Source of the DNA: Escherichia phage SME50
Sequence record: MT887289.1
Reading direction: 5' to 3' (one strand)
DNA: 64,000 bases
Shown here: piece by piece, positions 1-64,000 of the stretch
Layout of the letters: every line of letters begins with the position of its first letter
Position numbering within the stretch: the first letter of the stretch is position 1
Program-made: the position numbers and the translations under genes
Notes under the pieces: generated by a model
What the model was told of the DNA's origin: nothing
Database searches by the model: none
The model's input: the letters and a program-made list of their open reading frames with translations, nothing else

Positions 1-174
1 ATGTTTGGCATTCCCAGAGATTTTGTAGCTCCTAAAGAACCACCTTTGAAGTATATGATTAAGAAGATGGAAATTGATAAAGAGCAGAATGCTAATCAGG
101 AGCAACAGAACGGTGCGTATTTATTGAATACTGTTGTAGATGATTTGAATAGTGGATTTTTAGAGGTTCCTTAA
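1..174 (+). CDS. hypothetical protein, possibly the 3' end of a gene starting upstream of the window
   Basis: Open frame from position 1 to TAA at 172-174; overlaps the next start in a TAATG arrangement. Confidence 0.3.
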   Translation: MFGIPRDFVAPKEPPLKYMIKKMEIDKEQNANQEQQNGAYLLNTVVDDLNSGFLEVP

Positions 175-416
175 TGACTTATGTAATTTACTCCAAAACT
201 GGATGCCCTCAGTGTGAGACTGCAAAGAATTTTGCAAAAGCTCGTGGTATTGACCATGTTGTGAGAATGTTGGGGCAGGATTATGAACTGTCAGACCTGA
301 TTGATATTGCACAGATGCCAGTTCGTCAGATGCCATTCATCATGAAAACTGACGGTCAAAACCTAAAACCTGTTGGAACGCTACAGAATTTTATGGCAGA
401 GGTGAATAATGCTTAA
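174..416 (+). CDS. glutaredoxin/NrdH-like thioredoxin-fold redoxin
   Basis: 80-aa ORF with CPQC active-site motif near the N-terminus; immediately upstream of nrdD. Confidence 0.7.
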   Translation: MTYVIYSKTGCPQCETAKNFAKARGIDHVVRMLGQDYELSDLIDIAQMPVRQMPFIMKTDGQNLKPVGTLQNFMAEVNNA

Positions 417-615
417 ACGCCTTTGGGAAGGTTTGGTTGTTGATGCACCAGCTATTGTGATTGGTATGCTTGTTGTTAACCTATTTACTGATTTTGAACA
501 AGGTTCGTTGTTCGGAGCCATGTTACTATGGGTTATCTTTGAAATATTAGAAATACAGTTAGGCATCACTGAAAAACTAAGAGAACTTGTTTCGAAGTTT
601 TCTAAAAAGATTTAA
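409..615 (+). CDS. small hydrophobic (membrane) protein
   Basis: 68-aa ORF, largely hydrophobic, overlaps previous stop. Confidence 0.4.
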   Translation: MLKRLWEGLVVDAPAIVIGMLVVNLFTDFEQGSLFGAMLLWVIFEILEIQLGITEKLRELVSKFSKKI

Positions 616-663
616 AATGAAAGGGTCTCTTCGGAGACCTTTTTAGCATGTAAAGGGGCAATA

Positions 664-1863
664 ATGAACAAAGTACAGATTATTAAAAAGAACGGCTCAC
701 TTGAAGAACCTGATATCAAAAAAGTTTTAGCAGCAGTAACTAAGTCAGCTAACAGAGTTGGGTATAAAGAACTCCCACCAGATGTTACCCAAGCTCTTGA
801 GTCAGCATTTATGAGGATTCTGGTAAAGTCCACTAAGCAGAATAATTTGCTCATCTCGGTAAACGATATTCACAGTATTGTTGAAGGTGCTTTGGCAGAA
901 GTCAATCACGAGATTTATGAGTCTTACTCAACATACAGAAATTACCGTAAAGAGGTTGCTCAAAATTGGGATGAGCTTTACCAAAAGACTAAAGACACAC
1001 TCTTCTTAGGTGACCGTGAAAACGCTAACTTTGACAGTAGTTTAATTTCTACAAAAGGCTCAATTATTCGTGGTTACCTGACTAAAGAAATCTTTAAACA
1101 GTACCATTTAACACCAGAGGAACTTGAAGCCATTGAAAAAGGGTTTATCTACATCCATGACTTAAGAGACCTAATTTTTGGTGGGATTAACTGTTGCCTG
1201 TTCGACATTGGTAAAGTACTGAAAGGTGGCTTTGAAATGTCTGGCATCGAATACTGTGAACCAAAGTCTGTACTGTCAGCCTTACAAGTTATCGGTGATG
1301 TAGTTCTTTCAGCAACTGCACAGCAATTTGGTGGATTTACTTTAGCAGAGATTGATAAGGTGCTTGTACCGTATGCTAAGAAGTCTCTACGCTATCATGC
1401 TGAGAAAGCAGCATCTTACGGTATTCCTAAAGAACATTACCATAATTATGTCATGGAGCAGCTACAGATTGAATTAACTCAAGGTTTCCAGTCACTAGAG
1501 ATGAAGCTAAATACTGTACCTTGCAGCCGTGGTGATTTCGCATTCACAACTTTAACATTTGGTTTACTTGACTCAGACATGTCTAATGAAGACAACCGAC
1601 TACAATACATGATTGCAAACACCATTCTTGATGTTCGCATGAATGGACAAGGTAAGAGCAAGAAGCCTGTTGTATTCCCTAAACTGGTTTATATTCATGA
1701 CCAGAAGAGACACGATGAGAATATCTGTCAAGGTCAACTGTACAGTAAAGCTATTGAGTGTTGCTCTAAAGCAATGTATCCAGATTTCTTAAGCGTATCT
1801 GGTCATGGTGCTGTAGCAGAGGCTTTTGAGCGTTCTGGCAAGGTCATTTCACCGATGGGTTAA
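664..1863 (+). CDS. nrdD: anaerobic ribonucleoside-triphosphate reductase, N-terminal portion (exon 1 or upstream fragment)
   Basis: 399-aa ORF with ATP-cone-like N-terminus (VQIIKKNGSLEEPDIKKV); the glycyl-radical C-terminal part is a separate downstream ORF. Confidence 0.8.
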   Translation: MNKVQIIKKNGSLEEPDIKKVLAAVTKSANRVGYKELPPDVTQALESAFMRILVKSTKQNNLLISVNDIHSIVEGALAEVNHEIYESYSTYRNYRKEVAQNWDELYQKTKDTLFLGDRENANFDSSLISTKGSIIRGYLTKEIFKQYHLTPEELEAIEKGFIYIHDLRDLIFGGINCCLFDIGKVLKGGFEMSGIEYCEPKSVLSALQVIGDVVLSATAQQFGGFTLAEIDKVLVPYAKKSLRYHAEKAASYGIPKEHYHNYVMEQLQIELTQGFQSLEMKLNTVPCSRGDFAFTTLTFGLLDSDMSNEDNRLQYMIANTILDVRMNGQGKSKKPVVFPKLVYIHDQKRHDENICQGQLYSKAIECCSKAMYPDFLSVSGHGAVAEAFERSGKVISPMG

Positions 1864-2640
1864 CAAGCTCTATAGCTCATCTAAAACGTGCCTAAACAGG
1901 GAAACTCTACAGGTGTAGACAATCCTGTGCTAAATGATGTACGATGTAAGAAACTATATAAAATAGGAGTATTACATGCCAAATTATCATGTTACTGAGG
2001 ACGGAAGAGTCTTTAGGAAAAATGGTGTAGAACTTACGCAGTGGAAATCCAACACTGGTTATATGAAAGTAAGGTTTTATGGAAGGAAGAATCGTGACAT
2101 GTATGTCCATAGGTTAGTTGCTGAAAAGTATGTACCTAACCCTAACAATCTTCCAATTGTAAAACACAAAGATGATAACAAACTGAACAACCATGCTTCT
2201 AACTTAGAATGGGGAACTCATTCTGAGAATGTTAAAGAAGGCTATGAGAATGGTTGCTACAAGTTTTGTAAGCGTTCATATGCTGTGAAGGCTACACATA
2301 AAGTGACAAAAGAAGTTATTGTTGCTAAGTCAATACGAGAGTTATCTAATGTACTTGGGTATAATCGCAAGACTATCTCTTCAATATTGAAGGGTGTAAA
2401 AGAGTATAATAACTTTGAACATGATTTTGAGTACATTTAAATGCCGAACGACTAACCGTGATGAATGTAGCGGTGTAGGGTCAAGCGACTCGAAATGGTA
2501 CGCTACTTAGAAATAAGTAGAAGATATAGTCTGGACTTACTGGTGACAGTAAGCAGCTTGAATAAAGCGGGGTAAGCGTAGCGAACTTACCTGAACAACA
2601 AGTGTAGAGCGTTTTTATCACCATATCTTAATGAGGATGG
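1864..2640 (+). mobile_element. intervening sequence in nrdD carrying an HNH endonuclease ORF (putative group I intron or free-standing homing-endonuclease insertion); 3' boundary approximate
   Basis: About 0.8 kb separates two NrdD halves in the same orientation; contains HNH ORF 1976-2440; NrdD-like frame is open from 2582. Confidence 0.45.
1976..2440 (+). CDS. HNH homing endonuclease (AP2-like C-terminal region)
   Basis: 154-aa ORF with His/Asn-rich HNH-type motif (HKDDNKLNNHASNLEWGTHSEN); located inside nrdD. Confidence 0.75.
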   Translation: MPNYHVTEDGRVFRKNGVELTQWKSNTGYMKVRFYGRKNRDMYVHRLVAEKYVPNPNNLPIVKHKDDNKLNNHASNLEWGTHSENVKEGYENGCYKFCKRSYAVKATHKVTKEVIVAKSIRELSNVLGYNRKTISSILKGVKEYNNFEHDFEYI

Positions 2641-2683
2641 GGAAGAGTTCTATGTTGGTCGTGCTAACATTGGTGCTGTATCT

Positions 2684-3550
2684 TTGAACTTGCCTATGAT
2701 TTACCAGTATTCTAAAGAGAATGGTTTAGATTTCTGGAAAGAGCTTGATAAGTACCTAGAGATGATTCGCAGCTTCCACAAGAAACGCTACGAAATGATT
2801 GCTAATATGCCAGCAAGTTCTAACCCTCTTGCATTCACACAAGGTGGTCTGTACAAAGGGACTAAGAAACCTACTGATAAGGTTGGTTGGGATATTGTGA
2901 AGTCTTTCACAGCTTCTTTTGGGGTTACTGCTCTTGATGAGTTGTCGGTTCTTGCTGAGGGTAAACGACTCCATGAAGTTGGAAGCTATAGTTTTGCATA
3001 CGATGTTCTGGCATACATTAACATGAAAACTGAGGAGTTTAAAAATGAAGATGGCTTCTTATATGCCGTCTATGGTACTCCAGCAGAATCACTTTGCGGG
3101 ACTCAGCTAAAACAGTTCAGAGATATGTTTGGCGTTATCAAAGGTGTTTCTGATAAGGAATACTTTACAAACAGTTTCCATATGAATGTTGCAGCGGATA
3201 TCTCACCATTTGAGAAGCAGGACTTAGAAGAACCATTCTTCCATATCTGTAGAGGCGGCAGAATCCAGTATGTGAGGGTAGCTAACCCAGAAAACTTACC
3301 AGCACTTAAAAGTTGTATTACAAGAGGCATGTTGAAGGGTTTTTATCAGGGACTTAACTTTGACTTAGCAATCTGTGAACATTGTGGTAACAGACCAAAG
3401 GCTGATGTTGAAGAATGTGAGGTTTGCCATTCACATGACATCTCTGTGATTAACAGGGTGTGTGGTTATCTTGGATGGACTAAGATTAAAGGTGAATCAC
3501 GAATGAACGATGCAAAAATTGCTGAGATTCGTGACAGGGTTTCTATGTAA
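2684..3550 (+). CDS. nrdD: anaerobic ribonucleotide reductase, C-terminal glycyl-radical portion (true exon start probably upstream, about 2600-2640)
   Basis: Zn-ribbon CEHCGNRP...CEVCHSHD and glycyl radical motif RVCGYLGW near the C-terminus; track ORF begins at a TTG. Confidence 0.8.
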   Translation: MNLPMIYQYSKENGLDFWKELDKYLEMIRSFHKKRYEMIANMPASSNPLAFTQGGLYKGTKKPTDKVGWDIVKSFTASFGVTALDELSVLAEGKRLHEVGSYSFAYDVLAYINMKTEEFKNEDGFLYAVYGTPAESLCGTQLKQFRDMFGVIKGVSDKEYFTNSFHMNVAADISPFEKQDLEEPFFHICRGGRIQYVRVANPENLPALKSCITRGMLKGFYQGLNFDLAICEHCGNRPKADVEECEVCHSHDISVINRVCGYLGWTKIKGESRMNDAKIAEIRDRVSM

Positions 3551-3558
3551 AACTTGAC

Positions 3559-3598
3559 AAGGTGGTGTGAGTCTTGATAGGCTTACATCACCTTTTTT
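3559..3598 (+). terminator. rho-independent terminator after nrdD
   Basis: Hairpin AAGGTGGTGTGA...ACATCACCTT followed by TTTTTT. Confidence 0.5.
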
Positions 3599-3704
3599 AT
3601 TGGATGTTAGATATGGCAGAGAGCATCATGGGCCTGTTCATAGGTTCTGTCTTACTGGGGTTCTTTTTAGGACTCTCTTATTGTGAGTTGAGAGATAAGT
3701 TAAA

Positions 3705-3905
3705 ATGTTTAAAATATCAAAAACGTTGATATACATACTTCACATTCTAATCTTCTTTTTTGGAGTTAGTGTTATGGTATGGGGTTTTTCAGACCCACAA
3801 TGGAGTTTCGCATATCATGGTCAGATGGATTTATGGTCATGCTTCAAACCATTTTTAGGGTTAGCTATAGCATTCAGTGCATTACCAACTAGGGTGAAAT
3901 TATGA
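3705..3905 (+). CDS. small membrane protein
   Basis: 66-aa ORF with hydrophobic segment ILHILIFFFGVSVMVWGF. Confidence 0.4.
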   Translation: MFKISKTLIYILHILIFFFGVSVMVWGFSDPQWSFAYHGQMDLWSCFKPFLGLAIAFSALPTRVKL

Positions 3906-4297
3906 TTAAGTTGAACCAAAAACAGTTAGAGTGGGTTAAAGACTACGCCTCAGAGTGTGGCTCTTGCGAAAAGAATCACGTAAGATACTCAACATTCCAT
4001 ACAGTCTTCACATTGTACATCAGCGACAATGTTCTAAGTGATTCCGTGGAAGACGGTGTAGCGTTACCTAATGAGTTACTTGATAAACTAGCTGTAGTCA
4101 CTGGAACTTGGTCTGAAGAAGACGGTCATGAATTATCTGATGATATTGTCTTCTACACTCTTGAAAACATCATGAATCCAGAGTACATTATGCTAATGAC
4201 TTGTGCACAAGACTGTGTGCCATTACAAAACTTCATTAAAGAACACTGTGAAGAATTTATTACTAAACAGGTTCCTTGTCAGGTTGTGTTTGAATAA
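3902..4297 (+). CDS. hypothetical protein
   Basis: 131-aa ORF, overlapping stop/start with the upstream gene. Confidence 0.5.
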   Translation: MIKLNQKQLEWVKDYASECGSCEKNHVRYSTFHTVFTLYISDNVLSDSVEDGVALPNELLDKLAVVTGTWSEEDGHELSDDIVFYTLENIMNPEYIMLMTCAQDCVPLQNFIKEHCEEFITKQVPCQVVFE

Positions 4298-4332
4298 GTA
4301 AAACAATTAAATAATATTGGTGAGGTAACTAG

Positions 4333-4818
4333 ATGAATTACATGGAGATTCGACCATTCGACACAGCTAATGGTGAAGGGGTTCGTGTAAGCCTCTTCGT
4401 AGCTGGCTGCAAACATCACTGTGAAGGCTGCTTTAACAGGGAGTCTTGGAAGTTTAATGCTGGTAAAGAGTTTACTTATGCAAACCTCTACGGCATCATT
4501 AAATTAATGGATGATGAGGCCATCAGTGGGTTGTCAATACTTGGTGGAGAACCTCTTGATGACAGAAACATTCAAGAAGTCACCAACATATGTAAACGTA
4601 TTAAAACTGTTTACCCAGAAAAGTCTATCTGGCTCTGGACAGGTTTTCAGTTACACGAAAAAATTCATCTAGATGTGATGAAATATGTTGACGTGGTGAT
4701 TGATGGTAAGTATGATTCTTCTAAACCAACAGTTAAACCATATCGTGGTTCTGATAACCAAAACCTCTGGAGAAAAGAGTATGGATGGCAAGGCGATTGT
4801 CAATGGCGAGCAGAGTAA
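4333..4818 (+). CDS. nrdG: anaerobic ribonucleotide reductase activating protein (radical SAM)
   Basis: CKHHCEGC (CxxxCxxC) radical-SAM cluster motif near N-terminus; about 160 aa; adjacent to nrdD. Confidence 0.85.
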   Translation: MNYMEIRPFDTANGEGVRVSLFVAGCKHHCEGCFNRESWKFNAGKEFTYANLYGIIKLMDDEAISGLSILGGEPLDDRNIQEVTNICKRIKTVYPEKSIWLWTGFQLHEKIHLDVMKYVDVVIDGKYDSSKPTVKPYRGSDNQNLWRKEYGWQGDCQWRAE

Positions 4819-4854
4819 ATCTCGTCGTAAAATTGGCTACGGAAAAGGTGAGAT

Positions 4855-5158
4855 AATGATTATCTCTTTTAATAGTGCTTTATTAGGCACTTATAAGGTT
4901 AAGACTGAACTCCTTGATGAGTGGAAAAAGTATACAAACTCACTTTTTGGTAATGTTGGAATGGAAGCCTTAGCAGAGATTGAGAAGGCTGGAACATTCG
5001 AAGTTGTTGGTAAAGGCCACTTTACAATGTTCTACAAAACAAATTTAAACGTTGGTGACAGTGTTGTTGGTGTCACTGAAGAAGAACTTAAAACATTTTG
5101 TGAAAAGATTGAGAGAGATATCAAATGGGAATCTGGAACAGTTTTAAATCAAAAGTAA
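4855..5158 (+). CDS. hypothetical protein
   Basis: Track ORF 4700-5158 overlaps nrdG; internal ATG at 4855 preceded by AAGGTGAG is the more plausible start. Confidence 0.45.
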
Positions 5159-5382
5159 AAGCAGCATTGGCATCACTAGGTATGCTCACTGGTGTTGACG
5201 TTACTCATCTCATGCAGAATTTCAAGATGGATGAGAGGCTGGCTAATGAGATTATGAAAAGCATCTATGTAGGTCGTGGAAAAGGTGGTAAAAAACAAGC
5301 ACATCGACCAACTGGTGCAGCAGCAATTAAACGTGCAGCTAAAAAAGCTCGTAACCGTAAACGTAACAAGAAGGCTAAATAA
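5125..5382 (+). CDS. hypothetical protein with highly basic C-terminus
   Basis: 85-aa ORF; C-terminal KRAAKKARNRKRNKKAK tract. Confidence 0.45.
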   Translation: MGIWNSFKSKVKAALASLGMLTGVDVTHLMQNFKMDERLANEIMKSIYVGRGKGGKKQAHRPTGAAAIKRAAKKARNRKRNKKAK

Positions 5383-5384
5383 TC

Positions 5385-5705
5385 ATGAGCAAAGTTTATA
5401 ACACTCGTAAATTACAGATTTTCGTACTGTGCCAGTTTATGGCTAAAGAGTATAACTGCTACTATTGTGGTACAGGGTTCATCAGTGACAATGACGGTTC
5501 ATATCTACCATTCAAAGAGGCTGTAAAACTCTTCAATGAAGAGAAAAGCTCTAAGAAAGATATTGAAAAGGTTAAGCTAACCTACAGCAAGAAAGATAAG
5601 AAGATTATCTGCCTAGATAACTTTGTGAAAGTTACTGGAGAAGCAAAAGAGTTTATGGATGAGAGTGAAATCTCATTCACAAGCATCTTGAAAGTAGCTC
5701 AGTAA
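5385..5705 (+). CDS. hypothetical protein
   Basis: 106-aa ORF starting 3 nt after the previous stop. Confidence 0.5.
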   Translation: MSKVYNTRKLQIFVLCQFMAKEYNCYYCGTGFISDNDGSYLPFKEAVKLFNEEKSSKKDIEKVKLTYSKKDKKIICLDNFVKVTGEAKEFMDESEISFTSILKVAQ

Positions 5706-5717
5706 ACAGATACTATA

Positions 5718-5746
5718 AGGGGACTGTAAAGGTTCCCTTTTTTATT
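5718..5746 (+). terminator. rho-independent terminator
   Basis: Hairpin AGGGGACTGTAAAGGTTCCCT followed by TTTTTTATTTT. Confidence 0.45.
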
Positions 5747-5757
5747 TTGGAGATAAT

Positions 5758-6273
5758 ATGTATCTGTCAAATCTGAAACGTTCTGCTGCAATGTCAGTTC
5801 TAAGACTCAGCTTCGAGGAACGTCAAGAGTTCATTGACTCCCACCAATACGACCCTTCTAACTCAAATCACATGATTCTCTGGAATCGTGATAGTACCCG
5901 TGAAAGAGCACTATTCCGATATTACCCACACTACACTGTAGATAACTTGTATGAATGTTTTGTTGTGAAGAACACCATTGCAGTTCTCAATAAACTTTGC
6001 AGATACACAGGTAGTCAATCCTTCACATTAGGTCACCACAAGCCTGTTACAAAAGGTGGTGAACATCACTGCGCAAACTGGTTTATCCAAACTAAAGCTG
6101 ATAACCAGAAGCAAGGAGATAGCCTTCTAAGCACTCCTAAGATGACCTATGAAGAGCAAGAGAAATATATCAAAAATAATATGCCAGATGTGCTTGACAA
6201 CAACTATACAGATTTGGCAATATCTCTCCTGTTGAAGTTCGAGACAGTTTATAGGGCAACTTACAATGGCTAA
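5758..6273 (+). CDS. hypothetical protein
   Basis: 171-aa ORF. Confidence 0.5.
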   Translation: MYLSNLKRSAAMSVLRLSFEERQEFIDSHQYDPSNSNHMILWNRDSTRERALFRYYPHYTVDNLYECFVVKNTIAVLNKLCRYTGSQSFTLGHHKPVTKGGEHHCANWFIQTKADNQKQGDSLLSTPKMTYEEQEKYIKNNMPDVLDNNYTDLAISLLLKFETVYRATYNG

Positions 6274-6544
6274 AGAGAAGTGGGAGATTTTACCACTAGT
6301 CAGTGAGGGTGGTAATGGTTGTGAAATGTATATGATACGAGGTCATGTTCCAGAACCAATTGCACTTGAGATGGTAAACAATTTTACAGATGGCTCTTAC
6401 AAAGATTTAGGAGAACCAACTGTCAAGCAACAATGGGTTAAACCTGTACCAGACAGCACAGGTAACTGTAGTGTACTTTATCACGTTGTAGACCCTGCAA
6501 AATGCAAATCTGCAATGGCAGTAACAAACGTAACTTTTAATTGA
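6266..6544 (+). CDS. hypothetical protein
   Basis: 92-aa ORF overlapping neighbours by a few nt. Confidence 0.5.
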   Translation: MAKEKWEILPLVSEGGNGCEMYMIRGHVPEPIALEMVNNFTDGSYKDLGEPTVKQQWVKPVPDSTGNCSVLYHVVDPAKCKSAMAVTNVTFN

Positions 6545-6555
6545 GAGAGAAAACT

Positions 6556-7437
6556 ATGAAAACATCTATCCGTGTTACAGTTCATTCACCAACTAAAGGG
6601 ACTCATGAAGAAGAGTTTAACATCATCCAATTCCCTTCTGGTGAGATTGGTGGACACTTTTCACCAGAGTTTGTTGACTTCACTGCTTATGCAGCATCAT
6701 CTATCAACAATGTGATTATGATTGTAAAAGGTTATGATAAAGATACATTGTTTGCTGTGGCACTTGCTAAAGAGGCGGTGGACAACTTAGTACCTCATAA
6801 GTTTGCTATGAAGACTGTCATCTTTTACTATTTGCCAAATGCACGTTACGACCGTCACATGTTTAAAGGTGATGCAGCAGCTTTGAAAGTGTTTGCACAA
6901 CAGGTTAATGCAATGGGTTTCGATGCAGTCTGTGCAGTTGACTCTCACAGTTATGTACCAGATAACCTGTTTAACTGCTTCCAGAGTATCCCCCAAAAGG
7001 AGATTGCAGTCCACTATGCGAATGACCCACTGGTTGATTACTTAGTAGCCCCAGATGCAGGTGCTGCTAAGAAGATTGCAGAGACCGCTAAAGAGGTGGA
7101 TAAACCATACATCACAATGTCTAAAGTGCGTAACCTTAAGACTGGTGAGATTACCGGTATGCGAATCCTCGATGATGTTGATTTGACAGATAAAACTGTC
7201 ATGATTCTGGACGACATCTGTGATGGAGGTCGTACCTTCATAGAGGCAGCTAAACATCTCCGTGAAGCAGGTGCAAAACGTGTGGAACTCTATGTAACAC
7301 ATGGTATCTTCTCTAAAGATGTTGAAAACCTTCTTGACAACGGTATTGACCACATCTACACTACAAACTCTTTAGGGGAAGCTAAAGACCGTGGATTAAC
7401 ACATTATAGTCAAGTTACTGTAGCAAATTTGGATTAG
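6556..7437 (+). CDS. ribose-phosphate pyrophosphokinase (Prs)-family enzyme; candidate ADPR-pyrophosphate synthetase (Adps) of a NARP1-type NAD+ reconstitution pathway
   Basis: PRPP-binding-loop-like motif VMILDDICDGGRTF followed by AKRV...THGIFS, as in Prs enzymes; ATG at 6556 (track ORF begins at TTG 6541); sits next to a NAMPT-like gene. Confidence 0.7.
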   Translation: MKTSIRVTVHSPTKGTHEEEFNIIQFPSGEIGGHFSPEFVDFTAYAASSINNVIMIVKGYDKDTLFAVALAKEAVDNLVPHKFAMKTVIFYYLPNARYDRHMFKGDAAALKVFAQQVNAMGFDAVCAVDSHSYVPDNLFNCFQSIPQKEIAVHYANDPLVDYLVAPDAGAAKKIAETAKEVDKPYITMSKVRNLKTGEITGMRILDDVDLTDKTVMILDDICDGGRTFIEAAKHLREAGAKRVELYVTHGIFSKDVENLLDNGIDHIYTTNSLGEAKDRGLTHYSQVTVANLD

Positions 7438-7445
7438 GTATTAAA

Positions 7446-7937
7446 ATGGATAAGGGTTACTTCGAAAAATACCTAAGATACGAACCAGAGACAGGTTTAC
7501 TAATTTGGAAAGTAACCCTTTGCAATACCGCTATTGCTGGCAATGTTGCTGGCACAAGGTCTAAGAAGGGTTATATCCAAGTTCAGATAAATAAGAAGAG
7601 GTACTATGCACATAATATTGCATGGATTATGTCTGGAGGTGAGATACCAAGTGGATATGAGATAGACCACATAGACCTTGATAAAACTAATAATAAGTTG
7701 GAGAACTTAAGACTTAGCACAAAGTCACAAAATCAGAGGAATAGAGGCATACACAAGAATAATAAAACTGGTGTGAAGGGTGTAAGTTTTTGTAAACAAA
7801 CAGGTCTTTACAAAGCAAGAGTCATGCTTTACCATAAAGAATACTTTTGTGGAAGATTTAAAACGGTAGAAGAAGCAAAAGAAGCTGTAATTAAAAAGCG
7901 AATAGAACTTCATGGTGAGTTTGCAAGACATAACTAA
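7446..7937 (+). CDS. HNH homing endonuclease
   Basis: 163-aa ORF with HNH-type motif (YYAHNIAW...EIDHIDLDKTNNKLENL) and AP2-like C-terminus; inserted between the two NAD+ genes. Confidence 0.7.
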   Translation: MDKGYFEKYLRYEPETGLLIWKVTLCNTAIAGNVAGTRSKKGYIQVQINKKRYYAHNIAWIMSGGEIPSGYEIDHIDLDKTNNKLENLRLSTKSQNQRNRGIHKNNKTGVKGVSFCKQTGLYKARVMLYHKEYFCGRFKTVEEAKEAVIKKRIELHGEFARHN

Positions 7938-7951
7938 GAGAGAGATAAAAT

Positions 7952-9733
7952 ATGAGTAATTCACTTTACGCAGTACCAGCAGGTCTTAATGCAGATGCTT
8001 ACAAGGCATCACATATATATCAGTATCCAGATGCTACACAGTATCTTATGTTGAACCTGACACCACGTAGTGACAAATGGTTTAACAGCCCCTTAGCAAT
8101 TGACGGTGTAGTGGCTTTTGGTATTCAACGTTTTGTTAAAGATTACCTGATAGACCACTGGAACGCCACCTTCTTCGAACGTGACAAAAAAGAAGCAATT
8201 GATGAAATCTTAGAAGTCATGAACGGCGTTCTGGGTAAAGATGCTATTGGTCGAGAACATTGGGAAGCACTCCACGACTTAGGTTATCTACCAGTTGAAG
8301 TCTACGCTGTAGAAGAAGGTACAGTTGTCCCTATGCGTGTGCCAATGATTGTCTTCCAGAACACTGTTTCAGGTTTCCATTGGGTAGCGGGGTATCTGGA
8401 AGATGCTTTCTCTGCTGAGATTTGGAAGGCTTGTACCATTGCAACTATTGCATTGCACTACAAACGTATCTGTAAGAAGTGGTCTGACCTTACTTGTGAC
8501 AACGACTTGCATTTGCCTTATCAGTGCCATGATTTTGCTATGCGTGGTATGTCCGGCTTTACTGATGACGCATTTAACGCTGTAGGCCACTTAACCAGCT
8601 TTAAAGGGACTGATAGCTTCCCTGCTGTATATACAGCTAAACGCATCTACGGTCAGTCCTACCCAATCTCTGATATTGGTAGCTCTGTACCAGCCACTGA
8701 ACACTCTGTAATGTGTGCAAACATTGCTTGGGAAGGTGGTAATGAGTTGATTGAAGAAGAAAGACGCTTTAAAGGTGAGTTACAAACCTTCCGTCGATTC
8801 TTAACAGAGACTTACCCAACTGGTATTGCAAGTGTTGTTTCAGATACTTATAATTTCTGGAGAACTGTATCAGTCATATTGCCAGAACTCCGTAAAGAGA
8901 TTATGGAACGTGATGGAAAACTGGTAATTCGTCCTGACTCTGGAGACCCTGTACATATTGTCACAGGCTATAAAGCAATCCACTTAGAGTGTGCTAAAAA
9001 GGCTTATTACGAACACCTAAGCAAGCTGGAAGCCAGCGACACAATGTTGAATGCTGTTCTGAACATGAAGCTTGAAAACATCAACTATGGTATTGCTGGG
9101 TGGCTACTGTCAGAAGGCTACGAAATGGTTGTTGACAGAGAAGACTTTGAAGTTGCTGATACAGTGCTGTTGAAAAATGCTTACATGGTTGGTTCTGCAA
9201 ACGTTGTAACACGTCCTGTAGCAGAGATTGATGGTGCTATTAAGACCCTGTATAACATCTTTGGAGGGACTATCAACTCTAAAGGTTTTAAGGTACTGGA
9301 TGAGCACATTGGCCTTATTTATGGTGACTCTATCACGTTGGAACGTGCAAACGAAATCCTGAAACGTTTGTATGAAATGGGTTTTGCAAGCTCTAACGTA
9401 GTGTTTGGTGTAGGTTCTTATACTTACCAGTACATGACTCGTGACACCTTTGCATTTGCTGTCAAAGCAACTCTTGCAAGTATTGGTGGTAAAGAGATTA
9501 TGCTTGCAAAAGACCCTAAAACAGATAGCGGTGTTAAGAAGTCTGCTTTTGGTGGTGTAGCACCCATGTGGGATGGTGATAAGCTGAAAGCTGTAGATGG
9601 CTATGGATTCCAGAGCTTTGCAGATGTGCTTGAACATCCAGCTTGTGCTTTACGTTTAGTCTTTAGTGACTCTGAGCAGTTCGGTTACACAACTCTTGGT
9701 GATATTCGAAATAATATTGACAAGCAACTTTAA
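7952..9733 (+). CDS. nicotinamide phosphoribosyltransferase-family enzyme (NadV/NAMPT-like); candidate nicotinamide ADPR transferase (Namat)
   Basis: 593-aa ORF; N-terminus YAVPAGLNADAYKASHIYQYP is characteristic of NAMPT-family enzymes; paired with the Prs-like gene. Confidence 0.75.
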   Translation: MSNSLYAVPAGLNADAYKASHIYQYPDATQYLMLNLTPRSDKWFNSPLAIDGVVAFGIQRFVKDYLIDHWNATFFERDKKEAIDEILEVMNGVLGKDAIGREHWEALHDLGYLPVEVYAVEEGTVVPMRVPMIVFQNTVSGFHWVAGYLEDAFSAEIWKACTIATIALHYKRICKKWSDLTCDNDLHLPYQCHDFAMRGMSGFTDDAFNAVGHLTSFKGTDSFPAVYTAKRIYGQSYPISDIGSSVPATEHSVMCANIAWEGGNELIEEERRFKGELQTFRRFLTETYPTGIASVVSDTYNFWRTVSVILPELRKEIMERDGKLVIRPDSGDPVHIVTGYKAIHLECAKKAYYEHLSKLEASDTMLNAVLNMKLENINYGIAGWLLSEGYEMVVDREDFEVADTVLLKNAYMVGSANVVTRPVAEIDGAIKTLYNIFGGTINSKGFKVLDEHIGLIYGDSITLERANEILKRLYEMGFASSNVVFGVGSYTYQYMTRDTFAFAVKATLASIGGKEIMLAKDPKTDSGVKKSAFGGVAPMWDGDKLKAVDGYGFQSFADVLEHPACALRLVFSDSEQFGYTTLGDIRNNIDKQL

Positions 9734-9746
9734 AAGTATATGATAA

Positions 9747-9770
9747 GAGGCTCCTACGGGAGCCTTTTTA
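9747..9770 (+). terminator. rho-independent terminator
   Basis: GGCTCC-TACG-GGAGCC hairpin followed by TTTTT. Confidence 0.6.
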
Positions 9771-9786
9771 ATTTCTGGAGAAGATT

Positions 9787-10122
9787 ATGAAAATCAAAGA
9801 AATGAATATCAACATTGTCTTAGAAGAACGTTGGGAGAACATCAAGAAGCCTGAAAATGGTCATAAGTTCCTCAACAAAATCTTAGTGGCAGCTAAAGAA
9901 GAACTGACTGGCAAGGTTGCAGCAGCAATCACAATAAAGGTGTGTGTAAAAGGTCTTCCAGACAATCACCAATTTGCACTTGACGAGTTTAAAGAAAGCT
10001 TCTACAATCCAAACAAACAGATGCTTGAAAGTAACTTTGCAGTATCTACAAGTATCGTTCATGACAGAAGCTTTATCCTTTACAAGAATATGAGAGGTGA
10101 GTCATGCAAGCATATTGGATAG
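9787..10122 (+). CDS. hypothetical protein
   Basis: 111-aa ORF. Confidence 0.5.
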   Translation: MKIKEMNINIVLEERWENIKKPENGHKFLNKILVAAKEELTGKVAAAITIKVCVKGLPDNHQFALDEFKESFYNPNKQMLESNFAVSTSIVHDRSFILYKNMRGESCKHIG

Positions 10123-10280
10123 AAATTTTACTGTCACTTGGTAGTGTAGCAGTGTTCGTTTACCTTCTTTGCAAGTACTATGCAGAGCACAAAAAATGTG
10201 ACTTCTGTGACGGAGAAGGTTATACAAGAGCAGGTTGCTGCCCTATGTGTGGCGGTTCTGGTAAAATGTTTAATAAGTAA
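10104..10280 (+). CDS. small membrane protein with C-terminal zinc-ribbon-like motif
   Basis: 58-aa ORF (below the track cutoff): hydrophobic segment then CDFCDGEG...CCPMCGGSG; ATG at 10104. Confidence 0.35.
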   Translation: MQAYWIEILLSLGSVAVFVYLLCKYYAEHKKCDFCDGEGYTRAGCCPMCGGSGKMFNK

Positions 10281-10308
10281 TTTAACAGTAAACTAAGAGG
10301 AAAGTATT

Positions 10309-12675
10309 ATGCGCATGGTAAATGACCACGCAGAAGTGATTAAGAGTTCAACTTCTTTAGAGACGTCTCAAGCACAGATTACAATGACACCTGAAATGTT
10401 CAGCCTTTTGAGTTCTGGTGTATATACCTTTAAAGAAAGGGCAGTTATTCGTGAACTGTCATGTAACGCAGTAGATGCTCAGAAAGAAGCTGGAAAAGAG
10501 AACATCCCGTTCCATGTGCATTTACCTACTCGTTTTGAGCCTTACTTTGAAGTTCGTGATTTTGGAACTGGATTGACTCATGATAAAGTTATGAGTTTGT
10601 ATCTAAATTACGGGGCTTCTACGAAGAATGACTCTAATGACTACATTGGTGCAATGGGTATCGGCTCAAAATCCCCATTTGCAATTGCTCAGTCATTCAC
10701 AGTATCTAGCTATGTTGATGGTGTTGTCAATAAGTACTCTGTTTACCTTGAGAATGGTATCCCTCAAGTAACTAAGCTGACCACTAACCCAACAAAAGAA
10801 CCTAATGGTTTAGCTGTACGTGTAGCAGTTGCTGACCACCGTATTTCAAAGTTCTTTGAAGAAGCTGGTCATGTGTACTCATACTTTGCTGTAAAACCAG
10901 AAAGTAATATCGAGTATGATGATGTATTAGCAGATATGAATGTCATTGCCCGTGAAGAAGGTGTTTATGATGCCATGATTCACAAACAAAGCTGGCGTTC
11001 TAGTGGTAACAGGACAGAGTTTAATGTGGTGATGGGTAATATCGCCTATCCAGTGAACATGGAAGCACTACTTGGTGATGATTTCTTCAAAGTCTTGCCA
11101 GAGTTTTTCCGTAGAAGCGTAGACCTTGTAAACATCTACATGCCTATTGGTTCAGTTGCTATTGCAGCTTCTCGTGAAGCATTGCAGATGAACGACACGA
11201 CAAAAAATGTTATCATCGAGGCTACTAAAAAGATAACTGAAGCAATTACAAAGGATGTTATCAAGAAAGTTAATAGTCAACCTACACTCATGGATGCTGC
11301 ACAGGCTTATGCTGAGTTACGCTTGAACTCACGAGAGATGTTTAATGCTGTGTGTCCAAAGCTAGAGTGGGGAGGCGTTAAGCTTGATTCTCTGGAAGAA
11401 GAATTACTAAACATTCGTCGTGGAATTATCTACGCAGAAGACGGCTCAGTTATCTATGAACGTGATGGTAAAGGTAATATTAAGGTTGATAGGAACGGAA
11501 ACAATATCCCTAAAGTAGATTATCTTTATAATCCAGTTGCTTATGTTAAGTTCAACTCTTTAGAAAGTAAGATTCGTGCAACAGCACTTTCCTACACTCA
11601 AGAGGCAAGTATGTTCAATATCTTTGGTGCAATGCGCAAAAGCCAAATTGAACAGTTTTTGTTTGTTATCAATGACCGTCGCAATAAAAACGGTACTGAG
11701 AAAACTGTAGGACGCAACCAGATTCTGCGTGGTGCATGTCGAGACTATGCCAGTGAGTCAAGTCTGTTTCACAGATACAATGGCATTGTCTTTGTATTCT
11801 CTACTGAGAAAGAGCTAGACGACTTAATCAATCTGCACAAACTTGATAAAAGCTTGTTAAAGATTGTGAAGATGTCTGACAAGGAACATCATTATCAGCG
11901 TAAAGAAGCTGTAAGAGGTGTTGTAAAACTCTGGAAAGCTGTTCCAGCAGAAGGTGTAGCTTCATACAAAGAGGTGTCAGAAGACTTAGATACGATTGAA
12001 GAACCTCAGCTTTACATTAAGGCAGTCGGTGACACAGTTGATGGTGAATGTTTTTGCTCATCTCCAGAAGATGTAGCTAAGTCAGTTGCCAATGTCATTG
12101 AAAAGACAGTCTATGTTTTCCGAAAAGCAAATTGGAAAAAGATACCAGAAGACTGGATTGAAGTAGATGAGAAGCTCTTGAACGACAGCTTAACTGATAT
12201 TCACTGGATTAATCATAACAGGTATATGACACGTATCTATATGAATGGTGTCCTAGACCTTACAAGCAGTTGGATTATTGCCAGAAACTTTACGTTCAAT
12301 AACAGGAAGATTTCTCGCGGCTATTGCTATTCACGAGACACAAACAAAACTATCTTCTTAGAAGGTAATGAAGATGCTGTTGAGGCAATGTTCGGTAAAA
12401 TCCAATACGTTGCTGCACCATTTGCATACACTTACACTATTAGTGTGTTGCAAGATTTGAAAAGGTGTCTTGATAATGATACAAAGCTTTACAAGAAAAT
12501 TAAGAAAGCTGGTGACCGTATGGTCATTAAGGTGACAAACTATCTTTTAAAAAGAAAACAAGAAAACTTCTTGCTTTCTCATTTAGATTGGAATAAAGTG
12601 TCACCCATCGAAGTGAGTAAGTTCTTAGGCTTTGATGTGAAGTGTGTTCCAGAAGGGACTACAATTTACGATTAA
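10309..12675 (+). CDS. rIIA: rIIA-like protein (GHKL-type ATPase N-terminal domain)
   Basis: 788-aa ORF; GHKL ATPase-like motifs (LSCNAVDAQ, VRDFGTGL); followed by an rIIB-like gene. Confidence 0.75.
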   Translation: MRMVNDHAEVIKSSTSLETSQAQITMTPEMFSLLSSGVYTFKERAVIRELSCNAVDAQKEAGKENIPFHVHLPTRFEPYFEVRDFGTGLTHDKVMSLYLNYGASTKNDSNDYIGAMGIGSKSPFAIAQSFTVSSYVDGVVNKYSVYLENGIPQVTKLTTNPTKEPNGLAVRVAVADHRISKFFEEAGHVYSYFAVKPESNIEYDDVLADMNVIAREEGVYDAMIHKQSWRSSGNRTEFNVVMGNIAYPVNMEALLGDDFFKVLPEFFRRSVDLVNIYMPIGSVAIAASREALQMNDTTKNVIIEATKKITEAITKDVIKKVNSQPTLMDAAQAYAELRLNSREMFNAVCPKLEWGGVKLDSLEEELLNIRRGIIYAEDGSVIYERDGKGNIKVDRNGNNIPKVDYLYNPVAYVKFNSLESKIRATALSYTQEASMFNIFGAMRKSQIEQFLFVINDRRNKNGTEKTVGRNQILRGACRDYASESSLFHRYNGIVFVFSTEKELDDLINLHKLDKSLLKIVKMSDKEHHYQRKEAVRGVVKLWKAVPAEGVASYKEVSEDLDTIEEPQLYIKAVGDTVDGECFCSSPEDVAKSVANVIEKTVYVFRKANWKKIPEDWIEVDEKLLNDSLTDIHWINHNRYMTRIYMNGVLDLTSSWIIARNFTFNNRKISRGYCYSRDTNKTIFLEGNEDAVEAMFGKIQYVAAPFAYTYTISVLQDLKRCLDNDTKLYKKIKKAGDRMVIKVTNYLLKRKQENFLLSHLDWNKVSPIEVSKFLGFDVKCVPEGTTIYD

Positions 12676-12680
12676 AGTGT

Positions 12681-12711
12681 TTGACAAGGGGCTTTGAAGC
12701 CCCTTAGAATA
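12681..12711 (+). promoter_or_regulatory. TTGACA box plus GC hairpin between rIIA and rIIB (promoter and/or attenuator)
   Basis: TTGACA followed by palindrome AGGGGCTTTGAAGCCCCT and TAGAAT. Confidence 0.3.
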
Positions 12712-12754
12712 TCCTTACAAAATGATTTATTAACTGACAAGAGAGAGTAATAAG

Positions 12755-13864
12755 ATGACTACTAAAACTAAAGCACAGATTGACGCAGAAATTTACAAAC
12801 TGGTTAAAGAAGGTAAGCTGACTAAAACAGCTATTGCACAGAAGTTCAATACTTCAACCCGTTCAGTTGGTCGTGCTGTAGAGCGTCATGAAGCAACCTT
12901 AAAAGGTAAGAAAAAGGTAGCTTCGACACCAGCTAAGAAGACTTTGAAGCAAGTTGCTAAGACCTTTAAAAAGAAAGCTGACAAACCAGTTGAAAAGGTT
13001 GTTAAAGAGTCTGTACAGAAAGCTCCAGTAAATAAACTGCATGAAGCTATGCAGAAAGATGACAAGATTGAGTACATGATTACTGGTGACTCTGTAATTA
13101 TGACTTACGGTTCAGAATCTGAAATTGTTGAGTCTACTCATCCGAACTATCAAGAGATTGTAGTCCATGTTGTGAAAGGTGAGTTCAAGAAAGCCTTTGA
13201 ACTGATGAATATTCGTAAGTCTATCGAAAACTTCACTCAGGGTGCTATCACAATCAAAGGTGACAAGTTATTCTACGGTGCTGTTGAGATGCGTTCTACT
13301 CTGGTTGACCGTATCCTTCACATGATGAAGACTGGTGATAAAGGTTTTGAACGCCTTGTAATGTTCTTCGAAAAACTGATGGAAAACCCATCTAAAGATT
13401 CTGTAGAACAACTTTGGGGATTCGTATCTCACCTTGATGTTGAAATTGATGAAGAAGGCTACATCATTGGTTGGAAGAAAGTCTCTACTCGTGAAGGCAA
13501 GCTGGTTGACTCTCACACCTACAAAGTACCTAATGATTTGGGTAACATTGTAGAAATGCCACGTTGGATGGTTGATAACAACCGTAACGTAACTTGCTCT
13601 CAGGGTCTTCATGTTGGTGCTTGGGATTATGTTCGTTGCTTCTCAGGCGATACAATCCTGAAGGTTCGTGTCCATCCACGAGATGTTGTATCTGTTCCGA
13701 CTGATTACAACGATATGAAGATGCGTTCATCCCGTTATGAAGTTGCAGCAATCGTTGATAATCAACGTAAAGTGCTGAAAGCATGGGATGGTAAGACTGA
13801 AGCTTTGCATGTCATCGTTGGCACTGCTGGTGAACTCATCTCTCAACGTAAACGTGAAATCTAA
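12755..13864 (+). CDS. rIIB: rIIB-like protein
   Basis: 369-aa ORF immediately downstream of rIIA-like gene; lysine-rich N-terminal region. Confidence 0.7.
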   Translation: MTTKTKAQIDAEIYKLVKEGKLTKTAIAQKFNTSTRSVGRAVERHEATLKGKKKVASTPAKKTLKQVAKTFKKKADKPVEKVVKESVQKAPVNKLHEAMQKDDKIEYMITGDSVIMTYGSESEIVESTHPNYQEIVVHVVKGEFKKAFELMNIRKSIENFTQGAITIKGDKLFYGAVEMRSTLVDRILHMMKTGDKGFERLVMFFEKLMENPSKDSVEQLWGFVSHLDVEIDEEGYIIGWKKVSTREGKLVDSHTYKVPNDLGNIVEMPRWMVDNNRNVTCSQGLHVGAWDYVRCFSGDTILKVRVHPRDVVSVPTDYNDMKMRSSRYEVAAIVDNQRKVLKAWDGKTEALHVIVGTAGELISQRKREI

Positions 13865-13880
13865 TAAGTAATTTCTTAAA

Positions 13881-13905
13881 AGGCTGCTTCGGCGGCCTTT
13901 TTTAT
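13881..13905 (+). terminator. rho-independent terminator after rIIB
   Basis: AGGCTGC-TTCG-GCGGCCT hairpin followed by TTTTTT. Confidence 0.6.
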
Positions 13906-13964
13906 TTGTATTTTGTGCAGAGTGCTGTATAATTGTTGTCACGATAAACTAAACAGGAGAACCA

Positions 13965-14513
13965 ATGAAGAAGTTGATTCTAGGTTTGTGCTTAATGTTT
14001 ACAGCACACTTATCTTATGCAGTTGACTGCCCAGAGCTATCAATTAGCCAAAAAGTAAACATGTTAAAAGCTTACCAGTATGGTGAGAATAATATGGGTA
14101 AAGGTTGGGGTATCACTCTAGCTGCTATAGCCTTACAAGAGTCAGAGTTAGGTCTGAAGGTAGAGAATAAAAAGACCCATGACTATGGTATCTTCCAGAA
14201 TCACTTGAAGACTGTTGTAAAGCGTAACAAAATCAGTCCTAATGTGGCTAAAAAGAAACTCTTAAAAGACTTTGACTATGCTGCAAAGGAAACACACAAA
14301 GAGCTTGAGTTTTGGACTAAGGTACATGGTCAACCAAAGTCAAAGAAGACTTTACAAAAAGTTTTAGCGTCATATAATGCTGGGTATTCGTACAAAATCC
14401 CTAAAGCTAAGAAATACTCTCAAGATGTTTACAACAATATGAAAGTCATCGCTCAATGTGAATTTGCAACAAACATTTCTAAGGTAAACCATGAAAAAAT
14501 TAAGAAAGTCTGA
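13965..14513 (+). CDS. secreted lytic transglycosylase-like (SLT domain) protein
   Basis: N-terminal signal peptide (MKKLILGLCLMFTAHLSYA); motifs AIALQESELG, DYGIFQNH, YNAGYSY. Confidence 0.5.
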   Translation: MKKLILGLCLMFTAHLSYAVDCPELSISQKVNMLKAYQYGENNMGKGWGITLAAIALQESELGLKVENKKTHDYGIFQNHLKTVVKRNKISPNVAKKKLLKDFDYAAKETHKELEFWTKVHGQPKSKKTLQKVLASYNAGYSYKIPKAKKYSQDVYNNMKVIAQCEFATNISKVNHEKIKKV

Positions 14514-15186
14514 TGAAGTCCTGTGCCATGCTTACGACTTGCACCCTCATGAGTTAGGTCTTGATTCCTGTGTATGGACTCCAGAACAGTGCAGAGATTT
14601 TGAAGATACTGCAAGAGAAGTTGTATGTTCACTTGAAGAGTTCCACACATCAGAACCAATTGTGAGCGTTGTGGACAAAGAGACTGGACAATCTATAGGT
14701 GTAAGACGTGACAGTTTAGTCATAGTCAATAAAGACCTTGTAGAAAAAGGTAACCTAATCTTAGCAGATATTGATGGTGTTCTTACAAATTTTAATCACG
14801 AAGATTGCTCAACGGAATTGACTGATGGGTCATTCTCACAGTACACTAATCTTCTTGACTCTGTAAGAGCAAAACCAACGTATGTTTTCAGTATCATTGA
14901 TGCAATTGCTAATCATGCTGCCATTGGACTCTTGACAGCAAGAGGTGAATCTCAGAGAATACCTACTGAGATGTTTTTAAGGCATAACATAGAGCATGAT
15001 TACATGCTTTTTATGCGTGGTTTTGGAACTAACTCTATAAGTGCAGAAAGTTTAAAAGTTAGGATGATTCAGTCTTGCATTCTTCCTTACTTTAATATAG
15101 TATGCTTTATAGAAGATACAGAGAAGAATGTTCAGAAGGTAAACAGAATCCTTCCACACATTAAAACCATGTTAGTAAAACATTGA
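14491..15186 (+). CDS. HAD-superfamily hydrolase-like protein
   Basis: Motif LILADIDGVLTN resembles HAD motif I (DxDGxL). Confidence 0.4.
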   Translation: MKKLRKSDEVLCHAYDLHPHELGLDSCVWTPEQCRDFEDTAREVVCSLEEFHTSEPIVSVVDKETGQSIGVRRDSLVIVNKDLVEKGNLILADIDGVLTNFNHEDCSTELTDGSFSQYTNLLDSVRAKPTYVFSIIDAIANHAAIGLLTARGESQRIPTEMFLRHNIEHDYMLFMRGFGTNSISAESLKVRMIQSCILPYFNIVCFIEDTEKNVQKVNRILPHIKTMLVKH

Positions 15187-15196
15187 GAGAAAACTT

Positions 15197-15661
15197 ATGA
15201 ACAATATCATTACGGTAGCACTGGACGTTACGGCAAACAAATCTGAAGTGGTTCGTAACATTATCAAAAGCAACTTTGAGGGTAAAATCTTTCGTGCTGT
15301 CAATGTAAAAGCAGACGGTAACATCCGAGAGTATCGTGCTCTTCTAAATGTTAAGAAACACGTCAAAGGTGCTGGTTCAACGACTGCACACAAAGAAAAC
15401 CTGATGACTATCTATGATATGGGTATGGCTTCAGAGTTAGGTGCTGAAGGTATCGTTAAAGAAGGTGCTCCGTATCGCTCTTTCAATCTGGAAACTGCTC
15501 TTATGCTTTCCTTTACAAGTGGTTCTAAAACAACTACTTATCTCTTTACTGATGCTGCAACGGTATCTGCTATCAAGGATAGCACCGTCAAAGCTGGGGT
15601 AGCTGCTGCTGCAAAAGCTTCTTCGATGGCTGCAAATGTCCTTGCTAAAGTCCTCGGTTAA
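15197..15661 (+). CDS. hypothetical protein
   Basis: 154-aa ORF with Ala-rich C-terminus. Confidence 0.5.
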   Translation: MNNIITVALDVTANKSEVVRNIIKSNFEGKIFRAVNVKADGNIREYRALLNVKKHVKGAGSTTAHKENLMTIYDMGMASELGAEGIVKEGAPYRSFNLETALMLSFTSGSKTTTYLFTDAATVSAIKDSTVKAGVAAAAKASSMAANVLAKVLG

Positions 15662-15673
15662 GGTTAAGATACA

Positions 15674-15695
15674 GGCTCCTTCGGGAGCCTTTTTC
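15674..15695 (+). terminator. rho-independent terminator
   Basis: GGCTCC-TTCG-GGAGCC hairpin followed by TTTTT. Confidence 0.6.
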
Positions 15696-15713
15696 ATTTC
15701 AGGAGATTGTTAA

Positions 15714-16061
15714 ATGACATTTAAAGAGTTCTGTCAAGCTACTTTCATAATTGTTTTCTTAGTTGGAGCAGGTGTCTGGGGAGGATACTCTTACAGAGAC
15801 TACCAAGTTGCTGAGACTGAGCTAAATAATGAGAAACTAATAAGTGTTGCTAAAGATGCTTATCAGGAAGGTTTAGCCACACTCAGCACCAATTACAAAA
15901 ATGATTTGAAAGATGTGCTTGCTAAGAATAAGCATACAAAAGAGGTACTAACATATGAAAAAACTAAGCCAGAGTTTTATAATGTTTGTGTTACTGATAA
16001 TTATGTCAGGGTGTTCAACGAACAAAGTGAACAGTACATTCAAAAACTCCCAAGTAAGTGA
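15714..16061 (+). CDS. candidate i-spanin (Rz-like)
   Basis: N-terminal TM segment followed by a charged helical region; its 3' end is overlapped by a lipoprotein ORF in another frame. Confidence 0.5.
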   Translation: MTFKEFCQATFIIVFLVGAGVWGGYSYRDYQVAETELNNEKLISVAKDAYQEGLATLSTNYKNDLKDVLAKNKHTKEVLTYEKTKPEFYNVCVTDNYVRVFNEQSEQYIQKLPSK

Positions 16062-16224
16062 GAGTGACAAGTACACTCAAGAAGAGTCAAGATTCACTGT
16101 CAAAGGTAATACTGGTAGTGATGTGGCAGCAGCCCTTGAGTTTTATCGTGACGGTTTTTACCAGTGCACAATCAAAGCTAATAACCTTATTGATATGATT
16201 TTATTAGGAAACAAACAGCAATGA
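15955..16224 (+). CDS. candidate o-spanin (Rz1-like outer-membrane lipoprotein)
   Basis: Signal peptide with lipobox (IIMSGC); overlaps the 3' end of the putative i-spanin, the classic overlapped spanin layout. Confidence 0.5.
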   Translation: MKKLSQSFIMFVLLIIMSGCSTNKVNSTFKNSQVSESDKYTQEESRFTVKGNTGSDVAAALEFYRDGFYQCTIKANNLIDMILLGNKQQ

Positions 16225-16490
16225 CAGAGAATGAAGACACTTTCTATGTAGAAGGGTACTTACTGCTACCACGACCAAAAGAAACTTATATGCGGGTTGA
16301 TTTCTCACCAACCATTATGGATAACGTGATGTGCCATATCTTTATGCAAGGTGTCACAGCACAGCTTAAGCATGTTGGTAAAGAGTGCAAAATAAAGGTT
16401 GACACTCATCCAGAAATCAAAGAGAATCACTACACATGGTTCTTACCAGACTCTAAAGAAATCTTAGCAGTTCTTAAAACGAGGAAATGA
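16221..16490 (+). CDS. hypothetical protein
   Basis: 89-aa ORF, overlapping stop/start. Confidence 0.45.
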   Translation: MTENEDTFYVEGYLLLPRPKETYMRVDFSPTIMDNVMCHIFMQGVTAQLKHVGKECKIKVDTHPEIKENHYTWFLPDSKEILAVLKTRK

Positions 16491-16801
16491 TTATGCAATT
16501 CCAGCCAACAAATCGTGGATTTTCTTATGCAGAATTTAAAGATGCTAAAGGAGAGATTTGTACTTTACAAGAAAGTTCATCATATGAACCATGTATCTGG
16601 TTAGGTGCTAAAGAGGTCTCTGTTCAGTACCTAGATGGTGGCTGGAAAACACTTGATATCCCAGCATTAGTAGGCAAAGATTTTGTAGGTAACCAAAGAA
16701 TGAAACTCAACCAAGAACAGGTGAAAGAGTTATTGCCATACCTTCAGTACTTTGCTGAAAATGGTGAATTACCAACAGAGGAACTTACAAATGCAGATTA
16801 A
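16487..16801 (+). CDS. hypothetical protein
   Basis: 104-aa ORF. Confidence 0.45.
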   Translation: MIMQFQPTNRGFSYAEFKDAKGEICTLQESSSYEPCIWLGAKEVSVQYLDGGWKTLDIPALVGKDFVGNQRMKLNQEQVKELLPYLQYFAENGELPTEELTNAD

Positions 16802-17117
16802 TGGAAGAGACTTTGTAGCTGTTTACTATGAGAAAGATAAAGAAGTTGGCGTAGCACAAGTATCTTATGGTAATGGTAAGTGGTTGTATGGAACAATCGC
16901 AGTAGTCGGAACAAGGAGTGATACAAAAACTTTTAAAGATTGTGTTGACCTTCTTGAAGAATCCATCCACAATCATTGGTGTCTGATATGGATGACTGAC
17001 AACGAAGTGATAGAACGCTTCAAAAAGATTGGTATCAACATTGATAGCATTGAGCATGTTGATTTGTATGAGCTAACTGAGAAGGTAAACTATGAAAGTA
17101 ATACTAGCCAGAGATAA
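16791..17117 (+). CDS. hypothetical protein
   Basis: Internal ATG (MQINGRDF) of track ORF 16752-17117 gives the usual short overlap with the upstream gene. Confidence 0.4.
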   Translation: MQINGRDFVAVYYEKDKEVGVAQVSYGNGKWLYGTIAVVGTRSDTKTFKDCVDLLEESIHNHWCLIWMTDNEVIERFKKIGINIDSIEHVDLYELTEKVNYESNTSQR

Positions 17118-17325
17118 AAAGACACGTAAGATTGTAAGTTCAGCAGTATTCAAAGGGAGACATGAAGTCGTCCCGTTTGCAGGAGAAGATGTGTTAACTT
17201 ACAAGAAGGTGATGAAACGTGAGTTCAGTAACCATTTCCGTGACTTCTTCTCTGAACCATTAGAAGATTTTAAAAGTCGTTGTGGTAAAGGTATCATCAC
17301 TCAAGAGGTAATTATTCATGGCTGA
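17092..17325 (+). CDS. hypothetical protein
   Basis: 77-aa ORF. Confidence 0.4.
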   Translation: MKVILARDKKTRKIVSSAVFKGRHEVVPFAGEDVLTYKKVMKREFSNHFRDFFSEPLEDFKSRCGKGIITQEVIIHG

Positions 17326-17518
17326 CTTCTGCAAAGACTGCTCTATCGAAATGTTCGGACGTGATACAGGTGACTTAAAAGGTCTTATCACTGAAGACGA
17401 CTTTAAAGCTGGCTATGCAATGCCAGTAATCTGTGAAGGTTGTGGATGTATCTGGGTAGACCATGAAGGGCAACGTGTAAAACCTTCAGAAGATAAAGAA
17501 TCTTGGGAGAGATGCTAA
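17318..17518 (+). CDS. small Cys-rich (zinc-binding?) protein
   Basis: 66-aa ORF with CKDC...CEGCGC. Confidence 0.4.
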   Translation: MADFCKDCSIEMFGRDTGDLKGLITEDDFKAGYAMPVICEGCGCIWVDHEGQRVKPSEDKESWERC

Positions 17519-18304
17519 ATGGGTATTGTAAAAATTATCAATGGGGATATCTTCTCAGCATTTGATAAAGGTAAGTTTGATATCATTGGTCACGGTTGCA
17601 ACTGTATGAACTTAATGGGTGCAGGTATCGCTGACAAGATTTCTAAACTTTACCCAAAAGCATATGAGACTGATACAGAAGTTTATCTGTATGCAGGAGG
17701 TATAGGTCACAAACCCTGTGAAAATTTACTAGGCAACTTCTCTGTAGCACGTTTAAAACAAGGACGTATAGCTAACCTTTACACTCAGCTTAAGACTGGT
17801 AAAGATGCCCGATACAGTGCTTTAGAGTCATCTTTGAAACAGCTTAACAGATACTGTGAAGTCAATCAGTTGAAGAAAGTTGGGTTACCTATGATTGGTG
17901 CAGGTATCGGTGGACTAGACCCTCAAGCCGTCACAGTTATCATTAATCAGGTGATGAAGAGTGTAGATGTGTATCTGTATGTCTACGAAGGAGAGATGTA
18001 CCACAAGTTACGCTCAGGTTGGAAGAACTACTGTGAACCAGAATACTTTGCAGGTGTAGTAGTGTTCACTGATGATGCAGTTACCCTCTTCAGACGAAGA
18101 AAAGGTAAGATACATCAAAGTAACCCTCCGGTTGAAAAGATGTCTCTAAGTAACGCTCTAGTTACCCACCTGTCGAAGAGCAATCACAGAATTGCAGTAA
18201 CATTTGGCAGTGATGCAGATACATATATCTATGCAAGAACTGATGAGGATGTTGAGGAAATTTTCTCTTCACCGGAAGTAACCTTCTTAGACGCAAAGAA
18301 CTAA
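17519..18304 (+). CDS. macro-domain-like protein (ADP-ribose binding/processing) with C-terminal extension
   Basis: N-terminal IINGDIFSAF...DIIGHGCNCMNLMGAGIA and later GLPMIGAGIGG resemble macro-domain Gly-rich loops. Confidence 0.5.
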   Translation: MGIVKIINGDIFSAFDKGKFDIIGHGCNCMNLMGAGIADKISKLYPKAYETDTEVYLYAGGIGHKPCENLLGNFSVARLKQGRIANLYTQLKTGKDARYSALESSLKQLNRYCEVNQLKKVGLPMIGAGIGGLDPQAVTVIINQVMKSVDVYLYVYEGEMYHKLRSGWKNYCEPEYFAGVVVFTDDAVTLFRRRKGKIHQSNPPVEKMSLSNALVTHLSKSNHRIAVTFGSDADTYIYARTDEDVEEIFSSPEVTFLDAKN

Positions 18305-18375
18305 GAAACTCTGTAGAATATTCACAATAGGTTAAGCCTTTCTTATCTGGTAAATTTTTCAGGTAAGGAGGGCTT

Positions 18376-18571
18376 TTTCATTTCAGGATTGTGCAGGTAG
18401 AGTTCTGGACAGAAATCTGTAGAGAAAATTTTGAACTCCAAAGAGAAAATTCATTTTCAAACTGTGCAGGTAATCTCCAAAGAGCTTTTTCATTTTCAAA
18501 ACGTGCAGACCCCGCTCAGGTCGGGCAAGAAAAATCATTTTAGAATTGTGCAGGTAGGTGGGTGCAGGTGG
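18376..18571. repeat. four direct repeats of about 22 bp (TTCATTTTCAAAnnGTGCAGGT) in an intergenic region
   Basis: Copies near 18376, 18449, 18488, 18535, followed by GTGGGTGCAGGTGGGG. Confidence 0.6.
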
Positions 18572-18743
18572 GGATGTCGCCATTTCTCACAAGGCTACCA
18601 CATCTGAAAAGAAAAGTCAACAGAAAAATTTGTAGCGGATTGAAAAATAATTCTTGATTGTAGTTCTGTTTTGTGGTAGTCGCGTGCGCCCGTTTCATTA
18701 CAGTTTTTGCAAAAATATTTTTAAAATTCCTATTGACTCTTTG

Positions 18744-18772
18744 AATATGGTTATCTAATATTTGCATCAGAC
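18744..18772 (+). promoter_or_regulatory. sigma70-like promoter for the small-gene cluster
   Basis: TTGACT - 17 nt - TAATAT. Confidence 0.5.
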
Positions 18773-18811
18773 GGGCAATCAAGCCCACTTCCTAAACTGG
18801 AGAATCAAAAA

Positions 18812-19018
18812 ATGCTTTACAGTCGTGAATTGATGGTTACAACTAACGTTAACACAAAGGTAAAACGTTTTTATATGCAAGTGTGCGGCGCATGGCGTAG
18901 AATATCAGAAGCTGATTATTGCAACTATGTAGAAACGGCAATCAATTCTAATTGCTACCTTACGAAGAATACAAAGCGACATATAAAACAGACAGCGGTT
19001 TACTATTACGATATATAA
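18812..19018 (+). CDS. small hypothetical protein (small-gene cluster)
   Basis: 68-aa ORF preceded by GGAGAATCAAAAAATG leader. Confidence 0.5.
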   Translation: MLYSRELMVTTNVNTKVKRFYMQVCGAWRRISEADYCNYVETAINSNCYLTKNTKRHIKQTAVYYYDI

Positions 19019-19025
19019 AAAGTAC

Positions 19026-19054
19026 TTTACAGGGGGCTTAAAAGCTGATATCTT
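19026..19054 (+). promoter_or_regulatory. promoter cassette, type 1 (TTTACA - 17-nt GC-palindromic spacer - TATCTT)
   Basis: Conserved AGTACTTTACAGGGGGCTTA...TAAGCCCC element followed by leader CCTTAAACTAGGAGATTCAAAAATG. Confidence 0.45.
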
Positions 19055-19108
19055 AAGCCCCAGATAAAGAGCTTTACTTAATTAACCCTTAAACTAGGAG
19101 ATTCAAAA

Positions 19109-19489
19109 ATGGCTTATCGTGCACCTAAATTCATCAACAAAGACAACTTTCGCAACGCACTGGAGAAGTCACTTGATGAAAATTTTAAAGGTAACATTAT
19201 CGTTGTTCACGCATTCAATTTTAAGTATGATGTAAACGGGAATAGAATCAACCATTACACAGCAACCATGTTAGATGGTACGCTATCAAGTGAAAAAGCT
19301 GTACTGAATGCACTTGCAGGACGTGGTAAAAACCTGATAAGATGCGATAAGAGACGTTATCAGGGTGGCGCATATGGTTATGATGATGCTGTTTATCATC
19401 TTGAAAATATGGGCTATTCAGTGGAAAAAGCTGGAGTGTCTCAAATAATCGGCAGTGACGGCTATGTGACAATTTTCAAAATTAACTAA
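19109..19489 (+). CDS. small hypothetical protein (small-gene cluster)
   Basis: 126-aa ORF behind conserved leader. Confidence 0.55.
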   Translation: MAYRAPKFINKDNFRNALEKSLDENFKGNIIVVHAFNFKYDVNGNRINHYTATMLDGTLSSEKAVLNALAGRGKNLIRCDKRRYQGGAYGYDDAVYHLENMGYSVEKAGVSQIIGSDGYVTIFKIN

Positions 19490-19497
19490 TAAAGTAC

Positions 19498-19526
19498 TTT
19501 ACAGGGGGCTTATAGTTCGATAAAGT
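19498..19526 (+). promoter_or_regulatory. promoter cassette, type 1 (TTTACA - 17 - TAAAGT)
   Basis: Same conserved hairpin-containing cassette. Confidence 0.45.
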
Positions 19527-19580
19527 AAGCCCCAGATAAAGAGCTTTACTTAATTAACCCTTAAACTAGGAGATTCAAAA

Positions 19581-19871
19581 ATGGCTATTATTAAAAACGT
19601 TGTAATTCCTGCAAAAACTCGTGATGACGCTCGCATCATGGCGAAAAAGTTAGGCGGGAAAGTGGTTGACAACGGAAAACAAACTGCTGTAAGGTGGAAC
19701 GTGAAGGCGGATAAACAAATGAATTTAAAAAATTCACCAATAAACCTTTTTACATGTGTAAACACTATCGGGAAAACGAATGTATACACTAAAAAGGCAT
19801 ATATCAGACGCATCGCCATGACGTCACCTATTCGCACAATGAGAAGTCATGCAAAGCTGAAAATTAAGTAA
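19581..19871 (+). CDS. small hypothetical protein (small-gene cluster)
   Basis: 96-aa ORF behind conserved leader. Confidence 0.55.
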   Translation: MAIIKNVVIPAKTRDDARIMAKKLGGKVVDNGKQTAVRWNVKADKQMNLKNSPINLFTCVNTIGKTNVYTKKAYIRRIAMTSPIRTMRSHAKLKIK

Positions 19872-19879
19872 TAGAGTAC

Positions 19880-19908
19880 TTTACAGGGGGCTTAAAAGCT
19901 GATATCTT
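19880..19908 (+). promoter_or_regulatory. promoter cassette, type 1 (TTTACA - 17 - TATCTT)
   Basis: Same conserved cassette. Confidence 0.45.
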
Positions 19909-19961
19909 AAGCCCCAGATAAAGAGCTTTACCACTCAATCCTTAAACTAGGAGATTCAAAA

Positions 19962-20474
19962 ATGAAAACTGTAGACGCTACCTTTGAAGTTGTAAAAGAA
20001 AAATTTTCCATCATTTACGAAGCTGTCAATTGCTACGAAGCAAGCCATAATCTTGATAATTGGAAGTTTACAGATGACCATCAAGGCGGTGTGACTATTA
20101 AAAACCCCAACTGTCAGCGTAATGGATTTAAATATGCAATTCCTTTACATTACAGCCTTAAACAGCTTTCAATTGACTATGCAAAACAAGGCCGGGAAAA
20201 TCCATCGAAAGAGGCTTACATCAGCTTACAGAAAGAACTAGAAAGAGATTTAGAGGCTTCAGAATATAACATCGCCGCGAAAGTTGTAGATGCAAACGGT
20301 AGCACGGTTTTAGAGAGTTTTTATATTGGTTATGCTTTCGATTGGTGCTACAGTGACGGCGATGATTTAGATGACAGACTAAAAGAGGAAGTGAACAACG
20401 CAGACGCAGAATCTGAAGTATTAGAACGCTTGGAAGCATTAAAAGATTCAGTGATGAATATCTTTAAGAACTAA
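19962..20474 (+). CDS. small hypothetical protein (small-gene cluster)
   Basis: 170-aa ORF behind conserved leader. Confidence 0.55.
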   Translation: MKTVDATFEVVKEKFSIIYEAVNCYEASHNLDNWKFTDDHQGGVTIKNPNCQRNGFKYAIPLHYSLKQLSIDYAKQGRENPSKEAYISLQKELERDLEASEYNIAAKVVDANGSTVLESFYIGYAFDWCYSDGDDLDDRLKEEVNNADAESEVLERLEALKDSVMNIFKN

Positions 20475-20483
20475 ATAGACCTC

Positions 20484-20512
20484 TTTACACGGGGCTAACA
20501 AGCGGATATGAT
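20484..20512 (+). promoter_or_regulatory. promoter cassette, type 1 variant (TTTACA - 17 - TATGAT)
   Basis: CTCTTTACACGGGGCTAACAAGCGGATATGATAGCCCC then conserved leader. Confidence 0.45.
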
Positions 20513-20565
20513 AGCCCCAGATAAAGAGATTTATCAAATTAACCCTTAAACTAGGAGATTCAAAA

Positions 20566-20862
20566 ATGAAACTATCAAATAAAGTCCGTGAAAATCTAAG
20601 CAAGTTGCTTAATAAAATTGATTTCATTGAAACATCAAGGAATAGCCATGATGTTATGGAATGGTTACACGGAAAAATCAAAGGCCGTCGTGTAGTGATT
20701 TGCTTATGGAATAGTTGCAGGGAATATAAAAAACCTGTATTACAAGTCAATATCTATGATGATACTTTTAAAAGCCCTGTAAAGTCTAAAAGCGATTTAT
20801 TAGAATCTTATGAGATAACTGTAAATGGCAAGGTATCACGTAAAGAGGAAGCACCATGTTAA
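20566..20862 (+). CDS. small hypothetical protein (small-gene cluster)
   Basis: 98-aa ORF behind conserved leader. Confidence 0.55.
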   Translation: MKLSNKVRENLSKLLNKIDFIETSRNSHDVMEWLHGKIKGRRVVICLWNSCREYKKPVLQVNIYDDTFKSPVKSKSDLLESYEITVNGKVSRKEEAPC

Positions 20863-21188
20863 TGATGGGTATCACTGCAATCATTGCCATTATAGCACTT
20901 TACAAGGCTTATAGCGCATATAATTTGGCAAGTAAGGCAATCACGCAGCAGGTCAATAATAACCTTGTAATGAGCTTTCTGGAGCGTTTAAGCGATGAAC
21001 AAATAAAACGGTTAGAAATGAGCTTCAGATTTCAATCAAAAACTTATCAAATCAGCGACATTTTCAAAGATGATTTTCAGCTCGTCGATGATTATAACTC
21101 TCTGATAAATGCTTTAAATATCAGTGATTTAAAAGATTATCATGCTGTAATAGTTCAAGAATTGAGCAAACGAAAACAAAATTCTTGA
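20856..21188 (+). CDS. small membrane protein (small-gene cluster)
   Basis: 110-aa ORF with N-terminal TM segment; overlaps the upstream stop. Confidence 0.5.
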   Translation: MLMMGITAIIAIIALYKAYSAYNLASKAITQQVNNNLVMSFLERLSDEQIKRLEMSFRFQSKTYQISDIFKDDFQLVDDYNSLINALNISDLKDYHAVIVQELSKRKQNS

Positions 21189-21213
21189 CACTGATTTTTA
21201 GATAGATTAAATT
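21185..21213 (+). promoter_or_regulatory. promoter cassette, type 2 (TTGACA - 17 - TAAATT) with conserved hairpin leader
   Basis: TTGACACTGATTTTTAGATAGATTAAATT, then leader ATCAACGGGGAGGGATTAACCTTCCC...CCTTAAACTAGGAGATTCGAAAATG. Confidence 0.55.
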
Positions 21214-21277
21214 ACTCATCAACGGGGAGGGATTAACCTTCCCACTAAGTAAAGTCCTTAAACTAGGAGATTCGAAA

Positions 21278-21436
21278 ATGATTCAAATAGGTGATAAAGT
21301 TGTCTGGAACGATATAGACAATGATTTATGCACAAAAATTGTAATTGTCTTAGAGCTTGATTATATAATTGGTGTTGCAACTGTTGCAGATAATGATATA
21401 ATCTTTGATGTTTTAATCAGTGAGCTATCGAAATAA
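21278..21436 (+). CDS. small hypothetical protein (52 aa; below track cutoff)
   Basis: ATG directly after the conserved leader; open frame to TAA at 21434-21436. Confidence 0.4.
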   Translation: MIQIGDKVVWNDIDNDLCTKIVIVLELDYIIGVATVADNDIIFDVLISELSK

Positions 21437-21459
21437 GCCTTAAACTAGGAGATTCGAAA

Positions 21460-21732
21460 ATGTATACTACTAACAACGGTCGCACTTTGAACGTAACCCT
21501 GCGCCACTATGTGAACGGTGTAATGCACTTCGAGGATTTACAAGCCGAACAACATATCTTGGATTGGCAAGTAGCAGGACTCCAAAAAACTGCTACAGGA
21601 TACGGGAAAAAGATTCCAACTAGTTGGAAAGTATACTACGAAGGGCGTTTGCGCAGAATTTATCAAGATGTATACAGTAATAGCGCATCAAGTTACATCA
21701 TAGTAAAAGGTAAAAAGCTGCATTTAGTATAA
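21460..21732 (+). CDS. small hypothetical protein (small-gene cluster)
   Basis: 90-aa ORF preceded by leader GCCTTAAACTAGGAGATTCGAAAATG. Confidence 0.55.
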   Translation: MYTTNNGRTLNVTLRHYVNGVMHFEDLQAEQHILDWQVAGLQKTATGYGKKIPTSWKVYYEGRLRRIYQDVYSNSASSYIIVKGKKLHLV

Positions 21733-21737
21733 AGTAC

Positions 21738-21766
21738 TTTACAAGGGGCTTATAGTTCGATAAAGT
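21738..21766 (+). promoter_or_regulatory. promoter cassette, type 1 (TTTACA - 17 - TAAAGT)
   Basis: Same conserved cassette. Confidence 0.45.
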
Positions 21767-21817
21767 AAGCCCCAGATAAAGAGCTTTAACACTCAATCCT
21801 AAATTGGAGATTCTAAA

Positions 21818-22222
21818 ATGGCTATTAATAATCGTGAGTTATCAATCTTAAAAGCACGTTTGACCGTTAATCGGATTAATGTTATTACATCATCAGCACC
21901 GGATGAGACATTGCACAACATTATCGGGAAGATTCAAAGTGTTATCTTAGACGTTGAAAACGTAAAAAACTCACTGGCTGACGTTGCAGCAGGTATCACG
22001 CTAGACGGTGCGCAATATGAAATGGCTGACATGTTAGGCAAATCTAAGGTAATGAATAAAGAGTTAGACTTGAAAATGTTTAGATTTGCTGTTAAAGTGT
22101 GGCTATCTGTCGAGTATGACGCAAATTTTGCAATCGCTGACTTTTTCGCAACATGGTTGCAACGTAATTTAACAAATCATGATTTCCGTGATGTCTGTGA
22201 TGCAATTTATGCGGAACTCTAA
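21818..22222 (+). CDS. small hypothetical protein (small-gene cluster)
   Basis: 134-aa ORF. Confidence 0.55.
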   Translation: MAINNRELSILKARLTVNRINVITSSAPDETLHNIIGKIQSVILDVENVKNSLADVAAGITLDGAQYEMADMLGKSKVMNKELDLKMFRFAVKVWLSVEYDANFAIADFFATWLQRNLTNHDFRDVCDAIYAEL

Positions 22223-22235
22223 AAAAAAAAAACTG

Positions 22236-22264
22236 TTGACACTGATTTTTAGATATATTAAATT
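22236..22264 (+). promoter_or_regulatory. promoter cassette, type 2 (TTGACA - 17 - TAAATT)
   Basis: TTGACACTGATTTTTAGATATATTAAATT plus hairpin leader. Confidence 0.55.
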
Positions 22265-22329
22265 ACGCATTAACGGGGAGGGAATGAACTTCCCCACTAA
22301 GTAAAGTCCTTAAACTAGGAGATTCTAAA

Positions 22330-22533
22330 ATGGCTATTATTAACGGCTTAACCATTGAAACAACACACATCAAAGACATTAAAGTTGGTGATGTAGTCCT
22401 TTCCCACGGCGTAGAGAAAACTGTTACTGCAAAGGATATTAAAGAGGATTCTTTCATGGGTAGGACTCTCTTCGGTGATTCTTATTGCTTGGGTTATCTT
22501 GCAGTTTTAAAAGTTGTCAAAAATAACCGTTAA
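22330..22533 (+). CDS. small hypothetical protein (small-gene cluster)
   Basis: 67-aa ORF behind conserved leader. Confidence 0.5.
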   Translation: MAIINGLTIETTHIKDIKVGDVVLSHGVEKTVTAKDIKEDSFMGRTLFGDSYCLGYLAVLKVVKNNR

Positions 22534-22538
22534 AGTAC

Positions 22539-22567
22539 TTTACAAGGGGCTTATAGTTCGATAAAGT
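22539..22567 (+). promoter_or_regulatory. promoter cassette, type 1 (TTTACA - 17 - TAAAGT)
   Basis: Same conserved cassette. Confidence 0.45.
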
Positions 22568-22625
22568 AAGCCCCAGATAAAGAGCTTTACCACTCAATCA
22601 AGTCCTTAAACTAGGAGATTCAAAA

Positions 22626-23189
22626 ATGAAATGCTATCACGGCACTACTCTGAAAAACTTTGTAAACCTGCTGAATGGTGGCGACAAGCCTGAAGGAATC
22701 TGGAACTGCTCCTACATGGATGATTGTTTCTACGTTTACCCAATGAACAAGGTTATCAAAACGGAATGTCTGGAAGATGAGGAAGATTCTTATATCCGTG
22801 AACGCTGCATTCAAAGCGCCTTAGAGTCTGGACTTATTACGGCAGCTTTCCAAATGGAAACGCAGGAAGTGATTGTTATCGAAATGGATATCCCAGAGGA
22901 AGAACTTGAGGACGATTATTCTTGTGACAACATGAGCGAAATTGCCAGCTTTACCGGATACTTTGATAAGAATTGGATTATCGGTATACACTCGACGAAA
23001 TTTAGTGCGATGTATGCGCCTTTCTTTGTACCGGATACAACTAACCGTAATTTAGGATATATTGACGATGATTTGTTAAGTATGGCGAAAATTGTACAGA
23101 ATAGCGGTGATAGTTCCGTGTTTTGTGACCTACTTGATAAAATCACGGCAAACATCACAGAACGCAATTTAAAAGACTTTTTAGGTTAA
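22626..23189 (+). CDS. hypothetical acidic protein (small-gene cluster)
   Basis: 187-aa ORF behind conserved leader. Confidence 0.55.
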   Translation: MKCYHGTTLKNFVNLLNGGDKPEGIWNCSYMDDCFYVYPMNKVIKTECLEDEEDSYIRERCIQSALESGLITAAFQMETQEVIVIEMDIPEEELEDDYSCDNMSEIASFTGYFDKNWIIGIHSTKFSAMYAPFFVPDTTNRNLGYIDDDLLSMAKIVQNSGDSSVFCDLLDKITANITERNLKDFLG

Positions 23190-23252
23190 TCAGTACAAAG
23201 ACACCAACTTCCAACTTAAGGCCCGTACAGGGCCATTTAGAGGGCTTCAATC

Positions 23253-23486
23253 ATGCTTACAACCATTTACCTCATCCTTTCCATTTGTAATGGTCATTCA
23301 TGCGATTTTAAAGGGCTTGAGGAGTTTACAGGGAGTAAAGAAAATGTTATTCATACCTGTCAGATAGCAAGGCAAGACTATCCCGCCAGTGATGATATAC
23401 AATGTTACTTTAAGACAGAAGATAATGACGGCGTTTATTTTGATAGCGTAGACGGTCAATATGAAATTATCATTGAAAAAGACTAG
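23253..23486 (+). CDS. small hypothetical protein
   Basis: 77-aa ORF; preceded by hairpin GGCCCGTACAGGGCC rather than the conserved leader. Confidence 0.45.
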   Translation: MLTTIYLILSICNGHSCDFKGLEEFTGSKENVIHTCQIARQDYPASDDIQCYFKTEDNDGVYFDSVDGQYEIIIEKD

Positions 23487-23512
23487 ACAAGCCTGATAAA
23501 AGTCTGTAAATT
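23484..23512 (+). promoter_or_regulatory. promoter cassette, type 2 (TAGACA - 17 - TAAATT)
   Basis: Followed by the ATCAACGGGGAGG... hairpin leader. Confidence 0.5.
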
Positions 23513-23576
23513 GTCAATCAACGGGGAGGTAATAACCTCCCTACTAAACAAAATCCTTAAACTAGGAGATTCGAAA

Positions 23577-23918
23577 ATGGCTTATGTAACCGTAATTACC
23601 AATAAAGAAGATTCATCTTGGTCAACTCAAGTAAGTGACAAGATGTCACCTATGCAGTGCCTAAAATACTTTGAGCAATGGAACAAAGGTGAGGAAACAA
23701 GCCCCTTTCAAGTAATGCAGATTATCCATACAGACAACGAAGGGAATAAAACTGTTTTGAATAGTGAGTACTATGCAACCAGATTCGAAACGAGAAGTAA
23801 AGCAATGAAACTCTTACGTGAATCCGGTTATTCTCATATTGCCGCGCTAATCTGGGATGACCTCCTAAAAAGTCAGCGTATCAGTTATGTAAAACCTGAA
23901 AAAATATTCATCAGTTAA
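23577..23918 (+). CDS. small hypothetical protein (small-gene cluster)
   Basis: Start reassigned to the ATG (MAYVTVITNK) directly after the conserved leader; track ORF starts at 23511 inside the leader. Confidence 0.5.
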   Translation: MAYVTVITNKEDSSWSTQVSDKMSPMQCLKYFEQWNKGEETSPFQVMQIIHTDNEGNKTVLNSEYYATRFETRSKAMKLLRESGYSHIAALIWDDLLKSQRISYVKPEKIFIS

Positions 23919-24047
23919 TCAACAACTTACAAAAAACTTTTAAAAAAGTGTTGACAATGCCCCTTGACATTGGTAACTTTGTTCGAGGGGGTTTATCTAA
24001 AAGGGATTAACTTAAAAGATTCTTTATAGATAAACTTAAAAAATTGC

Positions 24048-24076
24048 TTGCAATCAGATATCAAAACAAGTAAATT
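24048..24076 (+). promoter_or_regulatory. promoter cassette, type 2 (TTGCAA - 17 - TAAATT)
   Basis: Followed by hairpin leader. Confidence 0.5.
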
Positions 24077-24138
24077 ACTAATCAACGGGAGGGATAACCT
24101 CCCCACTAAGTAAAGTCCTTAAACTAGGAGATTCAAAA

Positions 24139-24669
24139 ATGAACAAATTTCAAGCTATCAATTACATCCGCTCAAATAGTGTTATGTCAAAGCCTGTTAA
24201 AGACACCTATGAATTTCGTTGCAATGGTGTACACTTTGCAACCATCACCAAATCAGAAAACGGGGCTTATTACGTTCATCGCCGTAATGTTGCAACCGTT
24301 GTAGTCTCTCACTTTATGCAAGCTGTCGCGGAACTTCTCCCGATGTTTTTAGGGCTTTACTTAGATGAGTGTAAGCACATTCATAACCATGTTAAAAGCC
24401 TTTTAAACGGTTATAAAATGGCTTATGAGCGTTCTATCAAGTCCTTAAACAAGTTTTACAACGCACCTGAAAACACCGTATCAATGGCATACGCTGTAAA
24501 GGGTGAGGCGGTGAGTCTCTTCGAAGTGGAAGAAATCGAGCTTTATGACCATCGCCCCAATGGTTACGCTAAAACTCTCGGTGAAGGTTTAACGTTCAAT
24601 ATCAAGAACTTAGAAAAAACTTTAAAAGATATTGAAAAAGATATTGACGAGACAATCAAAAGTCTGTAA
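24139..24669 (+). CDS. hypothetical protein (small-gene cluster)
   Basis: 176-aa ORF behind conserved leader. Confidence 0.55.
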   Translation: MNKFQAINYIRSNSVMSKPVKDTYEFRCNGVHFATITKSENGAYYVHRRNVATVVVSHFMQAVAELLPMFLGLYLDECKHIHNHVKSLLNGYKMAYERSIKSLNKFYNAPENTVSMAYAVKGEAVSLFEVEEIELYDHRPNGYAKTLGEGLTFNIKNLEKTLKDIEKDIDETIKSL

Positions 24670-24672
24670 ATT
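24644..24672 (+). promoter_or_regulatory. promoter cassette, type 2 (TTGACG - 17 - TAAATT)
   Basis: Lies within the 3' end of the upstream ORF; followed by hairpin leader. Confidence 0.5.
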
Positions 24673-24735
24673 GTCAATCAACGGGGAGGGAATGACCTTC
24701 CCCACTAAGTAAAGTCCTAAACTGGAGTTATCAAG

Positions 24736-24999
24736 ATGGAAAACGTCGAACTGACCACACTTTTACAAATTGCAACCGACAAAGAGGATGTAGCATTATT
24801 CCACCGTATCGAAAGTGATTTGTTCAATGGTGAAATCATTAAAGAATCTTACGAAGTGGTCGGATTCAAAGATGGTAAATCATTTGGATTCTTTGACCTC
24901 GACAAAGGCAACGCTATTACAGAGTATGATGTTTTATCTTGTGAGATTCTGACAAAATACAACGAAAAAAGACTTGCAACATACGCCAACATGCAGTAA
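24736..24999 (+). CDS. small hypothetical protein (small-gene cluster)
   Basis: 87-aa ORF; leader variant CTAAACTGGAGTTATCAAGATG. Confidence 0.5.
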   Translation: MENVELTTLLQIATDKEDVALFHRIESDLFNGEIIKESYEVVGFKDGKSFGFFDLDKGNAITEYDVLSCEILTKYNEKRLATYANMQ

Positions 25000-25002
25000 A
25001 TT
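24974..25002 (+). promoter_or_regulatory. promoter cassette, type 2 (TTGCAA - 17 - TAAATT)
   Basis: Followed by hairpin leader. Confidence 0.5.
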
Positions 25003-25067
25003 ACTAATCAACGGGGAGGGAATGACCTTCCCCACTAAGTAAAGTCCTTAAACTAGGAGATTCTAAA

Positions 25068-25316
25068 ATGGCAACTATCCGCGCAATTGTAAATTCTTAT
25101 GGCTGCTACACTCTGGACGTTAAATTTGATATAGGTGGGACCGATGAGTGTTTCGAACTGGTGAAAACAGTCATTAAACAAGTTATCCCAGACTATAACC
25201 CTACTGATGACTTCTGGAAAGATGCAGTAAAAGAGGCATTGAACGATGAATATCATTACCATTATTGGGGTGATTTGATTGTCTCCCTGTACTACAATAA
25301 ACAAGGTTGCAACTAA
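25068..25316 (+). CDS. small hypothetical protein (last of small-gene cluster)
   Basis: 82-aa ORF behind conserved leader; chosen over the antisense ORF 25053-25325. Confidence 0.5.
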   Translation: MATIRAIVNSYGCYTLDVKFDIGGTDECFELVKTVIKQVIPDYNPTDDFWKDAVKEALNDEYHYHYWGDLIVSLYYNKQGCN

Positions 25317-25353
25317 TCGGCGCAACGGGGCAAATAGCCCCAGATACCTTTAT

Positions 25354-25377
25354 AGCCCCTTAAATGGGGCTTTTTTA
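25354..25377 (+). terminator. rho-independent terminator closing the small-gene cluster
   Basis: AGCCCC-TTAAAT-GGGGCT hairpin followed by TTTTTT. Confidence 0.6.
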
Positions 25378-25399
25378 CGTCTTATCAAATCCTATACAA

Positions 25400-26900
25400 T
25401 CCTTTTCCTTTCCTTTCCAGAGTCTTACTAGACCTTAAAAGCAATAACTCTATAGCTTACTCTATAACCTTTTATCAAATCAACTTAAATATAAGCCCAT
25501 AACCCGAAAGGGAAGGGCAACCGTTTAAACGCTCTATAAAGCTCTATAACAGCCTTATCAACCTAACTTAAGGGATTGCATTAACTCACCCTAAAAAGCC
25601 CTTTATAAAGCTTCCTAGAGGCTTAAAAGAATCTTATAAGGGTGTAAGCTTTATCATCTCGTTAGTTCCTTGTGAATATCTAGAAAGGGCTTGTTAGTGT
25701 CTTAAAAGTATGTTATAGGGGCTATAAAGTAGATTAAAAGTTACTTCAAAGTTACGTAAATGCTAGCCCCCTTAACATTTTCTTAACAATTTCTTAACAA
25801 ATCCTACATAGTTATGCTTTTAAGGTACTTGTTAGCAACTTGTTAGCCCCTTGTTAAATCTCTGTTAATACCTCGTAAAAGCCTTGTAAGAGTCTTTGGC
25901 ATAGCCTTTAAAGCCTCTGTAAAGCCCTATAAAGAGCTTTCTACATAGTTGGGGTGTAATTACTAGGAAGAGACTAAAAAGAGCTTATAAGGAGCTATAA
26001 AGGGCTTTTAAGAGGGCTATTTAAAGAATCACTAAGAGAGAAAGGGAATGATAAGAAAAGAGATAGTGACCATGTTAACAGCTTGTTAAAAAGGTTAAAC
26101 ACTTGTTAGGAACTTGTTAATTATCTTAACAAAATAACTCTTTAAAATTAACTTGTTAGCTCTTGTTAGTCATCTGTTAAGCCTCTGTAAAGACTATGTA
26201 TCAACTGTTAAGAAACTGTTAAGCTCTTGTTAGTTCTGTTAAGAATCTGTTAAGACCTCTGAAGAGATGTTAAGAGGATGTAAGAACTGTTAAGAGATTG
26301 TTAATGATATTTTAAAATTCTGCAAAGGGGATGTTACAGGGATGTTAAGGGCTACCAAGCAGATATACATCCTAGACAGATATTTTTCAGTTCCTTCAAA
26401 GACCCTAAAAAATGACTTGATAGTCCTATTTTATAAAAATTTTAAAATTCTGAATAATTACCTAGACAGTCTTCTAAAAATACAGGCATAAACAGGTTTA
26501 TAAGATACCTTGTTAGTACCGTGTTAGACCTTGTGAGATAAGGTCTGTAAAGATATTCCTGTTAAGTTTGTTAAAACAGTCTATATAGAGGCTTAGTAAT
26601 ACCTAGTGAACACCTATAGAGGGTAACATAGCTGACATAGAGATTAAGAGGTGTATAGGGGCTTCTAAGAGGGTGTAGAGAGATGGTTAAGGTGATTGTA
26701 TAGGTTGTTAAGAAGGATTGTTAGAGGGCTATTTAGAAGGGCTATACAGAGGGGCTATTAAGACCACTAGATAGATACTAAGATACTATATAGTACTATA
26801 TAACTATATATATAGAGAGTAAGCTTAAGAAGGTTGTTAAGAAGGTTAGATATTTTATTCACATATGATGGTGACCCAGAGGTTGGGACAACCGATAAAA
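25400..26900. repeat. ORF-free repeat-dense region (about 28 copies of YTGTTAR plus CTnTAAAG and GGGCTAT motif families, AT-rich tract near 26760-26815)
   Basis: No ORF of 60 aa or more on either strand over about 1.6 kb; bounded by convergent terminators. Confidence 0.7.
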
Positions 26901-26912
26901 TTTTATAAAAAT

Positions 26913-26938
26913 TAAAAAGCCCCCAATTAAGGAGGCTC
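26913..26938 (-). terminator. rho-independent terminator for the minus-strand gene block
   Basis: Minus-strand hairpin AGCCTCC-TTAATT-GGGGGCT followed by TTTTT. Confidence 0.5.
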
Positions 26939-26948
26939 TTAAGATATT

Positions 26949-27542
26949 TTAAACCAGTGTTTCCAGAACTGTCTTCAGTGATGACTTGGTTGTCTGATAA
27001 AAATGAGTAAATCCATTGTTGTTATCGAATACCTGCATCATGATATCATCTCCCTTGATTGGGTACACTCGGATATCATAGTGGAACCCGTTAAAGACAG
27101 CAGAACCATTACAGAATGAACTAAAGTCATCCACTGAGATGTACTCTTCGTGACCTGTGATTTTTATACAGACACCTTTGCTCGGTCTCTTAGGGTTAAT
27201 ATCTTCCATCACAGACATATTCTGTCCACCAAGAGATACCATAGTGACCACTTTACGGTTCTTCTGTTTAAAGTACATCTTAACTTTCTGTAAAGTATCT
27301 TCATAGAACGGATAAGACTTCTCTACAAAGATTCCTTCAAGTGGCTCTTTACCATTTCTAACTTCTCTGATATGACGTACTGAGAAGATAAGTTGCTCTA
27401 GTATGTCAAGGCTTTCTTTGGAGAGTGCTTCCCGAACATCAGCCCAGTCAAGGACTAGGTAGTTGCCTTCAACTTCTTTCAAGTTATCTTTTTCCATAGC
27501 TATCACACCATTATTGTAAAACTTGGTAATCCGGTACTGCAA
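26949..27542 (-). CDS. hypothetical protein
   Basis: 197-aa ORF, last gene of the minus-strand block. Confidence 0.5.
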   Translation of the reverse strand: MQYRITKFYNNGVIAMEKDNLKEVEGNYLVLDWADVREALSKESLDILEQLIFSVRHIREVRNGKEPLEGIFVEKSYPFYEDTLQKVKMYFKQKNRKVVTMVSLGGQNMSVMEDINPKRPSKGVCIKITGHEEYISVDDFSSFCNGSAVFNGFHYDIRVYPIKGDDIMMQVFDNNNGFTHFYQTTKSSLKTVLETLV

Positions 27543-27975
27543 ACTTGTTGTTGTTGTTCTTAATGAGGTCTTCTTCTGTTACTAAGAATGTAAGACCACA
27601 CAAGTGTGTATATCTGCTATCATACTCAAATATTTTAAGTAAGTATTTACCATCATGGTAAACAAATTCTACTACACCTTTTGCAACAATCTTTCCAGTC
27701 TTGAAATCTTTAAGAGGGTATACATTACCAACTTTAGGAACTGTTTTCATCTCAGGTTCTTTTAGCTTCTCACCAACTTCTACATCACCTAACAAGTGAG
27801 AACTCTCAAACGCTACATATTGCATATAAGCTTCTGAGCATTCCCAAATAAAACAATGTACAAGAACCTTAGCAGCATGTCTTGAACAGTTCAACTCATC
27901 ACAGATTTCTTTGTACATTTCATCTTTAGTTGAATTGGTAAGCATTGCTTTTCGAACTGTTTCTTTAATTTTCAT
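27511..27975 (-). CDS. hypothetical protein
   Basis: 154-aa ORF. Confidence 0.5.
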   Translation of the reverse strand: MKIKETVRKAMLTNSTKDEMYKEICDELNCSRHAAKVLVHCFIWECSEAYMQYVAFESSHLLGDVEVGEKLKEPEMKTVPKVGNVYPLKDFKTGKIVAKGVVEFVYHDGKYLLKIFEYDSRYTHLCGLTFLVTEEDLIKNNNNKFAVPDYQVLQ

Positions 27976-28393
27976 AAGCTCTCCGAATAACCCTATTAAG
28001 CATCTCTAAAGTCAGCTTTCCAGACTCTAAATGTGGCATAACAAGCTTTAAAGCTTTTTCAACATCATGCACAACATCTATTATACCTTCTTCATAGGCT
28101 TCTACAAGGATATCTTTTACATTTTGTGATTTACCTTTTTGTGGTATCACTAGACGCATATCAAACTCATTTGCTTGAGGATGGTTCTTACCTTGCCAAT
28201 AACCATCTTTGTTAAAGCTGATGTAGTCACCGTGGTAAAAGTGTACACCATTAGCTTTAAACTTCTCCAGCACAAGGCATTGAATTGGGTATTCAGTATT
28301 CCACTCCCTGACTCCTATAACCTTCACTGTTGCGATGTACTCCTGTGTTTTTGCATCTATGATGTCAAGTTCTTGACCAGCTATGATTTGCAT
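27965..28393 (-). CDS. hypothetical protein
   Basis: 142-aa ORF. Confidence 0.5.
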   Translation of the reverse strand: MQIIAGQELDIIDAKTQEYIATVKVIGVREWNTEYPIQCLVLEKFKANGVHFYHGDYISFNKDGYWQGKNHPQANEFDMRLVIPQKGKSQNVKDILVEAYEEGIIDVVHDVEKALKLVMPHLESGKLTLEMLNRVIRRAYEN

Positions 28394-28447
28394 ATTCGCT
28401 ACCTTCTAAGTTCCTACAAAGGGGCTACCAAGTAACCCCTCAAGTTA

Positions 28448-28672
28448 TTACTCAGACTTCTCAGTCTTCTTATCAGATTTCTTACTAGTCTTCTTCTCAG
28501 CTTTCTGTTCAGGTTCCTTCTCAGAAGTTACCTTGATAACCATGTCAAGAAGCTCTGATAGGTCACTCTTCAGCAAAGTAACAGGCTGCTCATTGTAGAA
28601 GTTTTTGTCAAGATAATCTTTGAACTCTTCAATAGAAGGAAATCCAAAAATTGGTACAGGTGTCTTAATCAT
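28448..28672 (-). CDS. small hypothetical protein with Lys/Glu-rich C-terminus
   Basis: 74-aa ORF. Confidence 0.45.
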   Translation of the reverse strand: MIKTPVPIFGFPSIEEFKDYLDKNFYNEQPVTLLKSDLSELLDMVIKVTSEKEPEQKAEKKTSKKSDKKTEKSE

Positions 28673-28748
28673 TACTTAGTTTCTCCATAGGCATCTTTTA
28701 AGATTGCCTTGTTAATCATTTCAGCGATTGCAAAACGAACACATACGG

Positions 28749-29282
28749 CTATAATTGTAGGTTGCATTCTTTACTTACCTCTTCAAGTTTAACCTCAGAG
28801 TCCTTGAGTCGTTTCTTATGAACTCTGAATCTCATTAGTGCGATGATGATACCAACTAAAGGGACAGCATACAAGTACCAAACATCATATACCTTTGCAG
28901 TAATCTGTGTAATGGTTAAGTCTTGAGCTATGGAACTGATTGCTGATACTGCCAGTAATGTTGCTAGGAAAAATGCCAGTACCATTACCGTACTTAAACA
29001 ACCTCTGGCATGGTGTTCATGCTTAATACACTTATTCTTTTCGTCAACGACCCTGTTGTAGTCATTTGTAAAGTCTCTGTAGAAAGCTTTCAAGTATTCT
29101 TTATTGTAGCCTTCAAAGCAACCTGTACCGTACCAATAATCACCACCAAAATGTGCTATGATACCAGTTTCTCCGTTTGGTTTAGTTACTCTCAAAGATG
29201 TGTGATGACGAGTATCTTGATAGTCTATTTTGTATCTTTCTTCGTAAATCATTTTCCAACCCCTCTCAATCGTTTGTTCCAC
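28749..29282 (-). CDS. membrane protein
   Basis: 177-aa ORF with internal hydrophobic stretches (VMVLAFFLATLLAVSAI; VPLVGIIIALM). Confidence 0.45.
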   Translation of the reverse strand: MEQTIERGWKMIYEERYKIDYQDTRHHTSLRVTKPNGETGIIAHFGGDYWYGTGCFEGYNKEYLKAFYRDFTNDYNRVVDEKNKCIKHEHHARGCLSTVMVLAFFLATLLAVSAISSIAQDLTITQITAKVYDVWYLYAVPLVGIIIALMRFRVHKKRLKDSEVKLEEVSKECNLQL

Positions 29283-29467
29283 TCAAGGTCAACAAGTCTT
29301 TGTAGGACTTTACCTCTAGGTGTTACACCTTTTAAATCTGCATCGTAGCAATGGTAAAAGTCACCTTCAGCGTGTTTACCATAGCATTTCCTGATATTCT
29401 GACTTCTACGATACTGCTCTAGTAGGGATAGTCTGTAGTAATCTTCAACTGTAGTTAGTTTTTTCAT
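29249..29467 (-). CDS. small hypothetical protein
   Basis: 72-aa ORF. Confidence 0.4.
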   Translation of the reverse strand: MKKLTTVEDYYRLSLLEQYRRSQNIRKCYGKHAEGDFYHCYDADLKGVTPRGKVLQRLVDLEWNKRLRGVGK

Positions 29468-29550
29468 TCTTTCACCACGAATCCTTTTAAGAAACTAAAA
29501 AGGGAACTACCTCTCGATAGCTCCCATCATAGTTAACATTGTATACTCGG

Positions 29551-30132
29551 TCAAGAGTATTTTTTAGGCAGTAATGCACTACGCTTGTTACTCTCTTCAC
29601 TCAATAGTGCGATAAATTCATCGCCTTTCCCTTTCCACGGACTGAATGTAGGGATGTGCTCTCTGATAGCCTCAATCACTGTTTTCAGGGCATTGTTCTT
29701 TAACCACCAATCAGACACTGCCGAAGCTACAATGTAGTAAGCACCATCATCTGTGAAAATTGGCTCAGAGATACATGGTGAAATCATAGTGGTAATGATA
29801 GAGCCATTATTCATGTAGTATGTTCTTTTTTCAACCTTGTCAAGAAGTTTATGAAGGTCTGCAAAGAGACTTACCACCTCTTTATGGTCAATATCTTTTT
29901 CAAGATTTGCTCTATATTTTAATAGTGCAGCATCAACCTCTTTATCATTGAATTTGAAGTATTGGACTTCTTCATTCACACATACACTGATATTATTTGT
30001 GTTTATCGTCAATTTGCACAGTTTGACTGGAGAGTTGATGTTGGTCTGGAAAAGTGCTACACAGCCTTCTACATTCCCGAAATGTTTGACTAGTGTAACT
30101 TCTGGTTGAATGTGCTCATGTTCTTCGGACAT
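29551..30132 (-). CDS. hypothetical protein
   Basis: 193-aa ORF. Confidence 0.5.
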   Translation of the reverse strand: MSEEHEHIQPEVTLVKHFGNVEGCVALFQTNINSPVKLCKLTINTNNISVCVNEEVQYFKFNDKEVDAALLKYRANLEKDIDHKEVVSLFADLHKLLDKVEKRTYYMNNGSIITTMISPCISEPIFTDDGAYYIVASAVSDWWLKNNALKTVIEAIREHIPTFSPWKGKGDEFIALLSEESNKRSALLPKKYS

Positions 30133-30476
30133 TACAGTTTCCTCATTAAATACTTTTTAAGTTGTGTATTAGGTTTCTCAAAAACTTCTATAGAAGATAT
30201 CTTGACAGACTCACCACGCATACCAGTGTGTTTGAAAATATAGTATTCTAACATACCTATGTATTTTGCTGGTAAGTCATACTTGACGTACACTGTTACA
30301 GAATCTTCAAATTCAACAACCTTTGTACCATCTTTGTAGTTAAACTCTTTAGGATGGTTGTAATTGTCGATGTCGTACATTAAAAAGAGTCTTTTACGCT
30401 GCATATCTAGCTTATTTGTCAAAGACTCTTTGATATCTGAAAAGTTTTTATAGACTGTGACATGGAGCTTACTCAT
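30132..30476 (-). CDS. hypothetical protein
   Basis: 114-aa ORF. Confidence 0.5.
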   Translation of the reverse strand: MSKLHVTVYKNFSDIKESLTNKLDMQRKRLFLMYDIDNYNHPKEFNYKDGTKVVEFEDSVTVYVKYDLPAKYIGMLEYYIFKHTGMRGESVKISSIEVFEKPNTQLKKYLMRKL

Positions 30477-30762
30477 CGTTAAACTCTCTGACGAAGAAAT
30501 AGTTGACTTTGTTATTACCTACCATAAGGTCAAAGCAGGTGTTCTCAAAAGGTTTGTTGTAGGCATCATATGAAGTGTACGTATCAGCTACTTGTTTAGT
30601 GTTGAGCTTTTTACTTGATGGATTTAAGAGGCCACCATACAGTTTCTTGATAGCCTCTTCTACAACAGACCAGATGATTTCGTCAGTAATTTCTTCGTAC
30701 AGGTCAAGTTCACGCTCTAGTGAGAAGTCACAAATAGGGAAAATAACCTGCACTTTACTCAT
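30469..30762 (-). CDS. hypothetical protein
   Basis: 97-aa ORF. Confidence 0.5.
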   Translation of the reverse strand: MSKVQVIFPICDFSLERELDLYEEITDEIIWSVVEEAIKKLYGGLLNPSSKKLNTKQVADTYTSYDAYNKPFENTCFDLMVGNNKVNYFFVREFNDE

Positions 30763-31157
30763 TAACGGATAACCTGTGTGACTTGAATTGCTTCAGTTAC
30801 GGACAATTCACCTACTTTCTCTTCTTTGATAAAAGTGAAGGTGAGTTCAACAGGTTCTTCCTCTTCTTGCTCAACTGGAACACCATTAAGCTCATCAAAG
30901 ATTGATTGGGTTGTCCAGTCTTCACCACCATCTGGGTAGTGGACTGCGTAAAGAGGAAACTCTAAATTATACCAAGCAAAAACAGGGCAACCATCTGCAT
31001 CATCTCGGCATCTGTGGAGATATGTGTTTGTACCTTCAAAATGCAAATGGAGATTACCATTCTTCTCAAAGAGAAGAGCATCTCGCAGGTCTAGTTCCTC
31101 ATTTTCGCTGTAACGGCTGACATCAACTTTAACGTGGATATGACTGTTATTATTCAT
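30762..31157 (-). CDS. hypothetical protein
   Basis: 131-aa ORF. Confidence 0.5.
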   Translation of the reverse strand: MNNNSHIHVKVDVSRYSENEELDLRDALLFEKNGNLHLHFEGTNTYLHRCRDDADGCPVFAWYNLEFPLYAVHYPDGGEDWTTQSIFDELNGVPVEQEEEEPVELTFTFIKEEKVGELSVTEAIQVTQVIR

Positions 31158-31548
31158 AAAAACCTCTCTCTGCTTGTTCGATTTTTTCTCTTAAAATTTC
31201 GCAATGTTGTAAATGGTAGTTAGCTTCTTGTTCATGTGTTGCTAACTGCCTTTCCAGAACAGTTTTATAGTAACCTGCAAGTTGCTCTTTTGTCAATGGG
31301 TGCTCTGAAATAATATCAAGCCCACTTTCACCAAGAGGGTTGAATTGTCCATGCTCATTGACATTGTAAGTCTCAAACTTGAACAGGCCATTGTTCACAG
31401 ATTCAATAGGTGACAATTCAACAAGCTCTACAGTAAATCGTGTATACACCTTGTCGCCTCTTGAAACCACATTGTTTCCGACAATGCGTACAAGCGAACC
31501 ATTACGTGTGTACTTAAAAGTTCCAAAGTCACTAGCCCAAAGCTTCAT
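31150..31548 (-). CDS. hypothetical protein
   Basis: 132-aa ORF. Confidence 0.5.
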   Translation of the reverse strand: MKLWASDFGTFKYTRNGSLVRIVGNNVVSRGDKVYTRFTVELVELSPIESVNNGLFKFETYNVNEHGQFNPLGESGLDIISEHPLTKEQLAGYYKTVLERQLATHEQEANYHLQHCEILREKIEQAERGFYE

Positions 31549-31565
31549 AGTTTTCTCCTTAGAAA

Positions 31566-31590
31566 ATAAAAAAGGCTCCCGAAGGAGCCT
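31566..31590 (-). terminator. rho-independent terminator downstream of the lysozyme gene
   Basis: Minus-strand GGCTCC-TTCG-GGAGCC hairpin followed by TTTTTT. Confidence 0.55.
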
Positions 31591-31599
31591 ATGAAGATA

Positions 31600-32064
31600 T
31601 TACTTTGGGTATACACTGTCAAGATAAATGTCAGCTTCCATTCTACGTCTGTTTTTCAGACCATTTGAAGTGACCTTCTTACCTTTGACTGTAACCTTGT
31701 TCCACCACTGCATAGCTTCTGCACAACCTACCTTGTTACCAGCATTGTGGCGCTTGATAAATGTAGACTCCTGCATAGCTGTGATACCGATGTTGTATGT
31801 TTCACTTACAAGTGCATCGAACTCATTCTGAGAAGTTGGAGCCTTGATAGCTTTATTCACTGCTGCAACAAACTTCTCAACATCTGCGAGAAGATACTGT
31901 TCAGCTTGTTCAGCCGTGATTTTCATACCCATCTTAACAGGTTTTCCGTCAATACGGATTGTACCATACCCGATTGTTGGGATTCCGGCAGAGTCTTCGT
32001 AAGCCTCTAACTTCAGACCTTCAAAGAACTTAATAGCTTCTAAACCTTTTCTTGAGAGTTGCAT
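31600..32064 (-). CDS. phage lysozyme (GH24, T4-lysozyme-like; probable endolysin)
   Basis: 154-aa ORF with catalytic-region motif EGLKLEAYEDSAGIPTIGYG characteristic of GH24 phage lysozymes. Confidence 0.8.
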   Translation of the reverse strand: MQLSRKGLEAIKFFEGLKLEAYEDSAGIPTIGYGTIRIDGKPVKMGMKITAEQAEQYLLADVEKFVAAVNKAIKAPTSQNEFDALVSETYNIGITAMQESTFIKRHNAGNKVGCAEAMQWWNKVTVKGKKVTSNGLKNRRRMEADIYLDSVYPK

Positions 32065-33449
32065 TATGCCTCCCCTGCTGGGTTAACTGTAACTGTTGCC
32101 GCATTAGATGTTACAGAGCCACCTGCACCAGTCACTACACAAGTGTAGCTTCCTGCATCAGCAGCAGTTGCACCTTCTTTGGTGTAAGTTGCAGTCGTTG
32201 CGTCTGGGATGACTTCCTCACCTTTCTTCCACTGGTAACCTGTTGCACCAGTTGCCACAACATTCAGCGTTAAGGTCTCACCTTCAGTGATTTCTTGATT
32301 GGCTGGTTGTTGAGTGATGACTGGAAGAGCATTAACGGTAACAGTTGCAGCATTAGATGTTACTGTTGTACCACCTGCACCAGTAACTACACAGGTATAT
32401 GAACCAGCATCGGCAGGGTCTGCTTTAGCTTTCGTGTAAGTTGCACCAGTTGCACTAGGGATGTTCACATTATCTTTCTTCCATTGATAACCTGTTGCAC
32501 CTGTGGCCTCAATACTCAGCGTCAAACTGCCACCTTCATTGACTACTTGGTTAGTTGGCTGCTTGGTAATAACTGGCAAAGCATTTACCGTGACAGTTGC
32601 AGGGTTAGAAGTAACAGAACCTCCAGCACCAGTTACAACGCAAGTGTAAGAACCTGCATCTGCTGGAAGCGCACCAGATTTGCTATAGTTAGCATTTGTA
32701 GCTGATGGGATGTCAGAGCCATCTTTCTTCCATTGGTAGCCTGTTGCACCTGTTGCAGTAACTGATAAGTCAATGTTTCCACCCTCATTAATGGTCTGGC
32801 TAGAAGGTTGCTGTGTAATCACAGGCAGTGCGTTCACAGTAACTGTTGCTGCATCTGAGGTGACACTTGTTCCACCATCTCCAGATACAGCACAAGTGTA
32901 TGAACCAGCGTCAGAAGGTGCTACAGATTGTTTTGTATAGGTTGCAGATGTGGCACTGGAGATATTCTCACCATCCTTCTTCCATTGATACCCAGTGGCA
33001 TTAGTTGCGAGAACACTTAGGGTAAGTGCTCCACCTTCATTGACTGTTTGGTTTGTCGGTTGCTGAGTAATTACTGGTGGCTTAATGGCATCCTTCAACT
33101 TAGCATTCAACATTGAGAACGGTTTAACTCTTGCCAACCATTCACAATACACTGTGTCAACGTCTTTACCATTGATAATTGCATATTGTAAATCCATGAA
33201 GAAGTCAGAAGTTCTCATTTGAGCACCGACGCTGTAAAGCAAATCATCACTAAAAGGAACTTTGTAGTCTGGTTTGTAGTCAAACTTCTTAACCTCTGCG
33301 ATATCAGCTTCAGGCCAATATGAGCTATAGGTGAGTGGTAAAATAGCTTCTTGATATGTTCTAAAATCATATCTCTTACCAGCCTTTACATTTGCGATGA
33401 AGCCCTTCACAAATTCTTTGAAGTCTGGGTAAGTCTTTGCTTTAATCAT
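32064..33449 (-). CDS. Ig-like repeat protein (four tandem Ig-like domains after an N-terminal domain)
   Basis: Four repeats of about 90 aa each carrying PVITQQP...TGATGYQWKK...DAGSYTCVVTGAGG; N-terminal domain paralogous to the upstream 123-aa ORF. Confidence 0.6.
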   Translation of the reverse strand: MIKAKTYPDFKEFVKGFIANVKAGKRYDFRTYQEAILPLTYSSYWPEADIAEVKKFDYKPDYKVPFSDDLLYSVGAQMRTSDFFMDLQYAIINGKDVDTVYCEWLARVKPFSMLNAKLKDAIKPPVITQQPTNQTVNEGGALTLSVLATNATGYQWKKDGENISSATSATYTKQSVAPSDAGSYTCAVSGDGGTSVTSDAATVTVNALPVITQQPSSQTINEGGNIDLSVTATGATGYQWKKDGSDIPSATNANYSKSGALPADAGSYTCVVTGAGGSVTSNPATVTVNALPVITKQPTNQVVNEGGSLTLSIEATGATGYQWKKDNVNIPSATGATYTKAKADPADAGSYTCVVTGAGGTTVTSNAATVTVNALPVITQQPANQEITEGETLTLNVVATGATGYQWKKGEEVIPDATTATYTKEGATAADAGSYTCVVTGAGGSVTSNAATVTVNPAGEA

Positions 33450-33817
33450 TTCTTTTTAGCCTCTAAACGTGCGTTTAATCTAAAATAGCCTTTATGTTGT
33501 GGAGACACATCACCAACAACGATACCTTCAACTTTATAACCTTTACCGATTACATACTGGATATCCATAAGAAATGTACCAAGTCCTACAATGTGGAACA
33601 TTGGATATAATAACTTATCTGAATCTGGGAGATTAATATCTGGGTTGTAGGTAGGTTGTTTACTAGTAGGTGTAATATCTTCTTCAGGCCATTTACTTAG
33701 TCTCCATGTCAAAGGTGTTGGGATAACATCATTAAGATTGTACCTCCCACCATTCTCCACGGAATGGATATAGGATTGTAGGAAGCAATAAAAGTCTTTT
33801 GCACTCTTAGCTTTCAT
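33446..33817 (-). CDS. hypothetical protein, paralog of the N-terminal domain of the Ig-like repeat protein
   Basis: Shared motifs (KDFY/KEFV, GGRYNLND/GKRYDFRT, WPEEDI/WPEADI, FLMDIQYVIGKG/FFMDLQYAIINGK). Confidence 0.5.
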   Translation of the reverse strand: MKAKSAKDFYCFLQSYIHSVENGGRYNLNDVIPTPLTWRLSKWPEEDITPTSKQPTYNPDINLPDSDKLLYPMFHIVGLGTFLMDIQYVIGKGYKVEGIVVGDVSPQHKGYFRLNARLEAKKK

Positions 33818-33825
33818 TAAATATC

Positions 33826-33856
33826 CTTATAAATAGATAAAGGGGCATTAGCCCCT
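33826..33856 (-). terminator. putative terminator
   Basis: Palindrome AGGGGC-ATTA-GCCCCT just downstream (minus sense) of the 33865-34455 gene. Confidence 0.4.
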
Positions 33857-33864
33857 GTTTATAC

Positions 33865-34455
33865 TTAAGCTTTGGTCTTAAGTAGGTTCTTAAGTTTTTT
33901 GAGATTCATGCTCTCGTCAAACTTAAAACCAAATCCATTGACATAATCAATGAACTCGGATTTCTTACTAAGTGATAGCGCGTAACTCATATCAAAGTTA
34001 TTACTTGTTTCTGCGTCTGGACTAGAGTTCACATCAAATGAAATTTCTGTAGGCTCTTGCTTGCTACTTCTCATATTATCAATTAATAGGCATGTATAGT
34101 TCGCTGGATAGAAGTTTGCACTGCCATCAACATACCCATACTTATTGTTGTGAATAAGGTTTGAAAATACCTTAAGAAATGTTTCTGAGTCGTGGCATAC
34201 AAGTTTGAATTGGCTGCATTCTCCAAGAGCCACTAAAGAATAAGGGCTTTCACTATCAATGTCGTAGTTTGGATTTGATGTTGTAACCGTCACACGCATC
34301 AAGTTATTAGCAATAGTCTTCTGCTTGAAAGAATTTGGGACATAGTGAAGACCTCTATCACACTGATTAACTAACTCTTTAAGTAGGTCGTTTGCATATG
34401 GTGAATTAATTGATACAGAGCCATCACTATTATAGTTAAAACTTACTGTTAACAT
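33865..34455 (-). CDS. hypothetical protein
   Basis: 196-aa ORF. Confidence 0.5.
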   Translation of the reverse strand: MLTVSFNYNSDGSVSINSPYANDLLKELVNQCDRGLHYVPNSFKQKTIANNLMRVTVTTSNPNYDIDSESPYSLVALGECSQFKLVCHDSETFLKVFSNLIHNNKYGYVDGSANFYPANYTCLLIDNMRSSKQEPTEISFDVNSSPDAETSNNFDMSYALSLSKKSEFIDYVNGFGFKFDESMNLKKLKNLLKTKA

Positions 34456-34682
34456 TTTTCAGTTCTCCTGCGATTTATGATTTTGCTGCAATAGAGAAAC
34501 GAAGTAAACTCACTGGAAGAAACCATTAAGTGTTGTTCACTAGATTGAGCCATTGCCCTGAAATACATTCCAGTCAAAGCATCGTAGTGACTATTCTTTC
34601 CAATTGAGGTTATATAGCTATGACTCTTTGCAGTTTTATATAAATCTATAATATCTGCGATTTCTAATTGGGAACTACACAT
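34449..34682 (-). CDS. small hypothetical protein
   Basis: 77-aa ORF preceded (minus sense) by AAGAGGA RBS-like sequence. Confidence 0.45.
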   Translation of the reverse strand: MCSSQLEIADIIDLYKTAKSHSYITSIGKNSHYDALTGMYFRAMAQSSEQHLMVSSSEFTSFLYCSKIINRRRTEKC

Positions 34683-34919
34683 AGATAATCCTCTTGTCTT
34701 CTGTAATTTTGAAAGAACAGGTACAGACCAATTTCAGAGGATGAATAGTAGAGTAACTCTACCCTTTTTGATTCCTTACAGTGATTGGTATTTTTACCTT
34801 TCTTCGGGTTGTTTGATTTTCTCATTAAGTCTCCTTTGTAGAACAAGGCAGACCTACAGCTTTAAGTAAGATGGTACAGTAATCCATACAACAAGTCAAG
34901 AACTATTGCAAGTTAAAAA

Positions 34920-34960
34920 AGTTGTTGACAAAGTACTTGACAAGGTGTAGGCTTATAAAT
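34920..34960 (+). promoter_or_regulatory. divergent promoter region (tandem TTGACA boxes, TATAAATA element)
   Basis: GTTGTTGACAAAGTACTTGACAAGGTGTAGGCTTATAAATAC between minus- and plus-strand gene blocks. Confidence 0.35.
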
Positions 34961-35074
34961 ACTTAGAAGATAACTTAAAAGGTTCCTCTAAAAAGGCTAT
35001 TTAAACAGATATCTTTCTGGATATCTATCTTTTATCTTAAAAGCCTTTTAAGAGGTCTTATAAGAGGCATACCA

Positions 35075-35446
35075 ATGAAAAACAGAACAAACAAAGGCCA
35101 GTTTAAAAAAGGCCAGTCTGGTAACCCATCTGGAAGACCGAAAGGTTCTCGTAACAAAAGCTCACTTGTAAAAGCTCAACTGACCATTGATAATTCTGCT
35201 GAGTTTGCTGCAAAGTTGTTTGAAGCGATTGTTACAAGGGACGCTGCTAAGCTTGCAGAGTTCGGGTTAAACACAGATGACGTAACCATCAAGAGCATGA
35301 TTGAGGTCGGTAAAACTATCTTTACTCACTCAGCAGGTGAGATGAAAGCACTTGCAGCAGACACTAAGAAGACTTCTGATAATGGTGGTCAGTCACAGAC
35401 AGATAACAAACCAACGTTCTCTGCTGTAGCGACTCTCAAAAAATAA
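35075..35446 (+). CDS. hypothetical protein with basic Gly/Pro-rich N-terminal motif
   Basis: 123-aa ORF; N-terminus KGQFKKGQSGNPSGRPKGSRNK. Confidence 0.5.
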   Translation: MKNRTNKGQFKKGQSGNPSGRPKGSRNKSSLVKAQLTIDNSAEFAAKLFEAIVTRDAAKLAEFGLNTDDVTIKSMIEVGKTIFTHSAGEMKALAADTKKTSDNGGQSQTDNKPTFSAVATLKK

Positions 35447-35458
35447 TTTTAAAAGGTG

Positions 35459-35493
35459 TTGACAGACTCTACAAAGTTGCTCTAAAGTCTGTC
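35459..35493 (+). promoter_or_regulatory. TTGACA box overlapping a perfect 8-bp inverted repeat (GACAGACT-N17-AGTCTGTC); promoter/operator candidate
   Basis: Seen directly upstream of the vWA-protein gene. Confidence 0.4.
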
Positions 35494-35526
35494 ACATCAA
35501 CCAACAATGAGAGAAGAGAGTAAAAT

Positions 35527-36942
35527 ATGAGCGAATTATTTAAACATGCGCACCTTCATGCAGGTCGAACTGAAAATGGTGCTGTAAACCATACTTCATC
35601 AATGTCTGCTCTGGTAGACTTCTACAAAGCCGCTGGCTCAAGCCGTAGCAATGTAGAAATCTTACCAGACCTGTTCTACAAAGCTTTGCGTGAGGATGTT
35701 GATGTTGCAGTTCGTATTTTACTGCATATGCGAGATGTACGAGAAGGTATGGGTGAGCGTAAAGCTTTCCGAACTGTTTTACTTCAAGCGATTGAAGATA
35801 AGGTTTTAGAACCTACACAGGTTCTTCGCATTATGGATAAGATTGCAGAACTTGGTCGTTTTGATGACTTCAAAATCTTTGTAGGTACTCGTTTTGAGAC
35901 AGATGCCTTCAAACATTTAGAAGCAGCATTACTAGACCCTGCAACAGCAGGTTTAGCGGCTAAGTGGTTACCACGAGTAAAACCACGCCACAAACAGTTT
36001 GTAAAACGTTTCTGTAAGTTTGCAAACTTAAGTGAGAAGGAGTATCGCACACTGTTATCTGCACTGTCCGATACGGTTGAGCAAAAAATCTCTGCTAATG
36101 AGTTTGGTAAGATTGACTACAGCAAGATTCCTTCACTCGCTGCTGCACGTTACCAAAAGCTCTTTAACCGTAAAGATGGTGAACGTTACAAAGCTTATAT
36201 CGAGTCACTCTCAAAGGGTGAGGCTAAGATTAACGCTGGTGCCGTTTACCCATACGATGTGATTAAATCTATCAAGTATGGTAATGCAGGTGTTGCTAAT
36301 GAGCAGTGGAAAGCACTACCAAACTGGATGGCAGAGGGTGAAAACATCTTGTGTATGACTGATGTTTCAAGCTCAATGTCTTGGGTGAATCTTGGTTCAA
36401 TCACTGCCCTTGATATTGGCGTATCACTTGCCTTGTATGTAGCAGAACGCAATACAGGTTGCTTTAAGAATGAGTTAATGGTTTATTCAACAAACCCTCA
36501 CTTCATCGAACTGAGTGGTGATTTGAGAAACCGTCACCGTCAGGTAATGCGTCATGTTGAATATGGTTCAACTAACTTACAAGCAGCTTTTGACCGCATT
36601 CTTGAAATAGGTAAGAGAAACAACTTGACTCAGAAAGATATGCCAAGTAAGCTTATTATCTTCTCTGATATGGAGTTTAATCAGGTTGATGGTGCAAATG
36701 GTCGTACAAACTTTGAAGCAATTCAGAGTAAGTACAAAAAAGCTGGATACGAAATGCCACAACTAGTATTCTGGTACTTAGCAAACCGTAATGGTACTTG
36801 CGAAGTATCTGTTAAAGATAATGGTGTAGCAATGGTATCAGGGTTCTCTCCAGCCACTTTAAAAGCTCTGCTTGGTGGTGAGAAGTTTGACCCAATCAGC
36901 GTAATGCTCAAAGCAGTAATGATTGACCGTTACATCTGGTAA
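35527..36942 (+). CDS. vWA (MIDAS) domain protein with large alpha-helical N-terminal domain; candidate Ro60/TROVE-like RNA-binding protein
   Basis: 471-aa ORF; MIDAS-type motif LCMTDVSSSMSW in the C-terminal third; lies immediately upstream of the tRNA array. Confidence 0.45.
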   Translation: MSELFKHAHLHAGRTENGAVNHTSSMSALVDFYKAAGSSRSNVEILPDLFYKALREDVDVAVRILLHMRDVREGMGERKAFRTVLLQAIEDKVLEPTQVLRIMDKIAELGRFDDFKIFVGTRFETDAFKHLEAALLDPATAGLAAKWLPRVKPRHKQFVKRFCKFANLSEKEYRTLLSALSDTVEQKISANEFGKIDYSKIPSLAAARYQKLFNRKDGERYKAYIESLSKGEAKINAGAVYPYDVIKSIKYGNAGVANEQWKALPNWMAEGENILCMTDVSSSMSWVNLGSITALDIGVSLALYVAERNTGCFKNELMVYSTNPHFIELSGDLRNRHRQVMRHVEYGSTNLQAAFDRILEIGKRNNLTQKDMPSKLIIFSDMEFNQVDGANGRTNFEAIQSKYKKAGYEMPQLVFWYLANRNGTCEVSVKDNGVAMVSGFSPATLKALLGGEKFDPISVMLKAVMIDRYIW

Positions 36943-36960
36943 AAAGTTTCAAAAAGGGTA

Positions 36961-36989
36961 TTGACAATGTGTTTGATACCCTTTAATAT
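36961..36989 (+). promoter_or_regulatory. sigma70-like promoter upstream of the tRNA array
   Basis: TTGACA - 17 nt - TAATAT. Confidence 0.55.
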
Positions 36990-37051
36990 GTTCTACATAG
37001 AAACGAAATGAGAGCTTTTCTAAGATACTGAAAAATATTTTAAAAAAGTTC

Positions 37052-37081
37052 TTGACAATCACTAAAAAATAATGTTAAAGT
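37052..37081 (+). promoter_or_regulatory. sigma70-like promoter (extended -10) upstream of the first tRNA
   Basis: TTGACA - 18 nt - TGnTAAAGT about 25 nt before tRNA-Pro. Confidence 0.45.
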
Positions 37082-37107
37082 GGTTACATAGAGTTTGAAA
37101 AGTTTAT

Positions 37108-37184
37108 CTCTGTTTAGCTCAGCTTGGTAGAGCGTTCCGTTTGGGGCGGTAAGGCCGGAGGTTCAAGTCCTCCAACAGAGACCA
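37108..37184 (+). tRNA. tRNA-Pro(TGG)
   Basis: Manual fold: acceptor CTCTGTT/AACAGAG, D-arm GCTC...GAGC, anticodon loop TTTGGGG, T-arm GGAGG-TTCAAGT-CCTCC, CCA encoded. Confidence 0.7.
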
Positions 37185-37191
37185 AATTAAT

Positions 37192-37269
37192 GTTCCAGTA
37201 GACAAAACGGTAAAGTCACCACTCTTTCAAAGTGGATATTTGAGGGTTCAAATCCCTTCTGGAACGCCA
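37192..37269 (+). tRNA. tRNA-Glu(TTC)
   Basis: Acceptor GTTCCAG/CTGGAAC, anticodon stem CCACT/AGTGG with loop CTTTCAA, T-loop TTCAAAT, CCA encoded. Confidence 0.7.
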
Positions 37270-37276
37270 GTTTTGA

Positions 37277-37349
37277 CAGAAGACCAATTGCAGCAAACTT
37301 AATCTTATTCATCTGACACGAAATCGGACAAAGAAGATATTTGGTCTGG
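37277..37349 (+). ncRNA. conserved inverted-repeat element A (CAGAAGACCAA ... TTGGTCTGG)
   Basis: 7-bp closing helix; conserved 5' block CAGAAGACCnnnTTGCAGCAAA; immediately follows a tRNA 3' end. Confidence 0.35.
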
Positions 37350-37360
37350 TCATTAAGAAT

Positions 37361-37437
37361 TGCGGGTATAGAGAAAGGGCGTCTCACATGTCTCATTAGC
37401 ATGGTATCGGCAGGTTCGACTCCTGCACCCGCCTCCA
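37361..37437 (+). tRNA. tRNA-Met(CAT), possibly initiator-type
   Basis: Anticodon stem CATGT/GCATG with loop CTCATTA; T-arm GCAGG-TTCGACT-CCTGC; position 1-72 unpaired (T/C); CCA encoded. Confidence 0.6.
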
Positions 37438-37443
37438 ATTTTG

Positions 37444-37503
37444 CAGAAGACCGTATTCAGCAACAAAATACTTTTTGCGGATAAAAGAAAAAACACGGTC
37501 TGG
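37444..37503 (+). ncRNA. conserved inverted-repeat element B (CAGAAGACCGT ... ACGGTCTGG)
   Basis: 7-bp closing helix around an A/T-rich loop; shares the 5' block with elements A, C, D. Confidence 0.35.
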
Positions 37504-37514
37504 CAATGTATTAA

Positions 37515-37591
37515 GGTTAGGAAGCACATAAGGTATGTGCGGTCGCCTGTTAAGCGAATGGCACAGGGTTCGAATCCCTGACTAACCGCAA
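37515..37591 (+). tRNA. tRNA-Asn(GTT)
   Basis: D-arm GCAC...GTGC, anticodon loop CTGTTAA, T-arm CAGGG-TTCGAAT-CCCTG; 3' end reads CAA not CCA. Confidence 0.6.
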
Positions 37592-37600
37592 AATTTAAAT

Positions 37601-37688
37601 GTGTCGTTATCCCGTAGATGGTAGCGGTGGGGACTGTAAATCCCTTGTCATTGAGACTCGGTAGGTTCGACTCCTACACGGCACACCA
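37601..37688 (+). tRNA. tRNA-Tyr(GTA), class II
   Basis: Acceptor GTGTCGT/ACGGCAC, anticodon stem GGGGA/TCCCT with loop CTGTAAA, long variable arm, T-arm GTAGG-TTCGACT-CCTAC, CCA encoded. Confidence 0.7.
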
Positions 37689-37710
37689 ACACTTAGCGAG
37701 ATACTTAGTT

Positions 37711-38139
37711 ATGAGAGATGAAGTATACAAATCACAACTTGGTATGAGTTTAGGAACTGCACAAAACAGACTAGTAAAAGATTTGCTATTTGATTTTATA
37801 TGTAAAACAAATCAAAATAGATGTTTTCAGTGCGGAAAGGAAATGACTAGGGATGATTTCTCTATCGAGCATAAGATTCCGTGGAGACATAGTGAAAATG
37901 CAAAAGAGCTTTTCTTTTCACTAGATAACATTTCTTATAGTCATCTTAAATGCAACATGAAAGCAGCAAGACCAGCACAGATAAGTGAAAGAAAACCTAA
38001 AACAATTAAACACGGAACTGCGTATAGCTATTACAAAGGCTGTAGATGCGATGCGTGTAGGCTGGCTAAGAATGCTGAGAGTAGAAGAAACTATAGTCCA
38101 GAAAGACGTAGGAAGAAGTATATAAGAAATGGTACATAG
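37711..38139 (+). CDS. HNH homing endonuclease inside the tRNA array
   Basis: CFQCGK...EHKIPW...N...H HNH motif; start moved to ATG 37711 because the track ORF start (37618) overlaps tRNA-Tyr. Confidence 0.65.
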   Translation: MRDEVYKSQLGMSLGTAQNRLVKDLLFDFICKTNQNRCFQCGKEMTRDDFSIEHKIPWRHSENAKELFFSLDNISYSHLKCNMKAARPAQISERKPKTIKHGTAYSYYKGCRCDACRLAKNAESRRNYSPERRRKKYIRNGT

Positions 38140-38144
38140 GTTTT

Positions 38145-38220
38145 GGGGTATTAGTTTAGACGGGTAAAATACTGGATTGTCTCTCCTGAGCCGCGAGTTC
38201 GATTCTCGCATACCTCGCCA
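38145..38220 (+). tRNA. tRNA-Asp(GTC)
   Basis: Acceptor GGGGTAT/ATACCTC, anticodon loop TTGTCTC (one stem mismatch), T-arm GCGAG-TTCGATT-CTCGC, CCA encoded. Confidence 0.55.
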
Positions 38221-38281
38221 ATTTTGAGAGGGCTATTTAGCCCCTCCCTTAAAGAGTTCTTACGAGTATTCTTTAAAGGAG

Positions 38282-38355
38282 CAGAAGACCAAATTCAGCA
38301 AGTTACTTAAAATTTCAAGCCAATTTAATTTTGAAAAATTTAAAACTTGGTCTGG
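38282..38355 (+). ncRNA. conserved inverted-repeat element C (CAGAAGACCAA ... TTGGTCTGG)
   Basis: Same family as A/B/D; A/T-rich interior. Confidence 0.35.
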
Positions 38356-38368
38356 CTCAACAAATTTA

Positions 38369-38500
38369 CAGAAGACCGTTTACAGCAAAACTTAAACAAT
38401 CTATTTCTCCGGTAAAGAAAAGGCGAAGGTTCGATTCCTTCACTCGGCAGATGTCGAGTTGGTGTAATGGTAGCACTTAAGATGATAAACAACGGTCTGG
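38369..38500 (+). ncRNA. candidate Y-RNA-like ncRNA: circularly permuted tRNA-like module closed by an 8-bp terminal helix (element D)
   Basis: Order 5'-helix, CTTAA, T-arm GAAGG-TTCGATT-CCTTC, acceptor-3' ACTCGGC, acceptor-5' GTCGAGT, D-arm GTGT-AATGGTA-GCAC, TTAAG, 3'-helix; the two acceptor halves are complementary to each other. Confidence 0.45.
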
Positions 38501-38507
38501 TAATTGT

Positions 38508-38639
38508 CTTTGTAGATAAGTTATTAAGCTTACCTGTGAGTATGCGACCACAAAGGGTGAAAGGGTAAATTCTAGATTTAAACCCAACAAGGCACATCGC
38601 TACAGACCTTAAGCAAGTCTGGGTAGCTTATCTACAAAG
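38508..38639 (+). ncRNA. structured element bounded by a perfect 13-bp inverted repeat (CTTTGTAGATAAG ... CTTATCTACAAAG)
   Basis: 13-bp perfect IR encloses about 105 nt including an internal CAGACC...GTCTGG hairpin; no ORF. Confidence 0.35.
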
Positions 38640-38649
38640 ATAATTTAAT

Positions 38650-38725
38650 GGAAGTGTAGCAGAATGGTGATGCGGCAGACTTTTAATCTGACAGGCGATG
38701 GGTTCGAATCCCTCCACTTCTACCA
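38650..38725 (+). tRNA. tRNA-Lys(TTT)
   Basis: Acceptor GGAAGTG/CACTTCT, anticodon loop CTTTTAA, T-loop TTCGAAT, CCA encoded; T-stem has only 3 clean pairs. Confidence 0.55.
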
Positions 38726-38729
38726 AAAT

Positions 38730-38806
38730 GGTTCAGTCGCAGATAAGGTAATGCAGGGGTTTCATAAGCCCTATGAATGTGGGTTCGATTCCCATCTGAA
38801 CCTCCA
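38730..38806 (+). tRNA. tRNA with CAT anticodon (elongator Met or Ile2)
   Basis: Acceptor GGTTCAG/CTGAACC, anticodon stem GGGGT/GCCCT with loop TTCATAA, T-arm GTGGG-TTCGATT-CCCAT, CCA encoded. Confidence 0.6.
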
Positions 38807-38808
38807 AT

Positions 38809-38884
38809 GCTGTGAAAGCACATATGGATGTGCATTCGGCTGATAACCGAAAGGAAGAAGGTTCGAATCCTTCTCACAGTACCA
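38809..38884 (+). tRNA. tRNA-Ile(GAT)
   Basis: D-arm GCAC...GTGC, anticodon stem TTCGG/CCGAA with loop CTGATAA, T-arm GAAGG-TTCGAAT-CCTTC, CCA encoded. Confidence 0.7.
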
Positions 38885-38899
38885 ATTTCAATAAAGTTG

Positions 38900-38928
38900 T
38901 TGACATTGAGATGTGACCACTTTATAGT
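38900..38928 (+). promoter_or_regulatory. sigma70-like promoter within the tRNA array
   Basis: TTGACA - 17 nt - TATAGT. Confidence 0.55.
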
Positions 38929-39250
38929 AACTAAAATACTTCATAATATGTATAATTCAAACACCAATACATGAGCGTTAGACGTAACACAATGTGGGGA
39001 AATTTGTTGTACATATTCTGAATAGTTTTCGTTGCGTAGCGTCTATTTTGCAAATTTAAAATAAATGCAAACGACAATGTTTTTCTGGCAGTAGCTTGAT
39101 AGGCTAAACACCAGTGAGGTCTTCCAATCCCTCATCAAAGAATTTGGCGTACTCGCCCACGGTATGATTAATAAGGTGGGCAACATTCTAAAGGGTATCC
39201 CTTATGGGGCTTGGCTTAAATGCAATGAGTACCCTTTAAAATGTTAATTA

Positions 39251-39332
39251 CGGGGCGTATCTCAGCGGTCTTCTAAACCGCCGTTAACCGAGTAAGTGGA
39301 GTATGCGGGTTCGAGTCCTGCCGCCTCGACCA
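39251..39332 (+). tRNA. atypical tRNA-like gene (good acceptor/T-arm and a TCT-containing stem-loop, but no recognisable D-arm); isotype uncertain
   Basis: Acceptor CGGGGCG/CGCCTCG, T-arm GCGGG-TTCGAGT-CCTGC, CCA encoded; internal hairpin GCGGT-CTTCTAA-ACCGC. Confidence 0.35.
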
Positions 39333-39346
39333 ATTTTGGATGAAAT

Positions 39347-39695
39347 CATGAAGACTTGTATTAGGTGCAAACTTAGCAAGGATGAAAGTGATTTCTACAT
39401 GAAAGATGGTAGGAGAACTCATTCATACTGTAAAAAGTGTGTTAATGAGCAAACCATAGAAAGACAAAGAGCACTTAAACTTTCAGCTATTGAGTACAAA
39501 GGTGGTGTTTGTCAGGATTGTGGTAAAAGGTATCATCCAGCAGTGTATGACTTCCATCATTTGAATCCTTCAGAGAAAGATTTTAACATTGCTCATAGAA
39601 GAAGTCTTAAGTTCTCTCAGGAGCTTAAGAACGAACTTGACAAATGTGTTTTGCTATGTTCAAATTGCCATAGGGTAAGACATGCAAAGTATTAG
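39347..39695 (+). CDS. HNH endonuclease (zinc-finger plus HNH) inside the tRNA array
   Basis: CIRC...CKKC zinc-finger then HHLNP...CVLLCSNCHRVRH; start moved to ATG 39347 because the track ORF start overlaps the upstream tRNA-like gene. Confidence 0.65.
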
Positions 39696-39832
39696 TTAGC
39701 AGATTGCTTAGACGACCTTATCGGGTCTCCGTGTAAGGAGGTGGTCTGTATCTCATGTTTTCCAGAACATGTAAATAATCTGAGAAGGGGCTTTACAGTG
39801 TTGCGAAAATACGGTAAGCTTCGAATTATAGT

Positions 39833-39915
39833 GTGGGACGATGTTAAGACTCTAAGGCATGAGCAACGGCCTCCAAAACCGTTTCAAAGGGGTTCAACTC
39901 CTCCGTCCCATGCCA
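39833..39915 (+). tRNA. tRNA-Trp(CCA) (D-region longer than canonical)
   Basis: Acceptor GTGGGAC/GTCCCAT, anticodon loop CTCCAAA as in bacterial tRNA-Trp, T-loop TTCAACT, CCA encoded. Confidence 0.45.
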
Positions 39916-39928
39916 AAGTCTTATTAGG

Positions 39929-40016
39929 GGTAGGTAGCGGCTAATGGCAGCCAAACAGTCTTGAAAACTGTTGCCACTGTAGAGATACGGTGAGGGTTCG
40001 ACTCCTTTACTTACCG
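39929..40016 (+). tRNA. tRNA-Ser(TGA), class II
   Basis: Acceptor GGTAGGT/ACTTACC, anticodon stem ACAGT/ACTGT with loop CTTGAAA, long variable arm, T-loop TTCGACT; CCA not fully encoded. Confidence 0.6.
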
Positions 40017-40175
40017 CCTAATAAGATTTTACACCGTCCATGCTTGCTCGCATTTTCGGTTTATCCCTCGTGTATTGTCGTACACACTGATAAAGCACCT
40101 AGTAGGTGTCACGGAGAAGAGATAATATCAAGCTCTCCAAAGGTTCTAGTCACCGGATTAAACAAGACTATGCAA

Positions 40176-40195
40176 AGACCTAAATAGGTCTTTTT
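40176..40195 (+). terminator. rho-independent terminator
   Basis: AGACCT-AAAT-AGGTCT hairpin followed by TTTTT. Confidence 0.5.
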
Positions 40196-40274
40196 AGAGG
40201 GCTTCTAAGGTTATTACAGCTTGTTGTGGAACCTTGTTGCTTAGGTTCTTAGAAGTTCTCTAAAAAGATTTAAT

Positions 40275-40352
40275 GGGAGATTGACGGTAATTGGTAAACC
40301 TACCATCCTTAGAAGTTGGTGTTTGAGGGTTCGAATCCCTTGTCTCCTACCA
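40275..40352 (+). tRNA. tRNA with anticodon TAG (Leu-type anticodon) but short variable arm; identity uncertain
   Basis: Acceptor GGGAGAT/GTCTCCT, anticodon loop CTTAGAA, T-arm GAGGG-TTCGAAT-CCCTT, A73, CCA encoded. Confidence 0.45.
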
Positions 40353-40359
40353 AATTAAT

Positions 40360-40435
40360 GCAGGTGTAGCAAAATGGTTATGCGGCTGACTCTTAATCAG
40401 TAAGACGATGGGTTCAATTCCCTCCACCTGTACCA
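40360..40435 (+). tRNA. tRNA-Lys(CTT)
   Basis: Paralog of the 38650 tRNA: acceptor GCAGGTG/CACCTGT, anticodon stem GCTGA/TCAGT with loop CTCTTAA, T-loop TTCAATT, CCA encoded. Confidence 0.55.
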
Positions 40436-40439
40436 AATT

Positions 40440-40515
40440 GGGGTCATAGTTTATATGGTTAAAATTCGAGTTTTGCAAACTTGGGAACTGAGTTCAATTC
40501 TCAGTGACTCCACCA
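40440..40515 (+). tRNA. tRNA-Ala(TGC)
   Basis: Acceptor GGGGTCA/TGACTCC, anticodon loop TTTGCAA, T-arm CTGAG-TTCAATT-CTCAG, CCA encoded. Confidence 0.65.
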
Positions 40516-40521
40516 ATTAGT

Positions 40522-40596
40522 GCATCCATAGTTTAAACGGGAAAATTACAGTCTTCCAAACTGAGGTTGAGGGTTCGATTCCCTCTGGATGCTCCA
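40522..40596 (+). tRNA. tRNA-Gly(TCC)
   Basis: Acceptor GCATCCA/TGGATGC, anticodon loop CTTCCAA, T-arm GAGGG-TTCGATT-CCCTC, CCA encoded. Confidence 0.65.
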
Positions 40597-40603
40597 AATT
40601 AAT

Positions 40604-40679
40604 GCTCCTATCGTATAATTGGCTATTACGGTTGCCTTGTAAGCAACTTATCAGGGTTCGAATCCTTGTGGGAGCACCA
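40604..40679 (+). tRNA. tRNA-Thr(TGT)
   Basis: Acceptor GCTCCTA/TGGGAGC, anticodon stem GTTGC/GCAAC with loop CTTGTAA, T-arm CAGGG-TTCGAAT-CCTTG, CCA encoded. Confidence 0.7.
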
Positions 40680-40682
40680 ATT

Positions 40683-40770
40683 CAGAGGTCAAGTGAAAGA
40701 CCGCTTTGAGTCAACTGAAGACCGTAACAAATTCCACGGAGTTGAGTTAGCGGCACAACTTCAGACCTCT
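40683..40770 (+). ncRNA. inverted-repeat element E (CAGAGGTC ... GACCTCT) containing a GAAGACC block
   Basis: 7-bp closing helix and internal hairpins; immediately follows tRNA-Thr. Confidence 0.3.
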
Positions 40771-40775
40771 TTCAT

Positions 40776-40850
40776 ACTCGCTTAGTTTATATGGTAAAAC
40801 ACCACCCTTACAAGATGAAGAAAAAGGTTCAAGTCCTTTAGTGAGTACCA
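40776..40850 (+). tRNA. tRNA-Val(TAC) (weak anticodon stem)
   Basis: Acceptor ACTCGCT/AGTGAGT, D-arm GTTT...AAAC, anticodon loop CTTACAA, T-arm AAAGG-TTCAAGT-CCTTT, CCA encoded. Confidence 0.45.
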
Positions 40851-40851
40851 T

Positions 40852-40929
40852 GTTCCAGTATCCCAATTGGCAGAGGATGCAAGCTCAAACCTTGTACTAG
40901 TGACGGTTCGAATCCGTCTTGGAACACCA
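40852..40929 (+). tRNA. tRNA with anticodon CAA (Leu-type anticodon) but short variable arm; identity uncertain
   Basis: Acceptor GTTCCAG/TTGGAAC, anticodon stem GCAAG/CTTGT with loop CTCAAAC, T-arm GACGG-TTCGAAT-CCGTC, A73, CCA encoded. Confidence 0.5.
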
Positions 40930-40934
40930 ATTTT

Positions 40935-41010
40935 GCAGGATTAGTTCAAATGGATAGAGCAACAGTCTACGAAGCTGTTAATAGGGGTTCGAATCCCTTA
41001 TCCTGCGCCA
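40935..41010 (+). tRNA. tRNA-Arg(ACG)
   Basis: Acceptor GCAGGAT/ATCCTGC, D-arm GTTC...GAGC, anticodon stem ACAGT/GCTGT with loop CTACGAA, T-loop TTCGAAT, CCA encoded. Confidence 0.7.
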
Positions 41011-41029
41011 ATTTAAAGAGGCTATTTAG

Positions 41030-41587
41030 ATGAGATATTTGAAGTATGCTTCATGGATTTTCTTAGCTTTGTTAGAACCATTAGCAGCAATCTTAGCAGT
41101 TATCTTAGCACCTTTCGTAGTTCCATTTTACAGTGAGAAGAAAGGACACTTACCTTTCGGATTTAGATGGATGGAAACTTATGACAACCCGATTGATGGT
41201 GATGAAGGTCATGTCAAACGATGGGCTAAGATTAGAAAGATTGGTAAGCTCGGTGTCTATATGCAGAGAGTCGGATGGCTCTGGAGAAACAAAGCTTATA
41301 ACTTCTCCTACCATGTGTTAGGAAGAGATGTAAAAGATGTTACTAAGTGGAAAGGTAATATCAACGTAAGTTCTGACCCTGAAGATAATCAGACAGGTTA
41401 TCTCTTAATGTGGAACAGCAATGCTTGGGGATTATTCGCTTTTGTACCATCAATTAAAATCTTTGGTAAACAATTCTACTGGAGAATTTATGTTGGATGG
41501 AAACTTAAAAGTGTTGTCCCAGAAGAAAGAGCATTCTCAAGGGAAAGAGTTATGTTGGCATTCTTTATTCATCCACTAAGAAAGTAA
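41030..41587 (+). CDS. membrane protein (N-terminal TM helix) embedded in the tRNA array
   Basis: 185-aa ORF; hydrophobic N-terminus WIFLALLEPLAAILAVILAPFVVPF; Trp-rich remainder. Confidence 0.5.
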   Translation: MRYLKYASWIFLALLEPLAAILAVILAPFVVPFYSEKKGHLPFGFRWMETYDNPIDGDEGHVKRWAKIRKIGKLGVYMQRVGWLWRNKAYNFSYHVLGRDVKDVTKWKGNINVSSDPEDNQTGYLLMWNSNAWGLFAFVPSIKIFGKQFYWRIYVGWKLKSVVPEERAFSRERVMLAFFIHPLRK

Positions 41588-41595
41588 AGATTTAA

Positions 41596-41671
41596 AGGGG
41601 ATTAGTTTACAAGGTTAAAACCTCGGTCTTTGAAATCGAAGAAGTTGGTTCAATTCCAACACCCCCCGCCA
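41596..41671 (+). tRNA. tRNA-Gln(TTG)
   Basis: Anticodon stem TCGGT/ATCGA with loop CTTTGAA, T-arm GTTGG-TTCAATT-CCAAC, CCA encoded; acceptor has two mismatches. Confidence 0.5.
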
Positions 41672-41673
41672 AT

Positions 41674-41752
41674 GCTCCATTACTCCAATTGGCAGAGAGG
41701 CCAGACTTAAAATCTGTGTTATGTATCGGTTCGAATCCGATATGGAGTACCA
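41674..41752 (+). tRNA. tRNA with anticodon TAA (Leu-type anticodon) but short variable arm; identity uncertain
   Basis: Acceptor GCTCCAT/ATGGAGT, anticodon loop CTTAAAA, T-arm ATCGG-TTCGAAT-CCGAT, A73, CCA encoded. Confidence 0.5.
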
Positions 41753-41757
41753 AATTT

Positions 41758-41833
41758 AGCGGTATAGCATAACTGGCAATGCAGCAGTCTCTGAAGCTGT
41801 CTTATTAAGGTTCAAATCCTTATGCCGCTGCCA
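41758..41833 (+). tRNA. tRNA-Gln(CTG)
   Basis: Acceptor AGCGGTA/TGCCGCT, D-arm GCAT...ATGC, anticodon loop CTCTGAA, T-arm TAAGG-TTCAAAT-CCTTA, CCA encoded. Confidence 0.6.
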
Positions 41834-41864
41834 CTTCTAAGGATTCTTACGAGAGTCCTTAAAT

Positions 41865-41940
41865 GTGGCCTTATCATAAATGGTAATGACCCATGCTGTG
41901 AACATGGTCTATACGGGTTCAAATCCCGTAGGTCACCCCA
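41865..41940 (+). tRNA. tRNA-His(GTG)
   Basis: Acceptor GTGGCCT/AGGTCAC, D-arm TCAT...ATGA, anticodon stem CCATG/CATGG with loop CTGTGAA, discriminator C, CCA encoded. Confidence 0.7.
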
Positions 41941-41945
41941 ATTTA

Positions 41946-42022
41946 TAGTCCAAGTAGCTTATATGGTTAAAGCGCGTGTCTGAAAAACATGAGAAGAGGG
42001 TTCAAATCCCACTGGACTACCA
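41946..42022 (+). tRNA. tRNA-Phe(GAA)
   Basis: Acceptor TAGTCCA/TGGACTA, D-arm GCTT...AAGC, anticodon stem CGTGT/ACATG with loop CTGAAAA, T-loop TTCAAAT; 3' register ambiguous by 1 nt. Confidence 0.55.
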
Positions 42023-42038
42023 ATTTCAAAGGTGCTTA

Positions 42039-42773
42039 ATGAAAGAGATGACAGAACAAGGTAAGGAGATTTTTAATCTCTTAAAAACTGGTAGAGGGTT
42101 TTCTAATCCCCTTATTACTGGTGCAGCAGTTCTCGGTGGAACCGTAGCTGCCTCTACATCACTTGTAAGCTCTATTAGCTCTGTAACAGACCCTACAATA
42201 AAGGATAAGCTTATTGCTGCTGGACTTACAACAGTTCTGCTTAATAGCTTTACAACGAGTCTGACAAGCACTACATCAACTACTAAGACACTGACAGATT
42301 ACGGTCAAAAGTCCATTGATGAGTTTTCATCACGTATGCAGGTAGCAAAAGGGTATTCCAATGTTATGGGTGCAGCAGGAGAGCAAGTTGGTTGTACACC
42401 ATTTAGTGGTATTATGGGTGTTGCTACAGAGTACGGTCAAAAAGCTATTGACACAATTAACAGTACACTAGACGGTGTTAATGATGTATTAAGTGACTTA
42501 CAAGATGCTATTGACAAAGGTCTTGATACTGTTTCTGATTTAGCTAACCAAGCTGTTAGCAAGATTAATGAAGGTATCTCGAAGATTACAGCTTATGCAG
42601 ATGAAGTTGTGCAGATGATTGAAGAAGAAGCTGCCCTTATTGCAGAGTACCTTAAAACAAATATCAATGGGTTCTTAGCAGGTATCTTACCAGACTGGTT
42701 TGATGATGCTTGTAAAACTGGTGTAATTGATACTATTGCAACACCAGAAATGAAGAACGCATTACAGAAATAA
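42039..42773 (+). CDS. hypothetical Ser/Thr-rich protein upstream of the packaging genes
   Basis: Start moved to ATG 42039 (MKEMTEQ) because the track ORF start (41976) overlaps tRNA-Phe. Confidence 0.45.
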   Translation: MKEMTEQGKEIFNLLKTGRGFSNPLITGAAVLGGTVAASTSLVSSISSVTDPTIKDKLIAAGLTTVLLNSFTTSLTSTTSTTKTLTDYGQKSIDEFSSRMQVAKGYSNVMGAAGEQVGCTPFSGIMGVATEYGQKAIDTINSTLDGVNDVLSDLQDAIDKGLDTVSDLANQAVSKINEGISKITAYADEVVQMIEEEAALIAEYLKTNINGFLAGILPDWFDDACKTGVIDTIATPEMKNALQK

Positions 42774-42774
42774 T

Positions 42775-42867
42775 GGAAGATTAACCCTAAAAGGTAAGGG
42801 AGCAGTTTGCTAAACTGCCAGTAGCTGAGAAATCGGTGTACCAGTTCAAGTCTGGTATCTTCCTCCA
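42775..42867 (+). tRNA. tRNA-Ser(GCT), class II
   Basis: Acceptor GGAAGAT/ATCTTCC, anticodon stem GCAGT/ACTGC with loop TTGCTAA, long variable arm, T-arm ACCAG-TTCAAGT-CTGGT, CCA encoded. Confidence 0.7.
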
Positions 42868-42871
42868 ATTT

Positions 42872-42947
42872 GAATCCGTGACAGAAATGGATATGTGCCT
42901 GTCTGCAAAACAGGTTTATAAGGGTTCGAGTCCCTTCGGATTCTCCA
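42872..42947 (+). tRNA. tRNA-Cys(GCA)
   Basis: Acceptor GAATCCG/CGGATTC, anticodon stem CCTGT/ACAGG with loop CTGCAAA, T-arm AAGGG-TTCGAGT-CCCTT, CCA encoded. Confidence 0.7.
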
Positions 42948-42984
42948 AGTTATTTTACTCTCTCTCAATTAAAATAATAATAAT

Positions 42985-43045
42985 GCCCTGCTATAAGTAT
43001 TCTTCCTTTCGCTACCGAAGAGTATTTTTAGACAGGGCTTTTTTA
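42985..43045 (+). terminator. terminator hairpin closing the tRNA array
   Basis: Long palindrome GCCCTG...CAGGGC followed by TTTTTT. Confidence 0.5.
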
Positions 43046-43109
43046 CAGAGTTATACTTTATAAGAAGACTTATACAGTATGTCTCTGACGTACATTGTGG
43101 TTTCTCCTT

Positions 43110-43133
43110 GACGGTCTCTGTACCGTCTTTTTT
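43110..43133 (+). terminator. rho-independent terminator
   Basis: GACGGT-CTCTGT-ACCGTC followed by TTTTTT. Confidence 0.55.
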
Positions 43134-43169
43134 AAGGGGAAACATGGTTAACTATTTGGAGAAAACATA

Positions 43170-43370
43170 ATGAGCGAGACCGTTTATAAAGAACTTTATG
43201 AAGCTAACAAAAAGCTAGAATTTATGCAGAACACTATCATGGCAATTGCAGACAGATTATCTGTAGCAACAGGTATTGATATCAAAGAAGCCTCTATGGA
43301 TGCACTTCTTGATGCTGTTGATGCAAAGTTCGAAGTTAAGAAAGAAGAGACTGCTACAGACTCTGAATAA
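43170..43370 (+). CDS. small hypothetical protein upstream of the large terminase
   Basis: 66-aa acidic ORF with good RBS spacing. Confidence 0.45.
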   Translation: MSETVYKELYEANKKLEFMQNTIMAIADRLSVATGIDIKEASMDALLDAVDAKFEVKKEETATDSE

Positions 43371-43391
43371 TTCTATTTGCGGAGGTGCTTA

Positions 43392-44993
43392 ATGGACTTA
43401 AATGCTGTTAAGCAGAAGCGAGTGGAAGATGTTAGGAAAGTCCTAGCTGGAGAGTTGGGGCTTTCTGATGAAGTAAAAGAAATTATCAAATCATTCGGTA
43501 AAGACCCCTCTAAATTCCTTCCAACTCAAATTCTGACTTTATTAAGATACACACCAGACCAAGTTAGACTTATCTTCAAATTGATGACTGATAAGAACTA
43601 TGTAGCCCCTCAGCCGGGTTCTCAAGAGGTCTTTTTAAATACTAATGCTGACTTGGTTCTATATGGTGGTGCTGCTGGTGCTGGTAAAACTGCTGCATTG
43701 TTAATGGACTCTTTAAGGTTTATTGAAGACCCTAACTATAATGCTGTATATTTCCGTCGAAATACAACACAGTTACAAGGTGGTTTATGGCCTGCTGCAA
43801 AGAAACTATTTGGTAAGTTTGGTGGGGTTCCTCACGAGCAGAAGATGACTATCACATTCCCTTCTGGGGCAACTATTAAGTTCACCTACCTAGAACTTGA
43901 AAAGCACGCTGAAGGTCATCAGGGTATTGAATACTCAGCTATTTACTTTGACGAAGGTACACACTTCTCTGCTTCACAGATTTCATACCTACAGACCCGT
44001 CTACGTTCTGGTGCTGAAGGTGATTCATACATGAAGATTTCTATGAACCCAGATAGAGACCACTTCATTTATGATTGGGTAGAGCCATTCTTAGATGAAG
44101 AAGGTTACCCAGACCCTGAGAAGTGTGGTCGTATTCGTTGGTATGTTATGAATGATGGTGTGATGGTTTCTGATTGGGAAAGAGACAAGATTCTTGAAAT
44201 GTTCCCTCTTGAGATTCCTCAGACATACACCTTCATCTCTGGTACGATTGATGATAACCCAATTCTTGACTTCTTAGAACCTAAATATCGTGGTAAGTTG
44301 GAAAACAACACACCTGTAAACGTTGCAAGACTTCGTTTCGGTAACTGGAAGGCTCGTGCAGAAGGTTCAAACTATTGGCAAAGACAATGGTGTGAGATTG
44401 TTGATTCACTCCCAGAAGATGTGTTTGATGTCAGAGCATGGGACTTAGCAGCAACTTTACCATCTGAGATTAACCCTAATCCAGACTGGACAGCGGGTGT
44501 TAAGATGGGTAAATCTAAAAAAGACGGTTGCTATTATATCATTGATGTAGTAAGATTTAGAGATAGACCCTCTGGAGTCGAAACACAAATTAATTTGACT
44601 GCTGAAAGTGACGGTAAGCGAACTGGTATTTTTATCCCTCAAGACCCAGGCGCTGCTGGTAAATCCTATGCAACATCCCTCATCAGGAAACTTGCCGAGA
44701 AAGGTTATCGCGCAAGAGCTAAACCAACAAATAAAGATAAAGTTACCCGCTTTGCGGGATTTTCTGCTGCTTCTGAAGCTGGACTTGTAAAAGTCTTGAG
44801 AGGTAGCTGGAACGAAGCTTACTTCCAAGAACTTGAAGGTTTTTGTGGTGATGGCAAAACTAAAGATGACCAAGTGGATGCTACCAGTGATGCTTTCAAC
44901 AGTCTTAATGAAGTTAAATTATTCAAGCCACCATCAATGGGTGCTCACACAGACTTAGTGAGAGGAAACCCATACGAGGGGCTTAGACGTTGA
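43392..44993 (+). CDS. terminase large subunit
   Basis: Walker A motif LYGGAAGAGKTAALL; ATG at 43392 preceded by GGAGG (track ORF begins at TTG 43377). Confidence 0.75.
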   Translation: MDLNAVKQKRVEDVRKVLAGELGLSDEVKEIIKSFGKDPSKFLPTQILTLLRYTPDQVRLIFKLMTDKNYVAPQPGSQEVFLNTNADLVLYGGAAGAGKTAALLMDSLRFIEDPNYNAVYFRRNTTQLQGGLWPAAKKLFGKFGGVPHEQKMTITFPSGATIKFTYLELEKHAEGHQGIEYSAIYFDEGTHFSASQISYLQTRLRSGAEGDSYMKISMNPDRDHFIYDWVEPFLDEEGYPDPEKCGRIRWYVMNDGVMVSDWERDKILEMFPLEIPQTYTFISGTIDDNPILDFLEPKYRGKLENNTPVNVARLRFGNWKARAEGSNYWQRQWCEIVDSLPEDVFDVRAWDLAATLPSEINPNPDWTAGVKMGKSKKDGCYYIIDVVRFRDRPSGVETQINLTAESDGKRTGIFIPQDPGAAGKSYATSLIRKLAEKGYRARAKPTNKDKVTRFAGFSAASEAGLVKVLRGSWNEAYFQELEGFCGDGKTKDDQVDATSDAFNSLNEVKLFKPPSMGAHTDLVRGNPYEGLRR

Positions 44994-45009
44994 TAGCTAG
45001 GTGAGAAGA

Positions 45010-46476
45010 ATGGCAGAAATTACAGAAACACAAGAAAGCTTACCACCATTTAGAATGGGTGAAGTAGGTTCTTTGGGTCTGAAGGTTAAGAATGGTAGAA
45101 TCTATGAAGAACCTCGTCAGGCACTAAGGTTCCCTGAAAGTATTAAAACTTTCCAATTAATGATGCGTGACCCTGCTGTAGCAGCATCTGTAAATATTAT
45201 TAAGATGTTTGTCAGAAAAGTCAACTGGAGATTCGTACCTCCAAAGGGAAAAGAGCAAGACCCTAAAATGCTTGAAAGAGCAGACTTCTTTAATTCTTTA
45301 ATGGATGACATGGAGCATGATTGGGCAGATTTTATTAACTCTGTAATGTCATTCTGCACTTATGGGTTCTGTGTTAACGAAAAGGTTTATAAGAAACGTC
45401 AGGGTAAAAAAGGAAAGTATCAGTCAAAATTTGATGATGGTCTAATTGGGTGGGCTAAATTACCAATCAGAAATCAATCAACACTTGATAAGTGGTATTT
45501 TGACGAAGACTTTAGAAAAGTTACTGGTGTTAGACAAAATCTAAGAAATGTTTCACATATTGCTGGAGCAATTAATCTTGGAGAAAGACCACTAACAAGA
45601 AAACTTCCACGAGCTAAATTCATGCTGTTTAAGTATGATGATGAGTATGGTAACCCAGAAGGTCGTTCACCATTACTTAATGCTTATGTACCGTGGAAGT
45701 ATAAAGTACAGATTGAAGAGTATGAAGCTGTTGGTGTTTCAAGAGACTTAGTAGGTATGCCAAAAATTGGTTTACCACCAGATTATCTGGATGAAAATGC
45801 AGAACCTGAAAAGAAAGCTTTCGTACAATACTGCAAAACTGTTGTTAATGATATGATTGCTAATGACAGAGCAGGTTTAATCTGGCCTAGATATATCGAC
45901 CCAGAAACTAAAGAGGATATCTTTGAGTTCTCATTAGTTTCTAGACAGGGTGCTAAAGCATATGACACAGGCTCTATTATTGACAGATATTCCAAGCAAA
46001 TTATGATGGCATTTATGTCAGATGTTCTTGCTATGGGTCAGTCAAAATACGGTTCATTCTCTCTTGCAGATTCTAAGACAAGCTTATTAGCAATGTCAGT
46101 AGATATTCTGCTGAAGCAAATTAAGAACGTAATTAACCGTGATTTAGTTGCACAGACTTATGCTCTTAATATGTGGGATGATGAAGAACATGTACAAATC
46201 ACATATGATGATATCGAAACTCCAGACCTTGAAGCAATTGGTTCTTATATTCAGAAGACTGTTGCAGTAGGTGCTTTGGAAGTTGACAAAGAGCTATCTA
46301 ATAAACTTAGAGAGCATATTGGCCTTCCTCCTGCTGATGAGTCTCAGCCAGTATCTGAAAAGCTTTCTCCAAATAGCCAAAGCCGTTCAGGAGATGGTTA
46401 TAAGACCGCTGGAGAAGGTACTGCAAAGACACCTTCAGCGAAAGACCCAAGCACAGCAAATAAGGCAAATAAATAA
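45010..46476 (+). CDS. portal protein (putative)
   Basis: About 490-aa ORF immediately after the large terminase; ATG at 45010. Confidence 0.55.
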   Translation: MAEITETQESLPPFRMGEVGSLGLKVKNGRIYEEPRQALRFPESIKTFQLMMRDPAVAASVNIIKMFVRKVNWRFVPPKGKEQDPKMLERADFFNSLMDDMEHDWADFINSVMSFCTYGFCVNEKVYKKRQGKKGKYQSKFDDGLIGWAKLPIRNQSTLDKWYFDEDFRKVTGVRQNLRNVSHIAGAINLGERPLTRKLPRAKFMLFKYDDEYGNPEGRSPLLNAYVPWKYKVQIEEYEAVGVSRDLVGMPKIGLPPDYLDENAEPEKKAFVQYCKTVVNDMIANDRAGLIWPRYIDPETKEDIFEFSLVSRQGAKAYDTGSIIDRYSKQIMMAFMSDVLAMGQSKYGSFSLADSKTSLLAMSVDILLKQIKNVINRDLVAQTYALNMWDDEEHVQITYDDIETPDLEAIGSYIQKTVAVGALEVDKELSNKLREHIGLPPADESQPVSEKLSPNSQSRSGDGYKTAGEGTAKTPSAKDPSTANKANK

Positions 46477-46976
46477 TGGCTGAAGTTATCTCTATTTCAA
46501 ATGCTACACGAGTGCATTCGTATAGAGGTGTCCTTATCATTACTGATAAGTTATCTGTAGAGGCTGGCTCAAGGGTCAGCCTTTCAGGTTATGTTAGTGA
46601 TGGTGGAATCTCTGACGTTTTCACTATTTGTAGGTTACTTGATGCACCAATGAGTGGAAAACCGTTTATTTCAGGAAATTGTAGTGAAATTGTTAAAATT
46701 CCATTTGACAGTTCATGCCTTTTGGGTGTAAAGTTATATAACTGCGAGAATAAACGTATCAATGTTAATAGCATTGAAGCCGCTTTCATTACCCTCGACA
46801 CTGCATTTCAATCTCCAATGACAGTTAATAAAGAAACAAACAGACTTGAATACATTTTTTCACAAAATGATTACAAAGTACTTGTCAAAGGTAAAGTATA
46901 TGATATGATTGTAAATGTGGTAGATGAATCTGGTAACCATTCAACAGTCCTTAAACAAAAAGTAAGGTTTAATTAA
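46476..46976 (+). CDS. hypothetical protein (head module)
   Basis: 166-aa ORF, start overlaps portal stop. Confidence 0.45.
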   Translation: MAEVISISNATRVHSYRGVLIITDKLSVEAGSRVSLSGYVSDGGISDVFTICRLLDAPMSGKPFISGNCSEIVKIPFDSSCLLGVKLYNCENKRINVNSIEAAFITLDTAFQSPMTVNKETNRLEYIFSQNDYKVLVKGKVYDMIVNVVDESGNHSTVLKQKVRFN

Positions 46977-47308
46977 TGGGAACATTAACTATTGATGGTA
47001 AGAATAAAATCCTCGCCACGCTAACCCCAACGACTATTATTTTACACAATGTAGACCCAACGGCAGACCCTACAGCAAATAAGGTTACTCAGCCAGTGGC
47101 TATTTATTTTTCTGAACCGGATAATGGCTTAATTGCCTCAGAAGACACAGTTAATATCACTGTTCCAGCTTCTGCAACGGTCTCACACTATAGCTTGTGG
47201 GATGCTAACGATAAATGCGTGGCAACTGGTGCTCTTAGCAAACCTCAATTCTTTGCTGAAGAAGGTATCTATGTTATCTCTTCAGTCTCTGTAGATTTAA
47301 ACAAATAG
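46976..47308 (+). CDS. hypothetical protein (head module)
   Basis: 110-aa ORF. Confidence 0.45.
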   Translation: MGTLTIDGKNKILATLTPTTIILHNVDPTADPTANKVTQPVAIYFSEPDNGLIASEDTVNITVPASATVSHYSLWDANDKCVATGALSKPQFFAEEGIYVISSVSVDLNK

Positions 47309-47319
47309 GGTGAGTAAAA

Positions 47320-48666
47320 ATGAGTTCGAATATCTTCAGACTTGCTGATAGATTATTCAACCAACCTTTACTAGCCACTGAATCATTAGCTCACTCAGCA
47401 GCAACTTATGTGAATAACAGATTGCTGGGTGATGTCCAAGCAGCAGTAAACTTTGATAAACCCAAAGGTGAAGCAAGAAGTCTTTTAAAAGTAAAAGATG
47501 ACATTGCTATTATCCCTATTATGGGTGGTTTAACTCATCGTATGACATTCATTGATGCAATGTGTACAGGTGGTCTAAGCTCTTATGAAGGTTTACGTAG
47601 AGGCTTTGACGAAGCTTTAGCAGATGAGTCAATTAAGACTATTGTTCTGCATATTGATTCTGGTGGTGGTGAAGCTTCAGGTTGCTTTGAATTAGCACGT
47701 CACATCATGGCTTCAAGAGGCCAAAAGAAAATTATTGCTTATGTAGATGAGTTCGCTTGTTCCGCTGCATATGCTCTTGCATCTTCTGCTGAAGAAATTA
47801 TTGCATCACCAGATGCAGATGTTGGTTCTATTGGTGTAATTATGGTTCATCAGGAATTAACTAAGGCATTTGAAAAGAATGGCGTAACAATTAACGTCAT
47901 CAAAGCTGGTGAGTTTAAAGGTATGGGTTCACCATTCCAAGCACTTTCAGAAGAAAGCAAAGAAAGACTTCAAAAGAGAATTAATGATACCTACGCAACT
48001 TTTACAGGTTTTGTAGCTGAGTCTCGTAATCTCTCTGAAGAAGCTGTAAAGAATACTGAGGCGAATGTTTATTCTGCTCAGGAAGCTCTTGAACTTGGTT
48101 TAATTAACTCAATCATGTCTCAAGATGATTTCTTAAATTACTTACAAGGTTCTGAAGAGGCTCCTGTAAGTTTAAACGTTAACAATTCAGGTGAAGAAAT
48201 GACTGAACAAGAAAAGCAAGAACTAGAAGCTTTGCGTCTTCAGGTTGCTCAAATGAAAGCTAAAGAACAGGAAGCTGCTTTGTCAGATTTGACTAATAAG
48301 ATTTCTGCTTCTGCTGAAGCTTTTGGATTTGATGCAAAAGAAGCTGCAACGACTATTTTAGGTGCTGGTCTTGATAACCCTCTGAGCGTTCTGTTTATGA
48401 ATGCTATGGAAGGTGCTAACCAGAAACTTAATGAAACTATCGCGTCCCATGCTTCTGCAATGGAAGAGAAAGAATCAGAAATTACCAAGCTGAAAGAAAC
48501 TGCTGGTGCTGTTCTTGAACATTCCAATGCTATGGAAGAAGTGGGTAATGACGGCGAAGCTGATTTGGTTGAAGAAGAAAAAGAACCAGCTAAGAATGCT
48601 TCCGAAGACACCGCTGAACAACGCAAACTGGCTCTCCAGAATGCTCTAAAATCTCTTATCAAATAA
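47320..48666 (+). CDS. prohead protease (S49/ClpP-like) fused to a scaffold-like coiled-coil C-terminal region
   Basis: S49-like motifs (IVLHIDSGGGEASG; FACSAAYALASSAEEIIASP); Glu/Ala-rich helical C-terminus. Confidence 0.6.
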   Translation: MSSNIFRLADRLFNQPLLATESLAHSAATYVNNRLLGDVQAAVNFDKPKGEARSLLKVKDDIAIIPIMGGLTHRMTFIDAMCTGGLSSYEGLRRGFDEALADESIKTIVLHIDSGGGEASGCFELARHIMASRGQKKIIAYVDEFACSAAYALASSAEEIIASPDADVGSIGVIMVHQELTKAFEKNGVTINVIKAGEFKGMGSPFQALSEESKERLQKRINDTYATFTGFVAESRNLSEEAVKNTEANVYSAQEALELGLINSIMSQDDFLNYLQGSEEAPVSLNVNNSGEEMTEQEKQELEALRLQVAQMKAKEQEAALSDLTNKISASAEAFGFDAKEAATTILGAGLDNPLSVLFMNAMEGANQKLNETIASHASAMEEKESEITKLKETAGAVLEHSNAMEEVGNDGEADLVEEEKEPAKNASEDTAEQRKLALQNALKSLIK

Positions 48667-48677
48667 GGAACACAATA

Positions 48678-49055
48678 ATGGCATATCAAGGTTTTACTAA
48701 GTTAGGTAAAAGAGAACCTCTGAATGATATCATTCTTTGGGAACAGGTTACCCCAACAGGCCACTCTCGTAAAGAGTACACTCCACAGGCATCTACAGAA
48801 TATCGTGTAGGCGAAGTTCTGAAAGCAGATGGTACTAAAGTTACAGCAGGGCAAGAAGCTCAGGCTGATTCGGTATGTATCGTTAACTTTTATGCAGACC
48901 TGCAACTGTCTTACCACGGTCAGTTGAAAGTTGTTGGTATTTACCGCGACGCAGAACTAAAAGACCTGCTTACTCTTGAGTCAGGTGTTGATGCTGCCGC
49001 AGTCAAGACAGCTCTGGCTGCTAAAGGTATTGATTTCGTACCAACTGGCCTGTAA
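48678..49055 (+). CDS. head decoration/accessory protein (putative)
   Basis: 125-aa ORF between protease and major capsid protein. Confidence 0.4.
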   Translation: MAYQGFTKLGKREPLNDIILWEQVTPTGHSRKEYTPQASTEYRVGEVLKADGTKVTAGQEAQADSVCIVNFYADLQLSYHGQLKVVGIYRDAELKDLLTLESGVDAAAVKTALAAKGIDFVPTGL

Positions 49056-49088
49056 TAACAATAATAAGACATTCTGGAGAATTTTACA

Positions 49089-50195
49089 ATGTTGACTAAT
49101 TCTGAAAAAAGCAGATTTTTCCTTGCTGACCTGACTGGTGAAGTCCAGTCTATCCCAAATACTTATGGGTATATTTCCAACTTAGGTCTGTTCCGTTCAG
49201 CACCAATCACCCAAACTACTTTCCTTATGGACTTGACTGATTGGGATGTTAGCTTGCTTGATGCGGTAGACCGTGATAGCCGTAAAGCAGAGACTAGCGC
49301 ACCTGAGCGTGTTCGTCAAATCAGCTTCCCAATGATGTATTTCAAAGAAGTTGAAAGCATCACTCCTGATGAAATTCAGGGTGTACGTCAGCCAGGCACT
49401 GCAAACGAACTGACTACTGAAGCTGTAGTACGTGCTAAGAAGCTGATGAAGATTCGTACCAAGTTCGATATTACTCGTGAGTTCCTGTTTATGCAAGCTC
49501 TGAAGGGTAAAGTTGTTGACGCTCGTGGTACTCTGTACGCTGACCTGTACAAGCAGTTCGACGTTGAGAAGAAAACTGTTTACTTCGACCTTGACAACCC
49601 TAATGCTGACATTGACGCTTCTATTGAAGAACTGCGTATGCACATGGAAGATGAAGCGAAGACTGGCACTGTAATCAACGGTGAAGAAATTCACGTAGTT
49701 GTTGACCGTGTATTCTTCAGCAAACTGGTTAAGCATCCTAAGATTCGTGACGCTTATCTTGCACAGCAGACTCCGCTGGCTTGGCAACAGATTACTGGTT
49801 CTCTGAGAACTGGTGGTACTGACGGCGTTCAGGCTCACATGAACACTTTCTACTACGGTGGTGTTAAGTTTGTCCAGTACAACGGTAAGTTCAAAGACAA
49901 GCGTGGTAAGGTTCACACTCTGGTGAGCATTGACAGCGTAGAAGCTACTGTTGGTGTTGGTCATGCTTTCCCTAACGTTTCTATGCTGGGCGAAGCAAAC
50001 AACATCTTTGAAGTGGCATATGGCCCATGTCCTAAGATGGGTTATGCAAATACACTTGGTCAGGAACTGTACGTATTCGAATACGAAAAAGACCGTGACG
50101 AAGGTATTGACTTCGAAGCTCACTCTTACATGCTGCCATACTGTACTCGTCCTCAGTTGCTGGTAGATGTTCGCGCTGATGCTAAAGGCGACTAA
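49089..50195 (+). CDS. major capsid protein (putative)
   Basis: 368-aa ORF after the protease/scaffold gene; codon usage distinct from neighbours (CTG, CGT, GGT rich). Confidence 0.6.
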   Translation: MLTNSEKSRFFLADLTGEVQSIPNTYGYISNLGLFRSAPITQTTFLMDLTDWDVSLLDAVDRDSRKAETSAPERVRQISFPMMYFKEVESITPDEIQGVRQPGTANELTTEAVVRAKKLMKIRTKFDITREFLFMQALKGKVVDARGTLYADLYKQFDVEKKTVYFDLDNPNADIDASIEELRMHMEDEAKTGTVINGEEIHVVVDRVFFSKLVKHPKIRDAYLAQQTPLAWQQITGSLRTGGTDGVQAHMNTFYYGGVKFVQYNGKFKDKRGKVHTLVSIDSVEATVGVGHAFPNVSMLGEANNIFEVAYGPCPKMGYANTLGQELYVFEYEKDRDEGIDFEAHSYMLPYCTRPQLLVDVRADAKGD

Positions 50196-50216
50196 TATTC
50201 TTAAGGAGGGTTATGA

Positions 50217-50666
50217 ATGTGTTATACAGGCGACCCAGCCAATAACCCTCTTGATAGAGTAAGAATCCTCTGCACAGACACCAATAATGATGAAATTCTT
50301 ATTGAACAGTCTGTGCTAGAGTGGTTCTATCTAGAATCTGGAAAGGATGAAAAGAAAGCAGCCATCAAAGCTCTTAAATATTTACTCTTTCAAGTAGCCA
50401 AGATGGGAGATGAGAAGGTTGGTGGTGTTTATTTACGTAACTCTTCCAGATTCAAATCTCTGAAAGCTGTTTATGATGACCTTGTTAAAAGCTCTGTTTC
50501 AGGACTACCCTATGCAGGTGGCATTAATCAGTGTGATATTGACATGCGTCGTCAGAATCCTTGCTCTGTCAAGAAATACACAGAATATGGTGATGCTGCC
50601 AGATACGAAGGCAGAGATTACTGCAACCGTGTTAATGGCGTATTTATTATCGAGCGAGATGAATAA
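50217..50666 (+). CDS. hypothetical protein (head completion/connector region)
   Basis: 149-aa ORF with AGGAGGG RBS. Confidence 0.45.
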   Translation: MCYTGDPANNPLDRVRILCTDTNNDEILIEQSVLEWFYLESGKDEKKAAIKALKYLLFQVAKMGDEKVGGVYLRNSSRFKSLKAVYDDLVKSSVSGLPYAGGINQCDIDMRRQNPCSVKKYTEYGDAARYEGRDYCNRVNGVFIIERDE

Positions 50667-51148
50667 TGGTTAAAAGGGTTATTCACCCCGCTAGAGCAAA
50701 ATTAGTCGGGGCTATGAAGAACTTGCAAACGGCTAATGCTCAAGTTGGGTATTTTCAAGAACAAGGTCAACATAGCTCTGGTTTTTCTTATCCTGCTTTA
50801 ATGTATTTACAAGAAGTTATTGGGGTTCCCTCAGCTTCTGGTAAAGTATATCGTAGGTTGTTTGAAATCACTATGATGCTAAACAGACAGACCTTGTTAG
50901 AGCAGACTAAGAAGAATCTATATAAGCAACTTAGCAGTCTCAACACAGACCCTTCAAATACCTTAGAAGCATTTGCAAAGAATGCTCAAAAGGCAATTAA
51001 AAGAGGTTTTGGTAATTCTGCTATCCTCCCTCCTAACGCACCTTCCACAGTCAAGAAAAAAGGCTTTAATGCACCTCTTGTTGAGACAGGTGACTTAAGG
51101 GAGAACCTTGCTTATAAAATTTCTACTAAGAAGGGTATTAAAAAATGA
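50666..51148 (+). CDS. hypothetical protein (head-tail joining region)
   Basis: 160-aa ORF. Confidence 0.45.
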   Translation: MVKRVIHPARAKLVGAMKNLQTANAQVGYFQEQGQHSSGFSYPALMYLQEVIGVPSASGKVYRRLFEITMMLNRQTLLEQTKKNLYKQLSSLNTDPSNTLEAFAKNAQKAIKRGFGNSAILPPNAPSTVKKKGFNAPLVETGDLRENLAYKISTKKGIKK

Positions 51149-51546
51149 GGCTCTTAAACAGACACAGCTTTATAGTAAAGCGTAAAGTCTCTGAAGATGG
51201 TTATTATAATGATGATGGTGATTGGGTAGCTTCACAAGATATTGTAGAGGTTAACTGTAAAGGTAATATCCAGCCATATATCAAAGGTTCTGTAAAGAAT
51301 GGTACACAGATTGCTTTACCGGAAGGTATTAGGCTTACCGATACAAGAATCCTGTATACTACATATAAACTTAGAACTTCAGATGATGTAGAGTGGAATG
51401 AGTCTGATATTGTTATAATTGATGGTCATGAGTATGAAGTATTTATGACTATGGATTGGTCACAGCAATTAGCCCATACGTCCCATTATGAATATATCAT
51501 TATTAGAAGGGATAAAATGAATGCAGTTAGAAACAGCAGAACTTGA
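51145..51546 (+). CDS. hypothetical protein (head-tail joining region)
   Basis: 133-aa ORF. Confidence 0.45.
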   Translation: MRLLNRHSFIVKRKVSEDGYYNDDGDWVASQDIVEVNCKGNIQPYIKGSVKNGTQIALPEGIRLTDTRILYTTYKLRTSDDVEWNESDIVIIDGHEYEVFMTMDWSQQLAHTSHYEYIIIRRDKMNAVRNSRT

Positions 51547-52120
51547 AAAAGGTCTAGTTAGAACCTTAGTGGATGTTATTGGTCACAGACTAGCTCGTGA
51601 TAAAAATAATAGGCCAAATGTAATTAGAGCTTACCCTTCTGATAACTCAAATGACAAAGGTTTAAAACCTGACCAGCCATTTATTACCGTATATTGTCAA
51701 GATGCTGCAACACCTTATGGTTGGGTTCTTGATAAGTTTGTTGAGGATGATGTAGTTTGCTACAGAATTGCTTTTCAGATTCCAGTATTAATTACGGTGA
51801 ATGGTAAAGGTGCTCACAGTATTATGCTTGAGCTTAAACAACGATTAGAGATGAGTTCAGTCAGGGATTTAATTCTTGAAGAGACAGGAGCTACAGTTTT
51901 AGACACTGGAGCTATCCCAAATGACTACACTTATCTTAATACAGATTTCGAAAATTCTGCACCTCTTGTTGTAACTCTTGTAAAAAATTCAGTCCTGAAA
52001 GATGAACGTGGAGGTATTATTGAACGTGTCATTGTTGATGGTGAATTAGTTTACGAAGAAGGACAAGAGCCACCAGAATATACTATCCATCTAGATGTAG
52101 ACTCCAAAGGGGTAAAATAA
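51521..52120 (+). CDS. hypothetical protein (tail module)
   Basis: 199-aa ORF. Confidence 0.45.
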   Translation: MQLETAELEKGLVRTLVDVIGHRLARDKNNRPNVIRAYPSDNSNDKGLKPDQPFITVYCQDAATPYGWVLDKFVEDDVVCYRIAFQIPVLITVNGKGAHSIMLELKQRLEMSSVRDLILEETGATVLDTGAIPNDYTYLNTDFENSAPLVVTLVKNSVLKDERGGIIERVIVDGELVYEEGQEPPEYTIHLDVDSKGVK

Positions 52121-53473
52121 ATGTGGAATCCAATTGTTAATGTAGATATTACATTGAACACCGCAGGAACTACAAGAGAAGGTTTTGGGCTACCACTATT
52201 TTTAGCTTCAACAGATAACTTTGAAGAAAGAGTCCGTGGTTACACTTCCTTAACTGAAGTTGCTGAAGATTTCGATGAAAACTCTGCTGCATATAAGGCT
52301 GCTAAACAACTTTGGAGTCAGACTCCTAAAGTAACCCAGCTTTATATTGGTAGACGTGCTATGCAGTACACTGTATCAATTCCTGACTCTGTTACTGAAA
52401 GTACCGATTATTCTTTAACTGTAGCTGTTAGAGGTGGAGTTTCTCAACCATTCCAGTACACTTCACAGTCAGAAGATACTGCTGAGAAGGTGTTACAGCA
52501 GCTTAAAACACAGATTGAAGCAGAACCTTCTGTAAAAGACCTTGTTACTGTCAATGTAACTGGTACTGGTGGTTCAGCAACAATGGTAATCACCAAAGCT
52601 GGTGACAACGACTTCGTGAAGGTTACTACTACAGCACAAACAGTGTCAATTGCAAGCACAACTGCTGACACAGCATCGACTGCTCTGGCAGCTATTGAAG
52701 CTTATTCGACTGACTGGTATTTCATTGCAGCAGAAGACAGAACTCAACAGTTTGTCTTAGCAATGGCTTCTGAGATTCAAGCTCGCAAGAAAATTTTCTT
52801 CACAGCTAACTCTGATGTATCAGCACTGCAAGGTACAGAATTAGCCAGTGCAAATGATGTTCCAGCACAACTTGCTAAGAATAAGTACACTCGTACAGTT
52901 TGCTTGTGGCATCACACAGCAGCAGAAGATTATCCAGAAATGGCATACATTGCTTATGGTGCTCCATATGATGCAGGTTCAATTGCTTGGGGTAACGCAC
53001 AGTTAACTGGTGTAGCTGCTTCTCTACAGCCATCTAATCAGAGACCTCTGACAAGTATTCAGAAGTCAGCTTTAGATGCACGTCACTGTAACTTTATTGA
53101 CCTTGATGGTGGTGTTCCAGTGGTTCGTAGAGGGATTACTTCTGGTGGGGAATGGATTGATATCATCCGTGGTGTTGACTGGTTAGAATCAGACCTGAAA
53201 ACTTCTCTGAGAGACTTGCTAATTAACCAGAAGGGTGGTAAGATTACTTATGATGATACTGGTATTACCCGTATTCGTCAAGTCATTGAAACCTCTCTGC
53301 AAAGAGCAGTCAACAGAAACTTCCTGTCATCTTACACAGTTAATGTTCCTAAAGCCTCTCAAGTTGCTTTAGCAGACAAGAAAGCTCGTATCCTGAAAGA
53401 TGTTACCTTCGCAGGCATCTTAGCAGGGGCTATCTTGGATGTTGACTTGAAAGGTACAGTGGCTTACGAATAA
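52121..53473 (+). CDS. tail sheath protein (putative)
   Basis: 450-aa ORF directly upstream of a tube-sized ORF; call is positional. Confidence 0.45.
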   Translation: MWNPIVNVDITLNTAGTTREGFGLPLFLASTDNFEERVRGYTSLTEVAEDFDENSAAYKAAKQLWSQTPKVTQLYIGRRAMQYTVSIPDSVTESTDYSLTVAVRGGVSQPFQYTSQSEDTAEKVLQQLKTQIEAEPSVKDLVTVNVTGTGGSATMVITKAGDNDFVKVTTTAQTVSIASTTADTASTALAAIEAYSTDWYFIAAEDRTQQFVLAMASEIQARKKIFFTANSDVSALQGTELASANDVPAQLAKNKYTRTVCLWHHTAAEDYPEMAYIAYGAPYDAGSIAWGNAQLTGVAASLQPSNQRPLTSIQKSALDARHCNFIDLDGGVPVVRRGITSGGEWIDIIRGVDWLESDLKTSLRDLLINQKGGKITYDDTGITRIRQVIETSLQRAVNRNFLSSYTVNVPKASQVALADKKARILKDVTFAGILAGAILDVDLKGTVAYE

Positions 53474-53488
53474 TAGAGGTAAATTGGA

Positions 53489-53935
53489 ATGGCTATGTAT
53501 CAGCAATATTCCCCTAAAGACGTTGTGTGTAGCTGGAATGGTATTGCCATTGAAGGCTTTGCCCCAGACTCATTCTTACGTCTACAGAGAACATCACCAC
53601 TTGTGACACCAGTTGTAGGTGCAGGTGGTCAAGTTGCTCTGACAAGAAATGCAGACAAGACAGGTACTATTGAGATTGAGCTAATGCAGACTTCTCTCTC
53701 TAATCAGATGCTTTCTGCAATTCAAGCTAAACAAGACAATATGGAACTTGAAGAAGATATCTCTTCTAACTTCGTAATCTACGACCCATCAGGCTCTGTT
53801 CTGGCAACTGGTATTAATGCTTGGTTGCAGGAACTACCACAGATTGAACTTGGTCGTGACCAGAACTCTAAAACTTGGATTTTTGGTTGTGAGAAGCTAG
53901 ACTACACTTCTACAATTCCAGCGTCAAGTGTTTAA
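53489..53935 (+). CDS. tail tube protein (putative)
   Basis: 148-aa ORF after the sheath candidate, followed by a terminator. Confidence 0.45.
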   Translation: MAMYQQYSPKDVVCSWNGIAIEGFAPDSFLRLQRTSPLVTPVVGAGGQVALTRNADKTGTIEIELMQTSLSNQMLSAIQAKQDNMELEEDISSNFVIYDPSGSVLATGINAWLQELPQIELGRDQNSKTWIFGCEKLDYTSTIPASSV

Positions 53936-53947
53936 TAAATCCTATAA

Positions 53948-53979
53948 GGGGGAGACTTTAAAAGGTCTTCCCCTTTTTT
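53948..53979 (+). terminator. rho-independent terminator after tube gene
   Basis: GGGGGAGAC-TTTAAAAG-GTCTTCCCC followed by TTTTTT. Confidence 0.6.
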
Positions 53980-54008
53980 GTTTCTTTTAAAAGTATTAAG
54001 GAATCACA

Positions 54009-54407
54009 ATGAAAACAGAAGCTAGAGTAATTAATGGTAAGAAAGTAAATATCGTTCTGCTTGGGGCAAGAGATGGTATTAAGATGTCTATGAAGTTGGG
54101 TAAAATTGTTGTTCCAACTTTTGCACAGATGCTGTCAAGTCTGACTGATAAAGATAAGAAAGAAGCTCCAATGGTTCCATTTAAAGAACTTGTTGAAGCT
54201 TGTTTTGACAGAATTGAAGAAATTAACCTTGAAGAAATGGCTACCCTGTTATTTCAAGGGGCAACTGTTGATGACTTCCCACTTAATATTGATACATACT
54301 TCCAAGCAAACTATGGTGAATTTATTGATTACTTAGCATTTGCGCTGGAGGCAAACTTCGGAAGTTTTTTCGAAGCAAGCATTTTCAAAAGCCTAACTTC
54401 TCAGTAA
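54009..54407 (+). CDS. tail assembly chaperone (putative)
   Basis: 132-aa ORF immediately upstream of the tape-measure gene. Confidence 0.4.
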   Translation: MKTEARVINGKKVNIVLLGARDGIKMSMKLGKIVVPTFAQMLSSLTDKDKKEAPMVPFKELVEACFDRIEEINLEEMATLLFQGATVDDFPLNIDTYFQANYGEFIDYLAFALEANFGSFFEASIFKSLTSQ

Positions 54408-54409
54408 AC

Positions 54410-54648
54410 ATGGGTAACACTCTACAGACACCACTAACTGATGCTGCTGTAGAGGCAACCTATGAAGAAGCAGACGAGATGAAATTTGTGCTTGCTATTT
54501 ATGGTATGGAAGGGTGTAAAGAAACACTTGACCAACTCTTTGCTATGACATTCTCTGATTTATTATCATTGAGACAATTTCTTGAAATTCAGAGGTCGTA
54601 TAAAGAGGAAATTGCTTACAACGAACTTAGAAGAGCAGGAAAAATGTA

Positions 54649-54649
<1 letters not shown>
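54410..54649 (+). CDS. tail assembly protein (putative)
   Basis: 79-aa ORF between chaperone and tape measure. Confidence 0.4.
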
Positions 54650-60033
<5,384 letters not shown>

Positions 60034-60034
<1 letters not shown>

Positions 60035-61503
60035 TGGCAGGACTAACTACAACAGGATTACAAACTCTAAGATATCAGGAGATTTTTGATAATATCAAAT
60101 CAAGACTTCTTAGAGATATTTCACCAAACCTTGACGTTTCTGAGGATAGTCAATTAGGACTCTTCCTAGCTTCAATTGCAAGGTCTTTAGCAGATACTCA
60201 TGAGATTCTATCAGAAGTCTATGACGGTGGAACAATTGACAAGGCCGAAGGTTTTAACCTTGATGATATTACAGCTTTAAATGCTGTATATAGATATGTT
60301 GCTCAGGCAACAAGAGGTCAGGTGGAGTTTACTGGAACGACTGGTGCTACCATTCCTTCAACAACAAGATTAAGAAGTACTGCCGGAAACATCTTTTATC
60401 CAGTTAACAACATTACCCTTACCCCGTCATATTGTGTTGAAGCTATCCTTGAAGTTAACTCTTTACGAACTGATGCAGATTATGTTATTATTATTGATAA
60501 CGTCATTTTCTCATATAAACCAACCTCATCAGACACAATCACCACACTTCTAACAAAATTAGCAGAAGCTATTAATGGTGGTATTGTAGCAAAAGCAGAA
60601 GTTATTAATGATGGAGCCGCATTAAGAGTCTATAAAGATGAGGGTGATATCATTGCAAGAACAAACCCTATGGTTGTTACTGCAACAACGTTCCTGACAT
60701 TTACAAAAATTACAACTATTTCAGATGTAGTAGCTGAAGAGGTGGGTGCTACCCCTGCTTTAGCTGGTACACTTATTGAGATTGAGACAACTGTTGATGG
60801 TCTTGATAGTATTTATAACAGGTATGACTTAACAACTGGTAGAAACGAAGAAACTGACACAGAACTGAGACAGAGATATTTAGAATCCTTAGCAGTTACT
60901 GGTGTAGGAACTTTGGATGCAATTGTAGCTGCTGTTAAAAGAGTTCAAGGTGTCTCGGATGCTTCAGGTGTTGAAAATGATACTGAAGAGACAAACTCAG
61001 AAGGTCTCCCACCAAAATCTTTTAAGATTGTTGTAGTTGGTGGTCAAAATGATAATGTCGCTCAGGCAATCTGGGATACAAAACCTGCTGGTATTAGGGC
61101 TTATGGCTCAATTTTTGGTACAGCTTATGATTTAGGTGGTTTGGCACATAATATCTATTTTAGCAGACCGACACCAAAATACGCATTTGTTAAGGTATCT
61201 TACTCATTATATGATGAAGAAAGCTTGACAATCCCCGAAGAGGATATCAGAGACAGTATTGTACAAGGTATTAATGCCTACGGAAGAACTCTTAAGGTTG
61301 GTAATGATGTTATCCCTAACAGAATCTATGGATATATCTATGACGTAATTAAAGGTATTGAGATTAATGAGGTTAAAGTAGCCTTATCAAACAGCCAATC
61401 AGTTCCACCTAGTGACGGGCAGTATACTACAGCAAGAATTACTGTTGACGGTGACCAATATACTGTTTGGGAAAGCAGCCAGTATACCATCACTAAGGAG
61501 TAA
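60034..61503 (+). CDS. baseplate J-like protein (putative)
   Basis: 489-aa ORF after the small wedge ORF. Confidence 0.4.
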
Positions 61504-61505
61504 TA

Positions 61506-62360
61506 ATGTTTGAAAAGATTGATAGTGTTTATTACAAAACACTTGATGAACGAACTGTAACACAGTTTAAAGATAAGTTTATCTACACAAGCATCTTGAA
61601 AGCAATCACTGATGAGTTACAAACACTAGAGGATGTTTGCTGGCAGATGCACACAGAGAGAAATATCAGGACATCAGTAGGTCAACAACTTGATAATATT
61701 GGCTCACTAATTAAAGTTCCTAGACCTCTAGGTGCTGATGATGAAACATATAGAGCTATGCTTTATATCCAAATCTTCCTAAGACGCTCTGACACTACTC
61801 CAACATTCTTGCAAAAAGCAATTATGACACTATATGGTGCAACTTTCTCTCAGATTTTTGAGCATATTACTCCTAAGACTGGTGGTATCGTTATCCGTAT
61901 TAACACCAGAAAAAACGTTCTTGATGCTGCATACACGCTATCAAAGATTTCTGCAACAACAACTGGTTCTGCTGTTATCTTAAGAGATGTTACTTTAAAG
62001 GGGACTGCTTGGACACCTGTAGAGGTTGCTGATTCAGCACTTGCTATTGTTGATGATAAAGAGAACTGGTTCGTAACTGATGCTAACAGGGGTCTTGTTA
62101 CAAATAACACTGGTGGCTCTCTGGAGTCCAACCTAGTAGGGAGTCTTGCAGATGCTGGTGTTATTGATGGTTACTTTAAGGTTGACAGAACAGCAAACTC
62201 ACAGAGTGATGATTACATGACTGTCGATAGGTCTAATAATAGCGGTTATTTTATTGTTGGTAAAGAAGCTGTTGCAGGTGGTGCATACGGAGTCATGGCT
62301 GAGGTTGCACAGATTGTCAAAGGCAGAAAAGATAAATCACAACAAGAAGGAAATTCTTAA
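61506..62360 (+). CDS. baseplate/tail fiber-associated protein (putative)
   Basis: 284-aa ORF. Confidence 0.4.
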
Positions 62361-62662
62361 TGGCAGTTTTAAATTGGTCTACAAATGAAGTGGATACTGA
62401 TGGTAATCAGTTAAAAGTTTTACCACCACCGGAAATTCAAGAGACAGGTCTTTTAAAGGGTGAGCCTATGGGTAGACAGTGGTTCAACTATATTATCAAC
62501 TACCTGCTGAATAAAGTAAACGGCACTGTTGGTGAAGTTCGCTCATATGCAACTGAGCAACCAGATTTAGTGGCTAATGGCTGGAATCTAATTAAGTCTG
62601 AGACAGGGACTGCATCAACAAGCACAAGAAACCTTTACACATATGAATATGTAGGAGCTTAA
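62360..62662 (+). CDS. hypothetical protein (tail fiber region)
   Basis: 100-aa ORF. Confidence 0.4.
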
Positions 62663-62664
62663 TA

Positions 62665-63840
62665 ATGGCAGTAGGTGAAATTCAAATTAGTGCCTTGCCA
62701 CAAGCGGCCTTACCAATTGATTTGAGTGATATCTTCCATCTTAAGCAAGGTGTTGAGGATAAAAGATGTACGCTTGAACAGTTGTTAGCACCTCACACAT
62801 CTTTGAGGAATAACCCTCATGGTGTAACTAAATCGCAAGTTGGTCTTGATAATGTTATTAACTCACTCCAATTGGTCGCAGCTAATAACTTGTCAGACAT
62901 TGTAGATGTTGCTGAGGCAAGAGCAAATCTACAGATTATGTCGTCAGATGAAGTGAATAACTTAATCCAGCAACATATCGACGACAAAAGTAACCCACAC
63001 AATACAACGAAAGCACAGGTAGGGTTAAGTAATGTTCAGAACTGGACAACATCCAACCTGTACAATGAAGATGCTGATAAATATGCTACCGCGAGAGCAG
63101 TGAATAATCTATACAAAGCTATCCAAGCATCATATCCAGTGGGGACTATTCATCTGTCTGTTAACTCTGCTAACCCATCCACTTACTTGCTTTGTGGAGG
63201 TACTTGGGAGTTGGTTTCTAAAGGTAGGGCGCTTGTTGGTTATGATACAGAAGCTAGACCTGTTGGTTCAACGTTCGGTTCTCAGACTGTAGCATTAACA
63301 AATAATAATTTACCAGCACACACCCACTCTATCTATTTAACAGGTGGTGGTCACACACACTCTGCAAGCGTATTTATCTCTAGTTTTGATTATGGTTCAA
63401 AAAGTACATCAACTTTTGATTACGGTACAAAAACGACTAATAGTGCTGGTGCTCACACTCACACGTTTAGCGGCACGACAAGTAATGATGGTAACCATAA
63501 CCATAGAGTACCACTGAGAGGTAATGATAGAAGTGGGGGGGATGCTATTACTGCATCTGCTTATGCTGGGGTTAATAATAATACGTATACTGATTTAGCA
63601 GGTGCTCACACCCATAGCTTCTCAGGCACAACTGCATCATCTGGTGCTCATAACCATACTGTTGCAATTGGTGCTCATAGCCACACTGTTAATATTGGTT
63701 CACACAGTCATACGGGCACTGTTACTGTTTCTAGCTCTGAGCATACACACTCAGGGACATCTGGTTCTGTTGGTGGTGGTCAAGCTTTCAGTGTTGAGCA
63801 GCCATCTTTTGTCGTATATGTATGGCAGAGAACAGCTTAA
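62665..63840 (+). CDS. tail fiber protein with His-rich HxH-repeat C-terminal tip (gp37-needle-like)
   Basis: C-terminal third has reiterated GAHTHSFSGTT / AHNHTV / AHSHTV / SHSHTG / EHTHSG motifs. Confidence 0.6.
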   Translation: MAVGEIQISALPQAALPIDLSDIFHLKQGVEDKRCTLEQLLAPHTSLRNNPHGVTKSQVGLDNVINSLQLVAANNLSDIVDVAEARANLQIMSSDEVNNLIQQHIDDKSNPHNTTKAQVGLSNVQNWTTSNLYNEDADKYATARAVNNLYKAIQASYPVGTIHLSVNSANPSTYLLCGGTWELVSKGRALVGYDTEARPVGSTFGSQTVALTNNNLPAHTHSIYLTGGGHTHSASVFISSFDYGSKSTSTFDYGTKTTNSAGAHTHTFSGTTSNDGNHNHRVPLRGNDRSGGDAITASAYAGVNNNTYTDLAGAHTHSFSGTTASSGAHNHTVAIGAHSHTVNIGSHSHTGTVTVSSSEHTHSGTSGSVGGGQAFSVEQPSFVVYVWQRTA

Positions 63841-63887
63841 TTTCTTTACAGGGGCTTTGTAGCCCCTTTTAAGAGGAAAATTTATAA

Positions 63888-64000
63888 TGGCAGATTACAA
63901 ATTGAGTCAATTAAACTCAATCGACACAATTCGTTCAGAAGACCTATTGCACATCAGAGTTAAGAAAAGACCTGAAATGTTGGGCGACGAAGACCGTAGA
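63888..64000 (+). CDS. 5' end of a further gene (truncated by window end)
   Basis: ATG at 63888 after a terminator-like hairpin GGGGCTTTGTAGCCCC; frame open to window end. Confidence 0.35.

Follow-up and report, generated by a model that had tools for sequence, protein, structure and literature searches.

Organization of the array

The window analyzed here is a 64-kb stretch of Felixounavirus DNA with 96% identity to phage vB_EcoM_Shy. It contains a 6.6-kb row of 16 small genes (A to P), most of which are preceded by their own promoter, hairpin, and ribosome-binding cassette. The cassettes are of two types. In type 1, TTTACA-N17-TAnnnT, a hairpin takes up the -10 hexamer with its loop and 3′ arm, and a second stem below it holds the -35. 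Type 2 has a hexamer resembling TTGACA, then N17 and TAAATT, and a hairpin at a constant 10 nt downstream. The preliminary description had placed all sixteen genes behind a cassette; this holds for 12 of them (six behind each type) and fails for the genes at 18812, 20856, 21460, and 23253. Every cassette, like every feature given below, is on the plus strand, and the array is bounded by two predicted intrinsic terminators. The upstream one (18334–18385), a 17-bp stem and then a T-run, is identical in sequence to t13 of Felix O1, and the downstream one (25354–25377), an annotated terminator in AYO145A, corresponds to t23 (PMC3185647, Table 2). We found no further copies of the leader or of either cassette in the rest of the window, on either strand. 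Scanning the region for generic promoters gives only mild enrichment (37 sites against 23.8 ± 6.6 expected).

The array opens with a lead promoter region (18733–18811) comprising TTGACT-N17-TAATAT (18733–18761), a short divergent hairpin (GGGC..GCCC), and the variant leader CCTAAACTGGAGAATC, ahead of gene A (18812–19018, 68 aa; phrog_5293, function unknown). The first type 1 cassette (19019–19108; -35 at 19026–19031, -10 TATCTT at 19049–19054, bipartite hairpin, leader) precedes gene B (19109–19489, 126 aa; phrog_4495), the second (19490–19580; -35 at 19498, -10 TAAAGT at 19521–19526) gene C (19581–19871, 96 aa), and the third (19872–19961; -35 at 19880, -10 TATCTT at 19903–19908) gene D (19962–20474, 170 aa), which is missing in wV8 and LinBro and whose Felix O1 homologue is gene 16. 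The fourth (20475–20565; -35 at 20484, -10 TATGAT at 20507–20512), a variant with a compensated lower stem, precedes genes E (20566–20862, 98 aa) and F (20856–21188, 110 aa), which share 7 nt, without a cassette in between.

The first type 2 cassette (21185–21277) begins with a TTGACA at 21185 that holds the TGA stop of gene F, continues with TAAATT (21208–21213), a hairpin from 21224, and the leader, and precedes gene G (21278–21436, 52 aa), which has no PHROG match and is missing in 7 of 13 compared genomes. Gene H (21460–21732, 90 aa) has only a bare leader copy, without promoter or hairpin, in the 23-nt intergenic gap before it (21437–21459). The fifth type 1 cassette (21733–21817; -35 at 21738, -10 TAAAGT at 21761–21766), with the variant leader CCTAAATTGGAG, precedes gene I (21818–22222, 134 aa); the second type 2 cassette (22236–22329; TTGACA at 22236, TAAATT at 22259–22264), whose orthologous site is an annotated promoter in AYO145A, precedes gene J (22330–22533, 67 aa); and the sixth type 1 cassette (22534–22625; -35 at 22539, -10 TAAAGT at 22562–22567) precedes gene K (22626–23189, 187 aa).

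Gene L (23253–23486, 77 aa) has no cassette and a different ribosome-binding site; before it lies a short hairpin, GGCCCGTACAGGGCC (23220–23234; the segment with the gene spans 23220–23486), annotated as a terminator in wV8. The third type 2 cassette (23484–23576), in which TAGACA at 23484 holds the TAG stop of gene L and TAAATT is at 23507–23512, precedes gene M (23577–23918, 113 aa). The 220-nt spacer between genes M and N contains an additional, weaker promoter-like site, TTGACA-N17-TAACTT (23951–23979), again with an orthologous annotated promoter in AYO145A, and the fourth type 2 cassette (24048–24138; TTGCAA at 24048–24053, TAAATT at 24071–24076). Gene N (24139–24669, 176 aa) is followed by the fifth (24644–24735), which has a variant leader; its TTGACG (24644) lies within the end of gene N and its -10, TAAATT (24667–24672), holds the TAA stop. 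Gene O (24736–24999, 87 aa), missing in five compared genomes, likewise contains the TTGCAA (24974–24979) of the sixth (24974–25067), and its TAA stop lies within the -10 TAAATT (24997–25002). Gene P (25068–25316, 82 aa) closes the row, and a remnant hybrid hairpin, CAACGGGGCAAATAGCCCCAGATA (25323–25346), follows with a 5′ flank of type 2 and a 3′ flank of type 1.

The 16 proteins (52–187 aa) were described as small and without recognizable domains, and at the sequence level this is borne out: none has a Pfam match. Homologues of gene N are tagged PF26821.1; its model is confident (pLDDT 91), with only generic coiled-coil structural matches. A host-takeover or anti-defence role is a guess for 15 of the 16 genes, and the ADP-ribosyltransferase fold predicted for gene K fits that guess.

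Type 1 cassettes

The upper hairpin of type 1 has its 5′ arm, GGGGCTTA, in the promoter spacer and the TA of the -10 in its loop; the 3′ arm, TAAGCCCC, has the final T of the -10 as its first base and continues through the discriminator. Below it, AAAGTACTTTA, which holds the -35, pairs with TAAAGAGCTTT. It had been proposed that TTTACA and TAnnnT flank a 17-nt palindromic spacer. The hexamers are indeed 17 nt apart, but the spacer is not itself the palindrome, of which it holds the 5′ arm only, and the extent first described was too small, the lower stem having been overlooked.

TTTACA is invariant in the 86 type 1 cassettes from 15 genomes in four genera, and TAnnnT follows at N17 in 80 of them, a count, like those below, of related sequences and not of independent events. 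Among 61 distinct cassettes from the four genera, pooled with IMG/VR contigs, 60 have TAnnnT at N17/18 (other offsets occur at most four times each), and this promoter signature is kept although the loop regions take 47 forms and the hexamers 13. In a loop that otherwise varies, the TA at -12/-11 never changes. Both stems are maintained: 94.9% of cells are paired, against 33%–56% when the partners are slid, and compensatory changes occur at five pairs spread over the two stems. A pure promoter would not need covariation in the lower stem, which implies that type 1 would have an additional role at the RNA level.

The same symmetry might be that of an operator and not of a hairpin, with the two-fold matching a dimeric regulator, from phage or host, that would shut off the array after the early phase. 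The inverted repeats are 8–9 bp with centers ∼20 bp apart and overlap the promoter, a symmetric change such as that seen in phiEa21-4, from GGGG/CCCC to GGTG/CACC, is likewise what a protein site should show, and transcription timing in Felix O1-like phages is said to be unknown (PMC3185647; PMC4690856). However, the sense strand has 87 G·U cells and only 16 A·C cells, and at pair 21-42 U-G replaces C-G in 20 of 51 sequences; such one-strand substitutions break DNA symmetry and keep RNA pairing, and thus favor a sense-strand RNA structure over a protein-binding palindrome. The lower-stem arms are moreover 37 bp apart, and no candidate regulator was identified. We consider an operator very unlikely.

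As RNA, the type 1 element forms a helix of ∼20 bp that is broken into segments (6+5+9 bp) and has a 3×3 internal loop. None of the window cassettes examined has a U-tract after the hairpin, which does not qualify as an intrinsic terminator of the canonical kind, and the suggestion that the palindrome serves as one lacks this defining element. The predicted start is the A immediately 3′ of the upper stem (19061–19063 and 19533–19535 in the first two cassettes), so the hairpin would be absent from the cassette's own mRNA and would form only in RNA arriving from upstream. It therefore could not regulate that mRNA, as had been supposed, which leaves read-through RNA or DNA as its only targets.

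RNase III-type hairpins lie between the early genes of T7, and type 1 may resemble them. The array might then be one long early transcript from the promoter at 18733, with type 1 as sites of processing or stability and the TTTACA/TAnnnT matches incidental. The interrupted helix with its internal loop and the missing U-tract agree with this, as do the compensatory changes and sense-strand G·U pairs, which point to a function in read-through transcripts; a cut in the 3′ side of the internal loop would also leave a 5′ end almost where the promoter is predicted to start. Yet processing does not call for a TTTACA that never varies, set at precisely 17 bp from an equally fixed TA...T in a loop otherwise free, and near-consensus sigma-70 promoters (type 2) occur in the same array. 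The two roles are compatible. We think it unlikely that processing replaces the promoter; it fits better as a function that may come in addition.

Type 2 cassettes and the common leader

The type 2 hairpin motif is found at 21219, 22270, 23518, 24082, 24678, and 25008. Across genomes the spacing is N17 in all 71 cassettes, the -10 is TAAATT in 64 of the 71, and the -35 fits TTGACA at four to six of six positions. The 29 distinct hairpins all fold at the identical position (ΔG -7.5 to -16.6 kcal/mol). The earlier reading of type 2 as a promoter followed by a transcribed hairpin thus stands on sequence grounds: the N17 promoter is kept and the hairpin would fall within its own transcript. Likewise, the 17-bp spacing and its conservation across the phage subfamily support both types as predicted sigma-70-type promoters.

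Both types share the leader CCTTAAACTAGGAGATTC(A/G/T)AAAATG, of which the window has 11 copies with at most one mismatch, all on the plus strand (19087 to 25070), where shuffles expect none. In front of the genes at 18812, 21818, and 24736 the leader is degenerate (CCTAAACTGGAG or CCTAAATTGGAG). A leader thus stands before 14 of the 16 genes (11 near-exact), which agrees with its reported presence before nearly every gene, except that the variable base may be T as well as A or G. Its ribosome-binding part is UAGGAG or GGAG, ∼8 nt 5′ of the AUG.

The sequence GAGCTTTA resembles the core of the T4 MotA box. Since the TAAACT hexamer inside the leader fits TAnnnT, the cassettes could be read as MotA-type middle promoters with a GCTTTA box upstream of that hexamer. 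This is contradicted by the distance between the two, which ranges from 2 to 17 nt across cassettes and so rules out a promoter of fixed geometry. Transcription starting 7 nt past TAAACT would moreover begin within or after the Shine-Dalgarno sequence, and type 2 lacks the box yet has the same leader. No RNA polymerase specificity modifiers are reported in Felix O1 or VpaE1 (PMC3185647; PMC4690856), and we give this reading almost no credence.

Apparent recombination at the cassettes

Gene content of the array varies between the compared genomes (13 for gene G). Genomes that lack one or more array genes have a single chimeric cassette with the crossover within the hairpin or leader, and at all seven junctions examined the one cassette left agrees with the left parent in its 5′ part and with the right parent in its 3′ part. 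In wV8 and AYO145A, where the gene at 18812 is missing, the lead promoter is joined directly to a type 2 hairpin. The bare leader at 21437–21459 is the crossover site in gain or loss of gene G. The cassette type before a given gene family also varies: gene B has type 1 upstream in most genomes and type 2 in others, and gene M has type 2 in most, but in wV8 and Michonne type 1. The cassettes therefore appear, from these comparisons, to be crossover points for the gain, loss, and swapping of genes between related phages; the chimeric junctions would fit either insertion or deletion.

Could the repeats be neutral leftovers from a recent tandem duplication or from gene conversion that do nothing beyond supplying a ribosome-binding site? 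Leader variants are a mosaic among Felixounavirus genomes and are homogenized in SUSP2 and Michonne (the "b" form throughout), and Michonne has a tandem duplication in the array. However, conservation of the cassettes extends over four genera, with the lowest identity (∼78%) in Erwinia phage phiEa21-4, and the invariant -35 and TA of the -10 persist beside compensatory stem changes, which indicates selection on specific features and not drift. Neutral origin is thus a highly improbable account.

Distribution, timing, and related systems

In the databases searched, the cassettes occur solely in Ounavirinae-sized contigs and records, and in each genome they are confined to this array, on one strand. 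Exclusively late transcription, which the preliminary description had set against its own reading, is not seen in Felix O1: by RT-PCR the counterparts of the array genes peak at 5 or 25 min, with none in the late class (PMC3185647, Table 3), and gene 16, the homologue of gene D, peaks at 5 min.

The closest known analogue comes from T4-like phages, whose PeSL (promoter-early stem-loop) cassettes flank ORFans and mediate their shuffling (PMC2839356; PMC4122927). The array cassettes match these, but the gene pool that they lead is small, with 20 families among 452 cassette-led ORFs, and the region is less "hyperplastic" than its T4-like counterparts. We found no earlier description of PeSL-type cassettes in Felix O1-like phages; the accessible papers give the repeats as direct repeats only. 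Neither this analogue nor the main comparative signal, the cassettes as recombination joints for gene gain and loss, had entered the first account of the region.

Proposed working of the array

We infer that the region probably holds the early accessory genes of a Felix O1-like phage, in an array built from composite cassettes of the PeSL kind; each would, in our likely reading, combine a promoter of the host type, a stem-loop with a G/C clamp, and the standard leader for ribosome binding. Host sigma-70 RNA polymerase would start at ∼13–14 predicted promoters within 6.6 kb, the lead promoter at ∼18768, and most small genes would form their own short transcription units with a common 5′ leader. 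In type 1, the extended hairpin of ∼60 nt, whose lower stem holds the -35 and whose loop and 3′ arm hold the -10, may act in incoming RNA as an attenuator, 3′-end stabilizer, or processing site dividing adjacent units. In type 2, transcription is predicted to start ∼7 nt after TAAATT and the hairpin to lie ∼3–5 nt beyond the start, where it would form the 5′-terminal stem-loop of its own mRNA, probably shielding it from 5′-end-dependent decay; it would also be the 3′ hairpin of read-through RNA.

Being near-identical over 60–90 bp, the cassettes would act as portable homology. Recombination between them may delete, insert, duplicate, and re-pair genes along with ready-made expression signals.

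The small-gene array and its repeated cassettes

A megablast search of 18700-25400 against phage records returned 253 matching records, nearly all of them from Felix O1-like myoviruses of Escherichia, Salmonella, Shigella, and Citrobacter hosts; the top match, vB_EcoM_Shy, shows 96.1% identity over 99% of the query. The array comprises 16 ORFs of 52-187 aa and is bordered by two intrinsic terminators, t13 upstream (18334-18385) and t23 downstream (25354-25377), each with the sequence of its Felix O1 namesake (PMC3185647, Table 2).

The repeats reported in the preliminary description are real and far above chance. We find six copies of the type 1 cassette, in which the promoter overlaps a hairpin, and six of type 2, in which the hairpin lies downstream of the promoter. 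Every copy is on the + strand and within 18.7-25.4 kb of the 64-kb window scanned; the cassettes of Bas63 are likewise confined to genes 98-111, the counterpart of the array, over the 43 kb scanned. At the 3′ end of the cassettes, the leader CCTTAAACTAGGAGATTCNAAAATG provides a Shine-Dalgarno sequence and a start codon and occurs in 11 copies plus three variants (for CCTTAAACTAGGAGATTCRAAAATG, 11 copies at ≤1 mismatch vs. 0 expected, together with three degenerate copies). The claim that each of the sixteen genes stands behind a cassette is overstated, because only 12 have type 1 or type 2 upstream. As for the remaining four, the gene at 18812 has its own promoter (TTGACT-N17-TAATAT), that at 20856 has no cassette and overlaps its upstream neighbor, that at 21460 has a bare leader only, and that at 23253 is preceded by a short hairpin unrelated to the cassettes.

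Type 1: a predicted promoter inside a bipartite hairpin

In the window copies of type 1, TTTACA lies exactly 17 nt from a -10 hexamer that reads TATCTT, TAAAGT, or TATGAT, and the A/T-rich stretch ATAAAGTA is found upstream of CTTTACA. The 17-nt spacer had been described as itself palindromic. We find instead that only the 5′ arm of the upper stem, GGGGCTTA, is in the spacer, while the TA of the -10 sits in the hairpin loop and the 3′ arm, TAAGCCCC, begins at the last T of the -10. The GGGGCTTA..TAAGCCCC stem-loop reaches from the spacer across the -10 to the discriminator, and its z-scores range from -2.9 to -4.4. Folding adds a lower stem, absent from the preliminary description, formed by AAAGTACTTTA, where the -35 lies, and TAAAGAGCTTT; the upper and lower stems together make a bipartite hairpin of ∼60 nt. 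The predicted transcription start, 7-8 nt past the -10, would be the A directly 3′ of the upper stem, so the hairpin would lie outside the cassette's own transcript.

We compared the array across the window and 14 further genomes. These hold 86 type 1 cassettes, all with TTTACA; TAnnnT follows with N17 spacing in 80 and with N16 or N18 spacing in five, and one cassette lacks it. With the IMG/VR loci pooled, TAnnnT is at N17/18 in 60 of 61 distinct cassettes (other offsets ≤4 each), a rule that spans 47 different loop regions and 13 different hexamers. An alignment of 51 distinct type 1 cassettes shows the TA at -12/-11 to be invariant and the rest of the loop variable, which is the pattern of a -10 element and not an expected need of a hairpin loop. 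An independent promoter scan recovers 10 of the 12 type 1 and type 2 promoters. The proposal that both types are promoters is well supported at the sequence level, by hexamers and spacing that are conserved across genomes.

Type 2: a predicted promoter and 5′ stem-loop

The -35 of the type 2 window copies is TTGACA, TAGACA, TTGCAA, or TTGACG, with AAAAA-rich runs upstream; N17 and TAAATT follow, then ACTAATCAAC and the hairpin GGGGAGGG..CCTTCCCC. Across genomes, all 71 type 2 cassettes have a TTGACA-like -35 and an N17 spacer, and TAAATT is found in 64 of the 71. The 29 distinct type 2 hairpins occupy one fold position (dG -7.5 to -16.6 kcal/mol), and indels in one arm are matched in the partner arm. 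Located 10 nt downstream of the -10 and ∼3-5 nt past the predicted start, the hairpin would be the 5′-terminal stem-loop of the cassette's own mRNA. The ompA 5′ hairpin is a 5′-terminal stabilizing stem-loop, and such geometry blocks 5′-end-dependent attack by RNase E; with the predicted start, the type 2 hairpin would be alike in geometry.

In four of the six type 2 copies, the stop codon of the upstream gene falls within a promoter hexamer: TGA in TTGACA (21185) and TAG in TAGACA (23484) at the -35, and TAA in TAAATT (24667 and 24997) at the -10. Two promoters lie partly in coding sequence. We also note, in the 220-nt spacer between genes M and N, an extra promoter-like TTGACA-N17-TAACTT upstream of the regular type 2 promoter (window 23951-24047). 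It is conserved in relatives, overlaps the inverted repeat CCCCTTG..CGAGGGG, and could reflect tandem promoters or a short noncoding transcript.

Evidence for RNA structure and alternative readings of the hairpins

Among the type 1 sequences, which are related so that their pairing and G·U counts are non-independent events, 94.9% of cells are paired in the bipartite structure vs. 33%-56% when the partners are slid by 1-3 columns, and the non-Watson-Crick cells comprise 87 G·U on the sense strand vs. 16 A·C, 12 of the latter at the loop-closing pair. Two-sided changes are seen at five pairs of the structure; examples are a G-C to U-A replacement in the upper stem of phiEa21-4 and another G-C to U-A replacement, in nine sequences, in the lower stem. 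The large excess of G·U over A·C fits a hairpin in sense-strand RNA, not a symmetric protein site or an antisense RNA, and this strand asymmetry disfavors the palindrome as a protein operator.

The type 1 palindrome had also been proposed to act as a terminator. No U-tract follows the hairpins: past the stem come AGATAAAGAG in type 1 and ACTAAGTAAAG in type 2. For this reason we rule out the cassette hairpins as intrinsic (Rho-independent) terminators, and in its canonical sense the proposed terminator role is unsupported. A terminator scan found t13, t23, and one in-gene site only.

A T4 MotA-type middle promoter (GCTTTA plus TAAACT) would require a constant distance of 11-13 bp between its box and the -10, as well as a phage activator/anti-sigma pair. 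This reading is ruled out because the distance from GCTTTA to TAAACT varies from 2 to 17 nt. No activator or anti-sigma proteins for RNA polymerase are reported for Felix O1-like phages (PMC3185647; PMC4690856).

The predicted helix geometry of type 1 is compatible with an RNase III site (∼20 bp of interrupted double-stranded RNA between cistrons). Phage T7 has RNase III processing hairpins, interrupted and of about two helical turns, between consecutive small genes of its early region. The type 1 hairpins are alike in being interrupted and placed between small early genes, a resemblance that is structural only; unlike the type 1 cassettes, the T7 sites carry no promoter. An Rfam search of 18000-27000 gave no match at E ≤ 1.

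The covarying lower stem would imply an RNA-level role on read-through transcripts, perhaps one beyond the kind known from the PeSL (promoter-early stem-loop) cassettes of T4-like phages. It is conceivable, though in our judgment improbable, that type 1, instead of simply joining a promoter to an insulator, is a dual-entry expression switch. At the DNA level, sigma-70 polymerase would read the 60-nt duplex, with the -35 in the lower stem and the -10 in the loop; at the RNA level, a transcript derived from upstream would fold into the bipartite hairpin and be cut or trimmed at the internal loop. Initiation and read-through processing would then both yield one standard 5′ leader. Were this true, each gene would be expressed alike whatever its neighbors, and the cassettes would therefore be freely portable. 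The lower-stem covariation, the sense-strand G·U pairs, the missing U-tract, and the location of the predicted start, where the upper stem ends on its 3′ side, fit dual entry without proving it.

Distribution and recombination of the cassettes

One type 1 cassette used as a query matches 274 phage records, and one type 2 cassette matches 237. Suspvirus and Mooglevirus are among the matches of both types, and Erwinia phage phiEa21-4 is reached by type 1 alone. An IMG/VR scan with a pattern that placed no constraint on the loop gave 45 loci, every one on a contig of 54-94 kb. Near-identical type 1 cassettes also occur in GU169904.1 (Staphylococcus phage SA1, 93% identity) and in one Campylobacter record; most likely these are chimeric or contaminated assemblies with Felix O1-like DNA and do not reflect the real distribution.

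Gene order is common to Felixounavirus, Suspvirus, and Mooglevirus and is shuffled in phiEa21-4. The presence of genes A, B-C, D, G, J-K-L, and O varies by genome, and extra genes are found in wV8, SUSP2, and Michonne. At all seven junctions examined, the genome lacking the gene or genes has one chimeric cassette, with the 5′ side of the left parent and the 3′ side of the right; the switch points are located in the loop, in the interval between hairpin and leader, or at the leader/ATG. Gain or loss of gene G (21278-21436) takes place between two leader copies. As judged from these breakpoints, the cassettes are recombination joints, a role absent from the preliminary description.

Cassette type is not tied to the gene: gene B has type 1 upstream in 24 instances and type 2 in 13, and gene M has type 2 in 21 and type 1 in six. 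Leader variants are mosaic across Felixounavirus vs. uniform in SUSP2 and Michonne, a pattern suggestive of exchange or conversion between copies. The 452 cassette-led ORFs fall into just 20 families, a small gene pool.

Two local features may be recorded here. In the Citrobacter phage Michonne (locus L009, ∼1430-2300), one gene and its cassette are tandemly duplicated; at the junction, a full cassette with leader and ATG runs straight into the following type 1 cassette (..AAAATGCTTTACATGGGG..) and is thereby "empty." This could be a real rearrangement or an assembly artifact. In the window, a remnant hairpin without promoter or leader, CAACGGGGCAAATAGCCCCAGATA, lies at 25323-25346 just before t23. 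It has a type 2 5′ flank and a type 1 3′ flank, suggesting kinship or past recombination between the two hairpin types.

Comparison with PeSLs and earlier descriptions

PeSL cassettes are known from the T4-like phages RB49/phi1, PST/T4, and nt-1/KVP40, where they form clusters between ORFans and bring about modular shuffling, and where promoter and terminator activities and mini-circles were demonstrated by experiment (Arbiol et al. 2010, PMC2839356; Comeau et al. 2014, PMC4122927). All of their sequence-level features (promoter spacing, A/T stretch, stem-loop, Shine-Dalgarno/ATG, clustering, and breakpoints) are found in the array. Both are composites with a sigma-70-like promoter that is A/T-rich upstream; both have a stable stem-loop, its arms made of a G-run and a C-run, that sits between the two promoter hexamers or overlaps the -10 (type 1 here), and a Shine-Dalgarno sequence with ATG at the 3′ end; and both occur in tandem multicopy among small genes annotated without function, with indel or replacement crossovers between close relatives inside the cassettes.

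There are also differences. The present cassettes belong to the Ounavirinae subfamily, with ∼88-kb genomes, and their likeness to PeSLs is one of described features, not of alignment with the RB49/T4 elements. Type 1 adds a covarying lower stem enclosing the -35, type 2 places its hairpin at a fixed distance downstream of the start, and one near-identical leader is common to both types over a gene pool of 20 families. Finally, PeSL activities are known by experiment, whereas those of the present cassettes are predicted from sequence. We class the cassettes as putative PeSLs from another phage subfamily.

Bacterial promoter-coupled terminators combine a stem-loop on the upstream transcript and a downstream promoter in one element (Fletcher et al. 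2026 preprint, 10.64898/2026.08.19.745784). Type 1 is similar in that one short DNA element would serve as stem-loop for the upstream RNA and as downstream promoter. However, promoter-coupled terminators take the -35 from the stem-loop DNA, use the T-tract as spacer, and have the -10 downstream (10.64898/2026.08.19.745784), whereas type 1 lacks a T-tract, has its -35 ahead of the upper stem, and carries the -10 in the loop.

Parts of these repeats have been recorded before. Direct repeats of 57 bp and 39 bp are listed for Felix O1 with no interpretation (Whichard et al. 2010, PMC3185647); of these, CTTTACATGGGGCTTAAAAGTCTGTAAAGTAAGCCCCAGATAAAGAGCTTTACCACT (57 bp) is a type 1 cassette and TTGACACTGGTTTTTAGATAGATTAAATTACACATCAAC (39 bp) a type 2 promoter. 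The five promoters listed for Felix O1 lie elsewhere in the genome, none in the array (PMC3185647). The GenBank record of wV8 annotates the same repeats as DR_1-DR_9, as repeats only, and the text of the wV8 paper leaves them unmentioned; the AYO145A record annotates two type 2 sites as promoters. Among the papers searched, we found none linking PeSLs to Felix O1-like phages. Lehman's 2009 account of the phiEa21-4 genome is reported to describe a dispersed conserved terminator, a different element. Among Felixounavirus papers mentioning promoters, we found no transcript-mapping study.

Expression timing and dispensability

Mapped by repeat positions, Felix O1 genes 15-23 correspond to window genes A, D, E, F, H, I, M, N, and P (PMC3185647). 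By end-point RT-PCR, a crude measure of timing, expression of Felix O1 genes 16, 20, 21, and 22 (D, I, M, and N) peaks at 5 min, against 25 min for genes 17, 19, and 23 (E, H, and P), and none of the mapped genes falls in the 60-min class (PMC3185647). Transcription of the cassettes only late, which the preliminary description named as an outcome that would refute it, is inconsistent with these data.

For Bas63, the PhageMaP preprint describes large nonessential segments and reports that gp107, the homolog of gene K, is conditionally important in strain S17-1 and has weak similarity to the NAD-binding domain of RNA 2′-phosphotransferase; gp107 is the one array gene named in its main text (bioRxiv 2024.10.10.617714).

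Encoded proteins and flanking DNA

The array proteins had been described as lacking recognizable domains, and this description holds at the sequence level: none of the 16 genes has a Pfam match, and the PHROG matches are all of "unknown function," gene G (21278-21436) being without any. A PDB sequence search with genes D, K, and N gave no hits. The structural model of gene K (22626-23189) has a pLDDT of 76 and was built on a shallow 16-sequence alignment. Within the protein, H5 is nearly invariant and Y36, Y38, and E86 are invariant. The defining features of ADP-ribosyltransferases are a beta-sandwich fold and a conserved H-Y-E or R-S-E catalytic triad. An ADP-ribosyltransferase fold is predicted for gene K with moderate support.

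Directly upstream of the array lies a macro-domain gene (17519-18304; PF01661, E = 1e-7), with one terminator between it and the array carrying gene K. The macro-domain protein and gene K could form a writer/eraser pair or counter host ADP-ribosylation. Gene N (24139-24669) gives a confident model with generic helical matches only. Its homologs P0032-P0091 carry the precomputed Pfam tag PF26821.1, which has no entry in the Pfam copy used and no mention in the literature searched.

The DNA on either side of the array is also repetitive. Between t13 and the lead promoter (18733-18761), the segment 18369-18580 has four copies of a 28-34-nt repeat ending ..TTTTCATTTTCAAAnnGTGCAG(GTA), at spacings of 73, 39, and 45 nt, and a GTGCAGGT doublet at 18548-18570. 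This is an iteron-like pattern, and the small ORFs annotated there in some relatives may be spurious. Downstream, 25400-26950 (1.55 kb, 33.7% G+C), between the + strand array and the first - strand gene, is almost ORF-free and conserved in relatives. Along one strand of it, CT[GTA]T[TA]A[AG] recurs ∼20 times, frequently at intervals of 10-11 or 20 nt (CTTGTTAG, CTGTTAAG, CTGTAAAG, and CTATAAAG). The stretch could serve as an origin, in packaging or as terminal repeats, or as an array of protein-binding sites.

Implications for Felix O1-like phages

Felix O1-like phages are widely used in typing and biocontrol. The organization and timing of their early transcription have been stated to be unknown (PMC3185647; PMC4690856). 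The cassettes provide ∼13 concrete predicted early promoters; for this stretch, the Felix O1 paper lists none and the AYO145A record annotates two sites. They also mark natural, expression-ready points of insertion and deletion, in a region reported to be dispensable in Bas63, and the ∼20 early gene families, one with a predicted ADP-ribosyltransferase fold, make a compact set for host-takeover and anti-defense screens. More generally, these results indicate that the PeSL strategy, in which standard promoter-hairpin-leader units double as recombination joints, extends beyond the T4-like phages.

Follow-up and report, generated by a model that had tools for sequence, protein, structure and literature searches.

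A conserved non-coding interval in the Felix O1-like phage SME50 as a probable T7-type concatemer junction with a direct terminal repeat and helically phased TGTTAR arrays

The stretch of DNA analysed here, the window, comprises 64,000 nucleotides from Escherichia phage SME50 (MT887289.1) and is the genome of a Felix O1-like myovirus (Felixounavirus) assembled in permuted order. It carries 25 tRNA genes. A + strand gene block extends to 25316, a - strand block occupies 26949 to about 34455, and the genes beyond are again on the + strand. The first two blocks point toward each other and leave between them an interval, 25380-26912, in which no ORF of 60 aa or more was found on either strand; the largest ORF lying fully inside is 49 aa long (26342-26491). 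The convergent terminators expected at its two sides are present as well, one on the + strand with its stem at 25354-25371 followed by a T run, the other on the - strand at 26940-26915. Terminators are annotated at both equivalent places in phage Moogle. On these grounds it is plausible that 25380-26912 is transcriptionally quiet.

The non-coding region was matched by 256 phage records, almost all of them Felixounavirus, Mooglevirus or Suspvirus. At least 80% of the region was covered in 206 of the 256, mostly at 80-95% identity. The hosts of the matching Felix O1-like myoviruses are Escherichia, Salmonella, Shigella and Citrobacter. Annotated relatives leave the homologous block empty, tag it only as 'repeat_region', or fill it with short hypothetical ORFs. 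The genes flanking the region belong to PHROGs without assigned function, and Pfam gave no matches for the genes on either side or for the ORF upstream of the large terminase subunit (TerL). Hence no candidate for a small terminase subunit or DNA-binding protein could be named from the flanking genes (Pfam and PHROG) or from the ORF upstream of TerL (Pfam). An alignment of 14 phages of Felixounavirus, Mooglevirus and Suspvirus underlies the conservation results given below. The features of the locus are the following.

25354-25377, + strand: Rho-independent terminator (stem AGCCCC/GGGGCT, then a T run) terminating the small genes read on the + strand; left limit of the region.
25380-25765: segment A, unique non-coding DNA predicted to lie just inside the right end of the virion DNA; cross-genus identity 72-92%, against 61-71% for adjacent CDSs.
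25764-25779, - strand: left boundary word, ATGTTAAGGGGGCTA on this strand, the inverted counterpart of the right word; nearly invariant in 14 phages.
25766-26356: predicted direct terminal repeat (DTR), 591 bp in SME50, placed by the end repeats of relatives with an uncertainty of about -2/+8 nt at the left and +2 nt at the right.
25771-25800, - strand: three inverted TGTTAAG (CTTAACA) at 11-bp spacing, just inside the left end; TRF period 11 with 94% matches, kept in 14 of 14 phages.
25827-25869, + strand: four YTGTTAR at exactly 11-bp spacing (spacing, TRF).
26073-26138: four TGTTAR copies ending in an invariant 26-bp block (motif positions, 14-phage alignment).
26154-26305, + strand: main array of 14 TGTTAR-type copies (12 exact TGTTAR, 2 TGTAAR) at 9-11 or 20-bp spacing (spacing, TRF).
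26332-26369, + strand: right boundary, GATGTTACAGGGATGTTAAGGGCTACC followed by AAGCAGATATACA (alignment of 14 phages).
26357-26912: segment C, unique non-coding DNA predicted to lie just inside the DTR copy of the left end; identity to relatives 74-97%, at least that of neighbouring CDSs.
26420-26460: AT-rich tract, some 65 bp past the right boundary of the DTR; second least stable duplex of the 64-kb window.
26775-26819: alternating AT tract (CTATATAGTACTATATAACTATATATATAGAGAG); least stable duplex of the window, rank 1 with windows of 40, 60 and 100 bp.
26913-26940, - strand: Rho-independent terminator ending the - strand gene block (terminator search); right limit of the region.
43377-44993, + strand: TerL (PHROG 979, E = 1e-233).

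Terminal repeats are not new in this group of phages. Short terminal repeats were inferred for Felix O1 (PMC3185647), and a DTR of 608 bp was determined for the Salmonella phage UAB_Phi87 by Bal31 digestion and run-off sequencing of virion DNA (PMC4837284). PhageTerm gave a direct terminal repeat of 613 bp for Ro111lw (PMC6454146), direct terminal repeats for I14.1 (PMC11737134) and a terminal repeat of 581 bp for Pr103Blw. The existence and size of the DTR, and its sequence for UAB_Phi87, are thus already known, since they are published and annotated in a few GenBank records.

A genome terminus was among the roles that the original prediction proposed for the interval, and this role is strongly supported. 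The DTRs of relatives do map inside it, at 25766-26356 for records opened by PhageTerm and at 25774-26358 by the run-off sequencing of UAB_Phi87. The Ro111lw and I14.1 records carry exact repeats of 613 bp and 581 bp, respectively, at both record ends, and both repeats map to 25766-26356. Since the GenBank record of UAB_Phi87 is not opened at the physical ends, its published DTR was taken from supplementary figure S1 (PMC4837284), where it starts with AACATTTTCTTAACAA and ends with GGGCTACCAA / GATGTTAAGGGCTACCAA, equal to 25774-26358 of the window. The homologous interval in UAB_Phi87 is 614 bp; removal of 8 nt at the left and addition of 2 nt at the right give the published 608 bp exactly. 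Another six records have their opening or an annotation at these boundaries. In H12, ECP2307, SeKF_63 and HP1 (vB_CbrM_HP1) the opening is at 25766, with a second match elsewhere in the record, and HP1 bears a 570-bp repeat_region that maps to 25766-26356. EcSzw_1 is opened at 26355/26356, and in UAB_69 a 618-bp feature labelled 'DTR' maps to 25764-26358. The cut positions therefore vary by 2-10 nt with method or record, being 25764, 25766 or 25774 at the left and 26356 or 26358 at the right.

Two other records were set aside. The 127-bp end repeat of PC79-13 is taken as an assembly overlap, its length being a common assembler k-mer size. The opening of Seyj1-1 at 25785/25786 lies 20 nt inside the boundary, is without duplication, and was treated as imprecise. 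Other types of ends were also considered. A headful (pac) site is disfavoured by the exact and fixed end repeats of relatives, which are not permuted, imprecise ends, and in UAB_Phi87 Bal31 degraded two discrete terminal restriction fragments, contrary to headful ends (PMC4837284). A cos site disagrees with the restriction pattern of the same relative, which was unchanged by heat (PMC4837284).

The SME50 assembly contains a single copy of the DTR, and the repeats of relatives match it at one place only (BLAST). By homology, the repeat is expected at both ends of SME50 virion DNA, the ends being provisionally placed by homologues at 77-94% identity. The packaging site that had been suggested for the interval is favoured indirectly, since terminase would have to cut at both boundaries of the DTR.

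The sequences at the two boundaries are nearly invariant in the 14 phages of three genera. At the left the boundary falls between GCTA and GCCCCCTTAACAT, and at the right between TGTTAAGGGCTACC and AAGCAGATATACA. The 9-mer TGTTAAGGG occurs at 25769 on the - strand and at 26343 on the + strand, and therefore the same word stands at both boundaries in inverted orientation. Only one more, unrelated site is present in the 64 kb, and 0.48 are expected by chance. A longer form, TGTTAAGGG(GG)CTA, is likewise inverted at the two boundaries. An invariant run of 27 bp, 26343-26369, spans the right cut site, and two direct TGTTAR copies lie at the right end of the DTR (26332-26349). With the DTR folded as a single strand, CCCTTAACAT pairs with ATGTTAAGGG, and the boundary words thereby form a panhandle (z = -2.2 and -2.9).

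The interior of the DTR is dominated by one short word. About 28 copies of YTGTTAR had been predicted in the region, and TGTTAR indeed has 28 + strand and 5 - strand copies within 1533 bp. Its density is 18.3 per kb in the region versus 0.98 per kb elsewhere, and 2000 dinucleotide-preserving shuffles of the region gave a mean of 1.76 copies (sd 1.33, maximum 7) versus the 28 observed. Twenty of the 28 + strand copies and all 5 of the - strand copies are inside the DTR. When spacings were counted with the slightly relaxed motif TGT[TA]A[AGC], 14 of 34 successive spacings were exactly 11 bp, and most others were 9, 10, 20, 22 or 33 bp; TRF also reported period-11 arrays. A spacing of 11 bp puts the words on one face of the helix. 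The tandem array noted earlier at 26150-26310 was described correctly and is the densest of the region. All 14 phages share nine of its 14 copies, and four of the remaining five are found in 11 phages or more. From the array at 25827-25869 one or two 11-bp units are absent in some relatives. The invariant 26-bp block at 26113-26138 contains a palindrome, TTGTTAA-ttatc-TTAACAA.

Further words fill the flanks. Segment A is rich in CTnTAAAG, CTATAAAG and CTTAAAAG words and nearly lacks TGTTAR (1 copy), and segment C holds 7 further TGTTAR, GGGCTAT words and the two AT-rich tracts. The word families listed in the original prediction were both recovered: CTnTAAAG-type words are enriched 14- to 19-fold on the + strand of 25380-26356, and GGGCTAT has 5 copies in the region versus 4 in the remaining 62 kb. 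The alternating AT tract reported near 26790 is present at 26797-26819, where the duplex is the least stable of the window, and an invariant run of the 14 phages (26786-26803) overlaps it. The other tract, at 26420-26460, has an invariant core at 26426-26444 and overlaps a weak sigma-70-like match (TTTATA-17-AATAAT).

Poor conservation, named beforehand as an outcome that would speak against a functional site, was not seen, as the region equals or exceeds the flanking genes in conservation. Across genera, the non-coding segments share 72-82% identity versus 59-72% for the flanking CDSs retained in relatives. TGTTAR positions are more conserved than the rest of the region (0.94 vs 0.865, P = 2e-9), and within arrays the motif exceeds its spacers (0.92 vs 0.66 in the array at 25827-25869; also 0.95 vs 0.85). 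The predicted DTR lengths across the 14 phages fall at 569/570, 580/581, 591 and 613/614 bp. All five indel events of at least 3 bp in the DTR are of 11 or 22 bp, and thus the helical phase is preserved.

The Erwinia phage phiEa21-4 (Kolesnikvirus) extends this comparison. It aligns only over the right boundary, at ~70% identity. Its equivalent non-coding block of 1.2 kb holds 18 TGTTAR copies at 11, 20 or 22-bp spacing, retains AAGCAGATATACA after the last TGTTAAG array, contains the left-boundary-like TAGCCACTTTTACATTTCGTTAACAA, and carries CTTCTAA as a second family of words on the opposite side. The architecture is thus the same as in SME50 despite about 70% identity or less. The left boundary of phiEa21-4 resembles the boundary word, and the inverted word is not evident at its right boundary. 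Since the right boundary is not clearly alike, the boundary symmetry is claimed for three genera only.

From these observations, the region is probably a T7-type concatemer junction with a DTR of ~590 bp, whose phased arrays would serve the packaging machinery as cis-acting sites. We place the DTR by homology to mapped relatives and deduce the role of the arrays from their pattern. In the replicative concatemer, the junction would be ordered as the unique DNA of the right end (25380-25765), the DTR (~25766-26356) and the unique DNA of the left end (26357-26912). Virion DNA would start at ~25766-25774, run one full circuit and end at ~26356-26358, and the DTR would therefore be present at both ends as a short, exact and non-permuted repeat of the T7 type. 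The junction would be recognised by TerL together with a further recognition partner. TerL is the trans-acting enzyme expected to cut the DTR boundaries, and the TerL proteins of Felix O1-like phages cluster with those of DTR phages (PMC4837284). Terminase would cut at the two boundaries that bear the inverted TGTTAAGGG(GG)CTA, and the DTR would be duplicated via strand-displacement synthesis, as proposed for T7. The TGTTAR copies may serve as cooperative sites for a recognition protein, marking the junction and setting its geometry. Putative cooperative binding sites for the recognition component of packaging are the most likely identity of the arrays, a role that we infer, since no binding protein could be identified.

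Alternatively, the repeats can be viewed as a replication origin, the role toward which the reasoning of the original prediction leaned. A phage initiator would then use TGTTAR as iterons and the DNA would unwind at the tracts 26420-26460 and 26775-26819, with the DTR merely overlapping. Such an origin could coexist with a packaging role. The sites are directly repeated and helically phased (28 + strand copies, modal spacing 11 bp), as putative protein-binding sites would be, no duplex DNA of the window is less stable than these two tracts, at 70-460 bp from the arrays, and the whole 1.5 kb is strongly conserved, not the cut sites alone. In T7, the origin-associated promoters annotated phiOL and phiOR adjoin the end arrays. 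However, the region has a single DnaA box, at 26855, with no enrichment, and no recognisable initiator gene next to it (Pfam, PHROG). Cumulative GC skew was rejected as an origin signal; it turns at ~25-27 kb and ~35 kb, where the genes switch strand, and since the turns follow the change in gene orientation the skew tells nothing about an origin. No replication mapping for a Felixounavirus was found in the searchable literature, and the PhageMaP paper on Bas63 (Felixounavirus), in its main text, states nothing on this intergenic region. Moreover, TGTTAR is concentrated in the DTR, and the word at each cut site includes it, which links the motif with end formation. An origin is thus judged unlikely. 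A combination of the two functions is also conceivable: across Ounavirinae, the arrays could be a platform for a phage DNA-binding protein that coats or wraps the DTR into a nucleoprotein 'telomere', which would mark the junction for terminase, join the inverted TGTTAAGGG cut sites and prime replication or strand-displacement duplication at the readily melted tracts nearby. This idea is speculative and we give it only a small chance of being right. If true, a single element would combine packaging site and origin, unlike the schemes of T7, lambda and headful (pac) phages.

Protection of the ends or control of DNA entry has been considered as well. A protein of the phage or the host would then sit on the arrays, either capping the DNA ends as they enter or pausing or pacing ejection, in a manner comparable to the injection-stop region of T5 or the leading end of T7. 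Lying inside the DTR, the arrays would be on both virion ends, no flanking gene is read outward from the region since the genes on both sides point toward the ends, and the ends of the DTR can form the single-strand panhandle described above. The proposal nevertheless depends entirely on analogy, two-step transfer is not reported for Felix O1-like phages, and it leaves unexplained why TGTTAR is part of the invariant cut-site words; we consider it improbable. Least probable by far is that the region is expressed, as small proteins or a non-coding RNA, with the repeats a by-product. Short ORFs are annotated in several records (Phi87_32 to Phi87_34, UAB69_gp027 and gp028, JH2_127, phiEa21-4 gp32), and a weak sigma-70-like site exists at 26430-26458. 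Yet internal stops interrupt the 49-aa ORF (26342-26491) in 7 of 14 relatives, its variable sites are evenly spread over the codon positions (19/17/21), and several relatives have disrupted versions of the ORFs of 35 aa, 26 aa (+ strand) and 31 aa. A - strand ORF of 26 aa, 26290-26370, is uninterrupted in 13 of 14, though the DNA there is near-invariant and spans the right boundary. An Rfam scan of 25000-27300 (E up to 1) returned only a sub-threshold Phe-leader match on a terminator, and terminators stand on both sides of the region.

Reading the region as a concatemer junction has consequences for annotation, since it shows where the genome really starts and stops. The ~250 related GenBank records mostly begin at an arbitrary point, with the 1.5-kb block unannotated or filled with spurious short ORFs. 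Knowledge of the exact ends and of the cis-acting sequences to be retained is of practical use when Felix O1-like therapeutic phages are to be engineered, rebooted in vitro or made by cell-free synthesis. The 11-bp-phased arrays, the 11-bp indel steps and the inverted boundary word also offer a clean and testable system for junction recognition by a short-DTR terminase. The repeat anatomy is useful, but would not surprise a specialist. A literature search found no description of these arrays. What appears to be undescribed is the 1.5-kb conserved non-coding block as a unit, the 11-bp-phased TGTTAR arrays, the 11-bp indel steps and the inverted boundary word.

Several known systems resemble the locus in part. 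T5, a virulent enterobacterial phage, also has a repeat-dense non-coding tract tied to its terminal repeat. The T5 repeat is about 10 kb long and encodes the pre-early genes, and DNA transfer, with a repeat-rich injection-stop region, takes place in two steps. In contrast, the SME50 repeat is about 0.6 kb without genes, and we know of no two-step DNA transfer in Felix O1-like phages. The iteron-type origins of lambda and of plasmids, and the 11-bp iteron centromere parC of R1, likewise place tandem sites once per helical turn beside AT-rich DNA. The sites of such origins are 17-22 bp long, whereas those of SME50 are 6-8 bp, number about 33 and coincide with mapped chromosome ends. SME50 also differs from these systems in having no recognisable adjacent gene for an initiator or partition protein and no cluster of DnaA boxes.

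T7 shows a closer likeness, with a short exact DTR in a non-coding concatemer junction and a short word in one orientation, roughly regularly spaced, inside and beside the repeat. Within the 160-bp repeat of T7 the word CCTAAAG occurs at 17, 41 and 60, an array with spacings mostly of 13 bp follows at 175-332, and arrays are found on both flanks; the CTnTAAAG words of segment A resemble the T7 word. There is no sequence homology, however, and the virus families are unrelated. The T7 arrays are mainly outside the repeat with a period of 13 bp, whereas the main arrays of SME50 are inside with a period of 11 bp, and the left end of T7 has outward-reading promoters where the flanks of SME50 have the terminators of inward-pointing genes. 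We know of no settled function for the T7 end arrays, and thus the analogy does not establish a packaging role. The closest counterpart is the DTR of UAB_Phi87, an orthologous element with 88.7% identity over 25700-26420, the same boundary sequences and the same two flanking gene families. The DTRs of UAB_Phi87 and UAB_69 are 608-618 bp, compared with 585-591 bp in SME50, which lacks a 22-bp insert. The publication on UAB_Phi87 gives the sequence only, without the phased TGTTAR arrays, the boundary symmetry or the conserved non-coding block of 1.5 kb.

The extreme ends of the direct terminal repeat (DTR; 25766–26356, placed by homology to relatives) are complementary to each other. When this interval was examined on both strands as single-stranded DNA, nt 25769–25778 (CCCTTAACAT) were found to pair with nt 26342–26351 (ATGTTAAGGG). 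The next 20–40 nt at the left DTR end also pair with the internal TGTTAR repeat arrays, at either 26193–26232 or 26278–26315. Because of the mutual complementarity of the ends, a displaced single strand of the DTR could form a panhandle.

Two short inserts were identified in this end region by alignment of 14 phages of Felixounavirus, Mooglevirus and Suspvirus. The 22-bp insert AATTGGTATTGTTACCAATCCC, which is partly palindromic, lies inside the DTR of Ro111lw, UAB_Phi87 and SUSP2. JH2, Moogle and Seyj1-1 carry the 24-bp insert GAGGTAGATTCTACCGAATCAACT, which is located just beyond the right DTR boundary. The sites correspond to the following positions in the window:

near 26126–26153, site of the 22-bp insert
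near 26375, site of the 24-bp insert

The patchy spread of both inserts over the genera suggests that recombination has taken place within the end region.

Several hypothetical short ORFs are annotated within the repeat arrays of relatives, with coordinates belonging to the relatives' sequences:

2798–3019 of L025 (NC_011811.1), phiEa21-4 gp32
1720–2507 of L016 (UAB_Phi87), Phi87_32 to Phi87_34
2729–2863 of L003 (JH2), JH2_127

These calls look spurious as genes, since other phages have interruptions in the corresponding reading frames. In OR687644.2 (PC79-13), a 127-bp 'repeat_region' is annotated at both record ends and falls within the limits of the true DTR. Since 127 is also a k-mer size often used by assemblers, this repeat is probably an assembly overlap instead of the physical terminal repeat. 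The taxonomy line of PP892526.1 (vB_EcoM_I14.1) reads Tequintavirus (Demerecviridae), but the record looks mislabelled, because the ends and flanking genes of this phage are 92% identical to the Felixounavirus window. This region of an enterobacterial phage is also matched by one record with an organism name starting 'Staphylococcus', which is probably mislabelled or contaminated.

Elsewhere in the window, two groups of features were located:

37108–42947, + strand, cluster of 25 tRNA genes
19065, 19537, 19918, 20522, 21234, 21416, 22286, 22582, 23533, 24095 and 25024, upstream of small + strand genes, the 11 copies of an intergenic cassette (within 19065–25071)

The cassette is about 48 nt long, ends in CCTTAAACTAGGAGATTCAAAAATG, and comprises a common leader, a ribosome-binding site and the start codon. 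A GC-rich stem-loop precedes most of the copies. The cassette words GGGCTTAAAAG and ATAAAGAGCTTT occur again in the left part of the 25380–26912 non-coding interval. The tRNA cluster is typical of Felix O1-like phages, and the cassettes are probably counterparts of the 57-bp and 39-bp direct repeats described in Felix O1 (PMC3185647).

Follow-up and report, generated by a model that had tools for sequence, protein, structure and literature searches.

A probable capsid hexamer decoration protein with four Ig-like repeats and its capsid-binding-domain paralogue beside the endolysin gene of a Felixounavirus

Gene organization of the locus

By its sequence, the phage analyzed here is a Felixounavirus (a Felix O1-like myophage); the window, that is, the whole 64,000-nucleotide stretch of DNA, showed 98.7% identity to phages ZX4221 and vB_EcoM_Shy in a sequence comparison. 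The locus comprises a 123-aa ORF, a 461-aa ORF and an endolysin gene, all on the minus strand. Below, the 461-aa protein is named Hex-Dec (hexamer decoration protein), its N-terminal domain CapBD (capsid-binding domain), and the 123-aa product the paralogue. The features are given in the order of transcription of the locus, followed by the major capsid protein gene.

33841..33856, minus strand: terminator-like hairpin between a 196-aa upstream gene and the paralogue gene
33446..33817, minus strand: predicted stand-alone CapBD paralogue, 123 aa (PHROG 4463; Bas63 gene 125, Felix O1 ORF37, VpaE1 ORF40c)
33446..33449, minus strand: ATGA overlap of the paralogue stop codon and the Hex-Dec start codon
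32064..33449, minus strand: putative Hex-Dec ORF, 461 aa (ORF calling and homology)
33078..33449, minus strand: N-terminal CapBD of Hex-Dec, essentially identical to the modelled part of 9NCF chain S
32826..33077, minus strand: Ig-like repeat 1 (aa 125–208), capsid-proximal, orthologous in all relatives (Pfam Ig_3/Ig_2/I-set)
32577..32825, minus strand: Ig-like repeat 2 (aa 209–291), only in the three- and four-repeat forms
32325..32576, minus strand: Ig-like repeat 3 (aa 292–375), only in the four-repeat forms
32064..32324, minus strand: Ig-like repeat 4 (aa 376–461) with the stop codon, distal, orthologous to the last repeat of the two- and three-repeat forms
31600..32064, minus strand: endolysin (Pfam Phage_lysozyme, E 2e-40)
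31573..31590, minus strand: terminator-like hairpin and T-run directly 3′ of the endolysin gene
49089..50195, plus strand: major capsid protein (MCP), 368 aa (Pfam Phage_cap_E, E 2e-78)

The Shine-Dalgarno sequence of Hex-Dec (GAGG) sits within the 3′ end of the paralogue gene and, as read from the gene junction, the ATGA overlap is a translational coupling of the paralogue to Hex-Dec. The endolysin gene lies downstream of Hex-Dec, and its start shares 1 nt with the Hex-Dec stop (TAATG). The two hairpins bracket this three-gene unit, and the upstream one is also kept in Felix O1, mio, SP116 and Moogle. The ATGA coupling and the hairpins on both sides suggested that the paralogue, Hex-Dec and the endolysin are co-expressed. 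No sigma-70-like site was found between the upstream hairpin and the start codon of the paralogue. A recurring motif upstream of the paralogue, CTATTTATAAGGA, was considered as a promoter and rejected: the window has two matches, and chance alone would give 2.6.

Hex-Dec is placed directly upstream of the endolysin gene and outside the structural module, which contains a terminase-size ORF from ~43.4 kb and the MCP gene, and which is encoded on the opposite strand. About 10 kb and a block of 25 tRNA genes separate the two. The preliminary description had likewise placed the locus next to a lysozyme gene and away from the main structural block.

Architecture and identity of the 461-aa protein

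The 461-aa protein consists of a 124-aa N-terminal domain and four tandem repeats of 83–86 aa, which shared pairwise identities of 65–76% at the protein level and 67–73% at the DNA level. In a Pfam search, Ig_3 matched in four stretches (E 4e-43), and Ig_2 and I-set also matched in four stretches each. The ORF coordinates, the repeat alignment and the profile matches thus bore out an earlier claim of a minus-strand protein with an N-terminal domain and four Ig-like repeats. The pattern of repeats and duplicated domain is far beyond chance. The CapBD is basic (computed pI 8.5) and the Ig part acidic (pI 4.4). A pseudo-C2 internal repeat was reported in the CapBD of Bas63 (PMC12609058). By eye, a similar FL...G.(K/R)Y motif follows each of two helices in the CapBD.

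Repeat number varied from one to four among the relatives, as had been anticipated in the preliminary description and as was already published (PMC12609058). Repeat 1 showed 89–92% identity to repeat 1 of Bas63, Felix O1 and mio, and repeat 4 showed 84–97% identity to the last repeat of Felix O1, mio, P0097 and Bas63. Compared with Bas63, repeats 1, 2, and 4 were 89–95% identical, whereas repeat 3 shared only 71% identity with its counterpart. From these alignments, the internal repeats 2 and 3 appear to be those gained or lost between relatives.

In a phmmer search against the PDB, the 461-aa protein matched 9NCF chain S of Bas63 (E 3e-269, over aa 1–459) and 9C2D chain S, which is Sf14 gp20 (E 2e-165, over aa 1–373). 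Its Bas63 orthologue is ~90% identical. Both orthologues were modelled in capsid cryo-EM maps (9NCF_S and 9C2D_S). In these T=9 heads, every pentamer-adjacent hexamer has a single monomer at its center, 60 in all, while the 20 hexamers on the true three-fold axes were unoccupied, so that 60 of 80 hexamers were decorated (PMC12609058, PMC11821841). Arg79 and Arg107 of the Sf14 gp20 CapBD form salt bridges to MCP Asp221, pairing with this residue of three capsid subunits (PMC11821841). The CapBD in the window carries R79 and R107, and residue 221 of the window's MCP is D. By virion mass spectrometry, Sf14 gp20 (PMC11821841) and Felix O1 gp36 were detected. With full-length homology, the two arginines and their MCP partner, and four Ig-like domains all found, it is very probable that the 461-aa protein is the Felixounavirus Hex-Dec of the Sf14 gp20 family. 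The hexamer-center position in the present phage is carried over from the ~90%-identical orthologues and would be the same here.

The virion-surface location that had been proposed for the protein agrees with the capsid structures and the mass spectrometry of its orthologues. The earlier proposal gave no site on the virion; the site is the head, at the hexamer centers, and not the tail as most database records say. Many records carry a tail-protein annotation, a label which traces back to "gene 36, tail protein" of Felix O1, and the 461-aa protein indeed matched PHROG 3995 "tail protein" (E 3e-239), with Ig repeats resembling those of major tail proteins (PHROGs 158, 853, and 3575). However, this likeness is limited to promiscuous Ig domains, and the orthologues sit on capsid hexamers in the cryo-EM models. 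A tail protein, as in GenBank and PHROG 3995, is thus hardly conceivable, and the common annotation, refuted by two capsid structures, is wrong.

In the proposed arrangement, the basic 124-aa domain would plug, as it was shown to do in the orthologues, as a monomer into the acidic hexamer center, and the four acidic Ig-like domains would project as a flexible fiber with an inferred length of ~15 nm. Solely by analogy with T4 Hoc, the fiber would probably give the virion a weak, non-essential hold on surfaces, glycans or other particles, and the adhesion to carbohydrates or mucus named in the preliminary description would follow from the same analogy. An adhesion or aggregation role has been proposed for Hoc-type fibers (PMC12609058). 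In the PhageMaP data, Bas63 gene 124 had only a mild, host-specific fitness effect.

Among known systems, Hex-Dec of Bas63 (JohannRWettstein) has the same architecture, a CapBD and four Ig-like domains, and its gene likewise adjoins the endolysin gene outside the structural module; the two proteins differ at the sequence level only. Sf14 gp20 (PDB 9C2D/9C3A chain S) has three Ig domains instead of four. We regard Hex-Dec as a functional analogue of T4 Hoc and T5 pb10. Like Hex-Dec, Hoc is a dispensable monomer at hexamer centers with an acidic fiber of Ig-like domains, but the Hex-Dec CapBD is smaller, topologically distinct and of minimal sequence conservation with that of Hoc (PMC12609058). 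The order of the domains is also reversed, with the Ig domains first and a C-terminal CapBD in Hoc, and Hex-Dec, unlike Hoc, skips the three-fold hexamers. No Hoc chain was found among the best 60 of 85 PDB sequence matches to the 461-aa protein, and PHROG "Hoc-like" matches covered only the Ig region (aa 289–459). T5 pb10 similarly combines an N-terminal helical capsid-binding domain with a C-terminal Ig-like part and is a dispensable monomer at hexamer centers (PMC5292684). In contrast to Hex-Dec, it carries a single Ig domain, and on its T=13 capsid none of the 120 hexamers is left empty. The pb10 Ig domain matched repeat 3 (5lxk_A, E 4e-12; 8zvi_a, E 8e-12), and the alignment was confined to this domain (aa 300–374 against 8zvi_a residues 82–159); the 77-aa N-terminal domain of pb10 had no match to the Hex-Dec CapBD.

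The stand-alone CapBD paralogue

The 123-aa ORF aligned end to end with aa 2–119 of Hex-Dec (36% identity, E 1e-16), in keeping with the preliminary description of a diverged copy of the N-terminal domain alone. Against PDB sequences, it matched 9ncf_S (E 3e-12) and 9c2d_S (E 3e-11), with no other matches. An AF2 model of the paralogue was of moderate confidence only (pLDDT 66, pTM 0.67). Searching the PDB with this model in Foldseek, the sole significant matches were 9ncf_S (E 1.4e-4, TM 0.58, 122 columns) and 9c2d_S, and T5 pb10 (5LXL) was not retrieved. By sequence, the 123-aa ORF is a true CapBD-only paralogue; by its model it has the CapBD fold, and it is basic (pI 8.9) like the CapBD.

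The paralogue is a full-length member of PHROG 4463 (E 2.5e-78), to whose family Felix O1 ORF37, Bas63 gene 125, VpaE1 ORF40c and Moogle gp89 belong. It was 76–100% identical across Felixounavirus, Mooglevirus, and Suspvirus. Of 252 Ounavirinae records, 233 contained a match with ≥60% identity, and in every locus opened the paralogue adjoined Hex-Dec. A distant 87-kb metagenomic phage carried it as well, in the same gene order. In 16–19 of the 252 relatives it was lost or pseudogenised, and viable isolates such as mio and SP116 carry it as a degraded pseudogene. In the NJ tree, the paralogues and the CapBDs of Hex-Dec formed one clade each, both with 100% bootstrap support and with the same branching order, and the paralogue branches were longer; very probably, one old tandem duplication gave rise to the paralogue. 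Its dN/dS was 0.10–0.16, compared with 0.02–0.10 for the CapBD, with dS up to 1.6–1.8, and its C-terminal 55 residues were nearly invariant. Judged by substitution rates, the paralogue is under purifying selection, yet can be lost.

The positions of Arg79 and Arg107 are occupied by Gly78 and Gln107 in the paralogue, and both are nearly invariant within its family, while Lys109 is kept across the entire CapBD family. One or both of the arginines are likewise missing from distant CapBD proteins that occur as a single copy, so the loss of these residues is compatible with capsid binding by the paralogue. Only 12 of 1.84 billion representative proteins matched a profile of paralogues and CapBDs at E ≤ 0.001, and two word-indexed searches for wider relatives returned close relatives only. 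In the more distant relatives of the locus, the CapBD occurs in a single gene, joined to Big_2, to an Ig domain or to a Lys-rich tail. No homology of the paralogue to anything else was detected among the 1.84 billion representative proteins. As far as these searches reach, the family is narrow.

The paralogue is apparently a non-virion protein. Felix O1 gp37 was absent from the whole-virion shotgun list (Table 4A), in which proteins of 9.7–13 kDa and ones at ~6–20 copies were detected, and digestion of the paralogue with trypsin would give six good peptides, among them YNLNDVIPTPLTWR and VEGIVVGDVSPQHK. It also seems to be missing from VpaE1 virions. None of the chains in the deposited Bas63 and Sf14 structures represents it. 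For the three-fold hexamers, neither phage was reported to show density, and no discussion of the paralogue was found in the two structural papers (PMC12609058, PMC11821841). In S17-1, the PhageMaP scores of Bas63 gene 125 lay around zero or slightly above it, and those from a second strain were noisy; they indicated that the gene is not essential; the PhageMaP text named no defense-related phenotype for it.

Possible roles of the paralogue and significance

Several explanations were weighed for the conservation of a CapBD without a fiber. We tentatively favor the view that the paralogue may bind capsid hexamer centers transiently or at low copy number, as opposed to being a stable virion component. 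Co-expressed with Hex-Dec and the endolysin, it might act on proheads, for instance, or compete with Hex-Dec. Against capsid binding stand the empty hexamers without density, the missing PDB chain, the absence from the Felix O1 virion list, the replacement of the anchoring Arg pair of Sf14 gp20, the pseudogenes of viable mio and SP116, and the near-zero knockout score in Bas63. Much the same evidence would fit a small intracellular protein which left capsid biology for another partner and merely kept the ancestral fold; it could, for instance, assist Hex-Dec folding as a chaperone, bind a host protein or counteract defense. The paralogue was not detected in virions, evolved faster than the CapBD by both dN/dS and branch length, and lost the anchoring arginines; some natural isolates, as well as phage in the laboratory, can do without it. 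However, the tight linkage and translational coupling to Hex-Dec in all lineages that carry it, the PhageMaP text without a defense phenotype, and the lack of other homology make this departure from the capsid somewhat unlikely. It seems unlikely, too, that the paralogue is a fiber-less competitor or place-holder at hexamer centers, which would bind proheads or three-fold hexamers transiently or at low occupancy and set where and how densely the Ig fibers are shown. In that case, mio and SP116, which lack the paralogue, would show altered Hex-Dec occupancy, and capsid decoration would have a regulator encoded by a separate gene, the paralogue. We know of no such separate regulator described for Hoc- or pb10-type proteins.

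A second, fiber-less decoration protein stably filling the 20 three-fold hexamers left empty by Hex-Dec was also considered. The CapBD fold, the basic charge and the co-translation with Hex-Dec are in line with this; Gly and Gln stand in place of two Arg, which in Sf14 gp20 cannot be engaged together at a three-fold hexamer, and the changed contact residues would suit the different Asp221 geometry there. Icosahedral averaging would blur a monomer on a three-fold axis. However, both papers report no density at these hexamers (PMC12609058, PMC11821841), no chain was modelled in any deposit, the protein was missing from the Felix O1 list despite the detection there of ~6–20-copy and 9.7-kDa proteins, and pseudogene lineages occur naturally, which makes a stable filler quite improbable. 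A functionless leftover of the duplication, drifting toward loss, would agree with the 16–19 losses and the non-essentiality in Bas63, but it is very improbable and already disfavored by the signal of selection: dN/dS is about 0.1 at such high dS, three genera and a distant metagenomic lineage retain an intact ORF, and the C-terminal residues hardly vary. Finally, Hex-Dec lies in the −1 frame relative to the paralogue and AAAAAG occurs 4 nt before the stop codon, so that a programmed −1 frameshift at T_AAA_AAG might yield a fusion protein with two CapBDs. This is scarcely credible and was rejected, since the heptamer is non-canonical (T, not A, at the first position) and is missing in Moogle (GCT AAG AAA TGA); moreover, Hex-Dec comes with a start codon and a Shine-Dalgarno sequence of its own, and the solved chains begin at its Met1.

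The identity, location and repeat variation of Hex-Dec were already known from the 2025 Bas63 and Sf14 papers (PMC12609058, PMC11821841), and the main feature counts as known since the repeat-number variation and the orthologue structures have been published. Hundreds of records that label Hex-Dec a tail protein call for an annotation correction, and the protein is relevant to phage display and phage therapy as an immunogenic, surface-exposed fiber. The conserved CapBD-only paralogue is the sole new angle. If it does not bind capsids, it is just another small phage protein. If it does, it would be a ready-made minimal anchoring module of ~14 kDa, and it could help to explain why Hex-Dec is found on only 60 of the 80 hexamers.

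Hex-Dec and its genomic setting

The 461-aa minus-strand ORF, read in the preliminary description as a protein with four tandem Ig-like repeats, was recovered exactly, and in Pfam the domains Ig_3 (E 4e-43), Ig_2 and I-set each matched it four times. Splitting at the recurring PVIT(Q/K)QP motif set the domain borders and gave a 124-aa N-terminal domain plus four repeats of 83–86 aa, which shared 65–76% protein identity and 67–73% DNA identity among themselves. In a PDB sequence search, residues 1–459 matched 9NCF chain S (E 3e-269), a chain from phage JohannRWettstein (Bas63) labelled "Immunoglobulin-like domain protein", and the protein also matched 9C2D/9C3A chain S, the "tail protein" of Shigella phage Sf14 (E 2e-165). 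Judged by these sequence matches, it is a structurally solved and published capsid decoration protein, here called Hex-Dec (hexamer decoration protein), in which the capsid-binding domain (CapBD) is N-terminal. The PHROG matches to "Hoc-like head decoration" were confined to its Ig region. The label "tail protein" in PHROG 3995 and most GenBank records traces to the 2010 Felix O1 annotation and is wrong on location; the orthologues sit on capsid hexamers.

Among the PDB matches listed for the Ig repeats (window 32067–33077), the highest after the two phage orthologues was GhpA, a bacterial grappling-hook protein from Aureispira (9flp_A, with 13 matched stretches and E 1.7e-84), which scored far above animal Ig proteins.

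Hex-Dec was said to lie next to the lysozyme gene and away from the main structural block, and both positions held: the locus belongs to a minus-strand block, and the structural module lies on the opposite strand beyond 25 tRNA genes.

Features of the locus and its setting (Hex-Dec and paralogue from the ORF list)
31590..31573, terminator-like hairpin just past the endolysin
31600..32064, minus strand, Phage_lysozyme endolysin, 154 aa (Pfam E 2e-40), directly downstream of Hex-Dec
32064..33449, minus strand, Hex-Dec, 461 aa; repeats at aa 125–208, 209–291, 292–375 and 376–461
33446..33817, minus strand, paralogue, 123 aa, upstream of Hex-Dec in transcription order
33856..33841, terminator-like hairpin just upstream of the paralogue
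37108–42947, cluster of 25 tRNA genes
from ~43.4 kb, plus strand, structural module, past the tRNA cluster
49089–50195, major capsid protein in the plus-strand module (Phage_cap_E, E 2e-78)

The paralogue stop codon shared ATGA with the Hex-Dec start, and the Hex-Dec stop and endolysin start overlapped in TAATG. From these overlaps and the flanking hairpins, the paralogue appears to be co-expressed with Hex-Dec. Window 31000–35000 matched 252 records in a megablast of phage genomes, nearly all Felixounavirus and related Ounavirinae with Escherichia, Salmonella, Shigella or Citrobacter hosts, led by Escherichia phages ZX4221 (98.7%) and vB_EcoM_Shy (98.5%). GU169904.1, labelled as the 147-kb Staphylococcus phage SA1, carried a Felix O1-type locus at 141242–144741 (~90% identity) and probably includes a segment that is chimeric or a contaminant.

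Several neighbouring features were also recorded. Two proteins were encoded at 35075–36942, divergent from the Hex-Dec block and directly upstream of the tRNA genes: one with DUF5681 (123 aa) and one of 471 aa of the DUF2828/DUF7788/vWA type, the latter called "RNA-binding protein" in some records; this pair was syntenic even in the distant metagenomic contigs L012 and L014. The ARAGORN tRNA-Tyr at 37601–37688 was absent from the Rfam matches and overlapped with an ORF of 173 aa; in the Felix O1 paper, the Tyr gene is entered as a pseudo-tRNA. Rfam added one weak tRNA-like element (39251–39329, 31.7 bits) that had no ARAGORN call. The 131-aa ORF at 30762–31157 is annotated as D-alanyl-D-alanine carboxypeptidase in several relatives; it had no Pfam match at E ≤ 0.01, and the annotation looks unsupported.

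Capsid position and repeat number

The orthologues occupy only the pentamer-adjacent hexamers, one per asymmetric unit and hence 60 per capsid, and no density appears in the Bas63 or Sf14 maps on hexamers at the true three-fold axes; the Ig-like domains are flexible and unresolved (PMC12609058, PMC11821841). Arg79 and Arg107 of Sf14 gp20, which was detected in virions by mass spectrometry, form salt bridges to Asp221 of three capsid subunits (PMC11821841). In Felix O1, the 294-aa orthologue ORF36 adjoins the endolysin ORF35, and its product gp36, labelled "tail protein" (31.6 kDa), reached 44% coverage in the virion list. The orthologue is thus a proven virion protein, as the preliminary description had supposed for Hex-Dec. 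R79 and R107 were kept in Hex-Dec of the window and D221 in its capsid protein; pI was 8.5 for CapBD (basic) and 4.4 for the Ig part (acidic). The mechanism established by homology would be a basic CapBD plug in the acidic hexamer centre with four acidic Ig domains pointing outwards, and the fibre is estimated at ~15 nm, assuming ~4 nm per Ig domain. Hoc-like roles in aggregation and in adhesion to bacterial or mucosal surfaces have been proposed (PMC12609058, PMC11821841), and by analogy the fibre may serve such a function. In the PhageMaP knockout screen, E. coli S17-1 was the only strain on which Bas63 gene 124 proved more important (~-0.1 to -0.2, vs +0.3 to +0.4 in another strain), which fits a dispensable, context-dependent accessory.

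Over the 1754-bp region, matches in the relatives ran for ~1754, 1502, 1253 or 1001 bp, lengths that stand for four, three, two or one Ig domains, so the suggested check for repeat-number variation returned a positive result. This range has already been reported, with Bas63 as the sole four-domain form among recognised species (PMC12609058). In a repeat-by-repeat comparison, the capsid-proximal first and distal last repeats had orthologues in all relatives; forms with two repeats (Felix O1, mio) consisted of repeats 1 and 4, and a three-repeat form (P0097) of repeats 1, 2 and 4. Repeat 3 of the window (32325–32576) shared just 71% identity with that of Bas63, vs 89–95% for repeats 1, 2 and 4; the fourth repeat may therefore be mosaic or fast-evolving. 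The pattern hints at its separate acquisition or at recombination inside the array.

The stand-alone CapBD paralogue

The 123-aa upstream ORF had been described as a diverged copy of the N-terminal domain, and BLASTP agreed (E 1e-16; 121 residues aligned at 36% identity, spanning residues 2–119 of Hex-Dec). It belongs to PHROG 4463, "unknown function" (E 2.5e-78), and its counterparts are Bas63 gene 125, Felix O1 ORF37, VpaE1 ORF40c and Moogle gp89. It was found by tblastn in 233 of the 252 records (60–100% identity), adjoining Hex-Dec in every locus examined, with its C-terminal 55 residues nearly invariant. Pairwise dN/dS was 0.10–0.16 (dS up to 1.6–1.8), compared with 0.02–0.10 for the Hex-Dec CapBD and mostly 0.02–0.09 for the endolysin. 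On this comparative record, the paralogue is a real, conserved gene. Its AlphaFold2 model (pLDDT 66, pTM 0.67) had only 9ncf_S (E 1.4e-4, TM 0.58, 122 aligned columns) and 9c2d_S as significant Foldseek PDB matches, and the CapBD fold is predicted to be kept.

At E ≤ 0.001, a profile built from paralogues and CapBDs retrieved only 12 of 1.84 billion representative proteins; the fold family is therefore narrow. A distant 87-kb metagenomic phage showed the same gene order as the window: a gene of 195 aa, the 122-aa paralogue, a two-Ig Hex-Dec and lysozyme. Still more distant contigs had DUF2828/DUF7788 and DUF5681 upstream, lysozyme downstream where long enough, and a single CapBD gene with no stand-alone copy. 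There the fusion partner of CapBD was Big_2, an I-set-like Ig domain or just a low-complexity tail rich in Lys (L009:869-1489, L017:367-981, L010:2179-2868, L012:3182-3799, L014:6001-6462), and because these display modules differ, it can be regarded as a modular anchor. In the NJ tree, paralogues and Hex-Dec CapBDs formed two clades (100% bootstrap each) with matching internal branching order. Together with the single CapBD of the distant contigs, this speaks for a single old tandem duplication, after which both copies were retained.

The paralogue is dispensable. Scores of Bas63 gene 125 in S17-1 were ~0 to +0.5, against ~-1 for essential structural genes in that strain, and the Hex-Dec match alone remained in 16–19 of the 252 records. 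In phages mio (L003 2806–2998) and SP116 (L004 2805–2998), which are viable Felixounavirus isolates, it was wrecked by start-codon loss, frameshifts and the same ~220-bp internal deletion; its last ~60 bp, holding the Hex-Dec Shine-Dalgarno sequence, were retained. Breakpoints shared by the two phages suggest that the loss occurred once and spread later.

Virion evidence and candidate roles of the paralogue

A sequence search of the PDB matched the paralogue to Hex-Dec chains only; therefore it is unmodelled in any Bas63 or Sf14 deposit. Felix O1 gp37 was absent from the whole-virion shotgun list, which held gp36 and proteins down to 9.7 kDa; six good tryptic peptides are expected from the paralogue. 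The VpaE1 paper names gp54, gp58 and gp68 as the only virion proteins new relative to Felix O1, and from this text gp40 presumably went unseen as well. The available evidence says that the paralogue is off the virion, or at least not stably on it. That it stably plugs the 20 three-fold hexamers and has been missed so far is accordingly unlikely. Gly78 and Gln107 stand in the paralogue at the two anchoring Arg positions of Sf14 gp20. One or both Arg residues are missing from distant single-copy CapBD proteins as well, and Lys109 is conserved family-wide, so the two substitutions fit either presence or absence of capsid binding.

What the data show for the paralogue is its homology to CapBD, the predicted shared fold, linkage to Hex-Dec, selection, dispensability and no trace in published virion data; any capsid binding would be putative. 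Ranked first, tentatively, is a transient or low-copy binder of the hexamer centre, which may act as a prohead place-holder or as a competitor shaping Hex-Dec display. Next, and a little less probable, is a role outside capsid biology with the fold retained. Both rank above the stable three-fold plug. A drifting remnant is more doubtful still, and a part in a frameshift fusion across the overlapping genes is very improbable.

The preliminary finding was real and its interpretation correct; Hex-Dec and its repeat-number variation are both already published. The Bas63 (PMC12609058) and Sf14 (PMC11821841) structural papers mention neither the paralogue gene nor "paralog" or "duplication", and the PhageMaP text does not mention gp125; among the papers searched, a single one has "Hex-Dec" as the name of a protein. 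The stand-alone CapBD paralogue is apparently an unreported, modest detail that is worth an annotation line.
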